A stretch of 55,033 nucleotides of DNA. It comes from an uncultured Actinomycetota bacterium (GTDB taxonomy: Bacteria; Actinomycetota; Nitriliruptoria; Euzebyales; Egibacteraceae). How positions within the stretch are numbered: position 1 is the stretch's first letter; every line of letters begins with the position of its first letter. The notes beneath the pieces are model-generated. The model saw only the letters and a program-made list of their open reading frames with translations, searched no databases and had not been told where the DNA came from. The position numbers and the translations under genes were made by a program. Positions 1 through 55,033 of the stretch are shown here, one piece after another. The stretch lies in the NCBI GenBank assembly GCA_964629825.1, contig CAZVUW010000009.1, positions 1 to 55,033 of the forward strand, given 5' to 3'.

Positions 1-54
1 CTCGAACAGCCGCGCGGATAGCTCCTCGGTTCGGTCGGTTGCGATCGTGGTCAT
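1..54 (-). CDS. 5' end of a CDS that runs off the left edge (N-terminus MTTIATDRTEELSARLFE); product not assignable
   Basis: ATG is the complement of cat at 52-54. An AAGGAG Shine-Dalgarno (complement of 61-66) lies 6 nt upstream. The frame is open to the window edge, with only 18 codons visible. Confidence 0.4.
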   Translation of the reverse strand, partial: MTTIATDRTEELSARLFE

Positions 55-180
55 GCGTGACTCCTTTGGGTTCCGCCTATTCGGGTTGGATGGCGTGAGG
101 TCGAACCTCACGGCGTGAGGGCGGCGCCGCGGGAGCGGCTCGGCTCCCGCTCCGTGCCCGCCCCGGTCCCCGGCCCGCGC

Positions 181-254
181 CATCCGCCTAGCCCCGCGCT
201 ATCCGCCTAGCCCCGCGCCATCCCCCGCGTCCGCGCCATCCCCCGCGTCCGCGC
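181..254. repeat. Two adjacent short tandem duplications (ATCCGCCTAGCCCCGCGC x2, then CATCCCCCGCGTCCGCGC x2)
   Basis: Read directly: the unit at 182-199 recurs at 201-218, and the unit at 219-236 recurs at 237-254. Confidence 0.8.
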
Positions 255-285
255 CCCCCCGTGGTCCGCGTCACCCCCGCGACGG

Positions 286-323
286 TTGGACATTTGGCCC
301 GGCATCTCGGGCCAAATGTCCAA
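286..323. repeat. Hairpin repeat copy A: 16-bp perfect stem, 6-nt loop (TTGGACATTTGGCCCG GCATCT CGGGCCAAATGTCCAA)
   Basis: The arms are exact reverse complements. The same architecture and loop recur at 369-406 and 39705-39742, with a related copy at 4874-4911. It lies downstream of the stop of the minus-strand gene ending at 460. Confidence 0.85.
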
Positions 324-368
324 GCGTCAGACCGCGCACCCGCCCACCCCGCGCCCCCATCCCCACGG

Positions 369-406
369 TTGGACACTTGGCCCGGCATCTCGGGCCAAAT
401 ATCCAA
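369..406. repeat. Hairpin repeat copy B (TTGGACACTTGGCCCG GCATCT CGGGCCAAATATCCAA)
   Basis: Same loop and flanks (ACGG before, GCGTC after) as copy A, 83 nt away. Two stem positions are C-A mismatches on the plus strand but G-U wobbles if transcribed from the minus strand. Confidence 0.8.
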
Positions 407-459
407 GCGTCGGGGCGGCGGGAGGTCCGAGAGTGGTGGAACGGGGTGTCGCGCGAGAC

Positions 460-2049
460 TCAGGTCACCGTGACGCGGACGGTGTGGTGGCCCGTCGCAC
501 CGTCCGGCGCGGGCGGGCGGCGCTCGGCCGTCTGCGTCTCGCCGTCACCGTCGGTGGCGCGCACCTTCAGCGTGTGCTGACCCGGAGTGGCGTCCCAGGT
601 GAGAACCCACTGCCGCCAGGTCGTCTCGGCCAGCTCGTCCGCTAGGCGAGCCGGCAGCCACCGACCGTCGTCGATCGAGACCTCGACGGCCTCGATGCCC
701 CGCTCCCCCGCCCAGGCGACGCCGGCGATGGCGGTTGGACCCGCCGGAAGCTGCGCGCCCGGCCGTGGCACGTCGATGCGCGACTGCGTCTTGATCGGCC
801 CTTCCCGCGCCCAGCCGCGCGGGATCCAGTAGCCCTGCACAGCGTCGAAGGTGGTCACCTCGATCTCGGACAGCCACTTGGTGTCCGACACGTAGCCGTA
901 CAGGCCGGCGATGACCAGCCGCGCGGGGTAGCCGTGGCGCGCGGGCAGCGGCTCGCCGTTCATGCCCACCGCGACCAGCGCGGGCCGCCCGTCGAGCGCC
1001 ACCTCGAGCGGGAAGCCGGCCGTCCATCCGTCCACCGCGCGCCCGACGACCTGATCGGCTCCTAGCCGCACGCCGGCCCTCCGCAGCAGCCGCTCCAACG
1101 GCACGCCCTGCCAGCGGGCGTTGCCGACCAGCCGCCCACCGACCTCGTTCGAGACGCAGGCGAGGGTCACGTCGGCCTCGGTGTCGGCCTCCTCCAGCAG
1201 CTGCGCGTAGGTCAGCTCGAACGGCCGATCCACCATCCCGGTCACGCGCACGACGTGTGAGCTGGCGTCGATCCGCGGCACGAACAGGGCCGTGTCGATC
1301 CGATAGAAGTCCTCGTTCGGCGTGATGAGCGGCGAGATGCCCTCGACCTCCAGGGCTGCCGAGGCCGGGGGCGGCGGCAGGGAGTCGGCGGGCCGAGGAA
1401 GCGACACGGCCGAGGCGCGCACGGCTGGCTCCGAGGCACGCTGCAGGACCCGCCCCATGAAGCCCGCGGTCGCCGCGGCCGCGGTCGCCACCCCGGCCAT
1501 CTGCAGGAAGCGCCGCCGCGCGCCCGTCCCCGCCGCGGGATCGGCCTGGACGTCCTCGGAAGCCGGCACCGCCACGGCCGCCAACGCGAGCAGCCATCGG
1601 AGCAGCAGCACCCCTGCCACGGCACCGACAGCTGGCGCGGCGATAGCGCTCAGCGGCGTCATGAAGCTGTCGTTGAGGCCCACCGCGGCAGCCAGGACGG
1701 CGAACGCCGCGAAGGACGCCGGCGCCACGGCCCAGCGCCGGGCCGCGACAATTCCGACCAGCGCGCCGGCGCCCACGATCACCACAGCCACCGACGTCAG
1801 CAGCACCAGCCGGTTCGCCGACCCGAACACGTCGATCGCGAAGCGCACCACCGGCCCGGGGGTGAGGTCGATGATGCGGTCCCCTACGGCGTCGATGACC
1901 GATCGACCACCCGGCAGCAGACCGGCGACCAGCTCGGCGACCCCGACCGCGACCAGAGCAGCAGCCACGCCAGCCAGAGCGGACCCGCGCGGAGGCGTGT
2001 CGCGCGACTGGTCTGCCGCGCGTGCCGGGGGTGCGTCGACGTGCGTCAC
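460..2049 (-). CDS. Membrane-anchored molybdopterin-dependent oxidoreductase (sulfite-oxidase/SUOX fold family) with C-terminal Ig-like dimerisation-type domain
   Basis: N-terminal ~170 aa is hydrophobic and multi-TM. An internal twin-arginine-like ARRRFLQMAG follows. The Moco-domain motif region reads LACVSNEVGGRLVGNARWQGVPLERLL ... HGYPARLVIAGLYGYVSDTKWL. A C-terminal beta-rich domain follows. The GTG start at 2049 overlaps the stop of the upstream lipoprotein gene (GTGA). Confidence 0.75.
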   Translation of the reverse strand: MTHVDAPPARAADQSRDTPPRGSALAGVAAALVAVGVAELVAGLLPGGRSVIDAVGDRIIDLTPGPVVRFAIDVFGSANRLVLLTSVAVVIVGAGALVGIVAARRWAVAPASFAAFAVLAAAVGLNDSFMTPLSAIAAPAVGAVAGVLLLRWLLALAAVAVPASEDVQADPAAGTGARRRFLQMAGVATAAAATAGFMGRVLQRASEPAVRASAVSLPRPADSLPPPPASAALEVEGISPLITPNEDFYRIDTALFVPRIDASSHVVRVTGMVDRPFELTYAQLLEEADTEADVTLACVSNEVGGRLVGNARWQGVPLERLLRRAGVRLGADQVVGRAVDGWTAGFPLEVALDGRPALVAVGMNGEPLPARHGYPARLVIAGLYGYVSDTKWLSEIEVTTFDAVQGYWIPRGWAREGPIKTQSRIDVPRPGAQLPAGPTAIAGVAWAGERGIEAVEVSIDDGRWLPARLADELAETTWRQWVLTWDATPGQHTLKVRATDGDGETQTAERRPPAPDGATGHHTVRVTVT

Positions 2050-2285
2050 CGCTCCATCGTCTCTTCGGCCATCGGCTCCGTCTCATCGTCCATGCTGCCG
2101 GTGGCGTCGTCCATAGGCTCCGTGCCGTTCTCCATCGGCTCCGTGCCCTCGTCCATCGGCTCGGTGGCCTCGTCCATGGGCTCGGTGGCCTCGTCCATAG
2201 GCTCGGACGCCGGCTCTCCACAGGCCTCCAGGCCCAGGCTCAGCAGAGCGACCACGGCAAGGGTCATCAGCTTGTTGGCGCGCAC
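2046..2285 (-). CDS. Small acidic lipoprotein consisting almost entirely of seven Met-containing heptad repeats (EPMDEAT-type)
   Basis: GTG at 2285 lies 4-5 nt after GAGGAGGAA. The signal peptide VRANKLMTLAVVALLSLGLEAC has a lipobox-like LEAC. The mature part is EPMDEAT EPMDEAT EPMDEGT EPMENGT EPMDDAT GSMDDET EPMAEET MER. The stop is GTGA-coupled to the molybdoenzyme. The alternative start ATG 2267 is also possible. Confidence 0.65.
   Translation of the reverse strand: MRANKLMTLAVVALLSLGLEACGEPASEPMDEATEPMDEATEPMDEGTEPMENGTEPMDDATGSMDDETEPMAEETMER
2058..2204 (-). repeat. Seven tandem 21-nt coding repeats (encode the heptads of the lipoprotein)
   Basis: A directly visible 21-nt periodicity (ctcgtccat[c/g/a]ggctc[g/c]gtg[g/c]c units) lies in frame with the 2046-2285 CDS. 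Confidence 0.85.
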
Positions 2286-2421
2286 GAATTCCTCCTCGGT
2301 CGGGACACGTGGCACCAGTTGCGCTGATCGAGCGCAAGCCAGCGCAAAGGCCATCGAAAGTTTCGCGAAAGCCGAGCGGCTGCCGGCAGCGACGGGTCGA
2401 CGGGGTGCCTACGATTCGGCG

Positions 2422-3165
2422 GTGATCAGCGGAGGGCCCGCGCCCGCGACTTCCCGGCCCGCCCAGAGCAGGCAGGGCCAGTCGTGGTCGTCCCGCGTCC
2501 TCGTCGTCGACGACGAGCCCATGGTCCGCGAGGTGCTCACCCGCTACCTCGAGCGGGACGGTCGCACCGTCACCGCGGTGGCGGACGGAGCAGCGGCCCT
2601 GAACGCGCTCGATGAAGGCTCCTTCGACCTCGTGGTCCTAGACCTGATGCTGCCCGCGGTCGACGGCATGACCGTTCTGACAGAGCTGCGGCGCCGGGCC
2701 TCGACCCCCGTGATCCTCCTGAGCGCCAAGGGCGCCGAGGACGACCGCGTGCTCGGGCTCGAGCTTGGCGCCGATGACTACGTGGTCAAGCCGTTCTCGC
2801 CGCGAGAGGTGACCGTGCGGGTCGCAAGCGTGCTCCGCCGCGCAGGTGCGCCCGCGCGCGCGGAGACCCTCCGCTTCGACGGCCTGGAGATCGACGAGGC
2901 CAGCCGAGAGGTGCGACGCGACGGGACCCCGGTGGAGCTGACCCGCCGCGAGTTCGACCTGCTCGCCTTCCTGGCGCGCTCTCCGCGACAGGTCTTCTCA
3001 CGGGCGCAGCTCCTCCAGCACGTATGGGACTCCTCGGCGGAGTGGCAGGATCCGGCGACCGTGACCGTCCACGTCGGCCACCTCCGCCACAAGATCGAGC
3101 GCGACCCCCGCAGCCCTCGCTGGCTGGTCACGGTGCGCGGCGTCGGCTATCGGTTCGAGCCGTGA
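2422..3165 (+). CDS. OmpR/PhoB-family response regulator
   Basis: Receiver motifs are VLVVDDEP, DLVVLDLMLP and KPF. The winged-helix output region reads LTRREFDLLAFLARSPRQVFSRAQLL ... VRGVGYRFEP. The track ORF from 2041 overlaps the opposite-strand lipoprotein gene, so I trimmed it to the first in-frame GTG (2422) before the receiver. The start is uncertain. Confidence 0.85.
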   Translation: MISGGPAPATSRPAQSRQGQSWSSRVLVVDDEPMVREVLTRYLERDGRTVTAVADGAAALNALDEGSFDLVVLDLMLPAVDGMTVLTELRRRASTPVILLSAKGAEDDRVLGLELGADDYVVKPFSPREVTVRVASVLRRAGAPARAETLRFDGLEIDEASREVRRDGTPVELTRREFDLLAFLARSPRQVFSRAQLLQHVWDSSAEWQDPATVTVHVGHLRHKIERDPRSPRWLVTVRGVGYRFEP

Positions 3166-4412
3166 GAGCCGCGGTCGCGCTCGTCGTCCTGATCGTCGGG
3201 CTGACCCTCGTGCTCAGCGACGCCGCCATGCAGCTCAGCGCCCAGGAGCGCGCGACCCTCTACTGGGTCTTCGCCGTGGCGGCCGCCGTGGCAGGCGCGA
3301 TCGGCTGGTGGCTGACGCGGGTGCACCACCGCCTGCCGACGCTGCGGGTGACGATCCTGGTCGTCGCGGTCTCGGCCATCGCGCTGTCCGGCGCCGTGGT
3401 CGCCGGTGCCGCCGCGGCGATGTTCCTGGCCCCGGGCGACGTCCGGCTGGTGGTCGCCGCCCTGGTGCTGGGCACCGGGCTCGGAGTGCTCGTCGCGATC
3501 GGCGTGACAGGGCCGCTCACCGCGGACCTGGGGCGGCTGGCAGCGGCCGCGCACCGCGTCGCCGAGGGCGACCTCAGCGTCCGCACCCGCATCGACCGGC
3601 GCGACGAGGTCGGTGCCCTGGCCGCCTCGATCGACCGCATGGTGGACCGGCTGGCCCGGCTCCAGGCCGAACGCGAACGCGGCGAGGCCGCCCGCCGGCG
3701 CCTCCTGGCCGCGGTCGGACACGACCTGCGCACCCCGCTGTCCAGCCTGCGCGCCGCGATCGAGGCCCTGCAGGACGGGGTGGCGACCGAGCCGGACCGC
3801 TACCTCGCCGCCATGGCGAGGGACGTCGACCTCCTGCAGAGCATGGTGGAGGACCTGTTCGTCCTCGCTCGGCTCGAGGCCGGAGACGTCCAGCTGGAGC
3901 GTGTCGAGGTCGATGTGCCGGAGGTGGCCGAGGCCGCCCTCGAGGCCATAGCGCCCCTGGCCGCCGCGCGCGGGGTGCACGCCGAGCTGGTGCTCGACGC
4001 GGACGGGATCGCACCGGTTGTGTTCGGCGATGCCCAGGCGCTCAACCGCGTCCTGCGCAACCTCCTGGACAACGCACTCCGCCATGCGCGCAGCACCGTT
4101 CGGGTTGCGCTCTCCTGCGACGAGGATGAGCTCACCGTGGCCGTGCACGACGACGGACCGGGCTTCCCGCCCGAGTTCGCGGCGCGGGCGTTCGAGGTCT
4201 TCTCCCGCGCCGACGCGGCCCGCGAGCGGCGCAGCGGCGGTGCCGGCCTGGGCCTTGCGATCGCGCGGGAGCTCGTCCAAGCCCATGGCGGTCGCATCTG
4301 GATCGGGGCGGGGCCGGGCGGGGCGGTCTCCCTCGCCTTGCCGCGGCGACGGCGGCTGGTCGGCGCTGATGCGGCCGAGCATCAGCGCCAGAGCGCCCAT
4401 CCGGGGGGTTGA
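3162..4412 (+). CDS. Sensor histidine kinase (two TM segments, HAMP, HisKA, HATPase)
   Basis: The GTG at 3162 overlaps the regulator stop (GTGA). Motifs seen: HAMP-like AHRVAEGDLSVRTRIDRRDEVGALAASIDRM, H-box AAVGHDLRTPLSSL, N-box LLDNALRHA, and G-boxes HDDGPGF and GGAGLGLAIA. Confidence 0.85.
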   Translation: MRAAVALVVLIVGLTLVLSDAAMQLSAQERATLYWVFAVAAAVAGAIGWWLTRVHHRLPTLRVTILVVAVSAIALSGAVVAGAAAAMFLAPGDVRLVVAALVLGTGLGVLVAIGVTGPLTADLGRLAAAAHRVAEGDLSVRTRIDRRDEVGALAASIDRMVDRLARLQAERERGEAARRRLLAAVGHDLRTPLSSLRAAIEALQDGVATEPDRYLAAMARDVDLLQSMVEDLFVLARLEAGDVQLERVEVDVPEVAEAALEAIAPLAAARGVHAELVLDADGIAPVVFGDAQALNRVLRNLLDNALRHARSTVRVALSCDEDELTVAVHDDGPGFPPEFAARAFEVFSRADAARERRSGGAGLGLAIARELVQAHGGRIWIGAGPGGAVSLALPRRRRLVGADAAEHQRQSAHPGG

Positions 4413-4514
4413 TGCCGGGCGACCGACGTAACCATGATGGGCCGCCCAGCGCTGCGGGTTCGCCGACGGCAGTCGCCGGTCACCCCTGCGTGTCATCCGA
4501 CCAAGGAGCCTTGC

Positions 4515-4763
4515 ATGATCGGATTCATCGTCGCCGGCCTGATCATCGGAGCCCTAGCACGGCTGTTCAAGCCCGGTCGCCAGAAGATCGGCCTGCTCGG
4601 CACGCTGCTGCTCGGCGTCGCAGGCTCGGTCATCGGTGGGGTGATCGCGAACCTTCTGGGCACCGGCGACATCTGGGAGCTCAACGTCATCGGGTTCATC
4701 GTGGCGGTGATCTCGGCCGTGGTTCTCCTGGGCATCGTCGAGGGGGCTGCGGCCAAGCGCTGA
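4515..4763 (+). CDS. GlsB/YeaQ/YmgE-family small transglycosylase-associated membrane protein
   Basis: MIGFIVAGLIIGALARLFKPG...LGTLLLGVAGSVIGG is the family signature. AAGGAG at 4503-4508 lies 6 nt before ATG 4515. Confidence 0.8.
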   Translation: MIGFIVAGLIIGALARLFKPGRQKIGLLGTLLLGVAGSVIGGVIANLLGTGDIWELNVIGFIVAVISAVVLLGIVEGAAAKR

Positions 4764-4873
4764 CCGCCTCGCCGGGCCACCGTCCACTCGCCCCACTCGC
4801 CTTCGGTCCAACCGTCCATCCATTGAGCCCGCGGCTGACCCCGCGCGGTTGCCGCACGCCCCCCAGGGATGGG

Positions 4874-4911
4874 TGGACGGTTGGGTGGCCGATCAGCCAC
4901 CCAACCGTCCA
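4874..4911. repeat. Hairpin repeat, variant copy D (TGGACGGTTGGGTGGC CGATCA GCCACCCAACCGTCCA)
   Basis: Perfect 16-bp stem with a 6-nt loop. It shares the TGGACGGTTGG/CCAACCGTCCA core with copy C. A further half-site CCAACCGTCCA lies at 4808-4818. It sits between convergent genes. Confidence 0.8.
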
Positions 4912-4955
4912 GCCATCGAGGAGGAGGGGCGCAGGGGGCGCAGCACAGGGTGAAC

Positions 4956-5630
4956 TCAGCGTCGCCGGTTCACCCCCGCCGGCGGCTCCCACGCAGCCCG
5001 CAGCGCCTGCTCGAAGGAGGGCGCGAGCCACGGTGGCAGCACCGCCGGCTCGCGCTTGCGCACGACCAGCCAGGCCGCGTCGACGCGCGGAACCGGCCGG
5101 AACGCCTGACGCGGCACGACCGGTCCGAGCTCGAACGACCACCAGGGCGCCCAGCGCGCCGACAGCAGCGACGAGGGCGGGACCTGCGCGCGCTTGACCG
5201 CCACCTCGCGCTGGACGAGCAGGTCCGCGCGCGAAGGCCCGCGCTGGGGGTCGTCCAGCAGGCGGCGCAGCAGCGCCGTCGTCACCCCGAACGGGACGTT
5301 GGAGACCACGCGGTACGGGCCCTCGGGCAGCGGATGCTGGCGCAGATCGCCGGTCACCACCCGCACGCGGTCGGCCAGCCCCTCCTCCTGGACGCGCTGG
5401 CGCAGACGGCGAGCCCACACCGGGTCCCGCTCAACTGCGATCACCCGCGCAACCACGCGGGCCAGCGGAAGGGTCAGCGCCCCTGTTCCGGGGCCGAGCT
5501 CCAGGACGCGGTCGTCCTGGCTGAGGTCAGCGCTGCCGAGAAACCTCTCGACGACGGAGGGCCAGGCGAGGAAGTTCTGCCCCAGCGAGCGCCGCCGCTG
5601 ATCCCGTGGCGTGCGCCTGCGGGCGGCCAC
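4956..5630 (-). CDS. Erm-type 23S rRNA adenine N6-methyltransferase family protein (short form)
   Basis: Motifs seen: GQNFL, ELGPGTGALT, IAVERD, VVSNVPFGVTT, LLVQREVAVKR, and WAPWWSFELGPVVPRQAFRPVPRVDAAWLVV typical of actinobacterial Erm proteins. GTG start with GGTGAGG upstream. Confidence 0.7.
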   Translation of the reverse strand: MAARRRTPRDQRRRSLGQNFLAWPSVVERFLGSADLSQDDRVLELGPGTGALTLPLARVVARVIAVERDPVWARRLRQRVQEEGLADRVRVVTGDLRQHPLPEGPYRVVSNVPFGVTTALLRRLLDDPQRGPSRADLLVQREVAVKRAQVPPSSLLSARWAPWWSFELGPVVPRQAFRPVPRVDAAWLVVRKREPAVLPPWLAPSFEQALRAAWEPPAGVNRRR

Positions 5631-5712
5631 GGAACCTCACCACCATGCTCGCTGCCATGCCGCCTCCTCCGTTCCTGACGCTCACGTGCGCGGTTCCGCG
5701 CAGCGGACCAGC

Positions 5713-6474
5713 CTACCGCGCTTCGGGCGCTCGCTCCCCCCGGCGGGACTCCGCCAGCGCCTCGAGCCCATCAAGGATCCGCTCCAGGCCGAACTCCAGC
5801 AGGTAGCTGGTGTCCAGATGCGGCGCACCGATGGCCTGACCGACCCGCCCTGACACGGGGTAGTCGCGGTCGGCCAGCACCTGGGTCAGCGTGGGCAGCA
5901 CCGAGTACCACCACTCGTCATCGCTCATCCCAGACGCGTCCGCGTCGCTGCGGATGCTGCGCAGGCGCTTGGCCGCGCCGGCGACGTGGCCCTGCACCAG
6001 CTCGATCGCCGCGTTCATCTCGTGGTCGGTGAGGCCGATCCCGTCGACTATGCGCAGCTCGTGCTCGTAGCGGTCGAGGTGGTTGGGGCCGAGGGCCGGT
6101 CGCCGCAGCGGCACGTCGAGCAGCCAGGGGTGGCGCATGTAGAGGCCCCAGTGCTCCTCGGCCATGGTTCGCAGACCCGCGCGCCAGCCCTCGACCCGTG
6201 CACCGGGCAGCAGCTCGCCGATGGCGCGGTGCTGCATCAGCAGGACGAGCTCCTCCTTACCGGGCACGTAGGTGTACAGGGACATCGTCCCGACGCCGAG
6301 GCGCTCGGCCACCGCCCGCATCGTCAGGCCGTCGAGGCCCCGCTCGTCGGCCAGCGCGACGCCGGCCTCGACCACCGCGTCCGTTGTGAGCCCGGAGCGC
6401 GTCGAGGGCTCCTCGTCCACCTGCCACAGGAGCCGCAGAAGGGCGGGGTCGTCGATGCGCCGGTTGTTGGCCAT
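5713..6474 (-). CDS. TetR/AcrR-family transcriptional regulator
   Basis: The N-terminal HTH reads AVVEAGVALADERGLDGLTMRAVAERLGVGTMSLYTYVPGKEELV. I trimmed the 535-aa track ORF to ATG 6474 (MANNRRIDD...), because the upstream part is antisense to the ABC ATPase gene. Confidence 0.85.
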   Translation of the reverse strand: MANNRRIDDPALLRLLWQVDEEPSTRSGLTTDAVVEAGVALADERGLDGLTMRAVAERLGVGTMSLYTYVPGKEELVLLMQHRAIGELLPGARVEGWRAGLRTMAEEHWGLYMRHPWLLDVPLRRPALGPNHLDRYEHELRIVDGIGLTDHEMNAAIELVQGHVAGAAKRLRSIRSDADASGMSDDEWWYSVLPTLTQVLADRDYPVSGRVGQAIGAPHLDTSYLLEFGLERILDGLEALAESRRGERAPEAR

Positions 6475-6506
6475 GTCGAGTTGAGGGTAGCGCCCGAACC
6501 CCGCAA

Positions 6507-6535
6507 GTCGTACGCTGTACCGTACATTGTACGAC
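6507..6535. promoter_or_regulatory. Probable TetR operator (inverted repeat GTCGTAC N15 GTACGAC with internal GTAC repeats)
   Basis: GTCGTACGCTGTACCGTACATTGTACGAC lies centred in the 75-nt divergent intergenic region between the TetR gene and the ABC exporter operon. Confidence 0.55.
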
Positions 6536-6549
6536 ACAGGGAGGCGCCC

Positions 6550-7569
6550 ATGATAAAGGCGGAGTCGCTCACCAAGGTCTTCCGCTCCCGAGCCGGTGAG
6601 GTCGAGGCCGTCCGGGGTGTGGATCTGGACATCGAGGCGGGCGCCGTCGTCGCGCTCCTCGGTCCCAACGGAGCCGGCAAGTCGACCACCCTGAGGATGC
6701 TGACCACGCTGCTCGAGCCGACCTCCGGACGAGCCAGCGTCGGCGGCCACGACGTCGTCACGGAGGCGGCGCAGGTGCGACGCCTGCTCGGCTACATCGG
6801 CCAGGGCAACGGCGCCGGCCACTATCACCGCGTCCGCGACGAGCTCGTCCTGCAGGGCCGGGCGTACGGCCTCGGCTGGTCGCAGGCCGGCGCGCGCGCC
6901 GACGAGCTGCTCGAGGCCTTCCAGCTCACTCCGCTGGCACGCCGAACTGGCGGCAGCCTCTCCGGCGGGCAGCGCCGACGCCTCGACATCGCCATGGGGC
7001 TTGTCCACGCCCCGCCGGTGCTGTTCCTCGACGAGCCCTCCACTGGCCTCGACCCGCAGAACCGCGCCAACCTGTGGCAGCACGTCTTCGACATCCGCGA
7101 CCGCCTCGGGGTCACGATCCTGCTGACCACGCACTACCTCGAAGAGGCCGACTCGATGGCCGAGCGCGTCCTCATCATCGATCACGGCCGCGTGATCGCG
7201 GACGACCCGCCGGAGCAGCTGAAGGCCAACCTGGCAGGCGATCGGATGGCGGTCCGCCTGGCCGACCCGACTGAGGCGACCCAGGCGCTGGCCGTTGCCG
7301 AGCACCTCGGCTCGGCGCATGACCTGAGGACCGCCGACGGACTGGTGGAGCTGCGCCTCCCCGACGGCGCCGAGGTCCTGCCCGTCTACCTGCGCGAGCT
7401 AGACCGCCGCGGCATCGGCGTGACCTCGGCCGAGGTGACCCGCCCCACCCTCGACGACGTGTTCCTTAACCTCACCGGCCGCAGCCTGCGCGAGGAGGCC
7501 GCGGCCGAGGCGCCGGCCGAAGCCGAGGTAGAGGTCGAGCAGCCCGCCCACCTGGAGGTGACGCGATGA
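6550..7569 (+). CDS. ABC transporter ATP-binding protein (DrrA/ABC-2 exporter type)
   Basis: GGGAGG lies before ATG 6550. Walker A is GPNGAGKST, the signature is LSGGQRRRL and Walker B is VLFLDEPSTGLD. I trimmed the 527-aa track ORF. Confidence 0.85.
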   Translation: MIKAESLTKVFRSRAGEVEAVRGVDLDIEAGAVVALLGPNGAGKSTTLRMLTTLLEPTSGRASVGGHDVVTEAAQVRRLLGYIGQGNGAGHYHRVRDELVLQGRAYGLGWSQAGARADELLEAFQLTPLARRTGGSLSGGQRRRLDIAMGLVHAPPVLFLDEPSTGLDPQNRANLWQHVFDIRDRLGVTILLTTHYLEEADSMAERVLIIDHGRVIADDPPEQLKANLAGDRMAVRLADPTEATQALAVAEHLGSAHDLRTADGLVELRLPDGAEVLPVYLRELDRRGIGVTSAEVTRPTLDDVFLNLTGRSLREEAAAEAPAEAEVEVEQPAHLEVTR

Positions 7570-8354
7570 CCACCACCACCCGCCCCTCCCCCGTCCGGGA
7601 CGCTCTGACGGTCTTCATCCGCCAGGCGCTGCCCAGCGTTCGGGAGCCGTTCGGCCTCATCTTCGGGATGCTCCAGCCGCTGGTGTTCCTGGCGCTGTTC
7701 GGCCCGCTTCTGAGCGGCGTGATCGCGGAGCCGGGCTCCGGCGGCCAGGCCGGCGATCAGTGGCTGTGGTTCGTCCCGGCCGTGCTGGTCATGCTGGCGC
7801 TGTTCGGCACCACCGGGAGCGGCTACATGCTGCTGACGGAGATGCAGACCGGTTCGCACGAGCGCCTGCTCGTGACCCCGATGAGCCGCACCGCTCTGCT
7901 CGTCGGCCGGACCCTCAACGACGTCGCCACCCTGCTCGCCCAGGGCGTGGTGATCGTCCTCGTGATGCTGCCGTTCGGGCTGCGGCCGCACCCCCTCGGC
8001 GTGGTGGCGGCCTTCCTGCTCCTCGGCGTGTTCGGGGTCGGCGTGGGTGCGCTGTCGCACGCGCTGGCGGTCGCCTGCCGCAAGACGCAGGAGACCTTCT
8101 ACATGGTCCAGTCCAGCATCACGTTCCCGCTGCTGTTCCTGTCGGGGCTGATGCTGCCCCTGGACATGGGACCGGGCTGGATGCAGGCGGCCGGTCGGGT
8201 CAACCCGGTCACCTACATCGCCGAGGCCCTGCGCAGCCTGTTCGCCGGCCCTCTCGGCGACGCGGTGGTGCTGCAGGGGACGCTGGCGGCCGCGCTGCTC
8301 GCCGTGCTCGGGCTGTGGCTAGGCACCCGAGCTCTGCGCCGCGCCGACACCTAG
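7566..8354 (+). CDS. ABC-2 type transporter permease (DrrB-like)
   Basis: ATGA overlap with the ATPase gene. It is a six-TM hydrophobic protein of typical ABC-2 size (262 aa). Confidence 0.7.
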   Translation: MTTTTRPSPVRDALTVFIRQALPSVREPFGLIFGMLQPLVFLALFGPLLSGVIAEPGSGGQAGDQWLWFVPAVLVMLALFGTTGSGYMLLTEMQTGSHERLLVTPMSRTALLVGRTLNDVATLLAQGVVIVLVMLPFGLRPHPLGVVAAFLLLGVFGVGVGALSHALAVACRKTQETFYMVQSSITFPLLFLSGLMLPLDMGPGWMQAAGRVNPVTYIAEALRSLFAGPLGDAVVLQGTLAAALLAVLGLWLGTRALRRADT

Positions 8355-8367
8355 CCCAACACAGGCT

Positions 8368-8409
8368 GGATGTTGTTTTCGGCGCACATGTGCGTCGAGA
8401 ACAACATCC
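8368..8409. terminator. 42-nt near-perfect palindrome (21-nt arms, 2 mismatches) just after the exporter operon; a second GC hairpin lies at 8416-8438
   Basis: GGATGTTGTTTTCGGCGCACA / TGTGCGTCGAGAACAACATCC starts 14 nt after the stop at 8354, with no U-tail. GGGGGCCA TGCCGCG TGGCCCCC follows. Confidence 0.5.
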
Positions 8410-8547
8410 ACCCCGGGGGGCCATGCCGCGTGGCCCCCGCGTGCTCCTGCTGACAGTCGTCGTGTTGCCGCCGCTACAGACCGCGCCGCCCTCCGGGCGC
8501 AACATCAGGTCGACAGCAGACGCCGACCAGCCACAGGAGCAATCCGA

Positions 8548-8733
8548 ATGCGCACCCAGTTCAACGTCCGGGCGATCGGCCTCGAGACCGGGTCGCTGCC
8601 GGAGAGCGGGCACGGCCGGGGCTGGACCCTGAACGGCCACGCCGAGACCCTGATCCGCGTCCGCACCGTCGGCAAGCACGGCTGGCCGACCGCAGGTCAC
8701 ATCGAGTCACTGGCCACCACGGCGGGACGCTGA
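8548..8733 (+). CDS. Small hypothetical protein (61 aa, Gly/His/Trp/Thr-rich)
   Basis: AGGAGC lies 8 nt before ATG 8548. Third-codon positions are almost all G/C in this frame, which gives a strong coding signal. I recognise no motif. Confidence 0.55.
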   Translation: MRTQFNVRAIGLETGSLPESGHGRGWTLNGHAETLIRVRTVGKHGWPTAGHIESLATTAGR

Positions 8734-8899
8734 TGACAGCGGACCGCAGATCCTCGAGGGCGGGAGTGGCGAGGCGAGCGCCACGACGGGACGATCAGGG
8801 GGCGGCGTCCCGAGCCCTACGGGGGAGGGGACCGGCCTGGCGCGGCGGGCGCCACGGCCGGTTCACCCCCTCCCACCCCTCGTGGAATAGGGTTGCCGC

Positions 8900-10051
8900 A
8901 TGCATCTCCAGCGGCCCCACCACCTCCCCCAGCATCAGCCCGGTCTGGCTGCGCTGCTCCGTCGCCTGCTGACGACCGCTCTGGTCGTAGCCACGCTGGC
9001 CGCCTGCGCCGGCTCCGGGGACGACGCCGACGACGCTCCTACGGATGGAGCGGAGACAGCCGAGGAGGCGTCCGACGGCGCGACCGACGAGGCCACTCCG
9101 GTGGGCTCCGAGGAGGTCACCATCCCGGCGGGCGACATGGAGCTCAAGGGGACGCTGCGCCTGCCGGAAGCCGAGCCGCCCTACCGGGCCGTCGTGATCG
9201 TCCACGGCTCGGGCCCGCTGAGCCGCGACGGCATCGTCCCGGGTCAGCTCGGGCTGACGCTGCCGCAGCAGGTGCCGGTGTACGCCGACCTCGCCGAGGG
9301 GCTGCGCCAGCGCGGCTACGCGGTCCTCACCTATGACAAGCGGACCTGCGGGCCGTCCAACGGCTGCGCTGAGAACGGCTACCCCGAGCCCTCGGACAGC
9401 GTCACGGTCGACACCTTCGTCGAGGACGCCGGCGCGACCATCGACTTCCTGGCCGCGCGCCCCGATGTGAGCGACGTGGTCGCGGTGGGGCACAGCCAGG
9501 GCGGGCACATCGTCGCCCACCTGCTGGATCGCGACCTCGCCGCAGCCATGCTGGTCTCCACCCCCGCGGCCCCGATCCAGGACGTCCTCGCCCAGCAGGC
9601 GGAGACGCTCGCCTGGCTCGTCGAGGCGACCGGTCAAGAGGGCGCCGCGGCGGAGAGCGCCATCGAGGACGCCCGGAAGCTGGCGCAGGACGTGGAGGCC
9701 GTGGCCGGCGGCGACATGAGCGGCGACGACATCGGGGGCGCCTCGCCGGCGTTCTGGGCGTCGTGGGTGAGAAGGTCAACCGAGGCGCCCGAGCTGGTGT
9801 CGGCGGCCTCGATCCCGATCTACGCCCTCGGCGGCGAGGAGGACTGGAACGTCTCCCCGGATGACATCCGCGCCTGGGAGCAGCACATCAGCGACGGCGC
9901 CGTCCAGGTCCTGCCCGGGATCACCCACGCCCTGACCTACCTCGGGACCAGCGATCCGGGTGCGATCGAGCTGGATGACCTCGGCACCGAGGTGGACCCC
10001 TCGGTGGTCAACGTGCTGGCGACCTGGCTGGACGAGGTCTTCGCCGGCTGA
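8900..10051 (+). CDS. Secreted alpha/beta-hydrolase lipoprotein
   Basis: The signal peptide has the lipobox LAAC (LLTTALVVATLAACAGSG). It has an acidic linker, an HGSGP oxyanion-type motif and the nucleophile elbow GHSQGG. Confidence 0.75.
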   Translation: MHLQRPHHLPQHQPGLAALLRRLLTTALVVATLAACAGSGDDADDAPTDGAETAEEASDGATDEATPVGSEEVTIPAGDMELKGTLRLPEAEPPYRAVVIVHGSGPLSRDGIVPGQLGLTLPQQVPVYADLAEGLRQRGYAVLTYDKRTCGPSNGCAENGYPEPSDSVTVDTFVEDAGATIDFLAARPDVSDVVAVGHSQGGHIVAHLLDRDLAAAMLVSTPAAPIQDVLAQQAETLAWLVEATGQEGAAAESAIEDARKLAQDVEAVAGGDMSGDDIGGASPAFWASWVRRSTEAPELVSAASIPIYALGGEEDWNVSPDDIRAWEQHISDGAVQVLPGITHALTYLGTSDPGAIELDDLGTEVDPSVVNVLATWLDEVFAG

Positions 10052-10060
10052 CGTCCCGGC

Positions 10061-11083
10061 TCAGGCCCAGGCGCCCGCGAGCCGCTCCCCTGCTGGGACG
10101 CTCGTGCCGTCGGCGACGACCGCTCCGGGCTCCAGGTGGGCGCCGGCGCCGATGTGCGCGCCCTCGCCAACGATCGCGCCGTCGATGTGCGCATCCGGCT
10201 CGACCACGACCCCGTCGAACAGCACTGCGCGCTCGATCCGTGTCCCGGCCCCGATCCGGCAGGCCCGTCCGATGACCACGCCGCGCCCGATGTCGGCCTC
10301 GGCCACCTCGGCCTCGTCGTGGACCAGCGCGGCCGCGCCGGCGCGCCGCAGGCCGGGCGGGAGCGGCCAGGTGCAGCGCCCCTCCAGCACGGCCAGGGTT
10401 CCGTCCAGGTAGCGCTGCGGTGTGCCGAGGTCGGCCCAGTAGGCGTCCGCGGCGAAGCCCTGCACCACCTCGCCAGCCTCGACCAGGCCTGGGAACACGG
10501 CCCGCTCGAACGACAGCGGACCGTCGCCCGGGAAGGCGTCGAACGTTCCGGGGGACAGCACGTAGGTGCCGGCGTTGACGGTGTCGGCGTCGAGCGTGCC
10601 CGGCGGGGGCTTCTCGACGAAGCGCCGCACCCGGCCGGCGTCGTCACACACGACGACCCCGAAGCTCGACGTGTCCTCGACCCTGGTCAGGGCGATCGTG
10701 GCGCGTGCCCCGGCCTGCTCGTGCGCGGCCAGCAGAGCCGCGAGGTCGAGGTCGGTAAGCACGTCGCCGTTGCAGACCAGGACCGGTCCGTCGTCGGCGT
10801 CGCGCAGGAGGCGGCGGGCGGCCCCGGCGGTGTCAAGGGGCGTCTCCTCGGTCAGAGCCTCGACGCGGACGCCCAGCTCCGCGGCGACCGGGTGCAGAGC
10901 AGCGAACGGCTCCGGGTCCTGGGCGATCAGGAAGGTCGCGCGGTCGCAGCCGACGGCGGCGAGCCGGCGCAGCAGCCCGGCGGCGTAGGGCTCGCCCACG
11001 AAGGGGATCAGCGGCTTGGGGCGGGTGTCGGTGAGGGGGCGCAGGCGCGTGCCCTTGCCGCCCGCCAGGATCACGGCGTGCAT
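10061..11083 (-). CDS. NDP-hexose pyrophosphorylase (mannose-1-phosphate guanylyltransferase-like) with C-terminal left-handed beta-helix
   Basis: The N-terminus MHAVILAGGKGTRLRPLTDTRPKPLIPF is the nucleotidyltransferase signature. The C-terminal hexapeptide repeats read IGRGVVIGRACRIGAGTRIE... I trimmed the 504-aa track ORF to ATG 11083. Confidence 0.8.
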   Translation of the reverse strand: MHAVILAGGKGTRLRPLTDTRPKPLIPFVGEPYAAGLLRRLAAVGCDRATFLIAQDPEPFAALHPVAAELGVRVEALTEETPLDTAGAARRLLRDADDGPVLVCNGDVLTDLDLAALLAAHEQAGARATIALTRVEDTSSFGVVVCDDAGRVRRFVEKPPPGTLDADTVNAGTYVLSPGTFDAFPGDGPLSFERAVFPGLVEAGEVVQGFAADAYWADLGTPQRYLDGTLAVLEGRCTWPLPPGLRRAGAAALVHDEAEVAEADIGRGVVIGRACRIGAGTRIERAVLFDGVVVEPDAHIDGAIVGEGAHIGAGAHLEPGAVVADGTSVPAGERLAGAWA

Positions 11084-11136
11084 CGTGCGCACCTTAGCCG
11101 AGGGGGCGGACGCCGCTCGGATCCTGGGCTGTCCGG

Positions 11137-11994
11137 CTAGCCGCCCCGCAGCCGGTCGAGCCCGCTCTGGAGGAAGAACTCGATCTCCTCGAGCCTGCGG
11201 AGGTAGGCCTGCCGCGGGCCGTAGTAGGTGGCGGCCGCGATGGCGCCGCCGGCCGGGACGCCCAGCAGCGGCAGCGGCTCGCCGATCACGATCGCCACGA
11301 CGGCGGCAGCGATCCCGCCAACCCCGCCGATGACGGCGCCGCTGAGGGCAGCGGCGATCAGCCCCTCGCGCAGCGCCCGGGCCTCGACCTCGAGGCGGAT
11401 GCGCACACCGGGCTCCTGCCCCTCGGCGGCGGGCACCTCGACGACGCCGACGGAGATCTCGGTTACGTCGCGCAGAACACGCCCGTTGGCGAGCTTCTTG
11501 ACGGTCCGCTGGACCGAGGCGAGGAGGCCCTCGCGTGGGCGCCACACCGACCGGCCACCCGACCGTCGCCAGCACTCGAACAGGTTGTCCTGAAGGTAGC
11601 CGCGCAGCCGGGGCTCGACGAGCTCGAGGGTGCCGGGCAGGGTGCGCTCGACGATCAGCGTCCGCGGTCCGATGAGCGTCTTGCGCTGGCGCCGGTCGAG
11701 CATGCCGGCGCTGTACTCGTCGAGGGCCGCGCGGACCAGCTCCGGGGACAGGCCGACGTCCTCGCCGATCTCCAGCAAGGCCCGCTCGTCCAGCTCGGTG
11801 CCCTCGGCGGCGCCGCGCTCCTGCTCCAGCTCGGCGGCTCGGGCGATGACCCTGGCGACGGCCTCGCGCGGGATGGAGCGCCCGCCGTCAAGGCGGGTCG
11901 AGACGCCGCCGTCGATCGGCTCCGCGGCAGGTGTGGCGCGACGAGGCGGCGCGGGGGCCTCGGGATACCTCGCGGCCTGCTGGCTGTCCATCAT
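11137..11994 (-). CDS. Hypothetical protein with C-terminal Gly/Ala-rich transmembrane region
   Basis: ATG-ATG start at 11994. Codon bias is consistent with coding. The C-terminal hydrophobic stretch is LIAAALSGAVIGGVGGIAAAVVAIVIG. No recognisable catalytic motif. Confidence 0.55.
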   Translation of the reverse strand: MMDSQQAARYPEAPAPPRRATPAAEPIDGGVSTRLDGGRSIPREAVARVIARAAELEQERGAAEGTELDERALLEIGEDVGLSPELVRAALDEYSAGMLDRRQRKTLIGPRTLIVERTLPGTLELVEPRLRGYLQDNLFECWRRSGGRSVWRPREGLLASVQRTVKKLANGRVLRDVTEISVGVVEVPAAEGQEPGVRIRLEVEARALREGLIAAALSGAVIGGVGGIAAAVVAIVIGEPLPLLGVPAGGAIAAATYYGPRQAYLRRLEEIEFFLQSGLDRLRGG

Positions 11995-12046
11995 CCTCAG
12001 GGTAGGGCGAGGCCGCGTCGGCGACCACAGGCTCCGGGCGACCCGC

Positions 12047-13387
12047 CTACCGGCCGCCTCCGGGGCCTTCGTGGTCGCGGTCCCTCGAGCGCCGGCGCCG
12101 GTCGAGCTCGGCGGCGAGCCGCGCCTCCTCGCCGTGCGGGGACGGTCGGTAGAGGCCGCCGGGCGCGAGGCCGTCAGGCAGGTAGCGCTGCTCGACCCAC
12201 CCGCGCGGGTCGTCGTGGGGGTAGCGGTAGCCCTCGCCATGGCCCAGGCGCGCCGCGCCGCGGTAGTGGGCGTCGCGCAGATGCGGCGGGACGGGCGCGT
12301 TGCCCAGCCGCCGCACGGCCTCGTCGGCACGGCTCAGGGCGGTGGTGATGCTGTTGGACTTGGGCGCCAGGGCCAGGTAGATCGCGGCCTCGGCCAGCGC
12401 GTAGCGCGCCTCGGGCAGGCCGACCTGCTGGAGCGCGGTGAAGGCCGCGGTGGCGATGACGAGGGCGTTCGGGTCCGCCAGCCCGATGTCCTCACCGGCC
12501 AGGATCACCATCCGCCGGGCGAGGAAGCGCGGGTCCTCCCCCGCGGCGAGCATCCGCACCAGCCAGTACACGGCCGCGTCCGGATCCGAGCCGCGCATCG
12601 ATTTGATGAACGCGCTCACCTGGTCGTAGTGGTTGTCGCCGGCCTTGTCGTAGCGCAGGTTCGGGCGCGCCAGCGCGGAGCGCACCACCTCGACGGTGAC
12701 GGCGCTCGACACCGCCGCCGCGGCCTCGAGCGCGGTCAGGGCGGCGCGGGCGTCGCCGTCCGCGGCGGCGACCAGGGCGGCCATCGCGTCCTCGTCGACG
12801 GTGACGTCCGGCAACCCGCGCTCGTCGCTGAGCGCCCGCTCGATGACGGTGCGGACCTCGTCGTCGGTGAGCGGCTCGAGCCGGTACGGCAGCGAGCGGG
12901 ACAGCAGCGGCGCGTTGACCTCGAAGCTGGGGTTCTCGGTGGTCGCGCCGATCAACGTGACCGAGCCGTCCTCGACGCCGGGCAGCAGGGCGTCCTGCTG
13001 GGACTTGTTGAAGCGGTGGATCTCGTCCACGAACAGGACCGTCTTGCGGCCGGTCTGATCACGGCGGACGCGGGCCTGGTCGACCACCGCGCGGACGTCC
13101 TTGACCCCCGCGGTGACCGCCGACAGCTCCATGAACGCCGCCTTGGTGGTGGCCGCGATGACGTGAGCGAGCGTGGTCTTGCCGGTCCCGGGTGGCCCCC
13201 AAAGGAGGATGCTGCCGAGGCGGTCGCGCTCGATGGCCGCGCGCAGCGGCGCGCCCTCGTCCAGCAGGTGCCGCTGCCCGACCACCTCGTCGAGGCTACG
13301 CGGTCGCATCCGCGCGGCCAGCGGCGCCCCCGCCGGCACGTGAGCGCGCGGGTCGGGCGGCGTGGGGTCGAAGAGCGAGCCCTCCAT
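12047..13387 (-). CDS. rarA: Replication-associated recombination protein A (AAA+ ATPase, MgsA/RarA)
   Basis: Motifs seen: [15 protein letters not shown], Walker [10 protein letters not shown], Walker [28 protein letters not shown], and the C-terminal MgsA region [24 protein letters not shown]. Confidence 0.9.
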
Positions 13388-13463
13388 CGCCGCCGACGCT
13401 ACCGCACGGACCCGTCGGCGCGACGGCCCAGGAAGCGGCGCGCCGGGCTCAGCAGCAAGCGGC

Positions 13464-14909
13464 CTACAGCCGCCGCGTCAGGACGACCCAGACCGTCCGC
13501 AGCAGGATCTGGAGGTCCAGCACCGCGGACCAGTTCACCAGGTACTGGATGTCGTGGCCGAGCTTGTACTCGGGGTCCGTGTGATAGCGGCCGTGCACCT
13601 GGGCCAGGCCGGTGATGCCCGGCGGGACCTCGTGCCGGCGGCCGTAACCGGGGATCAGGACCTCGAAGCGGTCGGCCAGCTCGGGCCGCTCCGGGCGGGG
13701 TCCGACGATGGACATCTCGCCGGCGAGGACGTTCCACAGCTGCGGCAGCTCGTCCAGGCGCATGGCCCGCACCCAGCGCAGGGCCGGGATGACGCGCGGG
13801 TCGTCGCGCTCGGACAGGACCGCACCGGTCTCGGCCTCGGCGTCGGCGATCATCGTGCGGAACTTGACGATCGTGAAGCGCTTGCCGTCCTGGCCGACGC
13901 GCTCTTGGCGGTACAGCACCGGGCTGCCGGCCACGACGCGCACGTACAGGGCGAGCAGGGCGATGAGCGGCACCGCCACCGGGGCCATCGCCACCAGCAG
14001 GACGAGGTCGAGCACCCGCTTCAGCCGCAGCTGCGAGCGCGGCATCACGTGCGAGTACAGCGCCACCACCGGCATCCCGGCCATCTCGCGGACGTTCTGG
14101 AGGCCGAGCAGGCTGTCGCGGGCGGTCACCACCTGGAGCAGCCCGATGCCGCGCTGCTCCAGGCTGGTCAGCGGCTCCGGATAGATGTCGGGCAGCAGGC
14201 GGCTGGACAGCACCAGGATGTCCGTGGCACCGGTGGCCTCGACGCGCTGGAGGAGGTCCTCGACGTCCGCCGCCTCGCCGGCGATGACCCAGTCCTGGAC
14301 CGAGTCGAGGTGCTTGCGGGCCAGGTTCACCTCGTCGGGAGCGCCGACGAGGAGCAGCCGCGGCAGGCCCTCGCGGCGGACGCGCAGCCAGCGCGCCACC
14401 CGCCGGTTGGCGGCCACCGCGAACGAGCCGACCACGAACAGCACGGCGAGGTTGATGCGCGGCATCAGGTAGCGACCGGTGACCAGGGCAGCGCCACCGC
14501 AGATCAGCACCGCCAGGCCGACCAGGGCCATGATCCGCGGCAGGCGCGGGCGCGAGCCCAGGCCGACCTCGCGCTCGTACAGGCCGCCGAAGTAGAAGAC
14601 CGCGATGCACACCGCCGTGGCCATCGCGAAGCCGACCATGTAGTGGCTCAGCGGGTAGGTGGGCCACCTCAGCCCGAAGCGGGCCAGGTTGATCAGCACC
14701 ATCGACGAGAACAGCGCCAGCGCGTCCGCGGGCTGGAGGAGCCGGATGCCGCGCGCGTTCAGGCGCGAGAGCAGGGGCGGGCGGACCTCCGGCAAGGGCC
14801 GGGAGTCCGGCGTGGTGGTTGCCTGCAGCTCCTCGTGCACTCTCTCGCGCGATCGTCGGCGACGTTGCGGCGTGCGGTCGTTCAATGATGCCTCATGCTC
14901 TTCGCTCAC
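13464..14909 (-). CDS. Polyprenyl-phosphate sugar-1-phosphate transferase (bacterial sugar transferase, WbaP/CpsE-like initiating enzyme)
   Basis: It has N-terminal TM segments and a linker domain. The C-terminal catalytic motifs are KRVLDLV..., RVGQDGKRFTIVKFRTM, DELPQLWNVLAGEMSIVGPRPERP and PGITGLAQV. I trimmed the 1058-aa track ORF to GTG 14909, which overlaps the upstream gene stop (GTGA). Confidence 0.85.
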   Translation of the reverse strand: MSEEHEASLNDRTPQRRRRSRERVHEELQATTTPDSRPLPEVRPPLLSRLNARGIRLLQPADALALFSSMVLINLARFGLRWPTYPLSHYMVGFAMATAVCIAVFYFGGLYEREVGLGSRPRLPRIMALVGLAVLICGGAALVTGRYLMPRINLAVLFVVGSFAVAANRRVARWLRVRREGLPRLLLVGAPDEVNLARKHLDSVQDWVIAGEAADVEDLLQRVEATGATDILVLSSRLLPDIYPEPLTSLEQRGIGLLQVVTARDSLLGLQNVREMAGMPVVALYSHVMPRSQLRLKRVLDLVLLVAMAPVAVPLIALLALYVRVVAGSPVLYRQERVGQDGKRFTIVKFRTMIADAEAETGAVLSERDDPRVIPALRWVRAMRLDELPQLWNVLAGEMSIVGPRPERPELADRFEVLIPGYGRRHEVPPGITGLAQVHGRYHTDPEYKLGHDIQYLVNWSAVLDLQILLRTVWVVLTRRL

Positions 14910-16873
14910 GGCAGGATCCCGCGGAGCAGCTCGGCCCAGCGGGAGGCCTCGACCGCGGCGTCGAACCGGCGCGCCGTCTCCAGCCCCGCCTCCGCCAGGC
15001 GTCCGGCGAGCGCGCGATCCTCCAGCAACGTCAGGGCCGCGGCGGCCACGGCCTGCGGGTCCGTCGGCTCGGCGGTGAGGCAGTTCACGCCGTCCTCGGC
15101 GTACTCCGCGATTCCGCCGTGGGGGGTGAGCACCGCGGGGGTGCCGCAGGCCATCGCCTCGAGCCCCGGGCGGCCGAAGCCCTGCCAGGTCGAGGCGTCC
15201 ACCAGCACCGCGGCCGAGCTCAGCAGCTCCGCCACCTCCTCCTGCTGAAGGCGTCCGCGGTGGTCGTGCTCGAGCCCCTCGATGGGCGGAAAGCGGTGCC
15301 CGAAGAACGTCGGCAGAGCGTCGGGCCGCGCGGCCGTCACCAGTCGCAGCGCCGCGACCGTGCCGTCGAAGTTGCGGTGGGCCACCCCTGGCCGGGCGGC
15401 CGAGACGACCAGCGGGCGCGCCGGCGCCACCACCGCGCGCGGCCGGAAGACGTCGAGATCCAGGCCGAGGGGGATGCGGTGGACCTCTCCTCCGGCGGCG
15501 GCCTCGACCCGCTCGGCCAGCCAGCGGCTCTTGACCACCTTGTGCTCGATGGCGGACAGCGCGGCGGCCGCTGCGGCCTGCTCCTCGCTGCCGTCCTCCA
15601 GCTGGGCGAGCTCGTCGTCCTGGACGAAGGCCAGCGGCGTCGCGCGCCAGCGCTCCGCGAGCTCCAGCGCAAGCGGCCAGGTGTCCCAGCGGGTCCCGAC
15701 CACCACCCCCGCCGGCGGCAGGCCCTCGAGCAGCGCCGCGGTGGACCCGAAGGTCCGCAGAGGAGCGATCGAGAGCTCGTCCAGCGCCCAGCTGTCGGCG
15801 GGCGCATCGGCTGCGACGGCCGCCTGGAAGCCCGACAGGCACAGGCGATCCGCGATCTGCAGGACGGACAGGACCCCGCCGTAGGCGCCGAGCCCCGGCA
15901 GCAGGAACAGCGCCGACGCCACCCCCGGCCGAGGGGGCCTGCTCGGTGCCTCCGTGCGGCCCTGACGCCAGCGGGGCGGCTGCTCGGCGGTCGTTGTCGG
16001 TGCGGGGCGGCGCTGTCCCGAGCGGGTCCGCAGCAGCCGGGCGGCGGCCCTGCTGACCGGCGCCCTTCGCCGCAGCGGCCCGGCTCCGAGCAGGCGGTCC
16101 AGCGGCTCCCCCAGCCGCGCCAGCGCACCGCCCTCGTCGGGCGTGCGCGGCGGCGCCGGGGTGGCGTCGACGCTCCAGCGCAGGCTGCGAGCGACCTCGA
16201 ACGGCAGGTCGACGACGTCGCGCTCCAGCGCCTCGAGCGACTCGGTGGCGCGCTGCCAGGACCGCTGCAGCGGACGCGGAACGTGCACCCAGGTCGAGTC
16301 GTCGAGCACCGTCGGAACACGTCCGGCGGCCAGGCTCAGCTCGGGCCAGCCCGCGCTCTCCCAGCCGCCCGCTGCGGCGGCCAGAGCCTCCAGCGCCTCG
16401 ACCGTCCCGGCCACCACGGGCGAGTCCAGGCGCGTCAGCGGTGGCCGCAGGCGCTCGGCGCGACGCCGCACCAGGGCCGCGAGCTGCTCGGGCTCCCAGC
16501 CGTCGGGCAGCTCCAGGTGCAGCCGGCGGGAGGCGTCGCTGAGCGGCTGGGCCAACCCGGCGTCGGCGGCCTCGAGCAGGCTCTCGAACGCCTCGGCCGC
16601 CGGCGCGGCAGGCACGGCCAGCAGCAGCGCGGCCGAGCACTCCAGCGCCGACAGCCCGCGCGCCAGCGCGGCGCCGACGGGACCGTCCGGCGCGGGCAGC
16701 ACCTGCGCCTCGAGCTCGAGCTCGTACAGAACTCGGGCGGCCACTGCGGCGTCGGCCGGCGGCACCAGCACCGCCAGGTCGACGTCCTCGGCGCGCGGCC
16801 AGCGAGCGAGGCCGAAGCGCAGCAGCCGGAGGGAGCGCCCCGCCAGAACCACCGCTCCGATCCGGCCGACCAC
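14906..16873 (-). CDS. Glycosyltransferase family 4/1-like protein with ~330-aa N-terminal domain of unknown function
   Basis: GTG 16873 lies 6 nt after GGAGGGA. The C-terminal GT-B motifs are FFGHRFP..., LVDASTWQGFGRPGLEAMACGTPAVLTPHGGIAEY. I do not recognise the N-terminal half. Confidence 0.65.
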   Translation of the reverse strand: MVGRIGAVVLAGRSLRLLRFGLARWPRAEDVDLAVLVPPADAAVAARVLYELELEAQVLPAPDGPVGAALARGLSALECSAALLLAVPAAPAAEAFESLLEAADAGLAQPLSDASRRLHLELPDGWEPEQLAALVRRRAERLRPPLTRLDSPVVAGTVEALEALAAAAGGWESAGWPELSLAAGRVPTVLDDSTWVHVPRPLQRSWQRATESLEALERDVVDLPFEVARSLRWSVDATPAPPRTPDEGGALARLGEPLDRLLGAGPLRRRAPVSRAAARLLRTRSGQRRPAPTTTAEQPPRWRQGRTEAPSRPPRPGVASALFLLPGLGAYGGVLSVLQIADRLCLSGFQAAVAADAPADSWALDELSIAPLRTFGSTAALLEGLPPAGVVVGTRWDTWPLALELAERWRATPLAFVQDDELAQLEDGSEEQAAAAAALSAIEHKVVKSRWLAERVEAAAGGEVHRIPLGLDLDVFRPRAVVAPARPLVVSAARPGVAHRNFDGTVAALRLVTAARPDALPTFFGHRFPPIEGLEHDHRGRLQQEEVAELLSSAAVLVDASTWQGFGRPGLEAMACGTPAVLTPHGGIAEYAEDGVNCLTAEPTDPQAVAAAALTLLEDRALAGRLAEAGLETARRFDAAVEASRWAELLRGILP

Positions 16874-16934
16874 GTGTCCCTCCTCGCCCTCCCGCCGCAG
16901 GGGGGCTCCATATGCCTCGGGTAGCCTATTGCGG

Positions 16935-17900
16935 GTGCTGACCCCCACCGCCTCAGTCGCGACCGTGGTGCTCCACCACCGGCATCCGCAGGACACGATC
17001 CGCTGCGTCCGCTCGATCCGGCGCAGCACCTATCGCAACCAGCGCCTCATCGTCGTCCACAACGAGGCCGAACCGGCGGAGGCGACCCAGCTGCGCTCCG
17101 CGCTCGGCCCGGTCACGGTGATCGAGAGCGCCGAGAACCTCGGGTACGCCGGCGGCAACAACCTCGGCATCCGTTACGCGCTGGACCTGGGGGTCGACTT
17201 CGTCTGGCTGCTGAACCCGGACACCATAGTGGAGCCGGGCACGCTGGAGCGGCTGGTCGAGACCGCCGCGGAGCACCCCGAGGCGGGGCTGCTGGGCGGC
17301 CTGGCGCGCTACCACGGCCGCAGGCCACCGACCGTGTGGTGCAACGGCGGCGCCGTCGACTGGAGCCGCGGCGGGGCGACCTGGCACATCGACGACGGCC
17401 GTCCGGTTCGCAGCGCTCGGACGGACGGCCCCTTCCCCGCCGACTACGTGAGCGGCGCCTGCATGCTCGTGCGGCGAGAGGTTTTCGGCGACATCGGCCT
17501 GCTGCCGGAGCACTACTTCCTGTACTTCGAGGAGACCCACTTCGCGGCCAGCGCACGCGCGGCCGGGTGGGAGGTCCTCCAGGAGCCGCGGGCCCAGCTC
17601 GACCACGACAAGCGCTCGACCGGCCGCCTCCCGGCGCCCTACTACGTCTACTACTTCGTGAGGAACCGCTTGAGCTTCGCCCGCGACGTCGGCGGCGTCG
17701 AGCCGGCCGTGATCGAGGACGACCTTCAGGGCTGGATCTCGGCCTGGCGCAAGAAGGTCTCCGAGCGCGAGCCCGCCTGGCTGCCCGTCTACGAGCGGCT
17801 GGTCGCGGCCGCCCTCGCCGACGGGCGCGCGGGGGTGACCGGGCGGCGCGACGACCTCGACGCCCTGGTCGCCGGGGAGGTGCAGGTCAGCGGTGCCTGA
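16935..17900 (+). CDS. Glycosyltransferase family 2 (rhamnosyltransferase-like)
   Basis: Motifs seen: ATVVLHHRHPQDTIRCVRSI, IVVHNEAEP, ENLGYAGGNNLGIRYAL, LLNPDT and YFLYFEETHF. The start is set at GTG 16935 with no SD, so it may be leaderless. Confidence 0.75.
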   Translation: MLTPTASVATVVLHHRHPQDTIRCVRSIRRSTYRNQRLIVVHNEAEPAEATQLRSALGPVTVIESAENLGYAGGNNLGIRYALDLGVDFVWLLNPDTIVEPGTLERLVETAAEHPEAGLLGGLARYHGRRPPTVWCNGGAVDWSRGGATWHIDDGRPVRSARTDGPFPADYVSGACMLVRREVFGDIGLLPEHYFLYFEETHFAASARAAGWEVLQEPRAQLDHDKRSTGRLPAPYYVYYFVRNRLSFARDVGGVEPAVIEDDLQGWISAWRKKVSEREPAWLPVYERLVAAALADGRAGVTGRRDDLDALVAGEVQVSGA

Positions 17901-20313
17901 GCCAGCCCCCCACGAGGAGGCAGGGCTCGCCGAGGTCCCACCCGAGGAGCTTCGGGCCGAGCTGGAAGCCACCATCACCGGCCTGCAGGCGCAGCTCGAC
18001 CGCACGCGCCGCGAGCGCGACGCCCTGAAGCGGGAGCTCGACGAGGCCAACCGCCGCCTCGACGCGGTCTACGCGACCAAGACCTGGCGCCTGGGCAGGG
18101 CGCTGATGTACCCCGGCTACCGGCTCAAGCAGGAGCTGCAGCGCAGCGAGCGGGCGCGCGCGCTGATCCGGCGCCTGCGCGGCCAGGCGAGCCCGACCGG
18201 GTCGCCGCGGAACGCGGACCGGCCCCCGCCGGACATCGCTGTCACACCTCGCACCCGGCAGGAGGCCGCCTACAAGGCCGCGCTCCAGCGGGACCGCTTC
18301 AGCCCCGGCGCCGGCCGGATCGTCATGGCCGTGTCCTCGCGGCACCTCGAGGAGGGTCGTGGCGACCTGTACACCGCCATCGGCCTGGGCCTGCGCCTGG
18401 AAGAGCTGGGCTACGAGGTCATGTACCGCGAGCCGGACGACTGGTACGACCTGCCCGAGCACACCGACCTCGTGATGGCGCTGGTCGCCGAGCGCACCGC
18501 CACCTTCGACCCGGCGCTGCTGCCCCGGCCGGTGCGCACCATCGCCTGGGTCCGCAACCAGACCAGGCGCTGGACCGAGCTGCCGACCTTCGCGCTGTTC
18601 GACGCGGTGGCGTGCTCCTCCACGCCGTCGCTGCGCGCCGTCCGACGCGTCCACCCCGGTCCGCACCTGCTGCTGCCCATCGGCGTGGACGAGGAGCTGT
18701 TCGCCCCCGCCGGCGAGGAGCGCTCCGCGACCCTGGCGACCACGGTGAACTCCTGGAGCCGGGAGCGCGCGCTGCACCGAACCCTGGTCGAGGCGCGGCT
18801 CGACGCCCCCCTGGCGATGTTCGGGCGCGACGACGGGCTGCCCGAGGCGCTGCGCCGCTCCGCCCTCGGCCCCGTCAGCTTCTTCGCCCTGCCGTCGGTG
18901 TACTCGAGCGTCGCGCTGGTGCTGGACGACGTCCAGGACGTCAACCGCACCTACGGCAACCTCAACTCGCGCATCTACGAGTCGCTGGCCTGCGGGGCGC
19001 TGCCGATCACCAACAGCGCCTCCGGCCTGGCCGAGGCAGGCCTTGAGGGCGTCCCGGTCGCCGCGGGCGCGGCGGAGCTGCGCGAGGTGGTCGAGCGCAT
19101 GCTGGCCGACCCCTCGGCCCGCGCCGCCGAGGTCGAGTCGCTGCGCCGCGTGGTGCTGGACCGCCACACCTACCGGCACCGTGCCCGGACGCTGGACGCC
19201 TTCCTGCGCGAGCAGCTGGCGAGCGCCGAGCGGCCCGCCACGGTCGCGTTCGCGCCCGACTACCGGGTGACCAACCCCTTCCAGTCGCTGCTGGCGGCGC
19301 GGCTCCCCGAGCACGGCGTGCGGGCGGTGCCGACGGACAGCCCGATGGCGCTGGTCCGGTCGGGCGCCGTGGACCCCAGCCGGCTTGTGTACCACCGCCA
19401 CTGGACGGCGACGATCCTCGGCCCGGCGACCTCCCGCCGCGACGCCCAGCGCCGCTGCGGGGCCTACCTGGCCGAGCTGGACGAGCTGAAGGCCGCCGGA
19501 GGCCGGATCGTCTGGACGGTCCACAACATCCTGCCGCACGAGTGCGCCTACCCGGACGTCGAGAAGGCGCTGCGCCAGGGGCTGGCCGACCGCGCCGACG
19601 TCCTGCACGTGATGTGCCCGGACACGCCCGAGCTGCTCCGCGACGTCGCCGTGCTGCCGCCGGAGCGGGTGCGCGTCCTGCCGCACGGCAGCTACGTGGA
19701 CGTCTACCCGAACATCGTCGACCCGCGTCAGGCGCGGCTGGAGCTGGGGCTCGACCTCGACGACCTGGTGCTGCTGAGCCTGGGCGGCATCCGCCCCTAC
19801 CGCGGCATCGACGTGCTGCTCGACGCCTTCTCCGAGGCGCTGCGCGACGAGCCGCGCCTGCGGCTGGTCGTCGCCGGCCGGCCCGGCCGGCACCCGTCCG
19901 TGCCCGAGCTGGAGCGCCGCTGCCGCGAGCATCCGCGCATCGTCGGGCACTTCGAGGAGGTGCCGGACGAGGATCTGCAGCTCTACTTCAACGCCGCCGA
20001 CGTCGCGGTGTTCTCCCACCGCGCGGTGCTGAACTCGGGTGGGGTGCTGCTCGCCTGGTCCTTCGGCCGCCCCGTCATCGCCCCGGCCGCGGGCTGCCTG
20101 ACCAGCCAGGTCACCGAGGACGGGGGCATCCTCTACCCCCCGGACCGGCCGGATGGACTGGCCGACGCACTGCGCCGTGCGGGGACGCTGGCCACTCCGG
20201 CGGCGCGGCAGGCAGCCTTCGAGCGCGCGGCCTCCCACACGCACCTGGATATGGCGGACGGCTACGCCGACATCGTCAGCGAGCTGCTCCAGTCGGCTCG
20301 AACCCTCTCCTGA
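17893..20313 (+). CDS. Two-module GT-B glycosyltransferase with N-terminal coiled coil
   Basis: The coiled coil is LRAELEATITGLQAQLDRTRRERDALKRELDEANRRL, followed by TWRLGRAL. The first module is CgeB/GT1-like (NLNSRIYESLACGALPITN). The second is GT4-like (LLSLGGIRPYRGIDVLLDAF, RLVVAGRPG, NSGGVLLAWSFGRPVIAPAAG). Confidence 0.65.
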   Translation: MPEPAPHEEAGLAEVPPEELRAELEATITGLQAQLDRTRRERDALKRELDEANRRLDAVYATKTWRLGRALMYPGYRLKQELQRSERARALIRRLRGQASPTGSPRNADRPPPDIAVTPRTRQEAAYKAALQRDRFSPGAGRIVMAVSSRHLEEGRGDLYTAIGLGLRLEELGYEVMYREPDDWYDLPEHTDLVMALVAERTATFDPALLPRPVRTIAWVRNQTRRWTELPTFALFDAVACSSTPSLRAVRRVHPGPHLLLPIGVDEELFAPAGEERSATLATTVNSWSRERALHRTLVEARLDAPLAMFGRDDGLPEALRRSALGPVSFFALPSVYSSVALVLDDVQDVNRTYGNLNSRIYESLACGALPITNSASGLAEAGLEGVPVAAGAAELREVVERMLADPSARAAEVESLRRVVLDRHTYRHRARTLDAFLREQLASAERPATVAFAPDYRVTNPFQSLLAARLPEHGVRAVPTDSPMALVRSGAVDPSRLVYHRHWTATILGPATSRRDAQRRCGAYLAELDELKAAGGRIVWTVHNILPHECAYPDVEKALRQGLADRADVLHVMCPDTPELLRDVAVLPPERVRVLPHGSYVDVYPNIVDPRQARLELGLDLDDLVLLSLGGIRPYRGIDVLLDAFSEALRDEPRLRLVVAGRPGRHPSVPELERRCREHPRIVGHFEEVPDEDLQLYFNAADVAVFSHRAVLNSGGVLLAWSFGRPVIAPAAGCLTSQVTEDGGILYPPDRPDGLADALRRAGTLATPAARQAAFERAASHTHLDMADGYADIVSELLQSARTLS

Positions 20314-22297
20314 AGCTGATGTAGTCAGCCGAAAGGTCCTGCGACCTGTCCACGGCGTTCGCAGCGGCCCGCAGCTGAGGAAGCATCTCCGGCAAGCGCT
20401 CCAGCGCCTCTGCCAGAGCAGACGCCGACCCAGGCGGCACATAGAGCGCCGCATCGCCGAACAGGTCGCGGAGTCCTGGCAGGTCGCTCGCCACGGCGGG
20501 CAGCCCCCTGGAGGCCGCCAACGCCCCTGCTCCCGAATGGTCGATGGCGCGGTACGGCAAGACGGCGGCGTCGGCCAGGTCCAGGCAATCGAGCAGCTCG
20601 CCATGCTCCAGGTAGCCCTCGATCAGGCGCACCCGCTCGGCCGCCCCGGCCTCGGCGGCCGCACCCACCACGTCCCAGCCGTGGCTCTGTCCCGCCAGCA
20701 CGACGTGAACAGGGCTGGCGGCGGGCAGCCGCCCGAGGGCCTGCAGGAGCACGTCGATGCCCTTGTACCCGCGGAGGTTGCCGATCGCCACGAGCACGAG
20801 GTCGTCCGGGCCCAGCCTGAGGGAGTGGCGGGTGTGCCTGCCGGCGGGCCTAACCCTGTCCCCGGCCGGCGGGGGGAACGGCAGCCGCGTCGTGGGCAGG
20901 CCGTGACCGCGCGCCCACTCCTGCATAGCCGCGGTGTGTACGACGACGTGGTCGCAGGCCCGCGCAGCGGCGACCACCCCAGGCTCTCGGTGGGGGTGCT
21001 CGTGCGGGCTGCGGTTGTGCACGGTGGCGATCACCCTGCAGCCTGACTGATGGAGTGACGCCACGAGCAGCCGCTCCCAGCCCGGTCTGAACCCGAGCTG
21101 GACCCAGGCCGTGTCACCTCGAGCTGGGCGTCGTCGAGCGCGAGCCAACCCGACTGCAGCGGCGATGAGCCGATCAAGGGGTGCGGGCCCCCTGCGCGGA
21201 AACCAGCGCTCCAGCTGCTCTCCTGCCGAGGAGGATGCGCCGTCCCCGCCTGCGACGACGACCGTTCCCGCGCCGCTCAGCAGACCAGCCACGTCGCGCG
21301 CGTACTGGGCGACGCCGCCGCGTCCGAACGGCTCGATCACCCACCACGTCCCCGCGCTGACGGGTGGAGCGGCGGAGCGCGGCAGACGTGTGCGCCACGC
21401 GCCGCTCAGCCAGGCTGAGTGCTGACCGCGACGCCGAGCCGCCGTCTGATCCCCTCCAAGCGCCTGCAGGGCACGGATGGCCCACCGGGCCAGCTGCCCC
21501 AGGCTGAGGAGCACCAGCGCAGCGCGCCCTCGGGACTGCCCCAGATGCTTGAGGAGGAACCGCCGCGTCGAGCGCCCCATGTGCGTGGCCCGACGCGGAT
21601 CATGGAGCCCGAGCGCGGTCGATCGAAGGTGCTCGATCTCGGAGCCGGGCACAAGCACCGTGCGATGCCCCAGGGCTCGGGCGCGCAGCTGCCAGTCGAT
21701 CTCCTCCCAGTAGAGGAAGTACCCCTCGTCAAATGGACCGACCTCCCTCCAGACAGCCCTTGGGACCAGGAGGCACACGCCGCTGAGCAGGGGCGCATCG
21801 ACCTCGCTCTCGTAGCTCTGCCAGCGGCTCCAGAGCCGCTGCGGCCAACCCCCCGGAGCTGCACGCTCCGGGATGAGCACCTCCTCGCCGAGGAGCGAGC
21901 CGAAGGTGGGAAGCGATCTGCGGGTCGGCAGCAGGCGACCATCCCCGTCGCGTACCGCCGGTCCGAGCACGGCACCCGGGTGGCGCTTAGATGCAGCTCG
22001 CAGCGCCCCGAGCGCCCCCGGCCGCAGACGAACATCGGGGTTGACGATCAGCAGCAGGTGACCGGTCGCGGCAGCCAGCCCCGCGTTGACGCCTGCTGCG
22101 AACCCGCGATTCTCGGGCAGGCTGACCACGCGGACTGTGGGGAGGGTCGCGCGGGCCACATCGGCGCTGTCGTCAGGCGAGGCGTTGTCGACGACGACCA
22201 CCTCGTCGACGCCCTGCTGATCGAGCGCCCGCAGAAGGTCCGGCAGATGGTCGGCAGAGCGGAACGCGACCACGACCGCTGTGATGGTCGGGTTCAT
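20276..22297 (-). CDS. Bifunctional GT2 + GT4 glycosyltransferase
   Basis: The N-terminal GT2 motifs are TAVVVAFRSADHL, VVVVDNASPDDS, ENRGFAAGVNAG, IVNPDV and YFLYWEEIDW. The C-terminal GT4 motifs are LVAIGNLRGYKGIDVLLQAL and HSGAGALAASRGLPAVASD. The 3' end overlaps the convergent gene by 38 nt. Confidence 0.7.
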   Translation of the reverse strand: MNPTITAVVVAFRSADHLPDLLRALDQQGVDEVVVVDNASPDDSADVARATLPTVRVVSLPENRGFAAGVNAGLAAATGHLLLIVNPDVRLRPGALGALRAASKRHPGAVLGPAVRDGDGRLLPTRRSLPTFGSLLGEEVLIPERAAPGGWPQRLWSRWQSYESEVDAPLLSGVCLLVPRAVWREVGPFDEGYFLYWEEIDWQLRARALGHRTVLVPGSEIEHLRSTALGLHDPRRATHMGRSTRRFLLKHLGQSRGRAALVLLSLGQLARWAIRALQALGGDQTAARRRGQHSAWLSGAWRTRLPRSAAPPVSAGTWWVIEPFGRGGVAQYARDVAGLLSGAGTVVVAGGDGASSSAGEQLERWFPRRGPAPLDRLIAAAVGLARARRRPARGDTAWVQLGFRPGWERLLVASLHQSGCRVIATVHNRSPHEHPHREPGVVAAARACDHVVVHTAAMQEWARGHGLPTTRLPFPPPAGDRVRPAGRHTRHSLRLGPDDLVLVAIGNLRGYKGIDVLLQALGRLPAASPVHVVLAGQSHGWDVVGAAAEAGAAERVRLIEGYLEHGELLDCLDLADAAVLPYRAIDHSGAGALAASRGLPAVASDLPGLRDLFGDAALYVPPGSASALAEALERLPEMLPQLRAAANAVDRSQDLSADYISFRRGFEPTGAAR

Positions 22298-22491
22298 CGC
22301 GGGCGATCGTAGTCGGTCGATCGCGACGACAGGTGGCCGACGCGCCCGACCCGCCGTCCCCGGCCGAGGGGTCAGGCTGGCCTCGGACGCTCACGTGTAC
22401 GCTTTGCGCGGGCTCGACGCGGACAACGCGGGCGCGCCACACCCGACTTCCCAGGTGAGAATGCTGCGCTTCGATCACGCCGCGCTGTCGC

Positions 22492-22515
22492 CAGCCCTCC
22501 GGATGCGGAGGGCTG
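22492..22515 (+). promoter_or_regulatory. 10-bp stem / GATG loop hairpin whose 3' arm contains the Shine-Dalgarno of the ABC permease gene
   Basis: CAGCCCTCCG GATG CGGAGGGCTG ends 4 nt before GTG 22520. GGAGGG is the only SD-like element. Confidence 0.45.
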
Positions 22516-22519
22516 CGCG

Positions 22520-23374
22520 GTGACCGCGGCGGAGCACGGCGCTCCGCCGGGTCGGCAGGGGGAGCTCTTCCAGCTGGGCGTGAAGCCGTCCTTGAGGAAC
22601 TATCTCCGCCAGATCTGGTCACGCCGGGATTTCACGATCACCGTGCCCCTGGGTGACCTGCGAGCCCAGCACCGCAACACCTTGCTCGGCAGCATCTGGC
22701 ACCTGTTCAACCCGCTGCTGCTGGGCGCCGTGTACTTCCTCATCTTCGGCGTGATCTTCAACCAGGCCGGGGCGATCGAGAACTACGTCACGTTCCTGCT
22801 CATCGGCCTGTTCATCTTCCAGTTCACGTCGAAGGCCATGAGCACCGGTGCGCGAACGGTCATCTCGAACATGGCTCTCATCCAGAGCCTGACGTTCCCC
22901 AGGGCGGTCCTGCCGATCTCGGCGGTCATCGGGGAGACCCTTGCGTTCCTCCCGTCCGTCGCCGTCATGGCGATCGCCGCGGTCGTGACGGGCGAGCCCG
23001 TCAGCATCACATGGCTGCTCGTCCTGCCCGCCCTAGGGCTCCAGGCCCTGTTCAACCTCGGCATAACGTTCTTCACAGCGCGGATGACGTTCCACTTCCG
23101 CGACACGCTTGAGATCCTGCCCTACATCACCCGCTTGTGGATGTACCTGTCCGGCGTCTTCTACACCGTGGACCGCATTCCCGAGGGCCCGCTGCGGACA
23201 GCCTTTGAGCTGAACCCGCTCCATGCCTACATCTCGATGATCCGCAGCCTCTTCATGGACGCCGCGATCCCGGAACGGCATTGGGCCATCGGGGCGGCGT
23301 GGGCGCTCGGTCTCGCGCTGGCCGGGTTCCTGTTCTTCCGAGCACGTGAAAGCGACTATGGGCGCGGCTACTGA
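22520..23374 (+). CDS. wzm: Polysaccharide/O-antigen/teichoic-acid type ABC-2 exporter permease (Wzm/TagG family)
   Basis: LRNYLRQIWSRRDFTITVPLGDLRAQHRNTLLGSIWHLFNPLL is the characteristic N-terminal region. It has six TM segments and sits directly upstream of the Wzt-type ATPase. Confidence 0.8.
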   Translation: MTAAEHGAPPGRQGELFQLGVKPSLRNYLRQIWSRRDFTITVPLGDLRAQHRNTLLGSIWHLFNPLLLGAVYFLIFGVIFNQAGAIENYVTFLLIGLFIFQFTSKAMSTGARTVISNMALIQSLTFPRAVLPISAVIGETLAFLPSVAVMAIAAVVTGEPVSITWLLVLPALGLQALFNLGITFFTARMTFHFRDTLEILPYITRLWMYLSGVFYTVDRIPEGPLRTAFELNPLHAYISMIRSLFMDAAIPERHWAIGAAWALGLALAGFLFFRARESDYGRGY

Positions 23375-25013
23375 TCACTCCGTGAACGGCGAGCAGACGC
23401 AACCGCCCGTGTCCGAGCCGGTGGCCGTGTCGGAGAACGACGACGCCTTCGACGGGCACGCGCCTTCTGTGGTGATCGACGACGTCCACCTCACCTACCG
23501 GGTCTACGAGGACGTCAAGCCGACGCTGCGCAAGCTCGTCGCCCGAGGGTTCAAGCCGCGTCCCTACCGCGCTATCGAGGCGGTCCGCGGCGTCAGCCTC
23601 ACCGCCTATCCCGGCGATGCCGTCGCAATCGTGGGGGCGAACGGGTCGGGCAAGAGCACGCTGCTGAAGGTCGTCGCCGGGCTGATCCCGCCGACCAAGG
23701 GGGCCGTGTACGCGGGCTCTGTGCCCGTCCTTCTCGGCGTGAACGCCGCGCTTCAGCCCGAGCTCTCGGGCCGCCGCAACATCATCCTCGGCGGTACCGC
23801 TCTGGGGCTGTCGCGCAAAGAGGTGGACCAGCGCATCGATGAGATCATCGAGTTCTCCGAGCTGGGCGACTTCATCGACATGCCGCTGCGGGCGTACTCC
23901 TCTGGCATGAGAGCACGACTGCAGTTCTCCATCGCCACCGCCGTGCATCCGGACGTCCTGCTCATCGACGAGTCGCTGGCGGTGGGCGACGCAGCATTCC
24001 GTCGCAAGTGCGAGATCCGCATCCAAGAGATGCTGGGCGCGGCGGGCACCGTGTTCCTGGTCAGCCACAGCCTCGGAATCGTCAGGGAGCTGTGCTCTCG
24101 GACCGTGTGGATGGACCACGGGGCCGTCTTGGCGGACGGCCCGACGGAGGAGGTGCTCCCCCGCTACGAGGAAGCCATGGGTGTCCCAGCGGAGCGGATC
24201 CGCAAGCCGGGCGCCGCCCCTGCAAAGCGGGAGGAGCCGAAGCCTGCGGCCGAGGGGACGGTGGAGCAGCCCCCTCCGCTGCCCCTGCTCGGCGATCCGG
24301 ACGAGCTGCTGTACGTCGCCACGCCACCACGCGGGGGTGCCGTCCCACTGGCGCGTGCGCTGAACCGCGATCCTGACCTGGCGGTGTTCCGTCTGCCGGG
24401 GCTGGCCAACGACCGCTTCGAGGTTCGCGCCGATGACAAGGAGCGCTGGGACGGCCGCAACGTGGACCTCGTCGGCTTCGCCCGTGAGCACGCAGGTCCC
24501 CGTCTTCTCGCTCGATTCCGCGAGGAGCTGCAGCCCGAGCTGCTGCGCCACGTCCGCCAGGTTGGGGTCGCTGAGAACACCCATGACGGCTGGCGCCGCT
24601 ATCTGCGTCAGTTCCCCAAGCTGCGGGCCGTGATCGTGGCGCGAGATCCCCGAGACGTGTACCTGGAGCTGACCCGCGCGGTTGCCGAGGACCCCCGGTT
24701 GTGGGTGGGGCCTCTCACGGTTCAGTCCTTCGCAAACCGCGCCGTACCGCAGTACCAGCACCTTCAGGAGATCGAGGAGTCGGTTCCGACGCTGCGGGTC
24801 TCCTACGACGAGCTCCTCACCGCGCCGGGCGAGGTCGTTCGCGCGGTGCGTGAGCTGGTGGGCATGCCAGGGCCGGCCCCGGACGGGATCCAGATCGCCG
24901 CCGAAGCTCAGCGCTCATGGCGAGAGGAGACGGACGCGCAGCTCCGTGACGAGCTCGAGATGATCGGGCGCCTGTTCGCTGGAGTCATCGAGGACTGGGG
25001 CTTCGACCAGTGA
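23346..25013 (+). CDS. wzt: Polysaccharide ABC exporter ATP-binding protein (Wzt/TagH family) with ~240-aa C-terminal sulfotransferase-fold-like domain
   Basis: Walker A is GANGSGKST, the signature is YSSGMRARL and Walker B is VLLIDESLAVGD. The C-terminal domain (from ~24297) carries YVATPPRGGAVPL, IVARDPRDVYLE and LRVSYDELLTAPGEVVRAVRELVGMP. The start is uncertain (GTG 23346, ATG 23358 or GTG 23382). Confidence 0.85.
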   Translation: MKATMGAATDHSVNGEQTQPPVSEPVAVSENDDAFDGHAPSVVIDDVHLTYRVYEDVKPTLRKLVARGFKPRPYRAIEAVRGVSLTAYPGDAVAIVGANGSGKSTLLKVVAGLIPPTKGAVYAGSVPVLLGVNAALQPELSGRRNIILGGTALGLSRKEVDQRIDEIIEFSELGDFIDMPLRAYSSGMRARLQFSIATAVHPDVLLIDESLAVGDAAFRRKCEIRIQEMLGAAGTVFLVSHSLGIVRELCSRTVWMDHGAVLADGPTEEVLPRYEEAMGVPAERIRKPGAAPAKREEPKPAAEGTVEQPPPLPLLGDPDELLYVATPPRGGAVPLARALNRDPDLAVFRLPGLANDRFEVRADDKERWDGRNVDLVGFAREHAGPRLLARFREELQPELLRHVRQVGVAENTHDGWRRYLRQFPKLRAVIVARDPRDVYLELTRAVAEDPRLWVGPLTVQSFANRAVPQYQHLQEIEESVPTLRVSYDELLTAPGEVVRAVRELVGMPGPAPDGIQIAAEAQRSWREETDAQLRDELEMIGRLFAGVIEDWGFDQ

Positions 25014-28000
25014 GCGACCACAACGACCTGGTCGAGCATCTCCGCCGGCTCGAGACGGCGCTGGTCGCAAACGAGCGGAGGCGGTTGGAGCTCGAAGGAC
25101 AGCTCCGCGCCACCGACTCCGAGCGAGTCGAGGCGCAGGAGCGTGTGCATGCGCTGCAGGGTGAAGTCGAGGAGCTGACCGACCTGTTGCGCAAGCTGCG
25201 GCGCGAGGTCTCGTCGCTCCTTGAGTCCAATCGCTGGCGGCTCGGAAGCCGCATCGGCGACACCATCGAGCGCGTTGCTCGCAAGCCGGGTAGAGAGAAG
25301 GCGACCGAGCGCATCGACCGTCTTTTCGAGCGCTTCGACCGCCTGGGTGAGGCCAAGGTCTCCACGCCGTCGCCTGAGGTGTCTCAGAGCGAGGACGACC
25401 ATCGTTGGGGGTTGTCTGCCGAGGCCGACATGGCCCACCGGCTGAGCCTCTACCAGCGCTACGTAGCGGAGATCGAGGAGCCGCCCGCGAAGGTTGAGGA
25501 CCCGCCGACGGTCCGAGCGGTCGTGCTTGCGAAGTGGGGAGATGTCGACTCTCCGGGGACGCTCCCCGGAGTCATGCGGTCCGTACGTTCGGCAATGGCC
25601 GCCGGTGCTGGAGCGACGGTGATCGTTCCCGCTGCGGCTTCTGCGCTCCGCCGCGGCCTGCCGTCTGGGATGGACCTGGTAATCCAAGAGCCCTCGACTC
25701 TTCTGGGCGAGGTGCTTGCGCGGACGGCGAAGGGGTGGGACGAGGACTTCACCGTCTTCCTGGCGCCGGGCGACACGCTTTCCGGCGACCTGCGCGATGG
25801 TGTCGCGCCAGCGCTGGTCGATGCCTCCCCTGCCGCGATCGTGGTCGATGACGATCGGATGCACGCCGATGGCCGCCGAGACGATCCCCGGCTGAAGCCG
25901 GGATTTCAGCCCGACCTGCTTCTCGAGCACGACTACATCGGCAACGGCGCCCTGGTTTCGACCGATGTCCTGCGGGGTCTGACTGAACCGCTCGAGGAGA
26001 GCCGCGACCTCGTGCGGGGGATTCTCCTGAGCCTCCATGAGCATGGCCGCACGATCGCCAAGGTGGATGCGGTGCTTCTCCACCGGGCCGCCGCGGCCGA
26101 TGACTGCCGGGCGGCACCCGCCGACCAGCTCCGCTTCGTAGAGCAGAGGCTGGATCGTCGCGGCCTGACGCAACGTGCGGACATCAAGGTCAGGCCGACC
26201 GGCGTCCGAGTCCGCTTCCGCGTGCCGGACGAGCCGCTGGTGTCGATCATCATCCCGTTCCGTGACCGGGTCGACCTGCTGCGCGATTGCCTGGACAGCA
26301 TCCGACGGCTGACGACCTACCCGCGCTACGAGCTGGTGCTCGTCGACAACGGCAGCACAGAGCCGGAGACGGCCGAGTACCTCCGCGGTCTGGCCGGTGA
26401 CGAGCGGATCCGGGTTCTGCGCGACGACGGCCCCTTCAACTACTCGCGAATCAACAACGAGGCCGCAGCGCAGGCGCGCGGTCGCTTCCTGGTGTTCCTC
26501 AACAACGACACCCGGGTGCTGTCTCCGGAGTGGCTCGAGGACCTCACCGGCCTGGCTGACCTCGACGGCGTCGGCACGGTCGGGGCGCATCTGCACTTCG
26601 GGGACGGGCGCATTCAGCACGCGGGCGTCGTCATCGGTGTCCAGGGGTTCGCGACGCACCTCTTCGCGGGCGCGCACGCACCCTTCCTCCCGGCGGAGAT
26701 GATCGAGCACACCCGCAACTGCTCGGCGGTGACAGGCGCGTGCATGGCTGTGCGCGCCGACCGCTTCCGCGACGTCGGCGGCTTCGACGAGGAGTTCATC
26801 GTCACCGGGAGCGACGTGGAGCTGGGACTGCGCTTCCTCCGCAACGGCTACCGCAACGTCGTCACGCCCCGGGTGCGGTTATTCCACTACGAGAAGCAGT
26901 CGCGCGCAGGCATCGCTGTCAACCCGATCGACGTCCGCCGCTCCCTGCGCCTCTACCAGCCCTACCTGCGCGAGGGCGACCCGTTCTGGAACCGTGCCCT
27001 CTCCCGGCGCTCGCCGCTCATGCTGCCCCGGACGGGTCCGGAGCCTAGCTACCTCGACTTCCTCGAAGAGGTGAACGACCGGCTGGAGACCACGGCGCGC
27101 ACGGCAGGAGACCGAGCGATTGCCAAGTACCTGGCCCGTTGGGATGCCTCAGCTCGGGACCTGGCCGGGAACGCCGCCGTCCTTGCGGCCGCGCCGGGCC
27201 GGCGACCGATAGCGCTGCGATCGGCGACGTGGTTCGTCCCCACCTTCGACAACGCCTACCGCGGCGGGATTCACACCATCCTGCGGGTCGCCGACTTCTT
27301 CAGCCGCGAGCATGGGACTCTGAACCGCATCGTCTTGTACGACCGCTATGCGATCGACCTCGACCGGATCGAAGGGCTGATCCGGCAGGCGTTCCCCACG
27401 CTGCGGATGGAGCTGCACACCCTGGCCCCCGGGGATGACGAGGCAAGTCTTCCGTCCAGCGACGTGGGCATCTGCACCCTGTGGAACTCGGCGTATCACC
27501 TGCTCCGCTACAACCAGTGCGGGGCGAAGTTCTACTTCGTCCAGGACTACGAGCCCGTGTTCCACAGCGGCAACGCGCTGGCCGGGCTCGTCGAGCAGAC
27601 CTACCGCTTCGGCTTCCCCGGAATCGCCAACACCGAGGGGGTCGCCGAGGCCTACCGCGCCTACGGCAACGAGGCGCTCGCCTTCACACCGGGCGTGGAC
27701 CGCAACCTCTACCACCCTGCCGAGCGCTCCCGGAGCGGCAGCCCCGTCCGCATCGTGTTCTACGGGCGCCCGCGCAACGCGCGCAACGGCTTCGAGCTGG
27801 GCGCGCAGGCACTCCGGCAGATCAAGCAGCGCTACGGCAACGCGGTAGAGATCGTCTCGGCCGGAGGGGTCTTCAACCCGTCCGAGCACGGGCTCGACGG
27901 GGTGCTTGACAACCTCGGCGTGCTTCCGAACAGCGCAGAGGTTGCCGAGCTGTACCGCGGCTGCGACATCGGCCTGGTGTTCATGTACTCGAAGCACCCC

Positions 28001-28267
28001 TCCTACCAGCCGCTTGAGTACATGGCGTCCGGCTGCGCGACGGTCACGAACTTCAACGAGGCGAACCTGTGGCTGCTGGAGGACCGCCGCAACTGCCTCC
28101 TGGCGATGCCTACGGTGAGCGGAGTGGTCGACGCGATCTCCGCGCTGATCGAGGATCCGGCGCTGCGACAGCACATCGTCAAGGGCGGTCTGGGGACCGT
28201 CGCAGAGCTCGATTGGGAGCCGCAGCTGCGTCGCATCTCCCGGTTCGTGAGGGAGGGCGCCGCCTGA
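25010..28267 (+). CDS. 1085-aa multidomain glycosyltransferase: N-terminal coiled coil, degenerate GT-A-like region, GT2 module, C-terminal GT4-like module
   Basis: GTGA overlap with wzt. The coiled coil spans aa 1-110 and ends in NRWRLGSRIG. The GT2 motifs are VSIIIPFRDR, LVLVDNGSTEPE, FLNNDT, TGACMAVRAD and GSDVELGLR. The GT-B motifs are VRIVFYGRPRNARNGFELG and HPSYQPLEYMASGCATVTN. Confidence 0.75.
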   Translation: MSDHNDLVEHLRRLETALVANERRRLELEGQLRATDSERVEAQERVHALQGEVEELTDLLRKLRREVSSLLESNRWRLGSRIGDTIERVARKPGREKATERIDRLFERFDRLGEAKVSTPSPEVSQSEDDHRWGLSAEADMAHRLSLYQRYVAEIEEPPAKVEDPPTVRAVVLAKWGDVDSPGTLPGVMRSVRSAMAAGAGATVIVPAAASALRRGLPSGMDLVIQEPSTLLGEVLARTAKGWDEDFTVFLAPGDTLSGDLRDGVAPALVDASPAAIVVDDDRMHADGRRDDPRLKPGFQPDLLLEHDYIGNGALVSTDVLRGLTEPLEESRDLVRGILLSLHEHGRTIAKVDAVLLHRAAAADDCRAAPADQLRFVEQRLDRRGLTQRADIKVRPTGVRVRFRVPDEPLVSIIIPFRDRVDLLRDCLDSIRRLTTYPRYELVLVDNGSTEPETAEYLRGLAGDERIRVLRDDGPFNYSRINNEAAAQARGRFLVFLNNDTRVLSPEWLEDLTGLADLDGVGTVGAHLHFGDGRIQHAGVVIGVQGFATHLFAGAHAPFLPAEMIEHTRNCSAVTGACMAVRADRFRDVGGFDEEFIVTGSDVELGLRFLRNGYRNVVTPRVRLFHYEKQSRAGIAVNPIDVRRSLRLYQPYLREGDPFWNRALSRRSPLMLPRTGPEPSYLDFLEEVNDRLETTARTAGDRAIAKYLARWDASARDLAGNAAVLAAAPGRRPIALRSATWFVPTFDNAYRGGIHTILRVADFFSREHGTLNRIVLYDRYAIDLDRIEGLIRQAFPTLRMELHTLAPGDDEASLPSSDVGICTLWNSAYHLLRYNQCGAKFYFVQDYEPVFHSGNALAGLVEQTYRFGFPGIANTEGVAEAYRAYGNEALAFTPGVDRNLYHPAERSRSGSPVRIVFYGRPRNARNGFELGAQALRQIKQRYGNAVEIVSAGGVFNPSEHGLDGVLDNLGVLPNSAEVAELYRGCDIGLVFMYSKHPSYQPLEYMASGCATVTNFNEANLWLLEDRRNCLLAMPTVSGVVDAISALIEDPALRQHIVKGGLGTVAELDWEPQLRRISRFVREGAA

Positions 28268-28268
28268 C

Positions 28269-29096
28269 ATGGCCGTTCCGAACGTGGACGTCATCATCCC
28301 GGTCTACAACTCCCTGCACGTCGTGCGACCGTGTGTCGAGAGCGTCCTCCGCGGCAGCAGCGACTACCGGCTGCTGCTGGTCGACGACGGTTCGGACCGT
28401 CACACGGCCGCCCAGCTCGCGGAGTGGGCGACGGCCTCGCCGCAGGTAGAGCTGCTCACGAACCCCCGCAACCTCGGGTTCGTGCGCACCTGCAACCGCG
28501 CCTTCGCCTCAACCGAAGGCGAGATCGTGGTCGTGCTCAACAGCGACACGGCGGTTCCGCCGGGTTGGCTCGACAAGGTCAGGGCCTGCTTCGCCAGCGA
28601 TCCCCGAATCGGTGTCGCCAGCCCGGTGAGCAACTTCGCACCGCACATGCGTGTGGATCCGCTCCCAGGCAGCGACTACCTCCAGATGGCCGCCGTGATT
28701 GAGTCGCTCGGCCCGGCGACATACCCCGACATCACCACGCCCGAGGGCTTCTGCTTCGCCATCAGTCGACGCTGCCTTGACCTTCTCGAGGGCTTCGATG
28801 AGGTGTTCGACGATGGCTACGGGGAGGAGTCGGACTTCTCGATGCGCGCCAACTACCACGGGTTCCGCACAGTCCTGATCGATGATCTGTACGTCTTCCA
28901 CCGCGGTAGGGCGACCTTCGGAGTCGAGCTGCGAGACCGTCTCTACAACCGGAACAAGAAGGTCTTCCATGATCGATGGGGCCAGCGCTACCCGCAGGAC
29001 TTCCAGGCCTTCATGACACGTGACCCCCTGGCGCGAGTGCGGGAGGGCCTGAACGGCCTCCGGAGCCCCGAGCTGGAGCCGGTCTACCGCCGATGA
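28269..29096 (+). CDS. Glycosyltransferase family 2
   Basis: Motifs seen: VDVIIPVYNSLHVVRPCVESV, LLLVDDGSD, NPRNLGFVRTCN, VLNSDT and GEESDFSMRA. Confidence 0.8.
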   Translation: MAVPNVDVIIPVYNSLHVVRPCVESVLRGSSDYRLLLVDDGSDRHTAAQLAEWATASPQVELLTNPRNLGFVRTCNRAFASTEGEIVVVLNSDTAVPPGWLDKVRACFASDPRIGVASPVSNFAPHMRVDPLPGSDYLQMAAVIESLGPATYPDITTPEGFCFAISRRCLDLLEGFDEVFDDGYGEESDFSMRANYHGFRTVLIDDLYVFHRGRATFGVELRDRLYNRNKKVFHDRWGQRYPQDFQAFMTRDPLARVREGLNGLRSPELEPVYRR

Positions 29097-30202
29097 GCAT
29101 CTCCGCGCCACGCCTGCTGCCAGCGTCCGATCCCGCCATCGTCTGGCGGGCGCCTGAACATCTCAGGATCTGCTGCGTCCTGCCCACGATGAACCCGTAC
29201 GGCGGCGTCATCTCGGTGGTCAACATCGCCGAGCAGTGGCTCGAGCTGGGCCATCAGGTGACGATCGTGTGCCTGTCGCGCGGTCTCCCCGATCTGCTCT
29301 CGTCGCGCATCGAGCCGCTGCACATCCGCGACTGGTCGCGCATCCCTGAGCTGGTCGAGGGCGACTTCGACGTTCTCCTGGCAACCTCATGGGAGACCGT
29401 CGCTCCGGTCACGGAGATGGCCAGGCGGCGCCCCGGCAGCGTGCCGTTCTACTTCGTGCAGGACATCGAGAGCCGCCTCATCCCCGCGTCCGAGCCAGAG
29501 CGGCAGCGTGCGGCAGATGCCACCTATGCGGCCATCGAACACCGCGTGGTCAAGACCGCATACCTTCAGCGCGAGCTGGCCGCGCTGGGGTACGCCGCCG
29601 AGCGGATCACGCCAGGGATGAACCTCGACATGTTCTATCCGCGCGATGTTGCGCCCTCGGCACCGCGGATCCTGGCGATGGCCAGACCCGATGCGCCGCA
29701 GGATCACCGCGGCTACTCGGTGCTGGTAGACGTCTGCGCACGCCTCGCGTCGCGACGCCCTGAGGTGGAGCTGGCGCTCTTCGGCGCACGCGAGCTGCCG
29801 CCCCTGCCGTTCCCGCACACGAACCTCGGACTGGTGCCCCCCGCGAAGCTGCCGGAGCTGTACTCCGCAGCGACCGTCTACCTGGACGTCAGCCGCCAGC
29901 ACGGCTTTGGGCGCACCGGCGTGGAGGCGATGGCCTGCGGGACGCCCTGCGTCCTCTCGGACAGCGGTGGGATCTCGGACTACGCCATGGACGGCGAGAA
30001 CGCCCTGGTCGTGCCCGTCGCCGATGTAGATGCGACGGTGGCTGCGGTCGAGCGGCTGCTCGACGATCCGACGCTCGCCGAGCGGCTGCGCGAACGCGGT
30101 CTCGCCACCGTCCGCTCCTTCACCGACCGCGCCGCCGCCGAGGAGCTGCTGACGCTGTTCGAAGAGGCGCTCCACGCGCAGCGCTCCAGCGCCCAGGCCT
30201 GA
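29093..30202 (+). CDS. Glycosyltransferase family 4 (GT-B)
   Basis: ATGA overlap with the upstream GT2. Motifs seen: ICCVLPTMNPYGGVISV and HGFGRTGVEAMACGTPCVLSDSGGISDY. Confidence 0.8.
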   Translation: MSISAPRLLPASDPAIVWRAPEHLRICCVLPTMNPYGGVISVVNIAEQWLELGHQVTIVCLSRGLPDLLSSRIEPLHIRDWSRIPELVEGDFDVLLATSWETVAPVTEMARRRPGSVPFYFVQDIESRLIPASEPERQRAADATYAAIEHRVVKTAYLQRELAALGYAAERITPGMNLDMFYPRDVAPSAPRILAMARPDAPQDHRGYSVLVDVCARLASRRPEVELALFGARELPPLPFPHTNLGLVPPAKLPELYSAATVYLDVSRQHGFGRTGVEAMACGTPCVLSDSGGISDYAMDGENALVVPVADVDATVAAVERLLDDPTLAERLRERGLATVRSFTDRAAAEELLTLFEEALHAQRSSAQA

Positions 30203-30219
30203 CCTCCGGCCGCCAGGCT

Positions 30220-32292
30220 TCAGGCGCCAGACGGCTTCGCGGCGGCCTCGCGCGCTGCCTGGAGCGCCATGATGTTGGTCCACTCCTCCGACGTGCGCAT
30301 CGCCTTGAACAGGTTGGCGTCGGTGTCGCGGAGGTCGTACGTGGCGCGCTGGTGAAAGTGGTACAGCTTCGACTCCGCGGTGTAGATGATCCGCAGGCCG
30401 GCATGGGACCGCACCGCATCGCAGTAGACGCGGTCGGAGCGATAATGCGGCGCGTTGACGTGATCGAGCGGGCCGCAGAGATCGAGCGCCTTACGTGTCA
30501 CAAGCACGCAGAAGAAGGGCGCGTAGGTCAGCTCAACCCAGCCGCGAGCGACGTCAAAGTTCGGATCGATAACGTTGCGGTGGTGCGCGCTGAGATTGCT
30601 GTCGCACTCCCGGGTCGGATCAGATCCGGGCACGTGCGTCCTGATGGTGGATGTGTCGGGTGGCAGCACCTGGCGCGGCGCCACGATCCCTACGTCATCG
30701 CGCTCCACCGTGACGCGTTGCAGCCCCTCCAGCCAGCCAGGCGTGGCGAGGGCGTCGTTGTTCATGATCACGATGTCATGCTCGGGATGGGCCAGCGCGA
30801 TGCCCTGGTTGACCGCATAGGTGAAGCCGTAGTTGACGTCGTTGCGAACCACCGTGACGCCGTCCTGCCCGTCGAGCTCGTCCAGATGCTCCTGGACCTC
30901 CTCACCGGAGGCGTTGTCGACGATCACGAGGTGCGTGCCCGGAGGTGAGAAGCGCCGAATCGAGGCGGTGCAGGCGCGTAGGAACGGCGCCGCCTCATAG
31001 CTGGGTATGACGATGGTCACCCCAGGGGCGCCGTTCACAGGCTCAGGCTGTCCGGCGTTGCAGAAGGCGATGTCAAGCAGGTCTGCCACATCGGAGCTGG
31101 CGGGGACGTCCGACAGCAGCGGCCCCAGCTCCCTGCCCTCGCGCAAGCGACGCCGGATCAGCTCGAGGTGGACGGCGCGACTCTCCCCGCGCGAGACGTT
31201 GGACGCCGATTCCGACTGGTCATACGTCGACAGGATCACCGGGACGGCGATCGGCGGGGAGGCCGCGCTGAGGCGGAGGAAGAACTCCCAGTCGACGTAG
31301 CGACGCATCCCTTCGTCCAGCAGCCCGACCTCGTCGAGGAGAGAGCGACGATGCAGCACCGAGATCATGGAGATGAAGTTGTTGTTCTCCAGAAGTCCGC
31401 GGTGAAAAGGTGCGAAGCGGATGATGTTCTGACGCTCGCTCTCACCCTCGGCGAGTGGTCTCAGCACCAGCTGCGCGGAGTATCCGAACGAAGCCCCCGC
31501 CCGCTTGAGCTCGCCGAGCAGGATGCGAACGAAGTGCTCGTCCCAGACGTCGTCGCTGTCCAGGTAGCCGACCCAGGCGCCGCGCGCGGCGCGAAGGCCG
31601 GTGTTGCGTGCGTGGGCGTTGCCGCCGTTCTCCCGGCGACGGATATAGGTGACACGCGGGTCATCGATGGCCTTCACCACGGCCTCGGTCCCGTCGAGGC
31701 TCGCGTCGTCGACGACGATGACCTCGATGTTCTCGTACGACTGCGCCAGAGCGGAACGCACAGCCTGCTCGATCACGCCTGCGCGCTCGAAGGTCGGGAT
31801 GATGATCGAGACGAGCTCGTCCTGGGGGAGATCCCTGTGCTCCTGCGCGAGCCGATCCTTGAGGTAGGCCATGTAGGCGAGGATGCGACGATCCTCCTCG
31901 CTGAAGGGTGAGCGGATCAGGTTGGGATCCGTCGTCGCCAGGGCGAGGTACTCCTCGAAGGTCCGGAAGCGGGGCTCCTTGGCCGCCTTGGGCTTAGCGC
32001 GCTTCTTTGGGGTAGGCGCTGGCGGCGAGGGGGTTCCGCTTCCCGAGCCGAGCAGCGGCAGCTGGGCCAGCGGATCATCGGCCGACACGTCCTGCACCCA
32101 GTGCCACTCGAACCCATAGCGGCGGAACAGCCCCGCGTCGGGGACCTCCACACGCCAGCCGCCCACGCACTGGTAGACCCGGCGTCCGCCGTCGATGCGG
32201 ATCAGCACCACCCCGGGAGGCGGCTCCGACGGCTTGGGCTGCTCGGGGGCGGGGGCGGCACCCGACCACCGGGGTCCACGCAGGGAGGGCAT
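30220..32292 (-). CDS. Tandem double GT2 glycosyltransferase with ~110-aa unique N-terminal region
   Basis: ATG 32292 follows AAGGAG. Module 1 carries VSIIIPTFERAGVIEQAV, VIVVDDASLDGT, NGGNAHARNTGL and LDSDD. Module 2 carries VTIVIPSYEAAPFLRAC, LVIVDNASGEE, NYGFTYAVNQG and MNNDA. I trimmed the 812-aa track ORF. Confidence 0.8.
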   Translation of the reverse strand: MPSLRGPRWSGAAPAPEQPKPSEPPPGVVLIRIDGGRRVYQCVGGWRVEVPDAGLFRRYGFEWHWVQDVSADDPLAQLPLLGSGSGTPSPPAPTPKKRAKPKAAKEPRFRTFEEYLALATTDPNLIRSPFSEEDRRILAYMAYLKDRLAQEHRDLPQDELVSIIIPTFERAGVIEQAVRSALAQSYENIEVIVVDDASLDGTEAVVKAIDDPRVTYIRRRENGGNAHARNTGLRAARGAWVGYLDSDDVWDEHFVRILLGELKRAGASFGYSAQLVLRPLAEGESERQNIIRFAPFHRGLLENNNFISMISVLHRRSLLDEVGLLDEGMRRYVDWEFFLRLSAASPPIAVPVILSTYDQSESASNVSRGESRAVHLELIRRRLREGRELGPLLSDVPASSDVADLLDIAFCNAGQPEPVNGAPGVTIVIPSYEAAPFLRACTASIRRFSPPGTHLVIVDNASGEEVQEHLDELDGQDGVTVVRNDVNYGFTYAVNQGIALAHPEHDIVIMNNDALATPGWLEGLQRVTVERDDVGIVAPRQVLPPDTSTIRTHVPGSDPTRECDSNLSAHHRNVIDPNFDVARGWVELTYAPFFCVLVTRKALDLCGPLDHVNAPHYRSDRVYCDAVRSHAGLRIIYTAESKLYHFHQRATYDLRDTDANLFKAMRTSEEWTNIMALQAAREAAAKPSGA

Positions 32293-32386
32293 GTCCAGCT
32301 GAGCTCCTTGGGCCGCGGGACGGCAGGTGGGGGTTCTCGGGCAGCCGGTCGTCAGCGCCGCGCGGTCGCGTCCCGTCGTGGAGGAT

Positions 32387-34546
32387 ATGGTCCTGCACCA
32401 AGATGACCACCGCAAAGTACCCACCGTGTCCGTGAGGCCCGGCGCCGCTGGCCGGGCGGCGCTCGTGGAAGACGAGCGCTCTGCACAGGTCCACATCGTG
32501 ATCCGCTGCGCCGGCCCTGCCTTCTGGACCGAGCGCTGCATCGACTCCGTGATGCGGCACACGGACCTTCCATTCACTGTGACGCTGGTTGCGGACACCG
32601 ACGACTCGTACGTCATCGAGGTGATCGAGAGCTTCGCTGGGATGACCGGCGTGCGCACGGCCTCCGACCCGCAGCGGCTGCGTCAGCTCCTGGAAGGAAG
32701 CGAACCGGGCGCCGCGGTCCATCTGCATGACGACACCGTGGTCGGTCCCGCGTGGGCGTCGACGCTGGTGACCGCCCTTCGACGCCACCCGACAGCGGCG
32801 GCCACGGGTCCGGTGACCAATCACGCCGACGGCCCTCAGGGCTTCGTCGAGCTCGGCAGCTACACGTCAGGCGACTTGGACGCGTATGCGCGTCATTACA
32901 ATTGGTCGGACCCAAGCCGGTGGTTCCACGTCGCGTCCTTGGCTCGGTTCGCGGTCTGCCTCCGGCTGCCGATCGCAGAGCACCTCAGTGGCCTGCTCGA
33001 CAAGCCCTTCTCCCCTGACCCGATCGCCGCCGGTGAAGGCGAGCTCGTCTGTGCAGCGGATGCGTTCGTCTTCCACGCCGGAAGCGAAACCCTGCGCACC
33101 GGTGATGCATGGCGAAGCGCACTGGTCGTGGATGGGATCGCGCACCCGATCCTCACTCCCGCCGCCGAACACCTCGCAGGTCAGCTAGGCGAGGTGGTGG
33201 CCGGCCCGAAAGACCTCCCGACGGGCAGGCCCGTCGCACTTGTACGCGGGCTGTCGACCGGCGTCCATCTGGCGATCGGGGGGGAGCGGCGGCCTCTGGC
33301 CGGCGATCCGACAGCGTTGAGGCGCCTGCGCGGAGTCGTCGTGCTGCCGAACGACGACCTCGCGACACTCCGCCGCGGAGACCTTCTGCACGTCCCGACA
33401 CCGGCGGACGAGGCAGCCGCCGACCAGCAGCGGCTCCCGGTTCGCAACAACCTCGGCGACCGGTGCCTCGGCAGCGACTCGGTGCTCGCGCGAATCACCC
33501 AAGCGCTGAGCGCTCGAGCACCCCTATCACTCGTCCGAGTCGGCCCCGCAGAGGAGCTGCTGCTGAGCCCCGAGGGGGCCCCCAGAGAGGTCACCCCCGA
33601 GCTGCGCTACGCCGGCGTCGCCCATCCAGGTGCCTTGCGCCTCCGGTTGTGCGCCGCGCTTAGAGATGCCGACATCGTCGGGCTTCGCCTTCACCTGAGC
33701 AAGCAGCACGTCGCAATCCTCGAGCGCGTGCTCGAGCACCACAGCCTTCACCCTCGTGCGGTCTGCTCGCACGACGTGCTCTGGCCTCTGGTCCGCCCTG
33801 CAGACGGGCGGTCGGTCCTGACTTCGCCGCTCGTTGAGGCCCTGGCCGGCAGGCGCATCGCCGTTGTAGGCCGGAGAGCTGAGGAGGTGCTGCTGCGTCG
33901 CCAGCGCTTGGGGCTGGATGTGACGACCGCAGTCGACCTCGAGGACGAGACCACCCTGGACGCCGCCAAGGACTTGCTGCTGGAGCGCGCTGCCGCATTC
34001 GATGTCGTCCTTGTCGGCGCCGGCGTTCCAGCCGTGCTGCTATGCCCATGGGCCGCGCGGACCCTCCGGACCGTGGCCATCGACATCGGCCTCATCGCCG
34101 ACCATCTCGCCGACCCGAGCGTCGGTCCCAGCACCGGCGAGCAGCTGCTTCGCCGCTGGCAGCTCGCCCGCTATGCGGCGGACATCGAGGTGCCGTCAAC
34201 GAGGGCGAGGAAGCACCCTAGGAACGGCACGTTCGTCCGAGACCGCAAGGATGGAGCGCTGCACTACGTCGAGTCCGGAGTGCGCCGGCTGGTCACCTCC
34301 CCTGCCCTACCAGCCCTGCTCGGCGCAGTCGTCGAGGAGGTCACGCCCCAGGAGCTCCATGCCCTTCCTTCCGGTCCACCGGTAAGCATCGTCCTGGATG
34401 CAACCCGTGGCGCCGCCATCTTGCTGGACGGGCGGCTCCAGCCGATCGACCTCGGTCTGCCGGTGTCCGCACTGGACCCTGACGTGCTCAGCAGTCTGCC
34501 CGCGGCAGAGGCGGCCCTGCCCTGGCGGCCCGCGGAGGAGGCCTAG
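32387..34546 (+). CDS. Multidomain putative glycosyltransferase: N-terminal GT-A-like region, central GT-D (DUF1792)-like region, C-terminal unknown
   Basis: The N-terminal region carries VHIVIRCAGPAFWTERCIDSV ... TLVADTDD ... HLHDDT. The central part carries PLSLVRVGPAEELLL and VVLVGAGVPAVLLCPWAA, which resemble the GT-D fold signature. The start is uncertain (32327 to 32387). Confidence 0.5.
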   Translation: MVLHQDDHRKVPTVSVRPGAAGRAALVEDERSAQVHIVIRCAGPAFWTERCIDSVMRHTDLPFTVTLVADTDDSYVIEVIESFAGMTGVRTASDPQRLRQLLEGSEPGAAVHLHDDTVVGPAWASTLVTALRRHPTAAATGPVTNHADGPQGFVELGSYTSGDLDAYARHYNWSDPSRWFHVASLARFAVCLRLPIAEHLSGLLDKPFSPDPIAAGEGELVCAADAFVFHAGSETLRTGDAWRSALVVDGIAHPILTPAAEHLAGQLGEVVAGPKDLPTGRPVALVRGLSTGVHLAIGGERRPLAGDPTALRRLRGVVVLPNDDLATLRRGDLLHVPTPADEAAADQQRLPVRNNLGDRCLGSDSVLARITQALSARAPLSLVRVGPAEELLLSPEGAPREVTPELRYAGVAHPGALRLRLCAALRDADIVGLRLHLSKQHVAILERVLEHHSLHPRAVCSHDVLWPLVRPADGRSVLTSPLVEALAGRRIAVVGRRAEEVLLRRQRLGLDVTTAVDLEDETTLDAAKDLLLERAAAFDVVLVGAGVPAVLLCPWAARTLRTVAIDIGLIADHLADPSVGPSTGEQLLRRWQLARYAADIEVPSTRARKHPRNGTFVRDRKDGALHYVESGVRRLVTSPALPALLGAVVEEVTPQELHALPSGPPVSIVLDATRGAAILLDGRLQPIDLGLPVSALDPDVLSSLPAAEAALPWRPAEEA

Positions 34547-35827
34547 TTGCGCCTCTACCTGGTCGCCGGCATGCACCGCAGCGGTACCTCCCTGCTGACC
34601 ATGCTTTTGTCCATCCTGGGCGCGGAGGTCGGACCGGAGGACCGCTTGATCGGAGCGTCCGCCTCCAACCCGACAGGCCACTGGGAGCTGCGCCCGGTCG
34701 TCGAGCTCAACGACCGGATCCTGGCCGCGCTGGGGGGCAGCTGGGACGCGCCACCGCCTCTTCTGGAGGGCTGGCAGCATGACGAACGGCTGCGGGGCCT
34801 GAGGACGCAGGCTCGGCAGATCATCTCAGGGCACCTGTCCGAAGGCTTGAACGTCATCAAGGACCCTCGGCTGAGCATCCTGGCGCCCTTCTGGCAGGAG
34901 CTCGTGCCCGTGCACGGGACCATAGTCATGCTGCGCTCACCAGCAGAGGTCGCGGCCTCGCTGGCTCGGCGCAACGGCCTGGACTCCGAGGCGTCAGCCG
35001 AGCTGTGGCTCCGCTACACCCTGGACGCCATCGCTCTGTGCTCGCACCCGCATGTCCTTTCCTATGAGGATCTCCTCAACGACCGGCGCGAGGAGGCGAT
35101 CTCGCATGTGGTCGAGCTCCTCGACCTGCCCAAGCCCGACGAGGAACAGCTCGCAGCGGTCACCGAGGCCGTCCGAAGAGATCTTCGTCACCATGCCGGC
35201 TCACCTCCGTTGGAGGGCACCGCGGGAAGCGCTTCCGAAGCCCTGTACGAACAGCTGCGACAGCTGGGGGTGGCTGGTGTCGGCGACCTTGGCCCCGCCC
35301 TTCGGCAGCGCTCGCACCTGTTGAGCCAGGCCGCGGCTCTGCGCTCGGCGCTCGACAAGCGCGCGGCCGAGGTGCGGCGCGAGCGCGCCCGCTCAATCGA
35401 CGCCAGCCGTTCCGCGCTGAGCTTCCGTGCTCTCCACCTTGAATCGCAGCGGGACGCCGCACGGCTGCGCCGTGAGGTGCAGCTGCTTCGACAGCAAGCC
35501 ATCCGCGCCAAGCGGAAGCAGGAGACGCTTGAGACGCACATCGGGCATCTCGAGGAGCGCCTGGATGGCCGCGACGTGCAGCTGCAGCGCTTACGTGAGG
35601 AGCTGGAGTCCACCAGGCTCAGGGCCGCACGACACGAGCGTCGCTCCAGCGAGCTAGCCCTGCGGGTTCAAGAGCAGGAGCGGGAGCTGAGCGAGCTCCG
35701 CGCGACGGCCGAGCGCGTGCACGAGCTGGAGGAGGGCTACCGACGCCTGCGCACGCGCAGGTCCGTTCGGCTGCTCCTCGCGCTGAGCGGCGCCTTGAAG
35801 CCGCTGCGCAAGCTCCTGCGCCGCTGA
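34547..35827 (+). CDS. Sulfotransferase fused to a ~150-aa coiled coil and a C-terminal basic amphipathic helix
   Basis: The TTG start lies directly after the upstream stop. The PAPS 5'-phosphosulfate loop is LVAGMHRSGTSLL and the 3'-phosphate motif is VMLRSPAEVAASL. LSYEDLLNDR is also present. Heptad-rich Arg/Glu/Leu sequence spans aa ~255-402, followed by SVRLLLALSGALKPLRKLLRR. Confidence 0.75.
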   Translation: MRLYLVAGMHRSGTSLLTMLLSILGAEVGPEDRLIGASASNPTGHWELRPVVELNDRILAALGGSWDAPPPLLEGWQHDERLRGLRTQARQIISGHLSEGLNVIKDPRLSILAPFWQELVPVHGTIVMLRSPAEVAASLARRNGLDSEASAELWLRYTLDAIALCSHPHVLSYEDLLNDRREEAISHVVELLDLPKPDEEQLAAVTEAVRRDLRHHAGSPPLEGTAGSASEALYEQLRQLGVAGVGDLGPALRQRSHLLSQAAALRSALDKRAAEVRRERARSIDASRSALSFRALHLESQRDAARLRREVQLLRQQAIRAKRKQETLETHIGHLEERLDGRDVQLQRLREELESTRLRAARHERRSSELALRVQEQERELSELRATAERVHELEEGYRRLRTRRSVRLLLALSGALKPLRKLLRR

Positions 35828-35836
35828 CGCTCCGCC

Positions 35837-37945
35837 CTAGCCGCCGTCTACCGAGCGCAGCGGAAGTCTCAGAAGCGGCCGCCGCCCGTCGCGGATGACC
35901 ATGAGCTCCAGACCGCTGGGGCCCTCCCCGACCAGCTCCGGGAGGATGACCGCGTGCACGTCCGCGCGCCCCTCGGCGGATGCGTAGGTCTCGGCGACCG
36001 CCACAACGCGCCCGTTGACGGCCACGGCGACGTGCGACACGGCATCCCCGGCGACGCTGGCCGGCACACGGGCGCGCAACAGCCCCGGGAATGGGTCGCT
36101 GTCGGCGGTCACCGCGTCGTACGCCTCACCGTCTGCGACCGACGCGGTCGCTTCCGCCGGAGCCTCTTCCACGGTGAGCTCGGACACCTCCGCTCCGACC
36201 AGCTCGCTGTGATCCACGATCCGGTCGATCAGCGGCCCGTCGGTGCCGAACAGCTGAGCTCGGTGGCGGGCCTCCTCTAACACCCGGTCCCAGATCTGGT
36301 CAGCGGGCAGCGGCTCGTCGTCCTGTCGGTGGAGCTGGCGCGCAACTCGGGGGGTCTCATCCCGAAGGCTTCGCCCGTCAAGCGCGGGCGCGCCCTCGAC
36401 CTGGAGAACGTCCAGGATGGTCGGCACGACGTCGATCGTCTGCACAGGGTAGGTCTCGACACGGCCCGCGCTCTGCCCCGGGTACTTCACGATCAGCGGG
36501 ATGGCTGCCAACTTGGGCGCCGTCTCGGGCATGGCGTGGCGCACGGGCAGACCCTCGGAGAACGCGAGTCCGTGATCGGCCGTGATGACGAAGAGGGCGT
36601 CGTCATAGAGGCCAACCTCCTTAAGCCGTTCTATGGCGCGACCGACCATGGTGTCCACGTAGCCCACCTGCAGCAGGTGTCGCTGGTAGGCCTGTCGCAC
36701 CAGCCAGCCATTGTCGCCCCAGTACTTGTGGGGAGCTTCGACGCGCCCCGGAGCAGGCCGGTCGTGGGCGTATATGCGCCCATCGGGCAGTCGTCGCCAC
36801 GGGGAGTGGGGCAGGAGCACGTGAAGCACGTGAAGCTGCTCATGCGGTCCATCACCCAACCGATCGATGAACGCCTCCAGCCTCGTCCCCGGATCATCTG
36901 AGGCCTCAGACTCGGCTGGGGCTGGGCTGGTCTCGCCGAAGCCCGCCCATGCGTCGCCCAGCGGCGGCAGACGCTCATCCAGGGCCCCCGGGGTCAGGCG
37001 GTGCGCCAGCACGAGCAGCGAGTCCTTGGCCAGCCTGCCCACGTCCAGCCCGGCGCTGCTTCCACCCTCCGAATCGCATGCGCTGGACGTGCAGAGCTGC
37101 GTAACTGCCTCCTCGGCCGAGATCGCCAGACTGCCTTCGAGAAGGGCGAAGATGTTCTGCGGATGGTCCTCGGCCGTGGGCAGGGCACCCTCGCGAGGCA
37201 TCATGCCGCTGAGGATCGCTGGCACCGACTCGGTCGTGTGCTGGTGCACGGAGGCGGCATCCCGGTACCAGGTGGCCTCCTCGGCGACCATACGTGCGAG
37301 GTTCGGGGCAATTCGCTCGTCTATCACGCCGTCTGGCGTCACGATCGAGCTCACGGGGAACTCGTCGAAGATGAACAGGAAGACGGGGCGAGGGTCGCCG
37401 ACCGCTATCTCGGTGGCTTGGGCTTCCGCAGAGCCCCGAAGCTGGGAGACGGGAGACACCAGCAGGAAGAGCCCGAGTGCCACGAGCGGAACGGCCCAGC
37501 CCCACGGCAGCAGCGTGCGCAGTCCGGCTGATCTGCTCGCCGCGAGGACTAACCCAGGACCGGCGACCAGGCCTCCCGCCAAGGCCACCAGGGTCGGGGC
37601 CCCCACGCCGTCCAGGAGCTGGATCACCACCAGGGCCACAAGCACCCCTGCAACGACCCCGGTCACGATGGCGGCGCTCGTGCGATGGAGCAGCCACAGC
37701 GCCACCAGCCCGAGCGCCACAGCGATCGGTAGCACCACAGCCAGCACCAACCCATAGGCCACGACGTGTGCCCAGCGCGCGCCTTGGGCGATGAAGAACT
37801 CCGGATATCGGCCCAGAAGATCGAGCAGCGGCTGGCTGATCGCGAGCGTGAACAGCGCCGCCGCGGCTCCTCCGACCTGCCAGCTGGTCAGTGGAGGCTG
37901 CACGGTTTCGTCGGCAGCAGCAGGGGGAGCATCGCGATCAACCAT
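35837..37945 (-). CDS. Membrane-anchored alkaline-phosphatase-superfamily (sulfatase/LtaS/EptA-like) transferase
   Basis: The N-terminus has ~5 TM segments. The metal-site motif is PVFLFIFDEFP, the probable Thr nucleophile context is HQHTTESVPAILSG, and VITADHGLAF is also present. There is no C/S-x-P-x-R sulfatase motif. Confidence 0.65.
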   Translation of the reverse strand: MVDRDAPPAAADETVQPPLTSWQVGGAAAALFTLAISQPLLDLLGRYPEFFIAQGARWAHVVAYGLVLAVVLPIAVALGLVALWLLHRTSAAIVTGVVAGVLVALVVIQLLDGVGAPTLVALAGGLVAGPGLVLAASRSAGLRTLLPWGWAVPLVALGLFLLVSPVSQLRGSAEAQATEIAVGDPRPVFLFIFDEFPVSSIVTPDGVIDERIAPNLARMVAEEATWYRDAASVHQHTTESVPAILSGMMPREGALPTAEDHPQNIFALLEGSLAISAEEAVTQLCTSSACDSEGGSSAGLDVGRLAKDSLLVLAHRLTPGALDERLPPLGDAWAGFGETSPAPAESEASDDPGTRLEAFIDRLGDGPHEQLHVLHVLLPHSPWRRLPDGRIYAHDRPAPGRVEAPHKYWGDNGWLVRQAYQRHLLQVGYVDTMVGRAIERLKEVGLYDDALFVITADHGLAFSEGLPVRHAMPETAPKLAAIPLIVKYPGQSAGRVETYPVQTIDVVPTILDVLQVEGAPALDGRSLRDETPRVARQLHRQDDEPLPADQIWDRVLEEARHRAQLFGTDGPLIDRIVDHSELVGAEVSELTVEEAPAEATASVADGEAYDAVTADSDPFPGLLRARVPASVAGDAVSHVAVAVNGRVVAVAETYASAEGRADVHAVILPELVGEGPSGLELMVIRDGRRPLLRLPLRSVDGG

Positions 37946-38067
37946 CCCGTGTCAGACTCCTCCACGACGGCATACCGGCGAGCGAGCCGCGTGAATCCCG
38001 GTGGCGCCTGAGAATGCACTGCTATGCTCCGCGCGCCGTTCACGCAGCGTTAACCAAGGAGTCGCAG

Positions 38068-38223
38068 ATGCTACTCGGTTACCTTGATCCCGGATCAGGC
38101 AGCATCATCGTTCAAGCTGCCTTGGGCGGAGCGGCAGGCCTAGCGGTGCTGTGGAAGCGCGTCCGCTACCGCGGTCGACCTACACCCGACCAGGAGTCAA
38201 AGCAGGAGACCCCCGAGGAGTAG
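38068..38223 (+). CDS. Small membrane protein (51 aa; MLLGYLDPGSGSIIVQAALGG...)
   Basis: AAGGAG (38056-38061) lies 6 nt before ATG 38068. It has one hydrophobic helix and then a charged tail, and sits just upstream of the kinase-like/methyltransferase gene. Confidence 0.5.
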   Translation: MLLGYLDPGSGSIIVQAALGGAAGLAVLWKRVRYRGRPTPDQESKQETPEE

Positions 38224-38247
38224 AGGCCTCCTGATCACCCCAGCCGA

Positions 38248-39645
38248 ATGACATCGGGCGTGGCAACCGGCTCCTTTCGCGATCCTGCGAGTCGGGTTCT
38301 CCTGGACGGCACGAGGGTTCTTCGTGTGCTCTCCCGCGAGGGCTACGAGGACTGGCTGGCGCTGAAGGATTCGCGGCTGCTTGCCGCCGCGCAGTCTGCG
38401 GGGACCCTCGTCGCAACCACCGACGCCTCCATCCCTGACGCTGCTCCGCGGGGGGATTGGGTCCACGCGCTCGAGCATGAGGCGATCCCCTTCATCTCGT
38501 ACCCCTACGAGTGGCCCTTCAGCATGCTGAAGGACGCAGCCCTGCTGCAGCTGGATCTCCTGCAGTCCGCCTTGGAGGAGGATCTGATCCTCAAGGACGC
38601 CAGCCCCTACAACGTCCAGTGGCGGGGTGCACGGCCGGTCTTCATCGACATCGGCTCGTTCGAGCGTCTGCGAGCGGGTGAGCCCTGGGCCGGTTACCGC
38701 CAGTTCTGCTCCCTGTTCCTCTTCCCGCTGATGCTGCGCGCGTACAAGGGGGTCCCGTACAGGACCTGGCTCCGCGGTGATCTGGAGGGGATATCGCCGC
38801 AGGAGATGCGCAGCCTCATGAGCCGGCGGGATCTGCTGCGCCCTGGAGTGGCGCTGCACGTGGCTCTGCAGGCCAAGGCCGATGCGCGCTACTCCGCGGG
38901 TGACGAGAACGTCCGCGAGCAGGTCCGCGCGGCGGGCTTCAGCAAGGACCTGATCCTGGCCAACGCGCGGAGGTTGCGGAAGCTCGTCGACTCCCTGAGC
39001 TGGCGCGCCGCGAGCTCGGAGTGGTCCGAGTACGCCACCGGCTGCGCCCACGTCGAGGGCGACCGCAACGTGAAGGAGAGGTTCGTCCGCCAAGTCCTGG
39101 CCACTCGCCGATGGCCGCTGGTCTGGGATCTCGGCGCCAACGACGGCTACTACTCCAGGCTTGCCGCCTCGCACGCAGACGCGGTGCTGGCGATCGATGG
39201 GGATGAGCTGGTGCTCGACCGCCTCTATCGCAGCTTGTCCGGCGAGGCCAAGGATCGGATCACGCCATTGGTGATCGACCTGGCCAACCCCTCGCCCGCG
39301 CAGGGCTGGGCCGGCCGGGAGCGTATGACCCTCGAGCAGCGAGGCCGCCCAGCCCTGACGCTCATGTTGGCGGTCATCCATCACCTTTCGATTGGACGCA
39401 ACATCCCGGTGGCCGACGTCGTGCGCTGGCTCGCCGAGCTCGGCGGTGAGGTGGTGCTGGAGTTTCCGCAGCCGGACGATCCGATGGTGCTCCGCCTGCG
39501 TCGCAACAAGCGCGACGAGGAGATCCATCCCGACTACAGCGAGCGTGCCCTGCGCGGTCTCCTCGCTGAGCACTTCGACATCCAGGCCGAGGAACGAACC
39601 TCTTCCGGCCACCGCCTGCTGCTGCACCTCACGCCGCGCTCCTGA
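38248..39645 (+). CDS. Fusion of an N-terminal protein-kinase-like fold domain and a C-terminal class I SAM-dependent methyltransferase
   Basis: The N-terminal part carries YPYEWPFSMLKDAALLQLDLL, LKDASPYNV (D-x4-N catalytic-loop-like) and VFIDIGSFE (DFG-like). The C-terminal part carries LVWDLGANDGYYS (SAM motif I, FkbM-like) and AIDGD. Confidence 0.65.
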   Translation: MTSGVATGSFRDPASRVLLDGTRVLRVLSREGYEDWLALKDSRLLAAAQSAGTLVATTDASIPDAAPRGDWVHALEHEAIPFISYPYEWPFSMLKDAALLQLDLLQSALEEDLILKDASPYNVQWRGARPVFIDIGSFERLRAGEPWAGYRQFCSLFLFPLMLRAYKGVPYRTWLRGDLEGISPQEMRSLMSRRDLLRPGVALHVALQAKADARYSAGDENVREQVRAAGFSKDLILANARRLRKLVDSLSWRAASSEWSEYATGCAHVEGDRNVKERFVRQVLATRRWPLVWDLGANDGYYSRLAASHADAVLAIDGDELVLDRLYRSLSGEAKDRITPLVIDLANPSPAQGWAGRERMTLEQRGRPALTLMLAVIHHLSIGRNIPVADVVRWLAELGGEVVLEFPQPDDPMVLRLRRNKRDEEIHPDYSERALRGLLAEHFDIQAEERTSSGHRLLLHLTPRS

Positions 39646-39704
39646 ACCCCGGGCGGCACCGCGCGGAAGGCCGATCGGCAGCCCCCGGCTGAGCTCCGCG
39701 ATGG

Positions 39705-39742
39705 TTGGACGGTTGGCCCGGCATCTCGGGCCAACCGTCCAA
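39705..39742. repeat. Hairpin repeat copy C (TTGGACGGTTGGCCCG GCATCT CGGGCCAACCGTCCAA)
   Basis: Perfect 16-bp stem with the same GCATCT loop as copies A and B. The two stem positions that differ from copy A are changed on both arms. It lies 60 nt after the stop at 39645 and is followed by a duplicated CCGTCCAA and GCGTC. Confidence 0.85.
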
Positions 39743-39915
39743 CCGTCCAAGCGTCGAACCGTCCTCAAAACGACCAGGCGGTCTTGAAGGGGCACCCCGA
39801 CCGTGTAGGTTGCGCGTGCTCGCCTACGCGGAGGCGGGCTGCAGTAGCGGGCTGTAAGGACGGCGGGGGACGACAGACGGGCCTCGCCCTTGCACGGAGG
39901 CTCAAGTTGCCCAGG

Positions 39916-42900
39916 ATGGTCGCGCGCAGCACCCGTTCCCTGTCCCTGCTCCTCAGCCTACTCATGGTGAGCGTGCTGGTCGACCCGAGCCTGGCGGCGA
40001 CGGGGGAACGGGGGCGGACCTACACCACCGACGCGGACTTCGACGAAGGCTCGTCCGTCAACGTCGTCACCAGCGTCCCCGATCAGCTCCAGCTCGACGA
40101 CGAGGTGCGGGCGTTCGACTTCCTGTGGGTCGCGGTCTCGACCAAGGGCACGATCGTCAAGATCGACACCCGCACAGGCGAGGTGCTCGGCGAGTACCGC
40201 ACCGCCCCGCAGGGGCAGCCGACGGACCCGTCGCGCACGACCGTGGACAAGAACGGCAGCGTCTGGGCGACCAACCGGGCGGGCAACAGCGTCGTGCACG
40301 TGGGGCTGGTCGAGAACGGCCAGTGCGTCGACCGCAACGGCAACGGCGTCATCGACACCTCCACGGGTCTGGGCGACGTGCGCGCCTGGGACAACGCCGG
40401 CGGGGCGAACACGAACGGGGGCGTCTCGACCGCGCTGGACGAGTGCCTCCTCCACTACGTCCGGGTCTCCTCGTCAGGCACCCGGCACGTGTCTGTCACC
40501 GCCGACAACGACGTCTGGGTCAGCGGCACGGGCGGACGCCACTTTGATCTGATCGACGGCGCCAGCGGGGAGATCGTCCGCCGCGAGCAGTCGGTCGGCT
40601 ATGGCGGCTACGGCGGGCTCATCGACCCGAGCGGGGTCATCTGGTCGTCTCGGCCGCTGCTGCGCTGGGACACGGCCAACCCGCTGACCGGTCCCAACGG
40701 CGGGAACTGGCGCGGCTACTCGCATGACAGCTATGGCCTGTGCATCGACCCCGAGGGCAACGTCTGGAACACCGAGTACGGCAGCCGCATCCACAAGTTC
40801 GCGCCCGACGGCACGCTGATCGGCACCTACAACCACGGCGGCTCGCTGGCTCAGGGCTGCGTGGCCGACCGCGACGGCCACATCTGGGTCGCCCACTCCC
40901 TCAGCGGCAACACGGTCGGCCACCTGCGCAACGACGGCACCCACCTGGGCAACGTGACCGTCGGCAGCGGGCCGACCGGCGTCGCCGTCGACGGTGCCGG
41001 CAAGATCTGGGCCACGAACTACAGCAGCCGCACCGTCTCCCGGATCGACCCGGACGCCGGCCCGATCGGCACGGACGGCCAGACCCGGGTCGGCGCCGTC
41101 GACTTCACCAGCGTCGACCTGGGCGGCAACCTCTACAACTACAGCGACATGACCGGCAGCACGCTGGCCGGCGCGCCCGACACCGGCACCTGGTCGGTCG
41201 TCTACGACAGCGGTGTGGACGCGGCGCAGTGGGGCCGTGTCGCCTGGACCGCCCAGGTCCCGGGCGACGGATCGCTGACGGTGACCGCGGCCAGCAGCGA
41301 GAACGGCAGCACCTTCTCCGCGCCGGTCGACGCCACCAGCGGCGGCCTCATCGACGTGCCCGACGGGCGCTACCTGCGCGTCACCGTGTCCTTCAAGCGC
41401 TCCAGCGACGGCGACAGCCCGGTCCTCAACGACCTGACCGTCCGCACCGGCACGGCCCCGCTCGAGTGCGAGACCCAGCCGGGCGGCATCGCACCCTCCG
41501 ACGTCGCCTTCGTGCTCGACGAGTCCGGCTCGATGTCCTCGAACGACCCGCAGCGCATCCGCGTCAGCGCCAGCACGGCCTTCGTCGACCGCTTCGTGGA
41601 GGGCGACCGCGCCGCCGTCATCGGCTTCGAGTCCAGCGCACGGGTCATCCTCGGCCTGTCCTCGGACGTCGACGCGATCAAGGCGGCCCTCAACCAGACC
41701 CGCGCATCCGGCGGCACCGACATCTCCAGCGGCGTCCGCGCGGGCCTGGACGAGCTCGCCAAGGATGCCCAGCCGGGCCGCCCCCAGTTCCTGCTGCTCC
41801 TGTCCGACGGCGCCGGCAGCTACAGCCACACCCTGACCGACCGCGCCGCCGCCGAGGGCGTGACCATCTACACCGTCGGCCTGGGCCCGTCCGTGCCCGA
41901 GGCGCTGCTCACGGAGATCGCCGAGCGCACCGGCGGCCGCTACTTCCCGGCGGCCCGGGCCGACGAGCTGCCGGACCTGTTCCAGGAGATCCGGGACGAG
42001 ACGGAGATCATCCTGTGCGGCGGCCCGACCGCCGAGGCCGGCGGGCCCTACGCGGTGCCGGAGGGCGGCGCCGTGATCCTCTTCGGCTCGGCCGACCCGG
42101 GCGACGACACGCGCCCGCTGACCTTCGCCTGGGATCTCGACAGCGACGGCGACTTCGAGACCGACGGCCCGCTCGCCCGCTTCGACGCGACCGACCTCGA
42201 CGGACCCGCCGAGGTCGAGGTCGCGCTCCAGGTCTGCGACGCCGACGAGCTCTGCGACGTCGACACCGCCACGGTCGAGGTTCGCAACGTGCGGCCCGAG
42301 GTCGATGCCGGACCCGATCTCGTCGTCACGGTGGGCGACACCGCGCTGCTCGACGGGCGCTTCAGCGACCCTGCCGGGGACGACGACGCCCCCTACGAGA
42401 CGATCTGGACCCTCGACGGCGAGGAGACCGCCGGCACCGCCGACCACGGCGACCCCGTCCGCCGCAGCGTCTCCTTCGACAGCCCGCAGAGCCATCTGGC
42501 CGAGGTGACGGTCACCGACGCCGACGGGGCGACCGGCCGCGACACCGCGCGGGTGAGCGCCGTGGCCATCGATCCGGACTGCTCCGGTGCCGGACCGACC
42601 ATCGCGCAGCTGTGGCCACCGAACCACAAGCTCCACAACGTTGCGATCACCGGCGTCGAGGCGCCGGACGGTGCGGACGTCGCCATCGTCATCACCGGCA
42701 TCCGCCAGGACGAGCCCGTCAACAGCACCGGCGACGGGAACACCGCGCCGGACGCCTTCGGCGTGGGCACCTCGACCGCCAGCCTGCGCGCCGAGCGCGC
42801 CGGTCCGCAGGACAGCCGCTTCTATCACATCTTCTACGAGGCCCGGACGTCCGAGGGCGGCATGTGCGCCGGCTCGGTCAGCGTGATGGTGCCGCACGAC

Positions 42901-45900
42901 CGCTCCCCCAACGCGGTCCACGTCGACGGCGGTCCCATCTACGACTCCACCGCTGGCAGCGACCCCGAACCCGGCACGCCGGTCGCGCTGGACGGCCACC
43001 ACCGGGTCACCAACGGCGCGACCCTGACCGTCGACGCGCCCGGCGTGCTCGCCCCGCACCTCACCCCGGACTCGGAGGACGTCGTCGCCGAGCTGGTCGA
43101 GGGGCCCGATGCGGGCGAGCTCGACCTGCGCCCGGACGGCTCGTTCACCTACACCGCCCCCGACGCGCCGGGCGATGTGCGCTTCACCTACCGCGCCCGC
43201 TCGGGCGACCGGGTCTCGGCGACGGGCACGGTGACCATCCGGGTGACCGCCGCCACCGCGGCCCTGCACGCACCCGACCGCGAGCTGTGGACCAGCGAGG
43301 ACACGCCCGTCAGCGCGACCCTCACGGCCCGCGGCAGCGGCGCGGAGGACGCGGTGTTCGCCATCGTCGACGGCCCGGCCTCGGGGACGGTGGAGCTCGA
43401 CGGAGACGTCCTCACCTACAAGCCCGCGCGCGACTTCACCGGCGGGGACGAGCTCACCTACTCGGCGACGTCCGGGGGCGTCCAGTCCGTCGGAACCGTC
43501 CGTATGACGGTGCTGGCCTCCAACGACACCCCGGTCGCCGAGACCGTCGCGGCCGCCGTCCCCGAGGACGGCACGGCGCTGATCGACGTCCTCTCGGCGG
43601 CCTCCGACGCCGATGGCGACGCCCTCGAGGTCGTGGAGGTCACCGCCCCGGCCCACGGCACCGCTGAGGTCGTCGACGGGCAGATCCGCTACGAGCCCGA
43701 GGCCGACTACAACGGCCCCGACACCTTCCGCTACCGCGTGCAGGATCCCGACGGCGCCTTCGCCGCGGCCGCCGTGCTGGTCGATGTGACCGAGGAGAAC
43801 GACCCGCCGCTGGCCGCCGACCTCGACTACTCGACCTCCTGGGACGAAGCCCTGTCGATCCCGGTTGCCGAGGTCGTCGCAGCCGGCCGCCCGGGTCCGG
43901 CCGACGAGGAGGGCCAGGCGCTCACCCTGACCACCGTCACGGCGACCGCCGACACCAACGGGAGGGTGACCCTCGACGGCGACGTCATCACCTACACACC
44001 GGACAGCGACTTCAGCGGCCGCGCGAGCTTCCGCTACGAGCTCTGCGACGACGGCACGAGCGCCGGCGAGCCCGACCCGCGCTGCGCGCACGGCACGATC
44101 ACCGTCGACGTCGTCCGGACCAACCGTCCACCGGTCGCCCATGACGCCGCGGTGACAACGGCGGAGGACACCCCCGTCGAGATCACCCTGCGCGCCACCG
44201 ACGCCAACGACGACCCGCTGACCTATCGGATCGTCACGGGTCCTGCCCACGGGAACCTCACCGGCACGCCGCCGACGCTCACCTACACCCCCGCGACCGG
44301 GTTCAGCGGCACGGACACCTTCACGTTCGCCGCCCACGACGGGCAGGCCGAGAGCTCCCCGGCGACGGTCACCATCACCGTGACCGAGGTGAACTCGCCA
44401 CCGGTGCCCGCCCCCGACCACTTCGCGATCGACGCCGGTGAGATCCTCACCGTCCCTGCCGCCGACCTCACCGCCAACGACGTGCCAGGCCCGCCACATG
44501 AGGCGCACCAGAGCCTCACCGTCACGCGGCTGATCGCGACCTCGGACACGTTCGGCGCTTTGTCTCTGGCCGACGGTGTCGTGACCTACACGCCCGAGCC
44601 CGGCTACAGCGGCACGGCGAGCTTCCGCTACGAGGTCTGCGACGACGGCACCACCGCCGGTCAGCCCGACCCGCTGTGCGCCGAGGGCACCGTCACGGTG
44701 GACGTCGCCGTCATCAACACCCCGCCGACGGCGGCCCCCGTCGTGGCAAGCACCGACGAGGACACGCCGGTCGTGATCACCCTGACCGGCCGCGATGACG
44801 ACGGCGACGCGCTGACCTTCGCGATCGTCGAGGGGCCGCAGAACGGCGCCCTCGGAGCGCTTTCGGCGGTGATCTGCGAGCAGGACGGGAGCGCCTCCGT
44901 CTGCTCGGCCACCGTCACCTACACCCCCGACCCGGACGTTGCGACGATCGACGTCTTCCGCTTCGCGGTTCGGGACGGCCGCGCCACCGTGGAGGCGACC
45001 GCCTCGGTCTACATCGAGCCGGTCAACGACGCCCCGACCGCCGACGCCACCCCGAACCCGCTGGTCCTGGCCGAGGACACCCAGGCCGGCGTGACCCTCA
45101 CGGGGGCGGACATCGAGACGCCACCGGCGGCCCTGGTGGTCGAGATCACGGCGCTCCCCGACCGCGGAGAGCTGCGCCACGACGGGCGCGCCCTCGAGGT
45201 CGGCGACCGCATCACCGGCGTGCCCGTTGACGTCTCCTACGTACCCGACCCGGACGCGAACGGCTCCGACGGGTTCACCTTCCGCGTGCACGACGACGGA
45301 CAGGCCCTCAGCCCGCCGCTGCACGCCGAGCAGGCCGTGACCGTCAGCATCACCCCGGTGAACGACCCGCCGGTCCCCGGCACGTTCAGGGCCTCAGCCA
45401 CCCAGGGGCAGCCGCTGGAGATCCCGGCCGCCGACGTCGCCGCCACCGCCTCCCCCGGCCCCGCCGACGAGGCCGGGCAGGCCCTGGTGATCACGAACGT
45501 GCGCGCCGTTGACGACACGCACGGCACCGTGGTGCTCGCGGGCGGCGTCATCACCTACACGCCCGACGGCGACCACTCGGGCCCGGCGTCGTTCGCGTAC
45601 ACGATCTGCGACGACGGCACAACCGGCGGCCAGCCCGATCCCCGGTGCGCCGAGGGCGTCGTTTCCCTGACCGTCGCCGAAGAGGGCCCCGACCTCGCAC
45701 CGCCGATCGTCGAGGTCGAGGACGTGACCGTGACCGCGGGCACCACCGCGATCGTGACGGTGACCGCCACCGACAACCGCGGCGTCGCGTCCCTGGAGCT
45801 GACCGTGGACGGCACGTCCGTGCCGCTCGACGACGCCGGCCGCGCCCAGGTCCCAACCTCTTCGCCCGGTGTTCAGCAGCTCGTCGCGACCGCGACGGAC

Positions 45901-48900
45901 GCCGCCGGCAACGTCGGGACGGCGATGGGCAAGGTCGTGGCCCTCGGCTCGGATGACGGCGTCGCGCCGGCGGCTGCGATCACCGCGCCGATCGACGGCA
46001 AGGAGCTGAGCGAGCCGACAACGGTCGTCGGCACGGCGACCGACGCCCGCCTCAGCCACTGGCAGCTGACGGCGACGCCGGTGTCGCCGGCCGACTCCGC
46101 TCCGATCGTGCTCGCGGAGGGCACCGAGCCCATCGCTGACGGCGCCCTCGGCACCTTCGATCCGACGACCCTCACCGGCGGGCAGTACCGGCTCCGCCTT
46201 GACGTCTGGGACCTCGGTGGACGGGGAGCCCGCGCCGAGGTCGTGGTCATCGCCGACAACGAGACGCCCTACGGGCAGTTCTCGATGACATTCACGGACG
46301 CGGTCCTGCCCCTCGGCAACTTCCCCGTCACGGTGCAGCGCACCTACTCGTCGGGCAGCCGGGCGATCTCGGGCGACTTCGGCTACGGCTGGCGGCTGGG
46401 CCTCCAGTCGCTGAAGCTGGAGGTCGACCGCGAGCCGGGCGACGGCTGGCGGGCGGAGAACCGCGGCACGATCATCCCGAACTGGGTGCTGATCCCGACG
46501 AAGCCGCACACCGTCACGATCGTCGACGACAACCGCGACTCGATCATCTTCGAGTTCACGCCGACGTTCATCAGCCCGATCCTCCCGAACTACGCGACCG
46601 CCGCGTTCACGGAGCGGACCAACAAGGGCGCGACGCTGACGCCGCTGGACGCCACCGACCTGTTCTTCAGCGGCGACCAGCTCTACGGCTTCGACACCAT
46701 CGAGACCTACCACCCGCAGGCCTATCAGCTGACGCTCCGCGACGGCCGCCGGTACACCTTCCACCTGGAGCGCGGCCTGACGGAGTACCGCGACGCGAAC
46801 GGTGAGCGGCTGAGCATCACCGCGTCGGGGATCACGTCATCGCGCGGGCCCGGCGTCACCTTCGCCCGCGACAGCGAGGGCCGCATCACCAGCGTGACCA
46901 CGCCGGGCGGGCTCGTGACCCGCTACGGCTACGACGCCGCCGGCAACCTCGCCGAGGTCATCGACCCCGAGGGCAACCGGACCACCTTCGCCTACGACCG
47001 CCGGCACTTGCTGATCGGCGTGGTTGACGCGCTCGGTCGGGTGCCGATGCGCACCGAGTTCGATGAGAACGGCCGCATCGTCGCCATCGTCGACTCGAGC
47101 GGGCGCCGCACCGAGCTCTCCTCCGATCCCGACGCTCGAGAGGAGACGATCTCCGACCGGCTCGGGAACGTGACCGTCCGCAGCTACGACGAGGACGGCA
47201 ACGTCCTCAAGGAGATCCACCCGGACGGGGCGGTCGAGACCTTCACCTACGACGCCGACGGCAACCAGACCTCGCGCACCGACGGGCTGGGCCGCACCAC
47301 CACCTACACCTACGACCAGCGCGGCAACCGCACCAGCCAGACCGATGAGCTGGGCAACACGACCACCTACACCTACGACGAGGACGACAACCTCATCGCG
47401 ATGGTCGACCCGCTCGACGAGGTGACCACGTTCACCTACGACGGCAACGGCAACCGGACGTCGGTCACCTACCCCGACGGCACCACCGAGAGCTGGACGT
47501 ACGACAGCCGCGGCAACCTCCTCACCGAGACCGACGCAACCGGCGCCGTCACCCGCCACACCTACGACTCGCAGGGCCGGCGCATCTCGACCGTCCTGCC
47601 CGGAGGGGCCGAGCGCGTCACGACCTACGACGCCGACGGGCGCCGCGCGTCCCAGACCGGCCCGAGCGGCACCGAGACCTTCGGCTATGACGGCCTCGGC
47701 AACATCACGACCCACCACGATCCGCTCGGCGGCCAGACCCTGAACACCTACGACCCGCTGGGCCGGCGCACCGAGCAGGTCGACCCGCTCGGCGGCATCC
47801 GGACCAAGACCTACGACGAGCACGGCAACGTCGTGGCCGAGACCGACGCGACCGGCGCCGTCACCCGTCACACCTACGACGCCGAGGGCCGCAAGCTCTC
47901 GACCACGGACCCTGACGGCACCGTCCACTCCTTCACCTACGACCGCCGCGGCCGCGAGATCGCCCGCAGAGTCGACGGCGTGATCGTCGAGGAGCGGACC
48001 TACGACGCGGCCGGCCAGATCACCTCCATCACCGACGCCGCCGGTGCTGTCACCCGCTATGAGTACGACCGCGCCGGGCGGCTCGTGCGGACGATCTTCC
48101 CCGACGGGTCGGCAGAGGAGCTGACCCTGGACGGCGCCGGCAACGTGCTGGAGCGCACGACGCCGGACGGCACGACCACGTTCACCTACGACGAGCGGGG
48201 CCGGATGCGCTCGCGGACGGTGCCCGGCCGCGGCACGACCACCTACGACTACGACGCCGACGGCCGTCTCAAGGAGGAGATCGGACCCGACGGCCGCAAG
48301 ACCACCTACACGTACGGCGCCGACCACCGGCTCGCCTCGGTCACCGACGGGCTCGGGGGCGTCACCACGTTCAGCTACGACGGCGACGGCCGGCTGACGT
48401 CCGTGACCGACCCGCTCGGTCGCACAACGACCTACCAGCACGACGCCCGGGGCCACCTCACGGAGCGCTCCGTCGAGGGTCAGGTGCTCGAGCGCTACAC
48501 CGCGGACGCGATGGGGCGGATCCTGACCCGCACCGACGCGGACGGCCGTGTGACCAGCTACGAGCACGACGGTGAGGGCCACCTCGTCGCCATCGACCAC
48601 GCCGACGGGCGCACGACCCGCATCGACTACACCGACGGGGGGCGACGGGACACGGTCACGGATGCCCGCGGCGTCACCTCCTACGGCTACGACACGGCCG
48701 GACGGCTCGTCCAGGTCACCGCGCCCGAAGGCACGGTGTCCTACGCCTACCGACCGGACGGCAACCTGGCCAGCCGGACCGACCCGGGCGGCACGACCGC
48801 TTACGAGTACGACGACCTCGGCCGGCTGACGGCCGTCGTCGACCCGTCCGGCGGTCGCTACACGATCGGCTACGACAGCGCCGGCCGACCCAGCACGCTC

Positions 48901-50505
48901 ACGTACCCGAACGGCGTGATCTCGACCACGACCTTCGACGACGCGGGAGCCGCCGCGAGCCGGACCATCACGGGCTCCGGTGGCCAGGTGCTCGCCTCCT
49001 TCGGCGTCACCCGCGACGCCGGCGGCCGCCTCACCGGGGTCGAGGAGACCGGTCCCGGCCTGGGCGCACCGCGCTCCCGCGCTTACGCCTACGACGCCGC
49101 GGGCCGCCTCACCGGCGCGACGGTCACCCGTGACGGCACGGTCGTCACCGACGAGAGCTACACGCTCGACGCCTTCGGCAACCGCACGGCGGTCACCTCA
49201 GGCGGTACCACCCAGACCGCGACGTTCGACGCCCTCGACCGCATCACGACGCTCGGGGACACGACCTACACCCACGACGCCTCAGGACGCCGCATCCGGG
49301 CCGAGGGCCCCGATGGCGCCACGTCCTACGCCTATGACAGCGATCACCGGCTGATCCGGGTCGGCAAGCCCGACGGCACTGTGGTCGAGCACGCCTACGA
49401 CGTCGACGGCAACCGCGTTGCCACCACGGTCGCAGGCCAGCGCACCGAGTACGTGCTGGACATCGCGGCCGAGCTGCCACAGGTCGCCGCCGAGACCGAC
49501 GGTCGGGGCACCGTCACCGCGACCTACGTCTACATCGCGGGCCGCCTCGTCGCCATGCGGCGCGGCGGGGTGACCACCTACGTCCACGATGACCACGGCG
49601 GCAACATCCGCCTGCTCACGGACGCCACCGGCGCGGTCACCGACACCTTCGACTACGGGCCCTTCGGGACGCTCGAGAGCCGCACCGGCACGACCCCGCT
49701 GCCGTACGGCTACCGCGGGCAGCGCTACGACGAGTCAACCGGGCTGTACTACCTGCACGCCCGCTACTACGACCCGGTCTCGGCCCGCTTCCTGAGCCCG
49801 GACCCGCACCCGGGTGTGCTGCGGCGGCCGGCGTCGTTCAACCGCTACCTGTACGCCAACGGCGATCCCGTGAACATGTGGGATCCCAACGGCCAGATGG
49901 GCCTCGCCGTGGCGGTGGGCGGCTTCCCCGTCCAGGCCACGCTCGCCGGCATATCCGTGCCGTCGCTGGTCGGGGTCCTCGCCACCGTCTACGTCCTGCT
50001 GCTCATCTCCGGGGTGGTCGGGCCGGCTCTGGTCAGCACCTCCGGCTTGACGATCGGCCAGACGATCGCCAACAGCCAGGCTGCGCAGCGCAGGCTGGAG
50101 CTCGAGTGGGAGAAGCTCGCCGCGGCCATCGCCGCCGCGTCGGCGGCCGCGGCCTGCGGTGTGCCGCTGTTCCACTACACGAGCTACATGGGCGCGCGGG
50201 GCATCTTGGCCGATCAGGCGATCTTCGCCACCCCGACGTTCCGCTCCCCGTGGGGCACGCACCCGTCCGGGGCGTACGCGACCACGATCTGGCCGATCGG
50301 CCCGACGACCCGCTCCCAGCTCCAGGATCTCTACAAGATGGGGGACCGCAACTGGGACGTCTCCTGGTACGTCATGCTGTGCCACAACCAGAACCCGACG
50401 TTCATCCCGTCCGGCTATGGCCAGGAGTGGTACGCGCCGGCGCCGCCGGGTTGGCCCGTGCCGGTGCGCGTGTGGACGATCGGACCGAACCTGATGCTCC
50501 CGTGA
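39916..50505 (+). CDS. Giant secreted RHS-repeat polymorphic toxin (signal peptide, NHL/Vgb-like propeller, vWA, PKD-like, nine cadherin/Ig-like repeats, RHS cage, variable C-terminal toxin)
   Basis: The Sec signal is MVARSTRSLSLLLSLLMVSVLVDPSLAA. Propeller blades show D.(D/N)G.(V/I)W motifs. The vWA MIDAS is DESGS at 41518-41532. Dozens of YD repeats (TYTYD..GN, YDA.GR) span 46279-49896. The RHS core is PYGYRGQRYDESTGLYYLHARYYDPVSARFLSPDP ... NMWDPNGQ. The start could be further upstream (track 39784), but ATG 39916 gives a clean signal peptide. Confidence 0.9.
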   Translation: MVARSTRSLSLLLSLLMVSVLVDPSLAATGERGRTYTTDADFDEGSSVNVVTSVPDQLQLDDEVRAFDFLWVAVSTKGTIVKIDTRTGEVLGEYRTAPQGQPTDPSRTTVDKNGSVWATNRAGNSVVHVGLVENGQCVDRNGNGVIDTSTGLGDVRAWDNAGGANTNGGVSTALDECLLHYVRVSSSGTRHVSVTADNDVWVSGTGGRHFDLIDGASGEIVRREQSVGYGGYGGLIDPSGVIWSSRPLLRWDTANPLTGPNGGNWRGYSHDSYGLCIDPEGNVWNTEYGSRIHKFAPDGTLIGTYNHGGSLAQGCVADRDGHIWVAHSLSGNTVGHLRNDGTHLGNVTVGSGPTGVAVDGAGKIWATNYSSRTVSRIDPDAGPIGTDGQTRVGAVDFTSVDLGGNLYNYSDMTGSTLAGAPDTGTWSVVYDSGVDAAQWGRVAWTAQVPGDGSLTVTAASSENGSTFSAPVDATSGGLIDVPDGRYLRVTVSFKRSSDGDSPVLNDLTVRTGTAPLECETQPGGIAPSDVAFVLDESGSMSSNDPQRIRVSASTAFVDRFVEGDRAAVIGFESSARVILGLSSDVDAIKAALNQTRASGGTDISSGVRAGLDELAKDAQPGRPQFLLLLSDGAGSYSHTLTDRAAAEGVTIYTVGLGPSVPEALLTEIAERTGGRYFPAARADELPDLFQEIRDETEIILCGGPTAEAGGPYAVPEGGAVILFGSADPGDDTRPLTFAWDLDSDGDFETDGPLARFDATDLDGPAEVEVALQVCDADELCDVDTATVEVRNVRPEVDAGPDLVVTVGDTALLDGRFSDPAGDDDAPYETIWTLDGEETAGTADHGDPVRRSVSFDSPQSHLAEVTVTDADGATGRDTARVSAVAIDPDCSGAGPTIAQLWPPNHKLHNVAITGVEAPDGADVAIVITGIRQDEPVNSTGDGNTAPDAFGVGTSTASLRAERAGPQDSRFYHIFYEARTSEGGMCAGSVSVMVPHDRSPNAVHVDGGPIYDSTAGSDPEPGTPVALDGHHRVTNGATLTVDAPGVLAPHLTPDSEDVVAELVEGPDAGELDLRPDGSFTYTAPDAPGDVRFTYRARSGDRVSATGTVTIRVTAATAALHAPDRELWTSEDTPVSATLTARGSGAEDAVFAIVDGPASGTVELDGDVLTYKPARDFTGGDELTYSATSGGVQSVGTVRMTVLASNDTPVAETVAAAVPEDGTALIDVLSAASDADGDALEVVEVTAPAHGTAEVVDGQIRYEPEADYNGPDTFRYRVQDPDGAFAAAAVLVDVTEENDPPLAADLDYSTSWDEALSIPVAEVVAAGRPGPADEEGQALTLTTVTATADTNGRVTLDGDVITYTPDSDFSGRASFRYELCDDGTSAGEPDPRCAHGTITVDVVRTNRPPVAHDAAVTTAEDTPVEITLRATDANDDPLTYRIVTGPAHGNLTGTPPTLTYTPATGFSGTDTFTFAAHDGQAESSPATVTITVTEVNSPPVPAPDHFAIDAGEILTVPAADLTANDVPGPPHEAHQSLTVTRLIATSDTFGALSLADGVVTYTPEPGYSGTASFRYEVCDDGTTAGQPDPLCAEGTVTVDVAVINTPPTAAPVVASTDEDTPVVITLTGRDDDGDALTFAIVEGPQNGALGALSAVICEQDGSASVCSATVTYTPDPDVATIDVFRFAVRDGRATVEATASVYIEPVNDAPTADATPNPLVLAEDTQAGVTLTGADIETPPAALVVEITALPDRGELRHDGRALEVGDRITGVPVDVSYVPDPDANGSDGFTFRVHDDGQALSPPLHAEQAVTVSITPVNDPPVPGTFRASATQGQPLEIPAADVAATASPGPADEAGQALVITNVRAVDDTHGTVVLAGGVITYTPDGDHSGPASFAYTICDDGTTGGQPDPRCAEGVVSLTVAEEGPDLAPPIVEVEDVTVTAGTTAIVTVTATDNRGVASLELTVDGTSVPLDDAGRAQVPTSSPGVQQLVATATDAAGNVGTAMGKVVALGSDDGVAPAAAITAPIDGKELSEPTTVVGTATDARLSHWQLTATPVSPADSAPIVLAEGTEPIADGALGTFDPTTLTGGQYRLRLDVWDLGGRGARAEVVVIADNETPYGQFSMTFTDAVLPLGNFPVTVQRTYSSGSRAISGDFGYGWRLGLQSLKLEVDREPGDGWRAENRGTIIPNWVLIPTKPHTVTIVDDNRDSIIFEFTPTFISPILPNYATAAFTERTNKGATLTPLDATDLFFSGDQLYGFDTIETYHPQAYQLTLRDGRRYTFHLERGLTEYRDANGERLSITASGITSSRGPGVTFARDSEGRITSVTTPGGLVTRYGYDAAGNLAEVIDPEGNRTTFAYDRRHLLIGVVDALGRVPMRTEFDENGRIVAIVDSSGRRTELSSDPDAREETISDRLGNVTVRSYDEDGNVLKEIHPDGAVETFTYDADGNQTSRTDGLGRTTTYTYDQRGNRTSQTDELGNTTTYTYDEDDNLIAMVDPLDEVTTFTYDGNGNRTSVTYPDGTTESWTYDSRGNLLTETDATGAVTRHTYDSQGRRISTVLPGGAERVTTYDADGRRASQTGPSGTETFGYDGLGNITTHHDPLGGQTLNTYDPLGRRTEQVDPLGGIRTKTYDEHGNVVAETDATGAVTRHTYDAEGRKLSTTDPDGTVHSFTYDRRGREIARRVDGVIVEERTYDAAGQITSITDAAGAVTRYEYDRAGRLVRTIFPDGSAEELTLDGAGNVLERTTPDGTTTFTYDERGRMRSRTVPGRGTTTYDYDADGRLKEEIGPDGRKTTYTYGADHRLASVTDGLGGVTTFSYDGDGRLTSVTDPLGRTTTYQHDARGHLTERSVEGQVLERYTADAMGRILTRTDADGRVTSYEHDGEGHLVAIDHADGRTTRIDYTDGGRRDTVTDARGVTSYGYDTAGRLVQVTAPEGTVSYAYRPDGNLASRTDPGGTTAYEYDDLGRLTAVVDPSGGRYTIGYDSAGRPSTLTYPNGVISTTTFDDAGAAASRTITGSGGQVLASFGVTRDAGGRLTGVEETGPGLGAPRSRAYAYDAAGRLTGATVTRDGTVVTDESYTLDAFGNRTAVTSGGTTQTATFDALDRITTLGDTTYTHDASGRRIRAEGPDGATSYAYDSDHRLIRVGKPDGTVVEHAYDVDGNRVATTVAGQRTEYVLDIAAELPQVAAETDGRGTVTATYVYIAGRLVAMRRGGVTTYVHDDHGGNIRLLTDATGAVTDTFDYGPFGTLESRTGTTPLPYGYRGQRYDESTGLYYLHARYYDPVSARFLSPDPHPGVLRRPASFNRYLYANGDPVNMWDPNGQMGLAVAVGGFPVQATLAGISVPSLVGVLATVYVLLLISGVVGPALVSTSGLTIGQTIANSQAAQRRLELEWEKLAAAIAAASAAAACGVPLFHYTSYMGARGILADQAIFATPTFRSPWGTHPSGAYATTIWPIGPTTRSQLQDLYKMGDRNWDVSWYVMLCHNQNPTFIPSGYGQEWYAPAPPGWPVPVRVWTIGPNLMLP

Positions 50506-51575
50506 GGCTCGAGCGCTCGGGCTCGCTCCCCCGCATCGGGGGGGTCACCGGTGCGCTGTCCGTCGGCGAGCACGTCGTCGTGACGTGCTCGCGCGGGACC
50601 GAGCGCTGGGCCGTCGGCCTGCGCCGCGACGGCGCCGGCTGGGCGCAGGCCTGGTCGCACGACCTGGTCGGCGACGCCTCCTACCCGTGGAGGGGCCACG
50701 GCATCTGGCTGGACCGCGGCGGGGCCGTCGGCCTGCCCGGCGGCCGGGTGGCCCTGGTCGGTGGCCGTGAGCGCCTGGTCGTGACCGCGGACGGCCGGGT
50801 CGAGACCCGTGCCGAGGGCGTGGCCGCGAGCGCTCCGCCCGCGCTGGTCGACGGCCTGCTGCTCATCCCGGAGCGCGCCGAGCTCGCCGCCTACGACCCG
50901 GACGACCTGACCGAGCGCTGGCGGCGCCCCACCCCGTGGGCCGCGCTGGTCTGCACGTCAGCGGTCGGCGACGTGGTGGGGATCAGCCACCACGACCGCG
51001 ACCCGGCCGAGAGCCACCTGTGGTGGTACGGGGCCGGCGCCACCGCCGCGCTGGGCTTCGAGGCGCTGTGGCATGCGCCGCTGCCCGTGCCGCTGCCCCT
51101 CGACGGGGCCGCGGTCGCCGCGGGACGCTCGGCCGCCGTAGTGGCCGAGGGCAGCTCGGCGGCGACGGTGGTGACGGCCGTCGGACCGGAGGGCCAGGAG
51201 CTCTGGCGGATTCCACGCGGCGCGCCGGCCTTCCCCCAGGCGCCGCGTCCGGCGCTGACGGGGCAGCTCCTTCCCGGCGACGGAGTGGTCTGGTGCGCCG
51301 TCGCCGAGCCGGCAGTGCTGGCCATCGACCCGGTGGACGGCGCCGTGCGCGCCGACGTGCCCCTGCCGGCCGACGCCACGGCGATGGCGCTGACCGGCGA
51401 CGCGCTGTGGGTGGGCACCGCCGACGGCGAGGTGCTCCAGATCGAGGACGCCGAGGTCGTCGCCCGCGCCGTCTTCGACCCCGGCGGTGCCGAGCGGCTG
51501 TCCCTGCTGCTACCGCTCGGCCCGGGGCTGCTCGGGATCGGCTCGCTCGGCTCCCTTGTCGAGATCAGCGCCTGA
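50502..51575 (+). CDS. Cytoplasmic beta-propeller-like (PQQ/BamB-type repeat) protein; candidate cognate immunity protein
   Basis: GTG 50502 overlaps the toxin stop (GTGA). There is no signal peptide. Repeated strand-turn motifs are LVVTADGRVE, LAAYDPDDLTERWRR, GQELWRIP, VLAIDPVDGAVRADV and ALWVGTADGEVLQI. I trimmed the 565-aa track ORF. Confidence 0.65.
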   Translation: MRLERSGSLPRIGGVTGALSVGEHVVVTCSRGTERWAVGLRRDGAGWAQAWSHDLVGDASYPWRGHGIWLDRGGAVGLPGGRVALVGGRERLVVTADGRVETRAEGVAASAPPALVDGLLLIPERAELAAYDPDDLTERWRRPTPWAALVCTSAVGDVVGISHHDRDPAESHLWWYGAGATAALGFEALWHAPLPVPLPLDGAAVAAGRSAAVVAEGSSAATVVTAVGPEGQELWRIPRGAPAFPQAPRPALTGQLLPGDGVVWCAVAEPAVLAIDPVDGAVRADVPLPADATAMALTGDALWVGTADGEVLQIEDAEVVARAVFDPGGAERLSLLLPLGPGLLGIGSLGSLVEISA

Positions 51576-51602
51576 CCCCGCCCTGGGCAGCCATCCCGAG
51601 GG

Positions 51603-53660
51603 TCAGCTGGCGGGCACGGCGGCGGCCAGGCGGTCCTCGACCGGGTTGGTCACCGCGCCGCCTCCTCCGACGATCCGCGGGCGGGCGCCGCGCGGGAGCA
51701 CGTCGCGCAGGAACGAGACCGTGCCGGTCACGGCGGCGGGCTCACGCCCGGGCGCCAGGATGAGGATGCCGTTGGTGGCCGCGGCGGCGGGCCCGGCGGC
51801 CAGCGCGTCCGGCCAGTCCTGACCGGTGGCGATCCAGGTGCTGGCGGGCTCGGCGCCGTCGGCGATCGCTCGCCGCGCGACCTCGACAGAGGTCGAGTAG
51901 CGCGTGTTCCCGGAGACCCGCTCGACGTTGCCGCTGCCGCCGACGGCGGAGGCGATCTGGCGCTGGACCGCGCTGGAGACTGCCCCGGTTCCGCCGACGA
52001 TCGTCGCGCTGCGAGCGCGCAGCTCGGTCAGCGCTGCCCCGGTGCCCGGCGGGACGACATCGCGGGTGACCAGCAGGATCGGGCGCTGCTGGCGGGCCGC
52101 CAGCGCGGACACCGAGACGGCGTCCGGCCAGCCCCGCGCCGGGTTCGACGACGCGCCCTCGACCACGTAGACGTCGCGTCCGCCGACCTCTGCCGCGATC
52201 CGCCGCGCGGTCTCGAAGCGGTCCGAGCCGGACAGCCGACGCACCTGCTGGACCGACGGCCGCGCCCGGAGCTCCTGGATGACACGGTTGCTGACGGCCG
52301 CCTCGCCACCGAGGACCACGACCTCCCGGACGCCGAGGCGGTCGATCTCGGCGGCCACCGCCGAGTCGAGGCGGTCGCGCAGGGTCAGCAGCAGCGGCGC
52401 GCCCAGCTTCTGCGCCAGGGGCGCCCCGGCGAGGGCATCGGGATAGGCGTCGGCGCGGGCGATGAGCGCCACCCGGCTGCTGCCGCGGGCATGGACCTCG
52501 CTGCTGAGAGCGACCGACGTGCCCATACGGGTCGAGCCCGAGACGCGTTCGACCCTGGCGCGGTGGCCGTAGGCAAGGGCGTGCCCGGCCGTTGGGGCGA
52601 AGCCGCTGCACCCGCTGATCGCGCTGTAGCGGGGATCCGACCCGAACCGGTTCCCGCCCCCGTCCACGATCCCGCTCGGCGCCGGACGAGTGCTGAGCGG
52701 CAGCGTGTTGAAGATGAACCTGGCCGCCCACCACGCGACGTTGTCACGCGCGACGACCGTGGAGCCCCTGACCCCGTGCCCGCGCAGGTTGCCGTACTCG
52801 GACGGCTTGGAGGTGACCTTGCCGAAGATGTTGCGCTCGATCACGACGTCGTGGACGTCGTGCTCGACCAGGAGGTTCTGACCGGCGTCGAACATGGTGT
52901 TGTAGCGGACGGTCACGTTGCCGGCCGAGGGCGACGTCGAGGTCGCGCCGCTGCCCAGCTTCAGGTTGGTGCCGTTGGGCGCGCGGAACAGCAGGTTGCG
53001 CTCGATCAGCCCCGGCCCGGAGCCGACGCCGCTCTGCACGTAGATGTTGTGGTTGCGCTCGGTCGTGCTGCTGGTCGCACGGGTGTCGTAGACGCAGTTG
53101 CCGGTGACCGCCCAGTCCCGCGGCACACCGGACTCGGTGGACACGCCGACGTACACGCCGGCGTCGGCATGGGCGCCCGACACGCGGTTGTTCGCGAAGA
53201 CCCAGCCCCGACCGCCCATCAGCTTGACCAGGGGCTCCTTGGAGCTGCCGTTGGGCGGCCAGCGGATGTCGAAGCCCTCGAAGGTCCACCAGCTGGCGCT
53301 GCGGATGTGCCACTGCCCGATCACGACCGGCCGCTCCCCCGGCCAGCCGGCGACGCGGATCCGAGCCGACGGCGAGGTGCGCCGGCTGTCGTAGATGACG
53401 CTCGTCAGGTTCTCGGTGTAGGTGCCGGCTCGCACCAGCAGCGTCTGGCCGGGCTGCACCTGTCGCAGGCCGTGGCCGAGCGTGCGCCAGGGGCGCTGCT
53501 CGGTGCCGGGGTTGCCGTCGTCGCCGTTCGGTGCGACGACTCGGGTCGCCTGCCCCGGCTGGGCGTGGGCGGCCGGCACGCCGACGTCGGTCAGGGCGAT
53601 GAGAACGGCCGCGATGAGCAGCAGAAGGCGGAAGCCGCGGGACTGCACGGAGCTGTACAT
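51603..53660 (-). CDS. Secreted right-handed beta-helix protein with three C-terminal CWB2 cell-wall-binding repeats
   Basis: The signal peptide is FRLLLLIAAVLIALTDVGVPAAHA. The beta-helix N-cap is VAPNGDDGNPGTEQRPWRTLGHGL ... LLVRAGTY. The three CWB2 units are RVSGSTRMGTSVALS...YPDALAGAPLA, RLSGSDRFETARRIA...WPDAVSVSALA and RVSGNTRYSTSVEVA...WPDALAAGPAA. I trimmed the track ORF to ATG 53660. Confidence 0.8.
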   Translation of the reverse strand: MYSSVQSRGFRLLLLIAAVLIALTDVGVPAAHAQPGQATRVVAPNGDDGNPGTEQRPWRTLGHGLRQVQPGQTLLVRAGTYTENLTSVIYDSRRTSPSARIRVAGWPGERPVVIGQWHIRSASWWTFEGFDIRWPPNGSSKEPLVKLMGGRGWVFANNRVSGAHADAGVYVGVSTESGVPRDWAVTGNCVYDTRATSSTTERNHNIYVQSGVGSGPGLIERNLLFRAPNGTNLKLGSGATSTSPSAGNVTVRYNTMFDAGQNLLVEHDVHDVVIERNIFGKVTSKPSEYGNLRGHGVRGSTVVARDNVAWWAARFIFNTLPLSTRPAPSGIVDGGGNRFGSDPRYSAISGCSGFAPTAGHALAYGHRARVERVSGSTRMGTSVALSSEVHARGSSRVALIARADAYPDALAGAPLAQKLGAPLLLTLRDRLDSAVAAEIDRLGVREVVVLGGEAAVSNRVIQELRARPSVQQVRRLSGSDRFETARRIAAEVGGRDVYVVEGASSNPARGWPDAVSVSALAARQQRPILLVTRDVVPPGTGAALTELRARSATIVGGTGAVSSAVQRQIASAVGGSGNVERVSGNTRYSTSVEVARRAIADGAEPASTWIATGQDWPDALAAGPAAAATNGILILAPGREPAAVTGTVSFLRDVLPRGARPRIVGGGGAVTNPVEDRLAAAVPAS

Positions 53661-53727
53661 GGAGACCTCGTCACAAACCGGACGCCTTGGGTCTGCGGCC
53701 TCCCCATGGCCATGGGGCCGCAAACCG

Positions 53728-54066
53728 TCAGGGCGCGCCAGACTGCCGACGGCTGCTCCTGAGGGCAAGGCGCAGCGCCGCGGCGGCGATCGCCGACGTG
53801 ACGATCGCCGCCAGCCACAGCGAGGGCCCGCGCTCCCCCACGCCCCAGCCGGTCATCCACCACAGCAGCAGGGCGACCGCTGCGGCGGCGGCTGCGACCA
53901 GGAGCAGACCCAGCCTGCGAAGGCGCTCGTCGGCGCCGATCGCCACCGCCGCACCCACGGCTCCGAGCCACACCGGCGCCGCGAAGTAGGTGCCCATGGC
54001 GCCACGGACCAGGAAGCCGATCGCGAGCCCGGCCAGGAGCACCCCCAGGGCTACGACGCTTTTCAT
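53728..54066 (-). CDS. Small hydrophobic membrane protein (about 4 TM segments)
   Basis: ATGA overlap with the upstream GT2 gene. The sequence is hydrophobic and Ala/Leu/Gly-rich. The function is unknown. Confidence 0.5.
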   Translation of the reverse strand: MKSVVALGVLLAGLAIGFLVRGAMGTYFAAPVWLGAVGAAVAIGADERLRRLGLLLVAAAAAAVALLLWWMTGWGVGERGPSLWLAAIVTSAIAAAALRLALRSSRRQSGAP

Positions 54067-54986
54067 CGTCCCCCGGTCAGGTAGCCCCAGCCCCAGGCCA
54101 GGTGCATCGTGAGCAGGGCGAGCAGCGTGCGAGCGCGCTGGCCGGCGGGGGCGCGCGCCGCGCCGAGCGCGACGGCGGCGGTGTAGGAGGCCGGCACGGC
54201 CAGCGACAGGCCGCGCGTCGGCCGGGCGGCCGCCAGCGCCGCCAAATTGGCGACGAGCATCAGCGGTGCCGCTAGCTGCCGCGCCCGGATGGAGCTCGGA
54301 TGGCGGCGGTGCACCTCGCGCTTCCAGCGGCCGTAGTCGCGGTACTGGCGGGCGAGGGTGGCCAGGGAGCCGCGCGGCCGGTAGGCGACGCGCAGCTCGG
54401 GTGAGAACCAGACCATGCCCCCGCTGGCTCGCAGGCGGATGTTGAGCTCGTAGTCCTGGTTGCGGAGCAGCGACTCGTCGAAGCCTCCGACGCGCTCCAG
54501 GGCCGCGCGGCGGAACACCCCGAGATAGACCGTGTCCACCGGCCCGGGGCTCCCCGCGCCCCGGTAGGCGGCGCCGCCGCTGCCGAGCGGTGAGGCCATG
54601 GCCGCGGCGACCGCGCGCTCGAACGGGGTCGTCCCCACCGGGTCCTGGATGCCGCCGACGTTGTCTGCGCCGGTGCAGCCGAGCAGCTCGACGGCACGCC
54701 GCAGGTAGCCGTGCGGGAGGACGGCGTGGGCGTCAACGCGCGCCACGACGTCACCGGTCGAGGCCTCGATCGCCCGGTTCAGAGCCGCCGGCGTGGTTCC
54801 GCTCAGGTTGTCGACCCGGCGCACCCGCGGATCGGCGGCCGCCACCTCGTCGACCAGCGCGACCGTCCCGTCCTCAGAGGGACCGACCGCCACGACCACC
54901 TCGAGCTCGCCGGGGTACTTCTGCGCCTGCACGGCGGCGAGAGCCTCGGCGATTGTCGCGGCGCTGTTGCGCGCCGGCATTACCAC
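54063..54986 (-). CDS. Glycosyltransferase family 2 with C-terminal membrane segments (ExoA-like)
   Basis: Motifs seen: VVMPARNSAATIAEAL, VVVAVGPSEDGT, VDAHAVLPHGY, GGAAYRG and NQDYELNIRL. The frame stays open upstream to the window edge (..PRVSVVMPARN), so the true start may be GTG 54986 or outside the window. Confidence 0.75.
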   Translation of the reverse strand: MVMPARNSAATIAEALAAVQAQKYPGELEVVVAVGPSEDGTVALVDEVAAADPRVRRVDNLSGTTPAALNRAIEASTGDVVARVDAHAVLPHGYLRRAVELLGCTGADNVGGIQDPVGTTPFERAVAAAMASPLGSGGAAYRGAGSPGPVDTVYLGVFRRAALERVGGFDESLLRNQDYELNIRLRASGGMVWFSPELRVAYRPRGSLATLARQYRDYGRWKREVHRRHPSSIRARQLAAPLMLVANLAALAAARPTRGLSLAVPASYTAAVALGAARAPAGQRARTLLALLTMHLAWGWGYLTGGR

Positions 54987-55033
54987 CGAGACGCGCGGCC
55001 AGACGCCGCCCGGCCACGGACCCGGCGGCGTCG

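Follow-up and report, generated by a model that had tools for sequence, protein, structure and literature searches.

A predicted pseudo-sulfotransferase domain fused to a Wzt-type ABC ATPase, a possible reader of a sulfate cap

In this work, we describe a gene for a Wzt-type ATPase whose product carries, behind an ABC nucleotide-binding domain (NBD) and a linker, a domain with the predicted fold of a PAPS sulfotransferase and without the catalytic residues of one. The gene lies in the window (the whole 55,033-nucleotide stretch of DNA that was analyzed), within a glycan cluster that also encodes a second sulfotransferase, of 426 aa, with its invariant residues in place. As to function, we tentatively prefer, at a confidence that stays somewhat below even, a mechanism in which the dead domain would be the reader of a sulfate cap written by the 426-aa enzyme and would license export of the glycan. 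The coordinates of the features are collected in Table 1.

Table 1. Positions of the relevant features in the window
Feature	Position	Strand	Content or evidence
Wzm, ABC-2 type permease partner, 284 aa	22520..23374	+	Pfam ABC2_membrane, E 1.4e-15
wzt-type gene, 551 aa	23358..25013	+	NBD, linker and predicted pseudo-sulfotransferase domain
ABC nucleotide-binding domain, aa 41-277	23466..24176	+	Pfam ABC_tran, E 9e-20
Linker rich in Pro/Ala/Glu, aa 281-317, ~40 residues, PAERIRKPGAAPAKREEPKPAAEGTVEQPPPLPLLGD	24186..24296	+	Sequence
Predicted pseudo-sulfotransferase domain (sulfotransferase fold, catalytic set gone), aa 318-555, 238 residues	24297..25010	+	Homology, model
5'-Phosphosulfate-binding strand-loop-helix, degenerate, YVATPPRGGAVPL, aa 323-335	24312..24350	+	Aligned to TPST PRSGTT loop
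Leu350 for family-invariant Glu (F-R-E-P)	24393..24395	+	Aligned to TPST "cgEEtR" catalytic Glu
Ala409 for conserved Lys (G-V-K-E)	24570..24572	+	Aligned to TPST "cnKD" catalytic Lys
3'-Phosphate-binding motif, AVIVARDPRDVYLE, aa 428-441	24627..24668	+	Aligned to TPST RDGRASVHS
Third quoted motif, C-terminal, LRVSYDELLTAPGEVVRAVRELVGMP, aa 483-508	24792-24869	+	
Site of ~20-residue deletion relative to the family	24873..24896	+	Alignments; model confidence lowest here
Multi-module glycosyltransferase, 1085 aa (GT2 + WsaF-like GT4)	25010..28267	+	Pfam, sequence
GT-D-fold protein, 739 aa	32327..34546	+	Pfam GT-D-like, E 4e-35; NCBIfam GT-D_rel
Candidate cap-writing sulfotransferase, 426 aa	34547..35827	+	Family alignment, profile-profile match, heptad analysis

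The Wzt protein and its C-terminal domain

Residues of the Wzt protein are numbered here from the GTG at 23346, which gives 555 aa; gene callers take the ATG at 23358. The NBD contains an intact Walker A motif (GANGSGKST, aa 97-105), a YSSGM variant of the signature (aa 184-188), a Walker B motif (LLIDE, aa 205-209) and an H-loop (VSHS, aa 239-242), and its best NCBIfam models are TagH (E 9e-60) and the galactan Wzt (E 6e-58), both below their equivalog cutoffs. With these motifs and a Wzm gene adjacent to it in a glycosyltransferase-rich glycan cluster, the gene belongs with the exporter ATPases of the Wzt/TagH type and apparently encodes a functional one. The linker is flexible, and every member of the sulfotransferase family leaves it unaligned. 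The G+C content by codon position is of a coding type in the NBD, in the linker and in the C-terminal domain. The fusion is not an assembly artefact, since 10 contigs from independent assemblies carried the exact 551-aa product, and 5 further contigs a variant with one residue changed (P0257). The variant gene differs by 2 nucleotides, one of them synonymous and the other, located in the linker, responsible for the sole amino acid change.

A preliminary description of this DNA had proposed that the Wzt C-terminus bears a sulfotransferase fold instead of a carbohydrate-binding module (CBM), and both the open reading frame and the three motifs that it quoted lie where it had placed them. In Pfam searches, Wzt_C had no match at an E value of ≤0.1 in the Wzt C-terminus, and Sulfotransfer_3 matched aa 318-555 below its threshold (22 bits, E 2e-4; cutoff 27); an NCBIfam search of the same residues returned no match. 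By phmmer, the domain matched P0001, a stand-alone Sulfotransfer_3 protein of 272 aa, with an E value of 9e-25 and 99% of the domain covered, and when 1.84 billion representatives were searched with a profile, 358 members of the family were recovered. Nearly all homologues listed are stand-alone proteins of 240 to 320 aa, and none is fused to an ABC domain. The family profile matched tyrosylprotein sulfotransferase 1 (E 3e-11) in the PDB; a PDB search with the single domain sequence gave a chance antibody match only.

The domain was also modeled by AlphaFold2 from a 100-sequence alignment, with a pLDDT of 96 (a high value inherited largely from the aligned active homologues) and a pTM of 0.92; an earlier model built from a 2-sequence alignment (pLDDT 49) was discarded. 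The predicted structure has an alpha/beta architecture of 5 strands and about 12 helices, and PAPS sulfotransferases, together with their homologue retinol dehydratase, made up the best 32 of the 50 PDB matches listed by Foldseek. Guanylate-kinase and P-loop kinase folds ranked no higher than 33, had lower TM-scores and were rejected. A single alpha/beta domain, a parallel sheet and the homology place the domain in the PAPS sulfotransferase superfamily fold, and the beta-sandwich of the Wzt_C jelly-roll module was not found. The proposal of a sulfotransferase fold in place of a CBM is borne out by these comparisons, in which the likeness far exceeds what chance would give. Judging from homology and the model, the domain is a descendant of active stand-alone PAPS sulfotransferases that has retained their fold. 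It sits on a long branch, with 33% identity to the nearest subfamily versus 47% among the members of that subfamily, a divergence that fits relaxed constraint too.

The equivalence of its residues to the TPST Arg, Glu and Lys and to the 3'-phosphate-binding Arg and Ser was taken from a profile alignment with TPST. In the 5'-phosphosulfate loop, the family reads R-[TS]-G-S-T and the window domain R-G-G-A-V, as the preliminary description had noticed in calling the PAPS loop degenerate. R329 and G331 are retained; position 330, which is T or S in 78 of the 86 family members of full length, is Gly, and S332A and T333V replace a Ser and a Thr, each with 89% conservation among the 99 homologues in alignment A3. 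Further and heavier lesions had been missed: Leu350, Ala409, Glu441 and the ~20-residue loop deletion. The Leu350 column holds the catalytic Glu in 99/99 homologues, and the Ala409 column holds Lys in 98% of the 99. The 3'-phosphate motif, earlier treated as intact, keeps R433-D-P-R-D and has Glu441 in place of a Ser found in 99% of homologues. The deleted loop reads GxVGxFNAxNPRRxxExxLHGxxIT in the family, with its His conserved in 93%. Altogether, the window domain departs from the family at 15 of the 34 columns with ≥85% conservation (median for the 99 other members, 1), and the fold-determining residues (G407, E410, W416, RDPRD, Y487, W525 and W551) are retained.

In TPST2, Glu99 is the catalytic base and Lys158 the catalytic Lys, and activity falls substantially when the equivalent Arg, Glu (Glu99) or Lys is mutated to Ala (PMC10951654). 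The 5'-phosphosulfate loop, the catalytic Glu and Lys, and the 3'-phosphate Ser of an active PAPS sulfotransferase are not found in the window domain. Read from its sequence, the domain is most likely a pseudo-sulfotransferase, in which neither productive PAPS binding nor sulfate transfer would be expected.

The gene cluster, the 426-aa sulfotransferase and related loci

The wzt gene is translationally coupled on both sides: the Wzm 3' end overlaps its start, and the GTG start of the 1085-aa glycosyltransferase overlaps its stop. At least 8 glycosyltransferase genes are present in the window, in which neither PAPS-synthesis genes nor Rfam RNA elements were found. The preliminary description had compared the system with O-antigen exporters, and here the host evidence points elsewhere. 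The host looks like a high-G+C Gram-positive, and its polymer like a wall or secondary cell-wall glycopolymer rather than an O antigen, given the 70 to 75% G+C, the TagH and galactan-Wzt models as the top hits in NCBIfam, the presence of an LCP gene in a relative and a CWB2 protein in the window.

The gene of the 426-aa protein starts at 34547, 9.5 kb past the Wzt stop and directly after the end of the 739-aa GT-D-fold gene. Its catalytic domain (aa 1 to ~240) contains GMHRSGTS, NVIKDPR and LRSPAEVAAS, and each of the 24 columns that are invariant in an alignment of 26 family members is kept. Against the Wzt-domain family, a profile-profile comparison gave a probability of 97% (E 4e-11), and the PDB yielded weak matches to TPSTs and to the sulfotransferase domain of the olefin synthase. 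The two sulfotransferase folds of the window are distantly related, at the profile level only, which gives no link between their specificities. Behind the catalytic domain, a coiled coil of ~150 residues (aa ~251-405) is predicted; residues 251 to 410 include no Pro, and the heptad signal was 0.394 versus 0.242±0.036 in shuffled sequences, of which 0/500 reached it. The tail (aa 401-426) is basic and amphipathic, with a net charge of +9. At the sequence level, the protein has the layout of a terminator, that is, an enzyme head, a coiled coil and a predicted membrane-associating C-terminal helix. The dedicated sulfotransferase that had been claimed 9.5 kb downstream is indeed there, with the fold, all the invariant family residues and the coiled coil.

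The two closest Wzt relatives examined (L041 and L042) have NBDs 67 to 73% identical to that of the window, are 307 to 308 aa long and lack the extra domain, and no sulfotransferase was found in their retrieved flanks. Both loci share the exporter and glycan-cluster core of the window, whose Wzm is 59% and 56% identical to theirs. The ~330-aa C-terminal domains of P0370 and P0383, which are Wzt proteins of the actinobacterial type, gave no sulfotransferase-like signal. The dead domain is known from one species-level lineage, as two sequences 2 nucleotides apart, and a genome scan found no close relatives of it. The absence of further fusions of this domain is a weak negative, since the word-indexed domain search also missed P0257, which carries an identical copy.

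A Wzt-sulfotransferase fusion as such is not unique. At an apparently independent locus (L011, JGI metagenome 3300031965), a coiled-coil sulfotransferase accompanies a Wzm-Wzt pair whose Wzt, P0362, has its NBD fused to an intact Sulfotransfer_3 domain (120 bits, above the Pfam threshold) with GRSGTT, SETW, GEKTP and RDPRD..S kept. This domain belongs to another subfamily (it and the window domain are 24% identical across ~155 residues aligned at the C-terminus) and is a paralogue of the neighboring coiled-coil sulfotransferase (30% identity, E 3e-27). In the preliminary description, a writer/reader pair of the downstream enzyme and this domain was called undescribed, and our literature search found no paper describing a Wzt-sulfotransferase fusion. 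Co-occurrence of such a fusion with a coiled-coil sulfotransferase was found in the window and L011 and rests on these two: stand-alone family members lay beside Wzm/Wzt in 0/29 genome loci, and in 32 metagenome loci no homologue of the 426-aa sulfotransferase adjoins Wzm/Wzt.

Possible roles of the dead domain

In the mechanism that we prefer, the dead domain would have both the position and the role of the CBM in cap-dependent Wzt proteins. The 426-aa sulfotransferase, held at the end of its coiled coil as a ruler and anchored by the basic amphipathic tail, would sulfate the lipid-linked glycan at its nonreducing end when the chain has reached a sufficient length. In the pseudo-sulfotransferase, what was once the acceptor cleft retains the loop residue Arg329, which in active enzymes contacts the transferred sulfuryl group; this cleft would then bind the sulfated chain end and hand it over to the Wzm-Wzt channel, so that only capped chains would be exported. 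Analogy with WbdD and the Wzt CBM (PMC11231755, PMC9445017) suggests that the glycan may be sulfated, that the sulfate may be a terminal cap and that the dead domain may bind it. A reader role is supported by the CBM-equivalent position of the domain and by the terminator architecture of the 426-aa protein with its intact sulfotransferase head, and also by the closest Wzt relatives examined, which lack the appendage and, in the flanks retrieved, a sulfotransferase, and by the pairing at L011. Since the L011 domain is intact, this recurring pairing fits a tethered enzyme or a scaffold as well as a reader. The single known lineage of the dead domain, its long branch, the distant relationship between the two sulfotransferase folds of the window and the negative search of the window for PAPS-synthesis genes also count against the mechanism.

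Alternatively, the domain could be a scaffold or docking module that binds a protein, such as the coiled-coil sulfotransferase or the polymerase complex, or that dimerizes as TPSTs do and holds the NBDs together. We consider this unlikely. In its favor, sulfotransferases of the TPST type form dimers (PMC10951654), a linker this long and flexible would lend itself to recruitment, and pseudoenzymes commonly partner active paralogues (PMC10211241, PMC3663545). At L011, where the Wzt-borne domain and its coiled-coil neighbor are paralogous, such pairing is conceivable; in the window, the profile-level relationship makes homotypic pairing improbable, and the known coupling of terminator and transporter occurs through the glycan cap, without protein contacts (PMC9445017).

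Less probable still, the domain may be a nonfunctional relic of an active sulfotransferase once fused to Wzt, as in P0362, which was made redundant by the separate enzyme and is now decaying. The many simultaneous lesions (15/34 conserved columns), the long branch and the single known lineage would all agree with decay, and at 70% G+C an open frame persists long by chance. Against this reading, the lesions are not random and cluster at cofactor and catalytic positions, the core residues and the secondary-structure pattern are retained without frameshifts, the codon-position G+C is still of a coding type, and the overlap of the next gene's start with the wzt stop embeds the frame in the operon.

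We regard as very unlikely an allosteric sensor, in which the domain would bind a small anion or nucleotide (PAP, PAPS or sulfate) and tune the ATPase in the manner of MalK, MetN and ModC. Arg329, Gly331 and R433-D-P-R-D437 do survive, and in the Aquifex aeolicus WzmWzt, ATP hydrolysis is modulated when the CBD binds the cap (PMC9445017), a precedent for regulation of an NBD by a C-terminal domain, but Ser441Glu places a negative charge at the 3'-phosphate site, and with the loop hydroxyls absent and the loop of the near-invariant His deleted, nucleotide binding looks compromised. Most improbable of all is a surviving enzyme that acts on the glycan at the transporter, by sulfation or another modification ("cap and go"), through migrated catalytic residues: P0362 is an active-looking fusion, relocated catalytic residues occur in some predicted pseudoenzymes (PMC10211241) and acidic D356 and E359 lie a few positions past Leu350, but the Glu, Lys, Ser, both loop hydroxyls and the conserved loop are lost jointly, the Glu is absent in 0/99 other homologues, and the equivalent Arg, Glu and Lys mutants of TPST2 are substantially less active (PMC10951654).

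Comparison with known export systems

Cap-licensed export is a quality-control step in ABC-transporter-dependent glycan assembly. To our knowledge, it is so far known with three caps (methyl, phospho-methyl and Kdo), with one reader fold (the jelly-roll CBM) and in Gram-negatives only, and we know of no report of sulfate as a cap. That sulfate is a previously unrecognized chain-terminating cap, written by a ruler sulfotransferase and read by a dead sulfotransferase on the ATPase, Gram-positive wall polymers included, is a doubtful proposal at present, one that we would sooner bet against. If true, the known cap chemistries would be extended by a new one, the jelly-roll would be joined by a second reader fold, unrelated to it and enzyme-derived, and there would be a Gram-positive example; an enzyme fold would have come to read what its own family makes, offering a natural template for engineering sulfoglycan-binding proteins out of sulfotransferases. 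Even without a reader role, the window domain would stand as a clear bacterial pseudo-sulfotransferase.

In every terminated system characterized, the NBD carries the cap reader at its C-terminus and the terminator is on a coiled-coil ruler (PMC9445017, PMC11231755). The window resembles these cap-dependent exporters (Escherichia coli O9a, Klebsiella pneumoniae O12/Raoultella terrigena and A. aeolicus) in the extra domain C-terminal to its NBD and in the terminator-like enzyme on a coiled coil encoded in the cluster. The closest Wzt relatives examined, having no appendage and, in the retrieved flanks, no terminator, are instead like the cap-independent systems. The known Wzt modules are domain-swapped jelly-roll beta-sandwich dimers (PMC9445017), whereas the window module has a predicted alpha/beta sulfotransferase fold on a long flexible linker, and its host is probably Gram-positive. 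A layout in which a modifying enzyme precedes a coiled coil and the C-terminus is a basic amphipathic tail is characteristic of terminators (PMC11231755), and the 426-aa protein shares with WbdD, WbbB and ORF7(O4) the N-terminal modifying enzyme, a coiled coil (here of ~150 residues) and the basic amphipathic tail. Its head is a sulfotransferase instead of a kinase, a methyltransferase or a Kdo transferase; it has no sequence homology with WbdD, and its putative terminator role is drawn from architecture only.

Compared with Sulfotransfer_3 (PF13469) and TPST-like enzymes, the window domain shares the strand-loop-helix, the RDPRD strand-helix and the predicted fold; it differs in being fused to an ABC ATPase, in the replacement of the Glu, the Lys, the 3'-phosphate-binding Ser and the loop hydroxyls, and in the deletion of a conserved loop. 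Importer ATPases such as MalK, MetN and ModC have C-terminal regulatory domains after the NBD that serve small-molecule trans-inhibition. The extra domain of the window Wzt could likewise couple ligand binding to the ATPase, but the importer domains have other folds, and here a glycan exporter and a proposed licensing of its substrate are concerned. The nearest parallel in layout is P0362, which has the NBD, linker and sulfotransferase fold, an adjacent Wzm and a neighboring sulfotransferase that ends in a coiled coil and a basic tail; it differs in its intact catalytic residues, its subfamily and its paralogy with that neighbor, and is known from sequence alone. Together, the window and P0362 indicate that sulfotransferase folds have been recruited repeatedly to Wzt C-termini.

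The sulfotransferase-like domain of the window Wzt

The wzt reading frame (23346-25013, +) comprises 555 codons counted from a GTG, from which residues are numbered here, and gene callers start it at an ATG at 23358, giving a product of 551 aa whose exact sequence is present on 10 independently assembled contigs. Its start overlaps the 3' end of the gene for the Wzm ABC-2 permease, and at its other end the stop codon overlaps the GTG with which the gene for a 1085-aa multi-module glycosyltransferase begins. The protein opens with a complete ABC nucleotide-binding domain (NBD), with Walker A (GANGSGKST), signature (YSSGM), Walker B (LLIDE) and H-loop (VSHS) motifs and an E value of 9e-20 against Pfam ABC_tran; the top NCBIfam models, TagH and the galactan exporter Wzt, each scored below their equivalog cutoffs. 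A Pro/Ala/Glu-rich linker (aa 281-317) leads to a sulfotransferase-like domain (aa 318-555), which holds all three motifs quoted in the preliminary description: YVATPPRGGAVPL (aa 323-335), AVIVARDPRDVYLE (aa 428-441) and LRVSYDELLTAPGEVVRAVRELVGMP (aa 483-508).

The Pfam Sulfotransfer_3 model matched this domain below threshold (22 bits; cutoff, 27), and no match to the Wzt_C carbohydrate-binding module was found in Pfam. A sequence search aligned a stand-alone Sulfotransfer_3 protein of 272 aa (P0001) with 99% of the domain (E 9e-25). Among 1.84 billion representatives, searched exhaustively with a profile, there were 358 relatives, nearly all stand-alone proteins of 240 to 320 aa or fragments thereof. 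In a second search (787 relatives), nearly all of the matches listed carried PF13469 and/or PF00685 and none of those listed carried an ABC domain. The family profile also matched tyrosylprotein sulfotransferase (TPST) 1 (E 3e-11) and the sulfotransferase domains of CurM and olefin synthase. The AlphaFold2 model, computed from an alignment of 100 sequences, showed the expected N-terminal strand-loop-helix (pLDDT 96, pTM 0.92), a confidence that comes mainly from the active homologues in that alignment. The fold proposed earlier was borne out by Foldseek against the PDB, where ranks 1 to 32 of the 50 matches listed were sulfotransferases or the homologous retinol dehydratase (among them 3rnl, TPST1/2, the CurM sulfotransferase, 3-O-sulfotransferases and Stf0; TMq 0.46-0.64) and guanylate kinases appeared from rank 33. 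Homology searches and the predicted structure thus indicate that the Wzt C-terminal domain is homologous to sulfotransferases and shares their fold.

Catalytic and cofactor positions of the Wzt domain

Three alignments of the domain were examined: one to 86 full-length family members, one to the 13 nearest and one to 99 members. As the preliminary description had claimed, the PAPS loop is degenerate; the 3'-phosphate-type motif that it had also named lacks its conserved serine.

Family-conserved positions (99 members) and their state in the window Wzt
Family motif	Conservation	Window
5'-loop R-[TS]-G-S-T	S 89%, T 89%	R-G-G-A-V
Glu of F-R-E-P	99/99	Leu350
Lys of G-V-K-E	98%	Ala409
Ser of RDPRDxYxS	99%	Glu441
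~20-residue loop GxVGxFNAxNPRRxxExxLHGxxIT	His 93%	deleted

In addition, position 524 is Ser, an Arg in 73 of the 86 family members. Altogether, the domain mismatches 15 of the 34 columns conserved at ≥85%, against a median of 1 for the other members. The next-worst members (10 to 12 mismatches) belong to a distant subfamily added to the alignment, in which the Glu (99/99) is retained, as the Lys and Ser nearly always are. In the HMMER alignment of the family to TPST, the family Arg falls on the Arg of PRSGTT, the Glu on "cgEEtR", the Lys on "cnKD" and RDPRD..S on RDGRASVHS. The corresponding catalytic residues of human TPST2 are Arg78, Glu99 and Lys158, and replacing them by Ala lowers activity substantially (PMC10951654). 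Loop residues Arg329 and Gly331 are kept, as are structural-looking residues (G407, E410, W416, R433-D-P-R-D437, Y439, Y487, W525, W551 and G552). The domain forms a long branch, with 33% identity to the nearest subfamily, whose own members share 47%. Read parsimoniously, the domain arose from an active enzyme and afterwards lost both cofactor binding and catalytic activity, so that it is probably catalytically dead.

The glycan cluster and its candidate writer

Features of the window in and around the glycan cluster
Feature	Coordinates	Strand
Two-component system	2041-4412	
DrrA-like ATPase with DrrA1-3_C domain, plus permease	5986-8354	+
GT4	14906-17029	-
321-aa GT2 (inferred from locus L001)	~16935-17900	+
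Double GT4	17893-20313	+
GT2+GT4	20276-22297	-
Wzm (ABC-2 permease)	22520-23374	+
Wzt with pseudo-sulfotransferase	23358-25013	+
GT2 + WsaF-like GT4, 1085 aa	25010-28267	+
GT2	28269-29096	+
GT4	29093-30202	+
2x GT2	30220-32658	-
GT-D-like	32327-34546	+
426-aa sulfotransferase	34547-35827	+
Membrane protein with Pfam Sulfatase-family domain, 702 aa	35837-37945	-
3573-aa surface protein (VWA, Big_9, cadherin-like, PKD domains)	39784-50505	+
CWB2 (cell-wall-binding 2) protein	51603-53768	-

The exporter ATPase, itself intact, carries the pseudo-sulfotransferase, and the same cluster encodes an intact coiled-coil sulfotransferase. The latter, of 426 aa, begins with GMHRSGTS. From 32 metagenome homologues collected, 26 sequences were aligned, and the window copy keeps 24/24 invariant columns (among others G8, H10, S12-G-T-S15, E47, K105, P107, R108, R130, P132 and R142) together with the near-invariant R11, D106 and S138. 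This family aligns with the Wzt-domain family profile across the loop, Lys and Arg/Ser motifs (probability 97%, E 4e-11), and in the PDB it matches weakly the olefin synthase sulfotransferase domain and TPSTs. Residues 251 to 410 contain no Pro and only 3 Gly, with a heptad a/d enrichment of 0.394 against 0.242±0.036 in shuffles (0/500 reach 0.394); the final 26 residues carry a net charge of +9 around a hydrophobic stretch.

The 702-aa protein, whose gene is convergent with that of the sulfotransferase, combines roughly five N-terminal membrane segments with a domain of the alkaline-phosphatase superfamily. Its Pfam Sulfatase match covers only the C-terminal half of the model and the C/S-x-P-x-R formylglycine motif is absent from the protein, which by sequence seems closer to an LtaS/EptA-type extracytoplasmic transferase than to a sulfatase. 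Weak homologues of it lie within ~1 kb of sulfotransferase homologues at three other loci (L056, L057 and L058). In the 1085-aa glycosyltransferase, whose gene is translationally coupled to wzt, the first ~400 residues (25010-26200, +) matched DUF6270 alone, weakly (E 7e-4), and could hold another modifying or terminating activity.

The 3573-aa surface protein and the CWB2 protein flank the cluster. Anionic secondary wall polymers are the ligands of CWB2 domains, so the glycan exported here, which may be sulfated, might anchor these proteins. The DrrA-like transporter pair, downstream of the two-component system, is a second and unrelated ABC-2 system. G+C content ranges from 67 to 76% in the window and is 2 to 7 points lower in the ~22-40 kb block (0.67-0.70) than in its flanks (0.72-0.76). 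Because this block corresponds to the transporter and the extra glycosyltransferase and sulfotransferase genes absent from the closest relatives, the transporter/sulfotransferase module may have been horizontally acquired.

Wzt relatives and the proposed function

The closest NBD relatives (66-69% identity across the aligned NBD half) are proteins of 307 to 380 aa lacking a folded C-terminal domain. Two relative loci (L041 and L042; NBD 67-73% identical by tblastn) have in common with the window a GT2 / large GT4 / Wzm / Wzt / GT2+GT4 core; one has an LCP ligase gene, and no sulfotransferase was found in the retrieved flanks of either. As the named near relatives come from Euzebyales, Jatrophihabitans, Janibacter and Streptomyces, the substrate is most likely a wall or secondary cell-wall glycopolymer of an actinobacterium rather than an O antigen. 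Other actinobacterial-type Wzt/TagH ATPases carry a ~330-aa C-terminal domain without an assigned family (P0370 and P0383; LHVGGSLAGNRAIQ...), a CWB2 domain (P0381, Janibacter), an enolase-C-like region (P0358) or a ~190-aa domain without an assigned family (P0366), and domain accretion seems to favour the C-terminal end of these NBDs. In a separate cluster (L075; ENA ERZ25039530 contig_14548, 4267-11357), two stand-alone Wzt-domain family members stand in tandem among GT4s, a methyltransferase, an epimerase and four other sulfotransferase genes, consistent with this family acting on polysaccharides.

A search with the full-length window Wzt also found P0362 (659 aa; JGI metagenome 3300031965), which likewise joins an NBD (54% identical to the window's) and a linker to a sulfotransferase fold. 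Its Sulfotransfer_3 domain passes the Pfam threshold (120 bits) and keeps GRSGTT, SETW, GEKTP and RDPRD..S, and so is intact where that of the window is degenerate. The two domains fall in different subfamilies, and any appendage is missing from those NBD relatives that are closer to the window protein; therefore, the fusions look independent. At this locus (L011; Ga0326597_10012424, 5901-9938), P0362 adjoins Wzm and a 360-aa sulfotransferase that has a C-terminal coiled coil and a basic tail and is paralogous to the domain on this Wzt (30% identity, E 3e-27). The co-occurrence of fusion and coiled-coil sulfotransferase raised in the preliminary description thus recurs, which argues for a functional link, but with a Wzt-borne domain that is intact rather than dead.

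We propose that the glycan chain end would be capped with sulfate, that the dead Wzt domain would recognise this end by means of Arg329, which it still has, and of what was once its acceptor cleft, and that recognition would license export; that all three hold jointly is a tentative reading, to which we give somewhat less than an even chance. Because the P0362 domain is intact, the pairing is equally compatible with a reader, a tethered enzyme and a scaffold, and a role of the window domain as a protein scaffold or dimeriser appears unlikely yet deserves weight. A decaying relic is rather improbable; the sole other allele (P0257) differs by 2 nucleotides, too little divergence to gauge selection on the domain. 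A sensor of small anions or nucleotides is improbable to a high degree, and residual catalysis in a domain with Leu350, Ala409 and Glu441 is the least credible.

The literature searched held no paper on a Wzt-sulfotransferase fusion or on Wzt with a sulfate cap, the nearest mention being an unexplained sulfotransferase-domain ORF adjoining wzt in Aeromonas salmonicida (PMC4483657). No other dead-domain Wzt fusion was detected in protein and profile searches, which have blind spots: a word-indexed search with the isolated domain missed P0257, identical over the domain, and the full-length query returned it, so that negatives from such sub-domain queries are to be read cautiously.

In cap-dependent ABC exporters, export requires a cap-binding module fused C-terminally to the Wzt NBD; methyl, phospho-methyl and Kdo are the caps known so far, and known modules form dimers with a jelly-roll fold (PMC9445017). 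The window Wzt, which has a sulfotransferase fold where those have a jelly-roll dimer, would be a variant of cap-licensed ABC export, a function that we infer.

Follow-up and report, generated by a model that had tools for sequence, protein, structure and literature searches.

The protein encoded by ORF 34547-35827 joins an N-terminal sulfotransferase fold to a heptad coiled coil and a basic C-terminal tail, and its gene lies in a Wzm/Wzt glycan cluster within the 55,033-nucleotide stretch of DNA analyzed here (the window). We favor, at a probability of roughly 0.55, a reading in which this protein is a PAPS-dependent glycan sulfotransferase that both terminates the chains and gauges their length in a cell-wall glycopolymer pathway dependent on an ABC transporter. 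This reading draws on comparative data, namely family coiled coils of variable length, neighboring wzt genes that encode Wzt_C, fusions to glycosyltransferase (GT) modules and a PAPS synthase beside a close relative. Sulfation at the non-reducing terminus, the ruler function and membrane anchoring are inferred, and a cap-reading role for part of the window's Wzt is speculative.

The gene is present as the preliminary description had it, on the + strand with a product of 426 aa. Codon-position GC of 0.76/0.47/0.83 is coding-like, and gene callers make the identical call on 9 contigs, of which the five listed come from five different sequencing runs. A strong Shine-Dalgarno sequence, GGAGGAGG, lies 5 nt 5' of TTG 34547 and backs that codon as the start. 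The TAG of the upstream GT-D gene abuts the same TTG, and both genes share a frame. Given the strong Shine-Dalgarno sequence and the abutment of stop and start, the two genes appear from their sequence to be translationally coupled. The features of the gene and its product are as follows.

34534..34549, + strand: Shine-Dalgarno GGAGGAGG (34534-34541), TAG stop (34544-34546) and TTG start (34547-34549)
34547..35827, + strand: sulfotransferase-coiled coil-tail gene, 426 aa, TTG start, TGA stop
34547..35281, + strand: predicted sulfotransferase-fold catalytic domain, aa 1-~245 (homologues, alignments, AF2, Foldseek)
34568-34591, + strand: 5'-PSB loop GMHRSGTS, aa 8-15
34934-34960, + strand: 3'-PB R130...S138 (R130-x7-S138, MLRSPAEVAAS)
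35282..35761, + strand: coiled-coil rod, aa ~246-405 (AF2 helices, heptad register, Pro-free run)
35762..35824, + strand: basic C-terminal tail SVRLLLALSGALKPLRKLLRR, aa 406-426

Judged by alignment and structure prediction, the N-terminal domain is a sulfotransferase fold in which the conserved residues of the family are intact. Intact PAPS-binding motifs had been claimed for this region, and the family alignments bear the claim out. The columns of GMHRSGTS are invariant in a 25-sequence alignment and near-invariant in an 81-sequence alignment, and R130 and S138 occupy invariant or near-invariant columns in both. Conserved E47 (in GHWE) and KDPR (aa 105-108) also lie within the domain, and the 3'-PB region of the AF2 model consists of a strand (124-129) followed by a helix (132-143). 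The protein retains all family invariants and has lost one of 29 family-conserved positions, which is typical, as the median among relatives is also 1. The possibility of a non-sulfotransferase fold, raised at the outset, is countered by the AF2 model (mean pLDDT 88.9, above 90 for the N-terminal domain), for which the Foldseek matches in the PDB ranked 1-17 and 19-20 are without exception sulfotransferases (TPST1/2, Stf9, StaL, Teg12, Stf1). The best of these, TPST1/2, are matched at E = 7e-6 to 7e-4 and 15-19% identity.

Many homologues at 35-45% identity carry PF13469/PF00685, and hhalign against a bona fide PF13469 family returns a probability of 95.9%. Searches of Pfam and NCBIfam with the target itself yielded only generic coiled-coil noise (SMC, TMF) and a sub-threshold match to Sulfotransfer_3 (PF13469; E = 0.11, 13.2 bits vs a cut-off of 27), which is nevertheless full length (target aa 6-195 on a profile of 216 positions). 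A PDB sequence search gave coiled-coil noise only. Because Pfam alone gives no call, the sulfotransferase assignment rests on homologues and fold.

The rod that follows is, from its periodicity and its predicted structure, a real heptad coiled coil. The preliminary description had pointed to a heptad-rich segment of ~150 aa at 35309-35752 (aa 255-402), and both the periodicity and the AF2 helices (246-339 and 346-425) agree with it. Residues 256-405 form a Pro-free run, and the heptad register is unbroken over about aa 288-399, passing through the predicted helix break. Maxima in the hydrophobicity spectrum fall at exactly 3.5 and 7.0 residues (z = 3.1-3.7, p = 0.008-0.016, 5000 shuffles), and LIVMFA residues fill 69% of a/d positions vs 17% of other positions. 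The AF2 model interrupts the rod at aa 340-345 (pLDDT 66), so that it could alternatively fold back into an antiparallel hairpin about half as long. The tail, SVRLLLALSGALKPLRKLLRR, had been put forward as a basic amphipathic helix. Its basic character stands, with a net charge of +6, whereas its amphipathicity is borderline (hydrophobic moment 0.53-0.61, p = 0.056 vs shuffles). A C-terminal 'S-W-R-x-T-x-P-L-R + basic' tail occurs in 17/109 relatives, and by eye SVRLLLALSGALKPLRKLLRR looks like a variant of it.

The genetic setting places this protein among the genes of a glycan export pathway. The cluster has at least eight glycosyltransferase genes, spread over 20276-34546, and its GC is below that of the flanks. 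Of 13 proteins examined from the cluster and its surroundings, the product of ORF 34547-35827 alone has a long coiled coil. The following genes of the cluster concern us here.

22520..23374, + strand: Wzm-like ABC-2 permease
23358..25013, + strand: Wzt-like ATPase, 551 aa
25010-28267, + strand: GT2+WsaF_C
28269-29096, + strand: GT2
29093-30202, + strand: GT4
30220-32658, - strand: 2xGT2
32327-34546, + strand: GT-D-like, directly upstream of the sulfotransferase gene

A GC content of 71.6% and the actinobacterial named relatives of the Wzt ATPase domain indicate that the host is probably a Gram-positive actinobacterium, and the product would thus be a cell-wall glycopolymer and not an O antigen. 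Of the O-antigen-type, ABC-dependent setting proposed earlier, the Wzm/Wzt and glycosyltransferase cluster is borne out and the O antigen is not. A CWB2 cell-wall-binding protein is encoded near the cluster. No genes for PAPS synthesis or sulfate uptake occur within the 55-kb window, a point against the favored reading. The adjacent 'Sulfatase'-domain gene (35837-37945, - strand) was considered as a matching sulfatase and rejected; its product is multi-TM at the N-terminus, shows a nucleophile motif of the Thr type, HTTESVPAILSG, carries no C/S-x-P-x-R motif and, from its sequence, looks LtaS/EptA-like. The unannotated parts of neighboring proteins were also considered as sources of rival terminator domains and yielded nothing beyond a weak SAM-methyltransferase-like signal (E = 0.044) in a 465-aa protein (38248-39645) that has no coiled coil.

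Sequence comparison indicates that the sulfotransferase-coiled coil architecture is shared by a large family and is not unique to the window. The family is widespread and phylogenetically broad, with at least 589 genomic loci. A coiled coil of at least 60 aa is present in 51/109 relatives, reaching 386 aa among these and 616 aa among the genomic loci, so that its length is very variable. In seven unrelated genomes (L010, L011, L054, L077, L018, L015, L067) a Wzt_C-encoding (PF14524) wzt precedes the gene at a distance of 3-841 bp, the gap being 3-7 bp in five of the seven. Four of these proteins (L011, L054, L077, L067; hosts Lysobacterales, Dyella and a gammaproteobacterial MAG) continue from sulfotransferase through coiled coil into C-terminal GT4 and/or GT2 modules. 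With Wzt_C-encoding wzt genes in seven genomes and GT4/GT2 fusions in four, the relatives exhibit hallmarks of capped-glycan systems, which are marked by an extended coiled coil, a terminator at its distal end and a CBM on Wzt (PMC11231755). The closest full-architecture homologue (P0003, locus L095) is encoded beside an ATP-sulfurylase/APS-kinase gene, that is, a PAPS synthase, together with a Na/sulfate-symporter-like gene and a second sulfotransferase. PAPS-pathway motifs also occur near relatives in L032, L057, L071 and L043.

The same comparison bears on a reading in which the enzyme decorates the glycan, sulfating internal residues or a linkage unit, while the coiled coil provides only oligomerization or a scaffold at a membrane-bound assembly complex and has no part in termination or length. 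A sulfotransferase fold with intact motifs would suit such an enzyme, and the second sulfotransferase in L095 suggests multi-site sulfation. In addition, 58/109 relatives have no long coiled coil and, with a Wzt-type NBD within 10 kb in 22/80 relative loci, the other 58/80 have no Wzt that close. Across those 80 loci, possession of a coiled coil tends to go with a nearby Wzt, though the trend does not reach significance (odds ratio 2.0-3.2, Fisher p = 0.11-0.22), and the window Wzt carries no canonical cap-reading module. Against decoration, coiled-coil fusions of highly variable length are a published terminator hallmark (PMC11231755), and the gene follows a Wzt_C-encoding wzt in the seven genomes above, with the sulfotransferase fused distal to polymerase-type GT modules in four of them. 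An enzyme acting all along the chain would have little use for such an arrangement. We regard decoration as possible though unlikely, and prefer the sulfating terminator and ruler.

A second sulfotransferase fold is found on the transporter itself. The window Wzt consists of an NBD (about aa 37-273, counted from ATG 23358), a Pro/Ala/Glu linker and a C-terminal domain (about 24303-25010); Pfam finds no Wzt_C (PF14524) in it. The C-terminal domain is modeled by AF2 at pLDDT 94.2 and has 96 matches in the PDB at E <= 1e-3, of which 50/50 listed are of sulfotransferase fold. Of 26 family-conserved positions this domain has lost nine, the range in 39 free-standing homologues being 0-4. Among the lost positions are the PSB-loop Ser, an invariant Glu, an invariant Lys and the 3'-PB Ser (now Glu), and about 20 residues are deleted as well. 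Homologues of the extension were recovered only by exhaustive HMMER search, as a word-indexed search gave nothing; longer matches (P0182, P0190, P0191, P0203) were considered as ABC fusions and rejected, as they are not. The closest sequences to its NBD (56-69% identity) belong to short TagH-like ATPases lacking any extension, a type that serves systems which read no cap; this and the missing Wzt_C count against the favored reading. In L091, which represents an independent lineage, Wzt is joined to a sulfotransferase domain that appears intact (PF13469, 120 bits; motifs GRSGTT, GEKTP and RDPRDAAAS), and a paralogous sulfotransferase with a short coiled coil and a basic tail is present too. This pairing in L091 suggests more than one recruitment of enzyme-derived domains to glycan ABC transporters.

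The fusion in L091 also lends itself to a reading in which sulfation takes place at the transporter, with the Wzt-fused domain as the enzyme at export and the coiled-coil protein in another or an accessory role, such as a structural or regulatory one. In the window, the nine lost positions and the deletion in the Wzt-fused domain argue against this, as does the full set of invariants kept by the coiled-coil protein, and we hold it to be improbable. Least probable is a non-glycan acceptor (protein tyrosine, a lipid or a small molecule) with an incidental location in a glycan cluster. In its favor are the Foldseek preference for TPST1/2 and the lack of a specific functional assignment from Pfam or NCBIfam; against it are the general tendency of Sulfotransfer_3-type domains to match TPST first, which the unrelated Wzt C-terminal domain shares, a gene neighborhood wholly concerned with glycans, the apparent coupling of the target gene to a glycosyltransferase gene and relatives that lie within GT/Wzm/Wzt clusters or are GT-fused.

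Returning to the sulfating terminator, the closest parallels are WbdD and WbbB. WbdD of E. coli O9a and K. pneumoniae O3, a terminator of the kinase and methyltransferase type, combines a coiled-coil ruler with a membrane helix at its C-terminus. Like WbdD, the target places an N-terminal capping-type domain before an extended coiled coil and then a C-terminal region, here basic and of borderline amphipathicity, and it is encoded with Wzm/Wzt and polymerizing glycosyltransferases (PMC11231755, PMC3482155). Unlike WbdD, it has a sulfotransferase fold in place of the kinase/methyltransferase, so that PAPS would be the donor and sulfate the cap; its host is probably Gram-positive, and its partner Wzt lacks Wzt_C. 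WbbB of K. pneumoniae O12 holds a GT99 beta-Kdo terminator, a coiled coil and two polymerase GT modules in one polypeptide. The GT-fused relatives in L011, L054, L077 and L067 match this layout, with the sulfotransferase in the terminator position and the gene directly after a Wzt_C-encoding wzt. In the window, by contrast, the polymerase modules are separate genes, and the predicted terminator chemistry is sulfation, not Kdo transfer. Homology to the catalytic modules of WbdD and WbbB (kinase/SAM-methyltransferase, GT99) was sought in Pfam, NCBIfam, a PDB sequence search and Foldseek, with no match. The target is thus an analogue of WbdD and WbbB and not a homologue; the WbdD-like architecture of the preliminary description holds for the order of parts (domain, coiled coil, basic tail) and not for descent.

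The target also resembles the Sulfotransfer_3/Stf carbohydrate sulfotransferases (mycobacterial Stf0, Stf1 and Stf9) in its fold and in its 5'-PSB and 3'-PB motifs, and it is predicted to share their cytoplasmic, PAPS-dependent reaction on glycoconjugate precursors. To our knowledge, no sulfotransferase of the Stf0/Stf1/Stf9 type has a coiled-coil ruler or a linkage to Wzm/Wzt. No link between a sulfotransferase and chain termination was found in searches of the open-access full-text literature. Counting against the favored reading, wzt and wbbB of Aeromonas salmonicida flank an ORF with a sulfotransferase domain, yet its O antigen has no detected sulfate (PMC4483657).

In the mechanism we propose, the basic C-terminal tail would tether the protein to the membrane or to the polymerase complex, and a parallel coiled coil of about 110-150 residues, which would measure roughly 16-22 nm without a break, would space the sulfotransferase domain from the membrane. 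By analogy to WbdD and WbbB, only sufficiently long lipid-linked chains would reach that domain. Sulfation of the non-reducing terminal sugar would then stop glycosyl transfer and flag the chain as finished, and Wzm/Wzt would export the capped chain. The degenerate sulfotransferase-fold domain on Wzt may stand in for Wzt_C and recognize the sulfated end. Wzt_C reads the glycan cap, and the window extension likewise sits C-terminal to the NBD after a linker; unlike the Wzt_C beta-sandwich it has a sulfotransferase fold, and the cap-reading role is a speculative proposal. The complete system, in which the coiled-coil sulfotransferase writes a terminal sulfate and a catalytically dead Wzt-fused counterpart, having replaced the canonical beta-sandwich module, reads the sulfated end and gates export, is a tentative extension that we consider rather unlikely when taken as a whole.

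The experimentally established terminators surveyed for ABC-transporter-dependent glycans install methyl, phosphomethyl or Kdo caps, and almost all act on Gram-negative O antigens. If the favored reading is true, a sulfate cap added by a coiled-coil sulfotransferase would be a new termination chemistry, would carry the ruler paradigm over to the cell-wall polymers of actinobacteria and would supply a testable function for the family. With a terminal sulfate, the surface polymer would bear one strong negative charge at its outermost tip. This charge could matter for the binding of phage, antibodies or cell-wall proteins, and the CWB2 protein is encoded nearby. Should the Wzt-fused pseudo-sulfotransferase prove to be a reader, it would represent a substrate-recognition module of a class new to glycan exporters and a tool for engineering length-defined, end-sulfated polysaccharides.

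The 426-aa protein with a sulfotransferase domain, coiled coil and basic tail is encoded by an ORF at 34547..35827 (+) of the window, where its codon-position GC of 0.76/0.47/0.83 is typical for real genes and overall GC is 71.6%. The TTG start of this ORF is credible because a Shine-Dalgarno sequence (GGAGGAGG, 34534-34541) lies 5 nt before it, because the TAG stop of the GT-D-like gene (32327-34546) immediately precedes it with both genes in-frame, and because the resulting N-terminus, M-RLYLVAGMHRSGTS, agrees with that of the closest homologue, MKIVCLTGMHRSGTS. A strong Shine-Dalgarno sequence with only the TAG between the genes (34534-34549) indicates probable translational coupling, and read-through of the TAG would yield a fusion protein of 1166 aa. 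Nine contigs yield a call for exactly this protein, and each of the five places listed belongs to a different sequencing run. The gene sits in a glycan cluster with a GC of 0.67-0.70, versus 0.72-0.77 in the flanks.

Genes of the glycan cluster, by position in the window
20276-22297, minus strand, GT2 and GT4
22520-23374, plus strand, Wzm (ABC-2 permease)
23358-25013, plus strand, Wzt
25010-28267, plus strand, GT2 and WsaF_C
28269-29096, plus strand, GT2
29093-30202, plus strand, GT4
30220-32658, minus strand, two GT2
32327-34546, plus strand, GT-D-like
34547-35827, plus strand, the sulfotransferase-coiled coil protein
35837-37945, minus strand, convergent membrane protein, alkaline-phosphatase superfamily

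Upstream of the cluster lie more glycosyltransferases and one nucleotidyltransferase. The nucleotide-binding domain of Wzt is TagH/Wzt-like, and its few relatives with a source name are all actinobacterial (Euzebyales, Jatrophihabitans, Streptomyces, Janibacter), for which reason the product is most likely a Gram-positive cell-wall glycopolymer and not an O antigen.

In the N-terminal domain, both PAPS motifs quoted in the preliminary description fall on alignment columns that are invariant or nearly so (G8-S15, R130, S138), and E47, K105, D106, P107, R108 and W154 do likewise. Pfam Sulfotransfer_3 matches the protein alone below threshold (E = 0.11, 13 bits), with the match covering the whole profile. 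The sulfotransferase assignment is nonetheless settled by three results. Among 120 listed of the 200 relatives at E <= 1e-3 (26-45% identity over the domain), many carry PF13469 and some PF00685; an AlphaFold2 model built from 81 sequences has a mean pLDDT of 88.9, exceeding 90 throughout the N-terminal domain; and the top Foldseek matches in the PDB are sulfotransferases only (TPST1/2, Stf9, StaL, Teg12, Stf1). In a leave-one-out count over family-conserved columns, 1 of 29 positions is lost, which equals the median of the relatives, so the domain looks catalytically competent.

The proposed coiled coil is borne out. Residues 256-405 contain zero proline, the model places helices at 246-339 and 346-425, and the best heptad register is unchanged from about residue 288 to 399, also over the predicted break at 340-345. 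The hydrophobicity power spectrum of the rod has maxima at exactly 3.5 and 7.0 residues (z = 3.1-3.7, p = 0.008-0.016, 5000 shuffles), and LIVMFA residues occupy 69% of a/d positions versus 17% of the others. With a rise of 0.148 nm per residue, 110-150 residues of uninterrupted parallel coiled coil would span a calculated ~16-22 nm; as the model is of a monomer, the rod may instead be a hairpin of half that length. Of the 13 proteins checked in and around the cluster, this one alone has a long coiled coil. The tail, described earlier as a basic amphipathic helix, is indeed basic (net charge +6 over the final 21 residues), while its amphipathicity is borderline (hydrophobic moment 0.53-0.61, p = 0.056 versus shuffles). 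An ending of the form S-W-R-x-T-x-P-L-R plus basic residues occurs in 17 of 109 relatives, and by inspection this tail is similar.

The predicted architecture is not unique to the window. Among 109 relatives that were fetched and contain the PSB motif, 51 bear a coiled-coil-like extension of >= 60 aa, the longest being 386 aa, and coiled coils reach 616 aa in genomic loci. A scan with one genome per species gave at least 589 family loci in many phyla; identity is 43-46% at best, and a close orthologue is therefore lacking. A Wzt-type nucleotide-binding domain lies within 10 kb in 22 of the 80 loci fetched. Most telling are seven loci, in bacteria not related to one another, where the sulfotransferase gene follows a wzt encoding the classical cap-binding module Wzt_C (PF14524).

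Loci with a Wzt_C-bearing wzt
L010, Pelagicoccus mobilis
L011 and L054, Lysobacterales
L077, Dyella jejuensis
L018, Nitrospirota
L015 and L067

The gap between the two genes is 3-7 bp in five of the seven, 477 bp in L067 and 841 bp in L015. In L011, L054, L077 and L067, the coiled coil is followed by GT4 and/or GT2 modules in single polypeptides of 938-1275 aa (~9.5-13.3 kb within each locus), a layout akin to that of K. pneumoniae O12 WbbB with the sulfotransferase in the terminator position. The closest relative with the full architecture, P0003 (locus L095, 453-3207, GCA_041609515.1), shares its cluster with a bifunctional ATP-sulfurylase/APS-kinase (PAPS synthase), glycosyltransferases, another sulfotransferase and a gene resembling Na/sulfate symporters. 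PAPS-pathway motifs also adjoin relatives in L032, L057, L071 and L043.

The window Wzt (551 aa from ATG 23358) lacks a Wzt_C module and ends in a Pro/Ala/Glu-rich linker and a domain of ~235 aa. A search of this domain against 1.84 billion representatives returned 100 relatives at E <= 1e-3, nearly all of them stand-alone proteins 250-280 aa long; Sulfotransfer_3 was confirmed for the ten best, and no ABC fusions were found among the longer matches. Its AlphaFold2 model has a pLDDT of 94.2, and of 96 PDB matches at E <= 1e-3 in Foldseek, all 50 listed are sulfotransferase-fold. The fusion is real, since 11 contigs, assembled from several sequencing runs, give the identical 551-aa product. Of 26 positions conserved in its family, the domain has lost 9, versus 0-4 (median 1) in 39 free-standing homologues. 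The losses, numbered on the 555-aa GTG-start ORF (4 lower in the ATG-23358 protein), include an S332A replacement in the PSB loop with an adjacent Thr to Val change, E350L and K409A (both invariant in 39/39 homologues), S441E in the 3'-PB motif and C491L, and ~20 residues are deleted. A pseudo-enzyme, at the place where other Wzt proteins carry a cap reader, is the likeliest reading; binding of a sulfated chain end by this domain is speculative.

A single further fusion of Wzt with a sulfotransferase domain was found, P0318, encoded with Wzm in an independent lineage (locus L091, 5901-9938, JGI metagenome 3300031965). Its sulfotransferase domain belongs to a different subfamily and appears intact. 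A divergently transcribed paralogous sulfotransferase adjoins it (30% identity, E = 3e-26), with a coiled coil of ~60 aa and a basic tail, RRFVRIGRRLL. With both side by side in L091, the pairing of a Wzt-borne sulfotransferase-fold domain with a coiled-coil sulfotransferase recurs independently. Unusual C-terminal extensions also occur on further actinobacterial TagH/Wzt ATPases, namely a CWB2 cell-wall-binding domain in P0337 (Janibacter sp. Soil728) and ~350 aa without a Pfam family in each of P0339 and P0326; exporter C-termini across Actinomycetota look diverse and largely undescribed.

Several neighbours surround the cluster. The convergent 702-aa membrane protein (35837-37945, minus strand) has a multi-TM N-terminus and matches Pfam Sulfatase. 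A true sulfatase was rejected, and the protein looks like an LtaS/EptA/OpgB-type phosphotransferase, given that N-terminus, a Thr-type nucleophile motif (HTTESVPAILSG) and no C/S-x-P-x-R. A 465-aa protein (38248-39645, plus strand) has neither a Pfam family nor a coiled coil. Its PDB match, a putative SAM-dependent methyltransferase, is weak (E = 0.044), and its sequence contains VWDLGANDGYYS, an FkbM-like motif; the cluster may thus have in this protein another modifying enzyme. Directly after the cluster, a giant 3573-aa protein (39784-50505, plus strand) with a VWA domain, eight Big_9/cadherin-like domains, 16 RHS repeats and a teneurin-like YD shell looks like a polymorphic toxin or surface adhesin. 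Near the cluster, a protein with three CWB2 domains (51603-53768, minus strand) could have the polymer, possibly anionic or sulfated, as its wall ligand. A second, unrelated ABC-2 system (5713-8354) comprises a DrrA-like ATPase (5986-7569) and a permease (7566-8354), with a TetR-family regulator ORF on the opposite strand (5713-7320); the two long ORFs overlap as listed, so their true starts give shorter genes.

We put the probability at roughly 55% that the protein terminates the polymer, whereby sulfation of the non-reducing end would stop growth, the rod would act as a ruler, the tail would anchor the enzyme to the membrane or a complex, and Wzm/Wzt would export the finished chain. This reading is weakened because no PAPS-synthesis genes were found in the window, the window Wzt has no canonical cap reader, the nearest relatives of its nucleotide-binding domain are short TagH-like proteins, and the association between coiled coils and Wzt proximity is a non-significant trend. 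The main rival, to which we give about half that weight, is a sulfotransferase decorating the chain internally, with the coiled coil as a scaffold only. Sulfation by the Wzt-fused domain, which keeps the fold with a third of its conserved positions lost, is improbable, and a non-glycan acceptor for an enzyme encoded amid glycosyltransferases is more improbable still.

The likeness to WbdD and WbbB, proposed earlier, holds for the way of working; sequence and fold comparisons indicate homology to neither. Capped glycans are marked by an extended coiled coil with a distal terminator and a cap-binding module on Wzt (PMC11231755). What has been published comes closest in Aeromonas salmonicida, where an ORF with a sulfotransferase domain lies unexplained between wzt and wbbB and the O antigen showed no sulfate (PMC4483657). 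A Wzt bearing a degenerate sulfotransferase-fold domain was not found described, and none of the open-access full texts searched links a sulfotransferase to chain termination. Mann, Kimber and Whitfield reportedly "predicted new chemistries" in their 2019 census, and sulfotransferase terminators may have been predicted in silico there. Coiled-coil terminators are a known class in which sulfate chemistry is uncharacterised. Given the Wzt_C linkage, the WbbB-like fusions, the PAPS-gene neighbours and the range of coiled coils, the best reading of the family is that of a PAPS-dependent glycan sulfotransferase that would serve as a coiled-coil terminator.

Follow-up and report, generated by a model that had tools for sequence, protein, structure and literature searches.

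WapA is a Sec-dependent YD-shell toxin with N-terminal adhesion domains, and in Bacillus subtilis it is a protein of about 2,300 aa with N-terminal wall-binding repeats and tRNase toxins. Bacterial teneurin-like proteins (BiTLP, PDB 9pt5/9ifo) are likewise Sec-dependent YD-shell toxins with N-terminal adhesion domains (PMC13018210), and beta-propellers and RHS repeats were already listed among Sec-dependent polymorphic toxins by Zhang et al. 2012 (PMC3482391). The protein described here, which is encoded in a 55,033-nt stretch of DNA (the window), resembles WapA of B. subtilis and Streptococcus suis (PMC12704120) in its Sec signal, RHS cage, polymorphic C-terminal toxin and adjacent immunity gene, in needing neither a T6SS nor a T7SS, and in its Gram-positive host. 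It differs from WapA in having no wall-binding domain, in its 1,900-aa propeller/vWA/PKD/tandem-95 arm and in carrying a probable ADP-ribosyltransferase (ART). We consider it likely that this is a Sec-exported RHS polymorphic toxin used in antagonism between bacteria, without a dedicated secretion system.

The gene occupies positions 39916-50505 of the forward strand as a single ORF without interruption, from ATG 39916 to TGA 50505, encoding 3,529 aa. A TTG in frame at 39907, 5 nt past a GGAGG (39897-39901), is an alternative start, and it corresponds to the 3,532-aa product found by gene callers on independent contigs. The hairpin upstream is probably the terminator of the preceding methyltransferase-like gene, in which case the toxin gene would have its own start region. 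The window has 72% GC and includes genes of CWB2, LtaS-like, WsaF- and DrrA-type, which point to a monoderm-type, high-GC host, probably an actinobacterium; the toxin gene is located within a wall-glycopolymer gene cluster. The features of the locus are as follows.

39700..39747, + strand: 21-nt inverted repeat (hairpin; arms 95% complementary, 6-nt loop), within the 270 nt that follow the upstream methyltransferase-like gene
39907..39996, + strand: start region and Sec-type signal peptide (3,532-aa gene call; by inspection, predictor-free)
40018..41166, + strand: beta-propeller of the NHL/SGL/Vgb-lyase clan (profile hits; Pizza6 designer propellers, E 4e-12)
41167..41466, + strand: beta-sandwich
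41467..42018, + strand: inserted vWA domain with MIDAS (VWA profile; matches to the CLCA1 vWA and anthrax toxin receptor 2)
42019..42567, + strand: two PKD domains, part of the insertion (PKD_4, two stretches)
42568..42969, + strand: LWPPNHK module, C-terminal domain of a conserved family (model pLDDT 86.5)
42970..45681, + strand: stalk of nine tandem-95/Big_9 cadherin-like repeats (NF012211, 274 bits, cut-off 90)
45682..46260, + strand: two Big_7-type Ig domains, conserved with the cage in giant relatives
46261..49896, + strand: DUF6531 plug, then the RHS/YD shell with the RHS core at its end (profile and structure-database matches)
49897..50154, + strand: pre-toxin segment, a hydrophobic stretch of ~45 aa followed by a charged helix
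50155..50505, + strand: C-terminal toxin domain, aa 3414-3529 (profile homology via intermediates, AF2 model)
50502..51575, + strand: immunity gene, 357 aa, whose GTG start overlaps the toxin stop by 4 nt (GTGA)

The initial annotation had read the N-terminal half as a row of separate modules, namely six to seven propeller blades, a beta-sandwich spacer, a vWA domain with an intact MIDAS (DESGS), two PKD-like modules and a further, unassignable module with the LWPPNHK motif. All are present, in the order given. The propeller (aa 35-417) displays seven G-x-[IV]-W strand motifs, the blade count being made by inspection, and it passes the SGL (47 bits, cut-off 26.3) and NHL (26 bits, cut-off 20) profiles. 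The beta-sandwich, which follows the propeller in every family member, begins just past the YNYSDMTG motif closing the propeller part. The VWA profile matches aa 529-690 (E 6e-19), and the MIDAS is complete, comprising D535, S537 and S539 (nt 41518-41532) together with T601 and D631, the last two assigned by inspection; C518 and C701 flank the domain. The PKD pair is common to a subgroup of the family (P0001, P0008 and P0022).

While the LWPPNHK module had been taken for a separate entity, our searches reveal that it is the C-terminal domain of the propeller/sandwich family and that the vWA and PKD domains are an insertion. The N-terminal 1,018 aa gave 1,423 hits and share 55-73% identity with stand-alone proteins of ~650-700 aa across phyla, in which the module lies at the end, at a fixed spacing. 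Residues ~2-540 align at 55-73% identity and residues 881-1020 at about 55%, and the canonical 121-aa spacing of the family has become 492 aa here through the vWA and PKD insertion. As judged from these alignments, the propeller, sandwich and LWPPNHK module are a complete copy of a widespread secreted family, split by the vWA and PKD block. The LWPPNHK module, which is covered by no Pfam model and has a conserved pair of cysteines (C889/C984), is modeled as a cadherin/Rib/PKD-like beta-sandwich, with structure matches to Rib and cadherin EC domains at E 2e-3 to 5e-2. The vWA insertion was seen in no other member of the propeller-sandwich-LWPPNHK family, and no relative turned up when the JGI metagenomes were scanned for the sandwich-vWA junction. 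Members of the family are annotated just as "streptogramin lyase" or hypothetical, and one is found in a diatom (P0050).

We propose that the first ~1,920 residues would act as a binding arm, built from a member of this conserved secreted family, the inserted, metal-dependent vWA and two PKD domains, and the nine tandem-95 repeats. The propeller might instead act enzymatically, as a lactonase, lyase or depolymerase, and breach the target's capsule or wall polymers in the manner of a phage tail spike fused to a toxin cage, without binding a receptor. It does belong to the SGL/Vgb-lyase clan, which contains enzymes, and a cross-phylum identity of 55-73% is seen more typically in enzymes with a fixed substrate than in adhesins. 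However, with Vgb_lyase it scores 44 bits and so misses the Pfam cut-off of 50, and the stand-alone propeller genes, at the 39 loci considered, have no conserved neighbors in common that would hint at a substrate. We regard an enzymatic propeller as unlikely, and a propeller that serves in binding remains our preferred reading.

After the family unit, the nine tandem-95 repeats would form a long acidic stalk. Both their number, put at nine repeats of ~95 aa by the initial annotation, and the distinct subtype that it recognized in repeats 4, 6 and 9 are real: these three, which carry a Cys pair, share 50-54% mutual identity versus 24-42% for other pairs. Two Ig domains, also anticipated and recovered as two Big_7 stretches, would then lead together with the plug into the RHS cage; the alignment with a relative from Myxococcus (L001, see below) begins at aa 1944. 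As predicted, the cage consists of RHS repeats ending in a canonical core. There are 20 stretches matching RHS_repeat (E 6e-143) and 17 matching YD_repeat_2x, the TEN_YD-shell model (PF25023) is passed with 77.1 bits (cut-off 50), and the shell is free of cysteine. Rhs_assc_core (TIGR03696) matches aa 3247-3327 with 71.5 bits (cut-off 32.5), and the PxxxxDPxG motif is present as P3318-VNMW-D3323-PNG (P3318-G3326, nt 49867-49893). With this motif in place, autoproteolytic release of the caged toxin is putative: the cage, which would enclose the last ~200 residues, presumably cuts itself at D3323. The protein has the features of RHS/YD polymorphic toxins, that is, a repeat shell, a core with PxxxxDPxG, and a variable C-terminal toxin with an adjacent immunity gene.

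Among solved structures, the shell is best matched by T6SS Rhs effectors (RhsP 8h8a, Tre23 7pq5 and RhsA 7q97; E 6e-63, for RhsP, to 6e-53), and it also matches the teneurin-like protein 9pt5. The T6SS effectors have the same core motif and encapsulate ART toxins too (Tre23, TreTu), but theirs are PAAR, prePAAR or VgrG-binding N-termini and firing by a T6SS; neither such a module nor T6SS genes were found in the 55-kb window, and we rejected this assignment. A Tc toxin BC subunit, for which SpvB and TcdB mid/N domains, a shell-inserted propeller and a TcA partner would be expected, was likewise rejected: the protein has no SpvB domain, and no Tc genes were found in the window. The resemblance to BiTLP extends to Sec dependence, a variable adhesion N terminus, the YD shell, polymorphic toxins that include ARTs, and immunity genes. 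However, BiTLP are defined by a contiguous superfold of FN-plug, NHL and YD-shell, to which TTR and TIP domains are usually added. Here, the stretch between the plug (DUF6531 ends at ~aa 2170) and the first RHS-like repeat (~aa 2287) is only ~115 aa long, too short to accommodate a propeller, which rules out a contiguous plug-propeller-shell, and no Pfam hit to TTR or TIP domains was obtained upstream of the plug. The propeller of the present protein lies ~1,700 aa upstream, belongs to another family and has no match to 9pt5, whose match is confined to the shell. Membership in the teneurin-like proteins was rejected, there being no propeller adjoining the shell.

The Sec signal peptide proposed by the initial annotation is supported by inspection: Arg residues in the n-region are followed by the h-region SLSLLLSLLMVSVLV and a cleavage site S-L-A|A, with neither a lipobox nor a twin-arginine motif. 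Moreover, no T6SS, T7SS, Tc or TPS genes were found among the 29 scanned ORFs of the 55-kb window, which agrees with the earlier reading for T6SS, T7SS and Tc partners, and the protein itself has no PAAR, VgrG, LXG, WXG, SpvB or TPS domain (Pfam, E <= 0.01). With a Sec-type signal, no targeting domain and no secretion genes in the window, WapA-like, Sec-dependent export without a dedicated secretion system, as was suggested at the outset, is therefore the best reading, even if a secretion system or accessory factor could still be encoded elsewhere in the genome. The cysteines are paired within single domains, consistent with an extracellular location. The location on the cell surface, also suggested in that annotation, is unproven. 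Pfam detected neither CWB2, SLH or LysM nor any other wall-binding domain in the protein, and LPXTG and lipobox are absent, whereas SLH or a lipobox does occur in relatives; the CWB2 domains in the window belong to the gene neighboring the toxin gene. The protein thus lacks the wall-binding domain by which WapA-type toxins are held on the producer. Since no anchor domain was found, the protein may be released, or may be held by its own binding domains alone, and contact dependence is unsupported.

The cargo of the cage starts with the pre-toxin segment, whose hydrophobic stretch reaches a maximum Kyte-Doolittle value of 2.4 over 19 aa. Its length and character are kept among relatives, and eight of nine propeller-RHS giants (see below) have a hydrophobic segment. 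Together with the charged helix, this segment may help the toxin to cross or enter the target membrane. The toxin domain that follows matches neither Tox-ART-HYD1 (PF15633) nor RolB_RolC (PF02027) at E <= 1, and it has no Pfam hit at all. No useful match was found among PDB sequences, and a 36-sequence profile of the toxin likewise found nothing in the PDB. Close homologues are rare, only five among 5.8 billion proteins, while the wider family comprises 144 representative clusters, in which the domain is always C-terminal; RHS repeats are present on 17 of the 44 relatives scanned. These intermediates are informative. With the toxin profile, four proteins were recovered at E 1e-24 to 1e-29 that exceed the 23-bit cut-off of RolB_RolC (P0130, 34.8; P0136, 30.9; P0129, 25.9; P0132, 24.2), one near relative matches Tox-ART-HYD1 with 21 bits, and so do 2 of the 44 relatives scanned more widely, with a best E of 1.9e-18. 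The AF2 model, built on six sequences, has a pLDDT of 81-93, with a single loop block falling to 65. In Foldseek, the model matches ART folds best, namely 6b (3aq3, probability 0.97), the Rhs1 toxin TreTu, DarT, Arr-2 and PARPs; these matches are weak (E >= 0.08, TM scores 0.39-0.49 on the target).

Candidate catalytic residues are H3420 and Y3454, which are invariant, and D3481, which is common but not invariant, in keeping with the H...Y...[D/E] pattern of Tox-ART-HYD1 and RolB/6b. Two cysteines, C3414 and C3489, are invariant in six close homologues and missing from many wider relatives. They had prompted a link to thioredoxin-dependent ART toxins via TreX, which we dropped, TreX belonging to another ART clade, R-S-E (PMC11606950). 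On the strength of the profile intermediates and the model, the toxin probably belongs to a rare family akin to RolB/6b and Tox-ART-HYD1, and the ~115-aa domain would most likely act as an NAD-dependent ADP-ribosyltransferase. HYD1 toxins are likewise found on RHS proteins with dedicated immunity genes. The immunity protein here, however, is a PQQ-type propeller and not Imm-My6CBD.

That the downstream gene is the partner of the toxin, as had been assumed, is borne out by the 4-nt overlap and by its counterparts. Its product is a divergent PQQ-type beta-propeller without a signal peptide, for which there was no Pfam hit and no useful PDB sequence match, and for which a word-index search returned only itself. 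The family was recovered via the neighbors of toxin homologues: two of these are overlapped at the 3' end by PQQ_2 genes, whose products have 29-31% identity to it (E 7e-17 and 7e-16), and the PQQ-type gene is conserved beside this toxin type in three unrelated contigs. The producer would be guarded by this cytoplasmic propeller, expressed from a translationally coupled gene. According to Zhang et al. 2012 (PMC3482391), beta-propellers had yet to be found among immunity proteins.

The toxin-immunity pair also bears on what the protein is for. Adhesion-type domains make up more than half of it, the MIDAS is complete, the gene lies among those for wall glycopolymers, and cell-cell communication was raised as a possible role by the authors of the teneurin-like protein study (PMC13018210). 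It could accordingly be imagined mainly as a surface adhesin or recognition protein with a teneurin-like social or kin role, in which propeller, vWA and cadherin array attach to kin, matrix or host and the toxin is secondary. We think this improbable. The RHS core is intact, the invariant residues of the toxin and the conserved, coupled immunity gene point to selection for a working toxin, and there is no anchor domain to keep an adhesin on the cell. A target in eukaryotes (plants, fungi, protists or invertebrates), with the arm binding a eukaryotic surface as for Tc toxins or Agrobacterium 6b/RolB, likewise seems to us improbable. RolB/RolC/6b, the nearest named relatives of the toxin, do act inside plant cells, the ligands of vWA and cadherin-like domains are often eukaryotic, and the propeller family reaches into a diatom. 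However, the immunity protein conserved beside the toxin type is cytoplasmic, which implies toxicity to bacterial cells, the toxin family forms the C terminus of classical polymorphic toxins, and HYD1-type ARTs were assigned to within-species conflict by Zhang et al. 2012 (PMC3482391). Finally, an origin of the long ORF by chimeric assembly, or its being a pseudogene, as might be raised by its metagenomic source and by an exact look-up that found no entry for the 3,529-aa product in the protein collection, can be dismissed: Logan assemblies from three different runs (L086, L087 and L088) agree with window positions 40502-51575 at 99.92-99.99% identity with 0 gaps, which excludes the frameshifts that the initial annotation wanted checked and confirms its uninterrupted ~10.6-kb ORF, each has a 3,532-aa gene call, GC3 is 0.94 over the stop-to-stop frame containing the ORF, and the TTG start three codons upstream accounts for the empty look-up.

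The general plan of the protein recurs in other phyla. The initial annotation had considered the architecture undescribed, and this holds for the vWA insertion and the tandem-95 stalk, which do not recur. It does not hold for the general plan, Sec-dependent YD-shell toxins with N-terminal adhesion domains having been published (PMC13018210), nor for the combination of propeller, Ig/PKD stalk and RHS cage, which we found in at least 11 other species genomes from Myxococcota, Acidobacteriota and Acetivibrio. These giants, all unannotated, include those of Myxococcus sp. RHSTA-1-4 (L001, 4,012 aa), Myxococcales (L009), Pyrinomonadaceae (L002-L006, L008 and L046), Acidobacteriota (L020) and Acetivibrio (L011). 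They share the propeller and sandwich unit at 64-73% identity and the pre-cage Ig domains, plug and shell at 32-37%, and they have polymorphic C-terminal toxins that usually open with a hydrophobic segment. In contrast to the present protein, their propeller lies within the protein, 165 to about 1,100 aa downstream of the called N terminus, their stalks consist of PKD/K319L, Big_1 or cohesin domains in place of tandem-95 repeats, their C-terminal toxins are different, and neither the LWPPNHK motif nor a vWA domain is present. Some carry anchors, SLH domains in the Acetivibrio relative and a lipobox in a Myxococcales relative.

We tentatively suggest, as a doubtful possibility, that the propeller-sandwich is an unrecognized, cross-phylum targeting or entry module defining a class of Sec-exported, T6SS-free RHS toxins, in which the hydrophobic segment would carry the toxin across the target membrane and the vWA domain would add a second, metal-dependent site. 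If true, this class would span Myxococcota, Acidobacteriota, Bacillota and the present actinobacterium-like host, whose protein, with its integrin-like vWA, would be the most elaborate member. The locus adds a rare toxin family linked to the fold of the plant oncogene RolB/6b. How Sec-exported RHS/teneurin-like toxins reach and enter their targets is an openly stated gap (PMC13018210), for which there are now two candidates, a conserved propeller joined repeatedly to RHS cages in distant phyla and a hydrophobic leader at the start of the enclosed cargo. Both are testable in a culturable relative, Myxococcus sp. RHSTA-1-4.

The initial annotation described the toxin gene as one long, uninterrupted ORF, and independent assemblies bear this out. 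Three assemblies, each from a different sequencing run, align to window positions 40502-51575 without a gap and at 99.92-99.99% identity, an agreement that rules out a frameshift or assembly artefact as the source of the ORF. GC3 is 0.94 across the stop-to-stop frame enclosing it. On independent metagenome assemblies, gene callers give a length of 3,532 residues, accounted for by an in-frame TTG at 39907, with GGAGG five bases before it. The relevant features are as follows.

Features of the window (coordinates, strand, description)
~14900-37950: glycopolymer cluster (wall or S-layer) with many GT2/GT4 glycosyltransferases, GT-D-like and WsaF-like enzymes, an ABC-2 permease and ATPase, and an LtaS-like sulfatase-domain protein
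38014-38223, +: small ORF, 69 aa, one hydrophobic stretch, called on independent contigs just before the 465-aa gene
38248-39645, +: upstream gene, 465 aa, no Pfam match, reads as SAM-dependent methyltransferase-like
39700-39747: hairpin, 21-nt inverted repeat, 95% complementary, 6-nt loop, GGTTGGAC-like units
39916-50505, +: toxin ORF from ATG to stop, 3,529 residues, single open frame
50502-51575, +: immunity gene, GTG start, 357 residues, no signal peptide, overlaps the toxin stop as GTGA
51603-53768, -: convergent neighbor, Pel9A-like/DUF1565 beta-helix protein with three CWB2 wall-binding domains

Profile searches recovered, each in its place, all the modules that had been read from the translation. 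The propeller is of the NHL/SGL clan, and the MIDAS of the vWA domain is complete (D535-x-S-x-S539 at nt 41518-41532, with T601 and D631). Two PKD domains come next, then nine tandem-95/Big_9 repeats and two Big_7 Ig domains. The cage part comprises a DUF6531 plug, 20 RHS-repeat matches and an RHS core that scores above the curated cut-off. The proposal that tandem-95 repeats 4, 6 and 9 form a distinct subtype also holds, as these are mutually 50-54% identical versus 24-42% for the remaining pairs. The stalk of ~900 residues is acidic, with a net charge of -105. There are no cysteines in the shell and all others are paired inside single domains, which fits an extracellular protein. The best solved relatives of the shell are T6SS Rhs effectors, that is, RhsP (E 6e-63), Tre23 and RhsA, followed by a Bacillus teneurin-like protein and then teneurins. 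The core ends in P3318-VNMW-D3323-PNG, a PxxxxDPxG cleavage motif, and a further DP lies upstream at D3296.

The N-terminal part belongs to a remarkably widespread family. When residues 1-1020 were used as a query, 1,423 significant proteins were matched, most of them secreted, about 650-700 residues long, and either unnamed or named just "streptogramin lyase." Identity to the window protein is 55-73% for members from a wide spread of phyla (Myxococcota, Acidobacteriota, Chloroflexota, Bacillota, Gammaproteobacteria, Patescibacteria and Planctomycetota) and 50% for a diatom relative (P0050 from Discostella, where the copy is duplicated); archaeal relatives are weaker, at about 30%. Such cross-phylum conservation is unusual for a secreted family without an assigned function, which may be either binding or enzymatic; stand-alone genes showed no conserved neighbors in our neighborhood comparison. 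The family comprises P0003-P0120 and loci L007, L013-L019 and others, and corresponds to window positions 39916-41466 and 42568-42969. Its plan is fixed, with a propeller ending in YNYSDMTG, a beta-sandwich and an LWPPNHK domain, the two motifs lying ~121 residues apart and the C terminus ~118 residues further on. The LWPPNHK module, which the initial annotation could not assign, is thus the last domain of the propeller's own family. No Pfam model matches it, and a model built from 41 sequences (pLDDT 86.5) resembles Rib, cadherin EC and PKD beta-sandwiches with modest scores (E 2e-3 to 5e-2, TM 0.4-0.5).

In the window protein the two motifs are 492 residues apart because a vWA and two PKD domains have been inserted. 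Two PKD domains are also present in a few relatives (P0001, P0008 and P0022), none of which has the vWA, and a scan of JGI metagenomes found no relative of the sandwich-vWA junction. C518 and C701, both missing from P0001, flank the vWA exactly, the placement to be expected if an inserted domain is stapled at its base. Separately, the propeller itself is split in L046 and in four MAGs from Chloroflexia, Acidimicrobiia and Actinomycetes (L067, L070, L071 and L072). In these four, the query segments ~9-302 and ~320-523 match stretches separated by about 850 aa (about 160 aa in L046), so that inter-blade loop accepts large insertions.

The architecture had been thought undescribed, and indeed we found no published description of this propeller combined with an Ig-type stalk and an RHS cage, but the general plan is not unique to the window. 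The N-terminal query recovered 80 species-representative genomes, and in at least 11 of these the propeller-sandwich unit (64-73% identity) lies in an ORF that also holds an RHS cage, making the plan widespread. Ten of these ORFs have 2,550-4,012 residues, while the eleventh (L011) is partial, at 1,767. From the pre-cage Ig domains through the core, their cages are 32-37% identical to that of the window protein. Four illustrate the variation.

Propeller-RHS relatives (locus, source, features)
L001, Myxococcus sp. RHSTA-1-4: CARDB/Big, propeller, eleven PKD, RHS
L003, Pyrinomonadaceae: PKD, propeller, Big_1, RHS
L011, Acetivibrio: SLH, propeller, PKD, cohesin, RHS
L009, Myxococcales: lipobox at start

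Their C-terminal domains are all different, as expected of polymorphic toxins. Unlike these giants, the window protein has its propeller directly after the signal peptide, keeps the family's last domain, carries the inserted vWA and has a stalk built of tandem-95 repeats.

As for export, a T6SS, T7SS or Tc component can be rejected, since none of the tested features fits. A scan of 29 other ORFs in the window gave glycosyltransferases and ABC-2 transporters, WsaF-like and LtaS-like (sulfatase-domain) proteins, the convergent beta-helix gene, and genes for regulation and housekeeping. It showed no T6SS, T7SS or Tc genes, as had been noted, and none for two-partner secretion, and profile searches found no targeting domain for these systems in the protein. 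WapA-like export via Sec therefore remains the best reading. The suggestion of a delivery device on the producer's own surface is unsupported, because the protein has no CWB2, SLH, LysM, LPXTG or lipobox, though relatives carry anchors. The convergent gene ends 28 nt from the end of the immunity gene, with no hairpin found between them. Upstream, the hairpin sits 3' of the methyltransferase-like gene and before the toxin gene, and a second inverted pair of 18 nt overlaps it; neither the 465-aa gene nor the 69-aa ORF looks related to the toxin. GC is 72% for the window, which together with the set of neighboring genes suggests that the host is monoderm and probably actinobacterial. Within the window GC is 67-70% at about 22-39 kb versus 72-77% on both sides, a drop hinting that part of the glycopolymer cluster may have been horizontally acquired.

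The cargo, made up of the ~200 residues that follow the core, opens with a hydrophobic stretch of ~45 residues (Kyte-Doolittle maximum 2.4 in a 19-residue span), continues with a charged helix and ends in a ~115-residue toxin domain. This domain has only five close homologues among 5.8 billion proteins. A profile search extended the family to 144 representative clusters, including proteins of 2,600-5,000 residues, in all of which it is C-terminal; 17 of 44 scanned relatives have RHS repeats. The window's own domain has no Pfam match, near relatives exceed the RolB_RolC cut-off (24-35 bits vs 23), and one reaches 21 bits for Tox-ART-HYD1. An AlphaFold model with only six sequences behind it (pLDDT 81-93, one loop block 65) has ADP-ribosyltransferase folds as its first structural matches, led by Agrobacterium 6b (probability 0.97, E 0.08), with further matches to the Salmonella Rhs1 toxin TreTu, CC0527, DarT, Arr-2 and PARPs. 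Of the candidate catalytic residues, His3420 and Tyr3454 never vary, and Asp3481 is usual but not invariant; the modeled strand order would put them at the H-Y-[D/E] positions of such enzymes. With moderate confidence, the toxin is probably an ADP-ribosyltransferase. In most RHS-linked relatives, it begins 68-88 residues past the DPxG, with a hydrophobic stretch in the gap, and eight of nine propeller-RHS giants with a recognizable core have a hydrophobic start to otherwise unrelated cargo, suggesting a role in membrane entry. The domain is also found on P0124 and P0125, proteins of about 300 aa with an apparent N-terminal signal sequence, one small domain and no RHS cage. Its presence on both giants and short uncaged proteins implies delivery by more than one route.

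A word-index search gave no homologue of the immunity protein, which nevertheless shares 29-31% identity (E 7e-17 and 7e-16) with PQQ_2 propeller proteins of 367 and 373 residues. Each of these is the partner of a toxin homologue, and their contigs are unrelated.

PQQ_2 partners of toxin homologues (locus, coordinates)
L084: 570-1670
L085: 1028-2146, where the toxin is of the short, uncaged type

All three partners (357-373 aa) overlap their toxin gene by 4 nt, and toxin and immunity gene form a conserved pair. Beta-propeller immunity proteins were reported as not known in the 2012 polymorphic toxin survey by Zhang et al. (PMC3482391).

The locus thus encodes a multidomain secreted protein, whose intact cage holds a cargo, and a cytoplasmic antidote coupled to it. 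Once Sec has exported the protein, the cage would cut itself at D3323, the cargo staying enclosed. Binding to a component of the target-cell surface would be the task of the propeller family unit, the MIDAS vWA and the acidic stalk of 900 residues. The freed cargo, aided across the membrane by its hydrophobic leader, would modify a cytoplasmic target with NAD, and the propeller-type antidote would protect sibling cells. What triggers release and which receptor is used are stated gaps for Sec-dependent RHS toxins as a whole (PMC13018210). The protein would function like WapA, from which it differs in having no wall-binding domain, and like bacterial teneurin-like proteins, from which it differs in having no NHL propeller between its plug and shell. 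It is best classed as a variant among Sec-dependent RHS polymorphic toxins and as part of a propeller-RHS group that recurs but is undescribed. While the class itself is no surprise to a specialist, the interest lies in how RHS cages have repeatedly captured one ultra-conserved propeller unit, in the hydrophobic leaders on the cargo and in the propeller-type immunity protein.

What the first reader, a model, noticed from the sequence alone, without database searches (positions are those of the whole stretch)
49897..50505. Bipartite C-terminal toxin tip: hydrophobic segment plus HYD1-like ADP-ribosyltransferase-type module
After the RHS autoproteolysis-type motif (NMWDPNGQ, ending at 49896) the last 202 aa split into three parts.
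- About 55 very hydrophobic residues (GLAVAVGGFPVQATLAGISVPSLVGVLATVYVLLLISGVVGPALV, 49897-50060), enough for two membrane-spanning helices.
- An Ala-rich helical linker.
- A ~115-aa module starting VPLFHYTSYMGARGILADQAIFAT....SGAYATTIWP (from 50161).

The pattern hydrophobic-HYT-x5-G-I-L, followed about 25 residues later by G-x-Y-x-T, matches my memory of the HYD1-signature ADP-ribosyltransferase toxin family from the polymorphic-toxin literature (H-Y-D/E clade). This is recollection, not a search result. A hydrophobic entry-like segment packaged inside an RHS cage ahead of a small ART-like module would be an undescribed delivery arrangement for a Gram-positive RHS toxin.
Basis: inference. 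Interest (0 to 1): 0.75.

Follow-up and report, generated by a model that had tools for sequence, protein, structure and literature searches.

The report
RHS toxin tip: hydrophobic leader plus ART
The last 202 residues of a giant secreted RHS protein are a conserved three-part toxin cassette (charge-free hydrophobic leader, helix, small ADP-ribosyltransferase-fold domain), followed by a coupled beta-propeller gene that is probably its antidote; it is a new variant of a known kind of bacterial weapon.

Summary
The RHS-associated core ends exactly at 49896 (DPNGQ). The remaining 202 aa are a 60-residue charge-free hydrophobic stretch, a long helix, and a ~115-aa alpha/beta module.

The ADP-ribosyltransferase (ART) guess is supported indirectly.
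- The window's module hits no Pfam model.
- A profile of it and its 5 close relatives retrieves 142 representative proteins. Of 139 scanned, 53 match Pfam RolB_RolC (the Agrobacterium 6b ART family) and 14 match Tox-ART-HYD1.
- Two AlphaFold models (pLDDT 85-90) give almost only ART folds in Foldseek, with 6b on top, but every E-value is weak (>=0.06).
- H93, Y127 and E177 (E/Q across the family) sit on the strands expected of an H-Y-[EQ] ART.

The hydrophobic leader is not peculiar to this gene. In 63 of 72 family members with an RHS end motif, a similar segment fills a constant 80-90-aa gap before the first strand.

Five of five close loci carry a BamB-like beta-propeller gene overlapping the toxin stop codon by 4 bp, which makes it an unusual immunity candidate.

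All activity, targets and the leader's role are inferred. I rate it a new variant of a known kind, of moderate interest.

The parts
39907..50505 (+). Giant secreted RHS/YD-shell polymorphic toxin gene. The longest ORF starts at 39784; the likely start is TTG 39907 with GGAGG upstream. Order of domains: signal peptide, SGL/NHL-type propeller, VWA, PKD, about 9 Big_9/cadherin-like domains, DUF6531, RHS repeats, RHS-associated core, toxin tip.
49654..49896 (+). RHS repeat-associated core domain (TIGR03696). It ends in ...YLYANGDPVNMWDPNGQ, the expected autoproteolysis boundary.
   Evidence: 75.7 bits, residues 219-299 of window:49000-50502
49897..50076 (+). Charge-free hydrophobic leader (tip residues 1-60). 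The predicted helix is residues 21-38. Gly39 (50011-50013) is conserved in >=90% of 42 aligned tips.
50053..50151 (+). Long N-terminal helix of the toxin domain (tip residues 53-85; LELEWEKLAAAIAAASAAAA). It is covered by the family profile and by positions about 56-78 of Pfam RolB_RolC in relatives.
50161..50502 (+). ART-fold catalytic core (tip residues 89-202). Proposed H-Y-E triad: H93 (50173-50175), Y127 (50275-50277), E177 (50425-50427).
50502..50505 (+). GTGA overlap. The GTG start of the downstream gene overlaps the TGA stop of the toxin gene, which suggests translational coupling. The same 4-bp overlap is found in 4 related loci.
50502..51575 (+). 357-aa BamB/PQQ-like beta-propeller with no signal peptide; candidate immunity protein.

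Best explanation
The 202-aa tip is the payload of a Sec-exported, surface-displayed RHS polymorphic toxin. It is a three-part cassette inherited as one unit.

1. After autoproteolysis at DPNGQ|M, the tip sits inside the YD shell.
2. On delivery, its 60-residue charge-free leader inserts into the target cell's cytoplasmic membrane. There it helps thread, or tether, the attached domain to the cytoplasmic side. This would do in cis what the N-terminal prePAAR transmembrane domain does for T6SS Rhs effectors, a domain this protein lacks.
3. The helix plus alpha/beta core is an H-Y-[EQ] ADP-ribosyltransferase-fold enzyme of the 6b/RolB - Tox-ART-HYD1 clade. It binds NAD+ using H93 and Y127. With E177 it transfers ADP-ribose to an essential target, or failing that hydrolyses NAD+.
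4. The translationally coupled cytoplasmic beta-propeller neutralises the toxin in the producer.

**Shown:** architecture, boundaries, homology, predicted fold, conserved residues, conserved gene pair.
**Inferred:** cleavage, membrane insertion, catalysis, target, immunity.

**Sub-confidences**
- ART-fold NAD+-using toxin: about 0.85
- Transferase rather than NADase: about 0.55
- Propeller is the immunity protein: about 0.7
- Leader is a membrane insertion/translocation device: about 0.45
For: **RHS context**
- RHS repeats, YD shell and the RHS-associated core end at 49896.
- The protein has a signal peptide and adhesin domains. No Pfam hit to PAAR, VgrG or LXG was returned in the scanned stretches of this protein (39784-46500 and 48397-50502) or in any scanned family member.

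**Homology**
- The tip has 5 close homologues.
- Its profile finds 142 representative proteins, 72 of them at E<=1e-10. The domain lies within 10 residues of the C-terminus in 116 of 145.
- Of 139 scanned, 53 hit RolB_RolC, 14 hit Tox-ART-HYD1, 19 hit RHS_repeat and 1 hits PARP.
- P0011, P0012, P0013 and P0015 have profile E-values of 1e-20 to 1e-22 and exceed the RolB_RolC gathering score.

**Fold**
- AF2 models: pLDDT 89.7 / pTM 0.84 and pLDDT 85.3 / pTM 0.77, with the core above 90.
- Foldseek top hits are almost exclusively ART folds from independent families: 6b 3aq3, PARP1/2/10/12/14, Tpt1, DarT, Rhs1 TreTu, ScARP, Scabin, CC0527.

**Residues**
- H93 99/102, Y94 102/102, T95 97/102 as T or S, Y127 99/102. 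Position 177 is E in 53 and Q in 27 of 102. Each lies on the strand expected in an ART.

**Leader**
- The DPxG-to-strand-1 spacing is mostly 74-99 aa (most often 80-90) in the 78 members with an upstream DPxG motif.
- Among members with >=100 aa upstream, the leader is hydrophobic in 63 of 72 with the RHS end motif and in 8 of 18 without it (Fisher p = 2.9e-4).
- Gly39 is conserved in >=90% of aligned tips.
- A leader-only HMM finds held-out family members but none of 28 unrelated RHS tips.

**Immunity candidate**
- All 5 close loci (window, L001-L004) have a homologous 357-375-aa propeller with a 4-bp start/stop overlap.
- The propeller profile hits BamB at E 1.4e-8.

**ADP-ribose context**
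- A NADAR gene lies next to the pair in L001, and an ADP-ribosylglycohydrolase gene lies near the P0014 toxin in L006.
Against: - The window's own sequence matches no Pfam, NCBIfam or PDB-sequence profile.
- All Foldseek E-values are >=0.06, with TM 0.33-0.51 to 6b. The fold call therefore rests on the consistency of the hits and on transitive homology.
- The third catalytic position is not strictly conserved (E 53, Q 27, others 22 of 102). 6b itself uses Y-T-Y-Y rather than H-Y-E.
- ART-fold RHS tips can be pure NADases: Tne5 and MfTLP.
- The leader has only moderate AF2 confidence (pLDDT 41-75). Nothing computed here shows membrane insertion.
- The NADAR and ARH neighbours are single instances on the opposite strand.
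- Beta-propellers were reported as not yet found among immunity proteins, so the partner's role is by position only.
- More distant family members have small, unrelated downstream ORFs instead.
Confidence: 0.6

Rival explanations
1. The domain has the ART fold but works as an NAD(P)+ glycohydrolase. It kills by depleting the cofactor rather than by modifying a macromolecule.
For: Two recent RHS/YD-shell tips with ART folds were shown to deplete NAD+: Tne5 (PMC13285283) and the Methylosarcina TLP C-terminal domain (PMC13018210). The core is small (about 115 aa) with no obvious target-recognition subdomain. Position 177 varies between E and Q.
Against: Tne5 is a different lineage: its closest structure is SPN NADase and it uses Lys/Glu, not H-Y-E. 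No NADase structures appear among the top Foldseek hits, which are transferases such as 6b, DarT, TreTu, ScARP and PARPs. ADP-ribose-removing enzymes (NADAR, ARH) near two family members fit a transferase better.
Confidence: 0.27
2. The hydrophobic leader is a toxin in its own right, a membrane-permeabilising or pore-forming segment. That would make the tip bifunctional, or make the ART module secondary.
For: RHS tips that are purely hydrophobic and permeabilise membranes are known: Tse5-CT (PMC9637101, PMC10684867) and the BiTLP C-terminal domain. The segment is charge-free, rich in Gly/Ala/Ser/Thr, and has a conserved Gly.
Against: It is short (about 40-60 aa) and has one predicted helix. 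It is always followed at fixed spacing by a conserved enzyme domain with conserved catalytic residues. When the same enzyme domain sits on non-RHS scaffolds the leader is often absent (P0005, the PASTA-linked members P0023/27/33). That pattern fits a delivery accessory better than an independent toxin.
Confidence: 0.12
3. The leader has no role in the target cell. It packs against the inner wall of the RHS shell, keeping the payload unfolded and retained, or it anchors the cleaved tip to the producer.
For: The leader is associated with RHS-linked members specifically (63/72 versus 8/18). RHS tips are held unfolded inside the shell (review text). Other RHS tips carry unrelated hydrophobic leads.
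Against: Many RHS tips, including about two thirds of the 28 sampled here, have no hydrophobic lead, so encapsulation does not need one. A 60-residue stretch with zero charges and a KD of 2.4 is more membrane-like than shell-lining.
Confidence: 0.2
4. The ART resemblance is spurious, or the domain is a catalytically dead binding module.
For: There is no direct profile hit for the window sequence and only weak Foldseek statistics. The closest solved relative, 6b, acts partly through protein binding and has non-canonical residues.
Against: HMMER links to Pfam-positive members are at E 1e-20 for a 1.8-billion-protein library. H, Y and E/Q are strongly conserved. A dedicated, translationally coupled partner gene is conserved.
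Confidence: 0.06

Closest known systems
Tox-ART-HYD1 (Pfam PF15633; Zhang et al. 2012, PMC3482391)
   Same: A small C-terminal ART-fold toxin of the H-Y-[ED] clade carried on RHS proteins. The motifs h-H-Y-T and G-x-Y-x-T align with profile positions 1-40 in close relatives (P0002, P0008). 14 of 139 family members match the model, best E 1.9e-18.
   Different: The window sequence does not match the model at E<=10. The closest relatives score only 11.9-15.6 bits against a cut-off of 25. The partner is a beta-propeller, not Imm-My6CBD. The third residue is E/Q rather than D/E.
Agrobacterium protein 6b / RolB_RolC family (Pfam PF02027; PDB 3AQ2/3AQ3)
   Same: It is the top structural match for both models (E 0.06-0.14, probability 0.87-0.93, TM 0.33-0.51). 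53 of 139 family members match the Pfam model, several above its cut-off, including the N-terminal helix.
   Different: 6b is a T-DNA-encoded plant effector with Y-T-Y-Y residues that needs host ARF. This protein is an RHS-delivered, H-Y-E bearing, immunity-paired interbacterial-type toxin. The window sequence itself is below detection by PF02027.
Characterised RHS ART toxins (Tre23, TreTu, TreX) and ART-fold NADase tips (Tne5, MfTLP C-terminal domain)
   Same: An ART-fold payload cleaved and encapsulated by an RHS/YD shell, with the immunity gene immediately downstream. TreTu is among the Foldseek hits.
   Different: Most of these are T6SS effectors whose transmembrane helices, where present, are N-terminal (prePAAR). 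None is described with a hydrophobic leader fused directly ahead of the ART domain inside the cleaved tip. Their immunity proteins are small and are not propellers.
Hydrophobic RHS/teneurin-like tips (Tse5-CT; BiTLP C-terminal domain) and prePAAR transmembrane domains
   Same: Hydrophobic, membrane-active segments associated with RHS delivery. BiTLP is likewise a Sec-type surface YD-shell protein.
   Different: In Tse5 and BiTLP the hydrophobic region is itself the toxin. In prePAAR effectors it lies at the other end of the protein and needs Eag chaperones. Here a short leader precedes an enzyme at fixed spacing and has family-specific sequence conservation.

Membership tests
RHS/YD-repeat polymorphic toxin | RHS repeats forming a YD shell, closed by an RHS-associated core ending in a DPxG motif | tested here: met
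   RHS_repeat 166.6 bits with 12 stretches; TEN_YD-shell 56.2 bits; DUF6531; TIGR03696 75.7 bits ending at 49896
RHS/YD-repeat polymorphic toxin | Variable C-terminal toxin followed by a cognate immunity gene | tested here: inconclusive
   A 202-aa tip and a coupled downstream gene are conserved in 5 of 5 close loci. Immunity function was not tested.
RHS/YD-repeat polymorphic toxin | Autoproteolytic release of the tip | not testable with these tools
   Motif context only (YYDP...SPDP...DPNGQ)
H-Y-[EDQ] ADP-ribosyltransferase superfamily | Split beta-sheet ART fold | tested here: met
   This is a predicted fold only. AF2 pLDDT 85-90, and Foldseek hits are almost all ART folds from more than 8 independent families, though each has E>=0.06.
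H-Y-[EDQ] ADP-ribosyltransferase superfamily | His on strand 1, Tyr on the G-x-Y-x-T strand, and Glu/Gln/Asp at the start of a later strand | tested here: met
   H93 is in strand 90-95, Y127 in strand 125-129, and E177 is the first residue of strand 177-181. Conservation is 99/102, 99/102 and 80/102 as E or Q. The 3-D geometry of the pocket could not be inspected.
H-Y-[EDQ] ADP-ribosyltransferase superfamily | NAD+ binding and ADP-ribose transfer | not testable with these tools
Supporting context is limited to NADAR and ARH genes near two relatives.
Tox-ART-HYD1 (PF15633) | Match to the Pfam model at or above the gathering score (25 bits) | tested here: not met
   The window gives no hit at E<=10. 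Relatives P0002 and P0008 score 11.9 and 15.6 bits. 14 of 139 wider family members match at E<=0.01.
Tox-ART-HYD1 (PF15633) | Conserved H, [RK], [FY], [DE] (Zhang 2012) | tested here: inconclusive
   H93, Y127 and E177 are present. No conserved basic residue could be assigned with confidence: position 122 is H in the window and R in 32 of 102 members.
Tox-ART-HYD1 (PF15633) | Imm-My6CBD immunity protein | tested here: not met
   The downstream protein is a BamB/PQQ-like propeller. Small downstream ORFs of distant members have no Pfam hit.
RolB_RolC / 6b ART (PF02027) | Match to the Pfam model at or above the gathering score (23 bits) | tested here: not met
   The window gives no hit. Relatives reached by the window's profile at E 1e-20 to 1e-22 do pass: P0011 34.8, P0015 30.9, P0012 25.9, P0013 24.2 bits.
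RolB_RolC / 6b ART (PF02027) | Structural similarity to 6b (3AQ2/3AQ3) | tested here: inconclusive
   It is the top hit for both models, but with E 0.06-0.14, TM 0.33-0.51 and rmsd 5.5-6.6.
T6SS prePAAR/PAAR Rhs effector | N-terminal PAAR or prePAAR transmembrane domain | tested here: not met
   No PAAR or VgrG family appears in Pfam scans of residues 1-2239. The N-terminus is a signal peptide followed by propeller, VWA and Ig-like domains.

The most novel reading that the evidence does not exclude
The 45-60-residue charge-free leader, found at fixed spacing ahead of this ART family in Sec-exported, T6SS-independent RHS proteins, is a self-contained membrane-translocation device carried inside the cleaved payload. 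If so, some RHS toxins solve membrane crossing with an in-cis leader rather than an N-terminal prePAAR domain or a hijacked target protein. In addition, the toxin would be neutralised by a BamB-like beta-propeller, a fold not previously reported as a polymorphic-toxin immunity protein.
Probability: 0.35. Interest if true: 0.7.

Novelty: new variant of a known kind. Interest (0 to 1): 0.55.

Why it matters
How the cleaved C-terminal toxin of an RHS protein leaves its shell and crosses the target membrane is stated to be unresolved (bioRxiv 10.1101/2025.10.28.685041). For RHS proteins that are not fired by a type VI system, there is no model at all.

This locus offers a family-wide, fixed-geometry hydrophobic leader fused to a small enzyme. 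That makes a compact and directly testable candidate for a payload-borne translocation element.

The finding also does three other things.
- It links an unannotated group of RHS tips to the 6b/RolB plant-oncogene ART clade.
- It extends the reach of Tox-ART-HYD1-like toxins.
- It points to a beta-propeller as an immunity protein, which a comprehensive survey listed as not observed.

If the leader turns out to be only packing material, the locus is an ordinary, though previously unclassified, RHS ART toxin-immunity pair.

Tried and rejected
**Searches that returned nothing**
- Direct Pfam, NCBIfam and PADLOC scans of the tip and of the 114-aa and 142-aa modules gave nothing significant. The only hits were FxsA and TarH noise in the hydrophobic part.
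- Profile searches of PDB sequences with A2 and A5 gave no relative.
- A search of the 5.8-billion-protein set with a leader-only profile (A6) gave nothing at E<=1. I therefore could not establish whether the leader occurs on other toxin families database-wide.
- As a substitute I sampled 28 RHS tips through the RHS core. They showed analogous but non-homologous hydrophobic leads. The sample is small.
With A2 it found a single GTDB locus.
- Foldseek against viral models gave mostly unnamed proteins.
- Rfam and tRNA scans of the window found nothing, so they gave no taxonomic anchor. The organism remains unidentified: about 72% GC, with a CWB2 neighbour.

**Ideas considered and rejected**
- Recent horizontal acquisition of the tip: its GC3 of 0.96 equals that of the core.
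- The Tne5 family: different residues and a different closest structure.
- A defence-system role: no PADLOC hit.

Full report
**1. What is in the sequence**

The region lies at the 3' end of one very long ORF, 39784..50505 on the + strand. Gene callers on six identical metagenome contigs start it at TTG 39907 (3532 aa), which has a GGAGG seven bases upstream.

The protein has these parts, in order:
- a signal peptide
- an SGL/NHL-type propeller
- VWA and PKD domains
- about nine Big_9/cadherin-like domains
- DUF6531
- RHS repeats with a teneurin-type YD-shell match

The NCBIfam RHS-associated core domain (TIGR03696, 75.7 bits) ends at base 49896, immediately after NMWDPNGQ. No PAAR, VgrG or LXG domain is detected. 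This is a Sec-type surface RHS protein, not a type VI effector.

**2. The three parts of the 202-aa tip**

*Hydrophobic leader.* Residues 1-60 (49897-50076) contain no charged residue. The 68-residue charge-free run is unique in the 3573-aa protein. The Kyte-Doolittle 19-residue mean peaks at 2.38. AlphaFold with a 42-sequence alignment predicts a helix at 21-38 with modest confidence (pLDDT about 70).

*Helix and core.* A long helix at 53-85 is followed by a compact alpha/beta core with pLDDT above 90. An earlier model of residues 61-202 agrees (pLDDT 89.7, pTM 0.84).

*Composition.* GC3 of the tip (0.96) equals that of the RHS core (0.95), so nothing in the composition suggests a recent graft.

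**3. Is the module an ADP-ribosyltransferase (ART)?**

*Direct scans fail.* There is no Pfam, NCBIfam or PADLOC hit for the module, and no hit when its profile is searched against PDB sequences.

*Close homologues.* The tip has only five close homologues among 5.8 billion clustered proteins. In these, C87, G88, H93-Y94-T95, T121-H122-P123, G125-A126-Y127, T129 and E177 are invariant.

*Wider family.* A profile of these six sequences, searched exhaustively against 1.84 billion representatives, finds 142 proteins at E<=1e-3, 72 of them at E<=1e-10. The domain lies within 10 residues of the C-terminus in 116 of 145. A Pfam scan of 139 of them gave:

| Pfam family | Members matching | Best E-value |
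|---|---|---|
| RolB_RolC (PF02027) | 53 | 1.7e-8 |
| Tox-ART-HYD1 (PF15633) | 14 | 1.9e-18 |
| RHS_repeat | 19 | 1.1e-104 |
| PARP | 1 | 0.0099 |

Members reached at E 1e-20 to 1e-22 exceed the RolB_RolC gathering score over the same region: P0011 34.8 bits, P0015 30.9, P0012 25.9, P0013 24.2. The close relatives P0002 and P0008 give sub-threshold HYD1 matches.

*Structure comparison.* Foldseek with both models returns no hit at E<=1e-3. The ranked lists are nevertheless almost purely ART folds from independent families. Agrobacterium 6b (3AQ3) comes first, at E 0.06-0.14 with probability 0.87-0.93. It is followed by PARP1/2/10/12/14, Tpt1, DarT, Salmonella Rhs1 TreTu, ScARP, Scabin and CC0527. 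[quoted passage not shown] On that basis the sequence and structure routes converge.

*Conserved residues.* Across 102 near-full-length members:

| Position | Conservation |
|---|---|
| H93 | H 99, Y 3 |
| Y94 | Y 102 |
| T95 | T 84, S 13 |
| Y127 | Y 99, F 3 |
| 177 | E 53, Q 27 |

Position 177 is followed by an aromatic residue. In the models these residues sit on strand 1, on the GAYAT strand, and at the first residue of a later strand. That placement is what an H-Y-[EDQ] ART shows. I could not inspect the 3-D pocket because model coordinates are not exposed.

I conclude that this is a divergent member of the 6b/RolB - Tox-ART-HYD1 assemblage of ART-fold toxins, falling below both Pfam models.

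**4. The hydrophobic leader is a family feature**

- In 78 family members that have a DPxG motif upstream, the distance from that motif to strand 1 is mostly 74-99 aa, most often 80-90. The gap is filled by a moderately to strongly hydrophobic segment of about 45 aa and then a charged or Ala-rich helix.
- In an alignment of 42 complete tips, Gly39 of the leader is conserved in >=90%. A motif of the form S-I-A-[IV]-P-S-[FL]...V-x-L-L-x-x-G recurs.
- Among members with enough upstream sequence, 63 of 72 with the RHS motif have a hydrophobic leader, against 8 of 18 without it (Fisher p = 2.9e-4).
- Where the same enzyme domain is attached to other scaffolds, the leader can be missing. Examples are P0005 (signal peptide plus another domain) and the PASTA-like linkers of P0023/27/33.
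- A leader-only HMM built from 38 tips detects seven held-out family members at E<=1e-3 in the small local database. It scores all 28 unrelated RHS tips, sampled through the RHS core, at <=1.4 bits. Five of those unrelated tips carry their own hydrophobic, Gly-rich lead ahead of different C-terminal sequences: P0147, P0154, P0164, P0169 and P0172.

So hydrophobic leads are a recurrent, probably convergent feature of RHS tips, and this ART family has its own co-inherited version.

Full-length family members (P0014, P0108, P0128) have signal peptides and adhesin-type domains, like the window protein. P0094 also carries adhesin-type domains but has no obvious N-terminal signal peptide. None has PAAR.

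**5. The partner gene**

The next gene (50502..51575, 357 aa) starts with a GTG that overlaps the toxin's TGA (GTGA). Independent gene callers use the same start.

Homologues of 358-375 aa (24-30% identity) follow the toxin with the same 4-bp overlap in all four other close loci. One of these is in an uncultured Lyngbya MAG. The Lyngbya copy passes the PQQ_2 cut-off at 37.6 bits. The family profile hits BamB at E 1.4e-8 as well as PQQ dehydrogenase propellers. The protein has no signal peptide.

Position and coupling make it the immunity candidate. Zhang et al. noted that beta-propellers had not been found among immunity proteins, and they assigned Imm-My6CBD to HYD1. More distant family members are followed by small unrelated ORFs instead, which is the usual immunity turnover.

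Two relatives have ADP-ribose-processing genes nearby: NADAR (148.8 bits) in L001 and ADP-ribosylglycohydrolase (126.3 bits) in L006. This is suggestive, but each is a single instance on the opposite strand.

**6. Mechanism proposed**

*Shown:* the architecture, the boundary, the homology, the predicted fold, the conserved residues and the conserved gene pair.

*Inferred:* the tip is cleaved at DPNGQ|M and held in the shell. On contact, the charge-free leader partitions into the target's cytoplasmic membrane and helps deliver or tether the enzyme to the cytoplasmic face. The enzyme uses NAD+ to ADP-ribosylate an essential target. The cytoplasmic propeller blocks it in the producer.

The leader idea rests on three points:
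- its physical character
- its fixed position at the N-terminus of the cleaved payload
- its association with RHS proteins that lack the N-terminal prePAAR transmembrane domain, which type VI Rhs effectors are thought to use for membrane crossing

*Rivals:* an NADase rather than a transferase, with precedents in Tne5 and MfTLP; a leader that is itself a membrane toxin, as in Tse5-CT and BiTLP; a leader that only packs in the shell; or an inactive ART-like binding module.

**7. Comparison, novelty and score**

*It works like* known RHS ART toxins such as Tre23, TreTu and TreX.

*Membership* in Tox-ART-HYD1 or RolB_RolC in the strict Pfam sense is not met by the window sequence. It is met by relatives that its profile reaches with high significance. 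The HYD1-type immunity partner is absent.

*What is new:*
- an unclassified ART subfamily bridging HYD1 and RolB/6b
- a conserved payload-borne hydrophobic leader at fixed spacing
- a beta-propeller immunity candidate

I found no description of this combination in the held literature. Each ingredient has precedents.

I rate it a new variant of a known kind, with interest 0.55. The most novel reading not excluded is an in-cis translocation leader plus propeller immunity. I give it probability 0.35 and interest 0.7 if true.

Noticed in passing
window 50502-51575 (+); L001:719-1795, L002:1028-2149, L003:864-1946, L004:844-1971: A cytoplasmic BamB/PQQ-like beta-propeller of 357-375 aa sits in the immunity position of all five close loci, always with a 4-bp start/stop overlap. 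A 2012 survey stated that propellers had not been seen as polymorphic-toxin immunity proteins.
   Followed up: partly
L001:1812-2258 (-) and L006:19846-20616 (-): Genes for ADP-ribose-processing enzymes lie within about 1 kb of two family toxins: a NADAR domain protein (148.8 bits) and an ADP-ribosylglycohydrolase (126.3 bits). They may be back-up detoxifiers or may hint at the kind of substrate.
   Followed up: partly
P0023, P0027, P0033 (representative-library proteins): In these family members the hydrophobic leader is replaced by a PASTA-like segment directly ahead of the ART domain. Pfam found PASTA in 5 members. This suggests an alternative, peptidoglycan-related delivery context for the same toxin.
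   Followed up: no
window 51603-53768 (-): The convergent neighbour is a secreted protein with a right-handed beta-helix (DUF1565/Pel9A-like) and three CWB2 cell-wall-binding repeats. This fits a monoderm, probably actinobacterial, host. The organism itself could not be identified.
   Followed up: partly
window 28000-39700 versus 39900-55000: GC3 steps up from 0.81-0.87 in the genes upstream of the RHS gene to 0.92-0.95 in the four longer genes from the RHS gene onward (0.88 in the short 53728-54066 ORF). The cause was not examined; possibilities are expression level, an island boundary or wrongly chosen frames.
   Followed up: no
P0154, P0164, P0169, P0172, P0147 (RHS tips): Unrelated RHS tips from other metagenomes also begin with Gly/Ala-rich hydrophobic segments right after DPxG, ahead of C-terminal sequences that do not match the ART profile. 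These segments are not detectably homologous to the leader studied here. A systematic survey might reveal a general class of payload-borne leaders.
   Followed up: partly
window 39784-39906: The longest ORF extends 41 codons upstream of the likely TTG start at 39907. The extension (…CACSPTRRRAAVAGCKDGGGRQ…) looks non-coding, so the real protein probably begins just before the signal peptide.
   Followed up: partly
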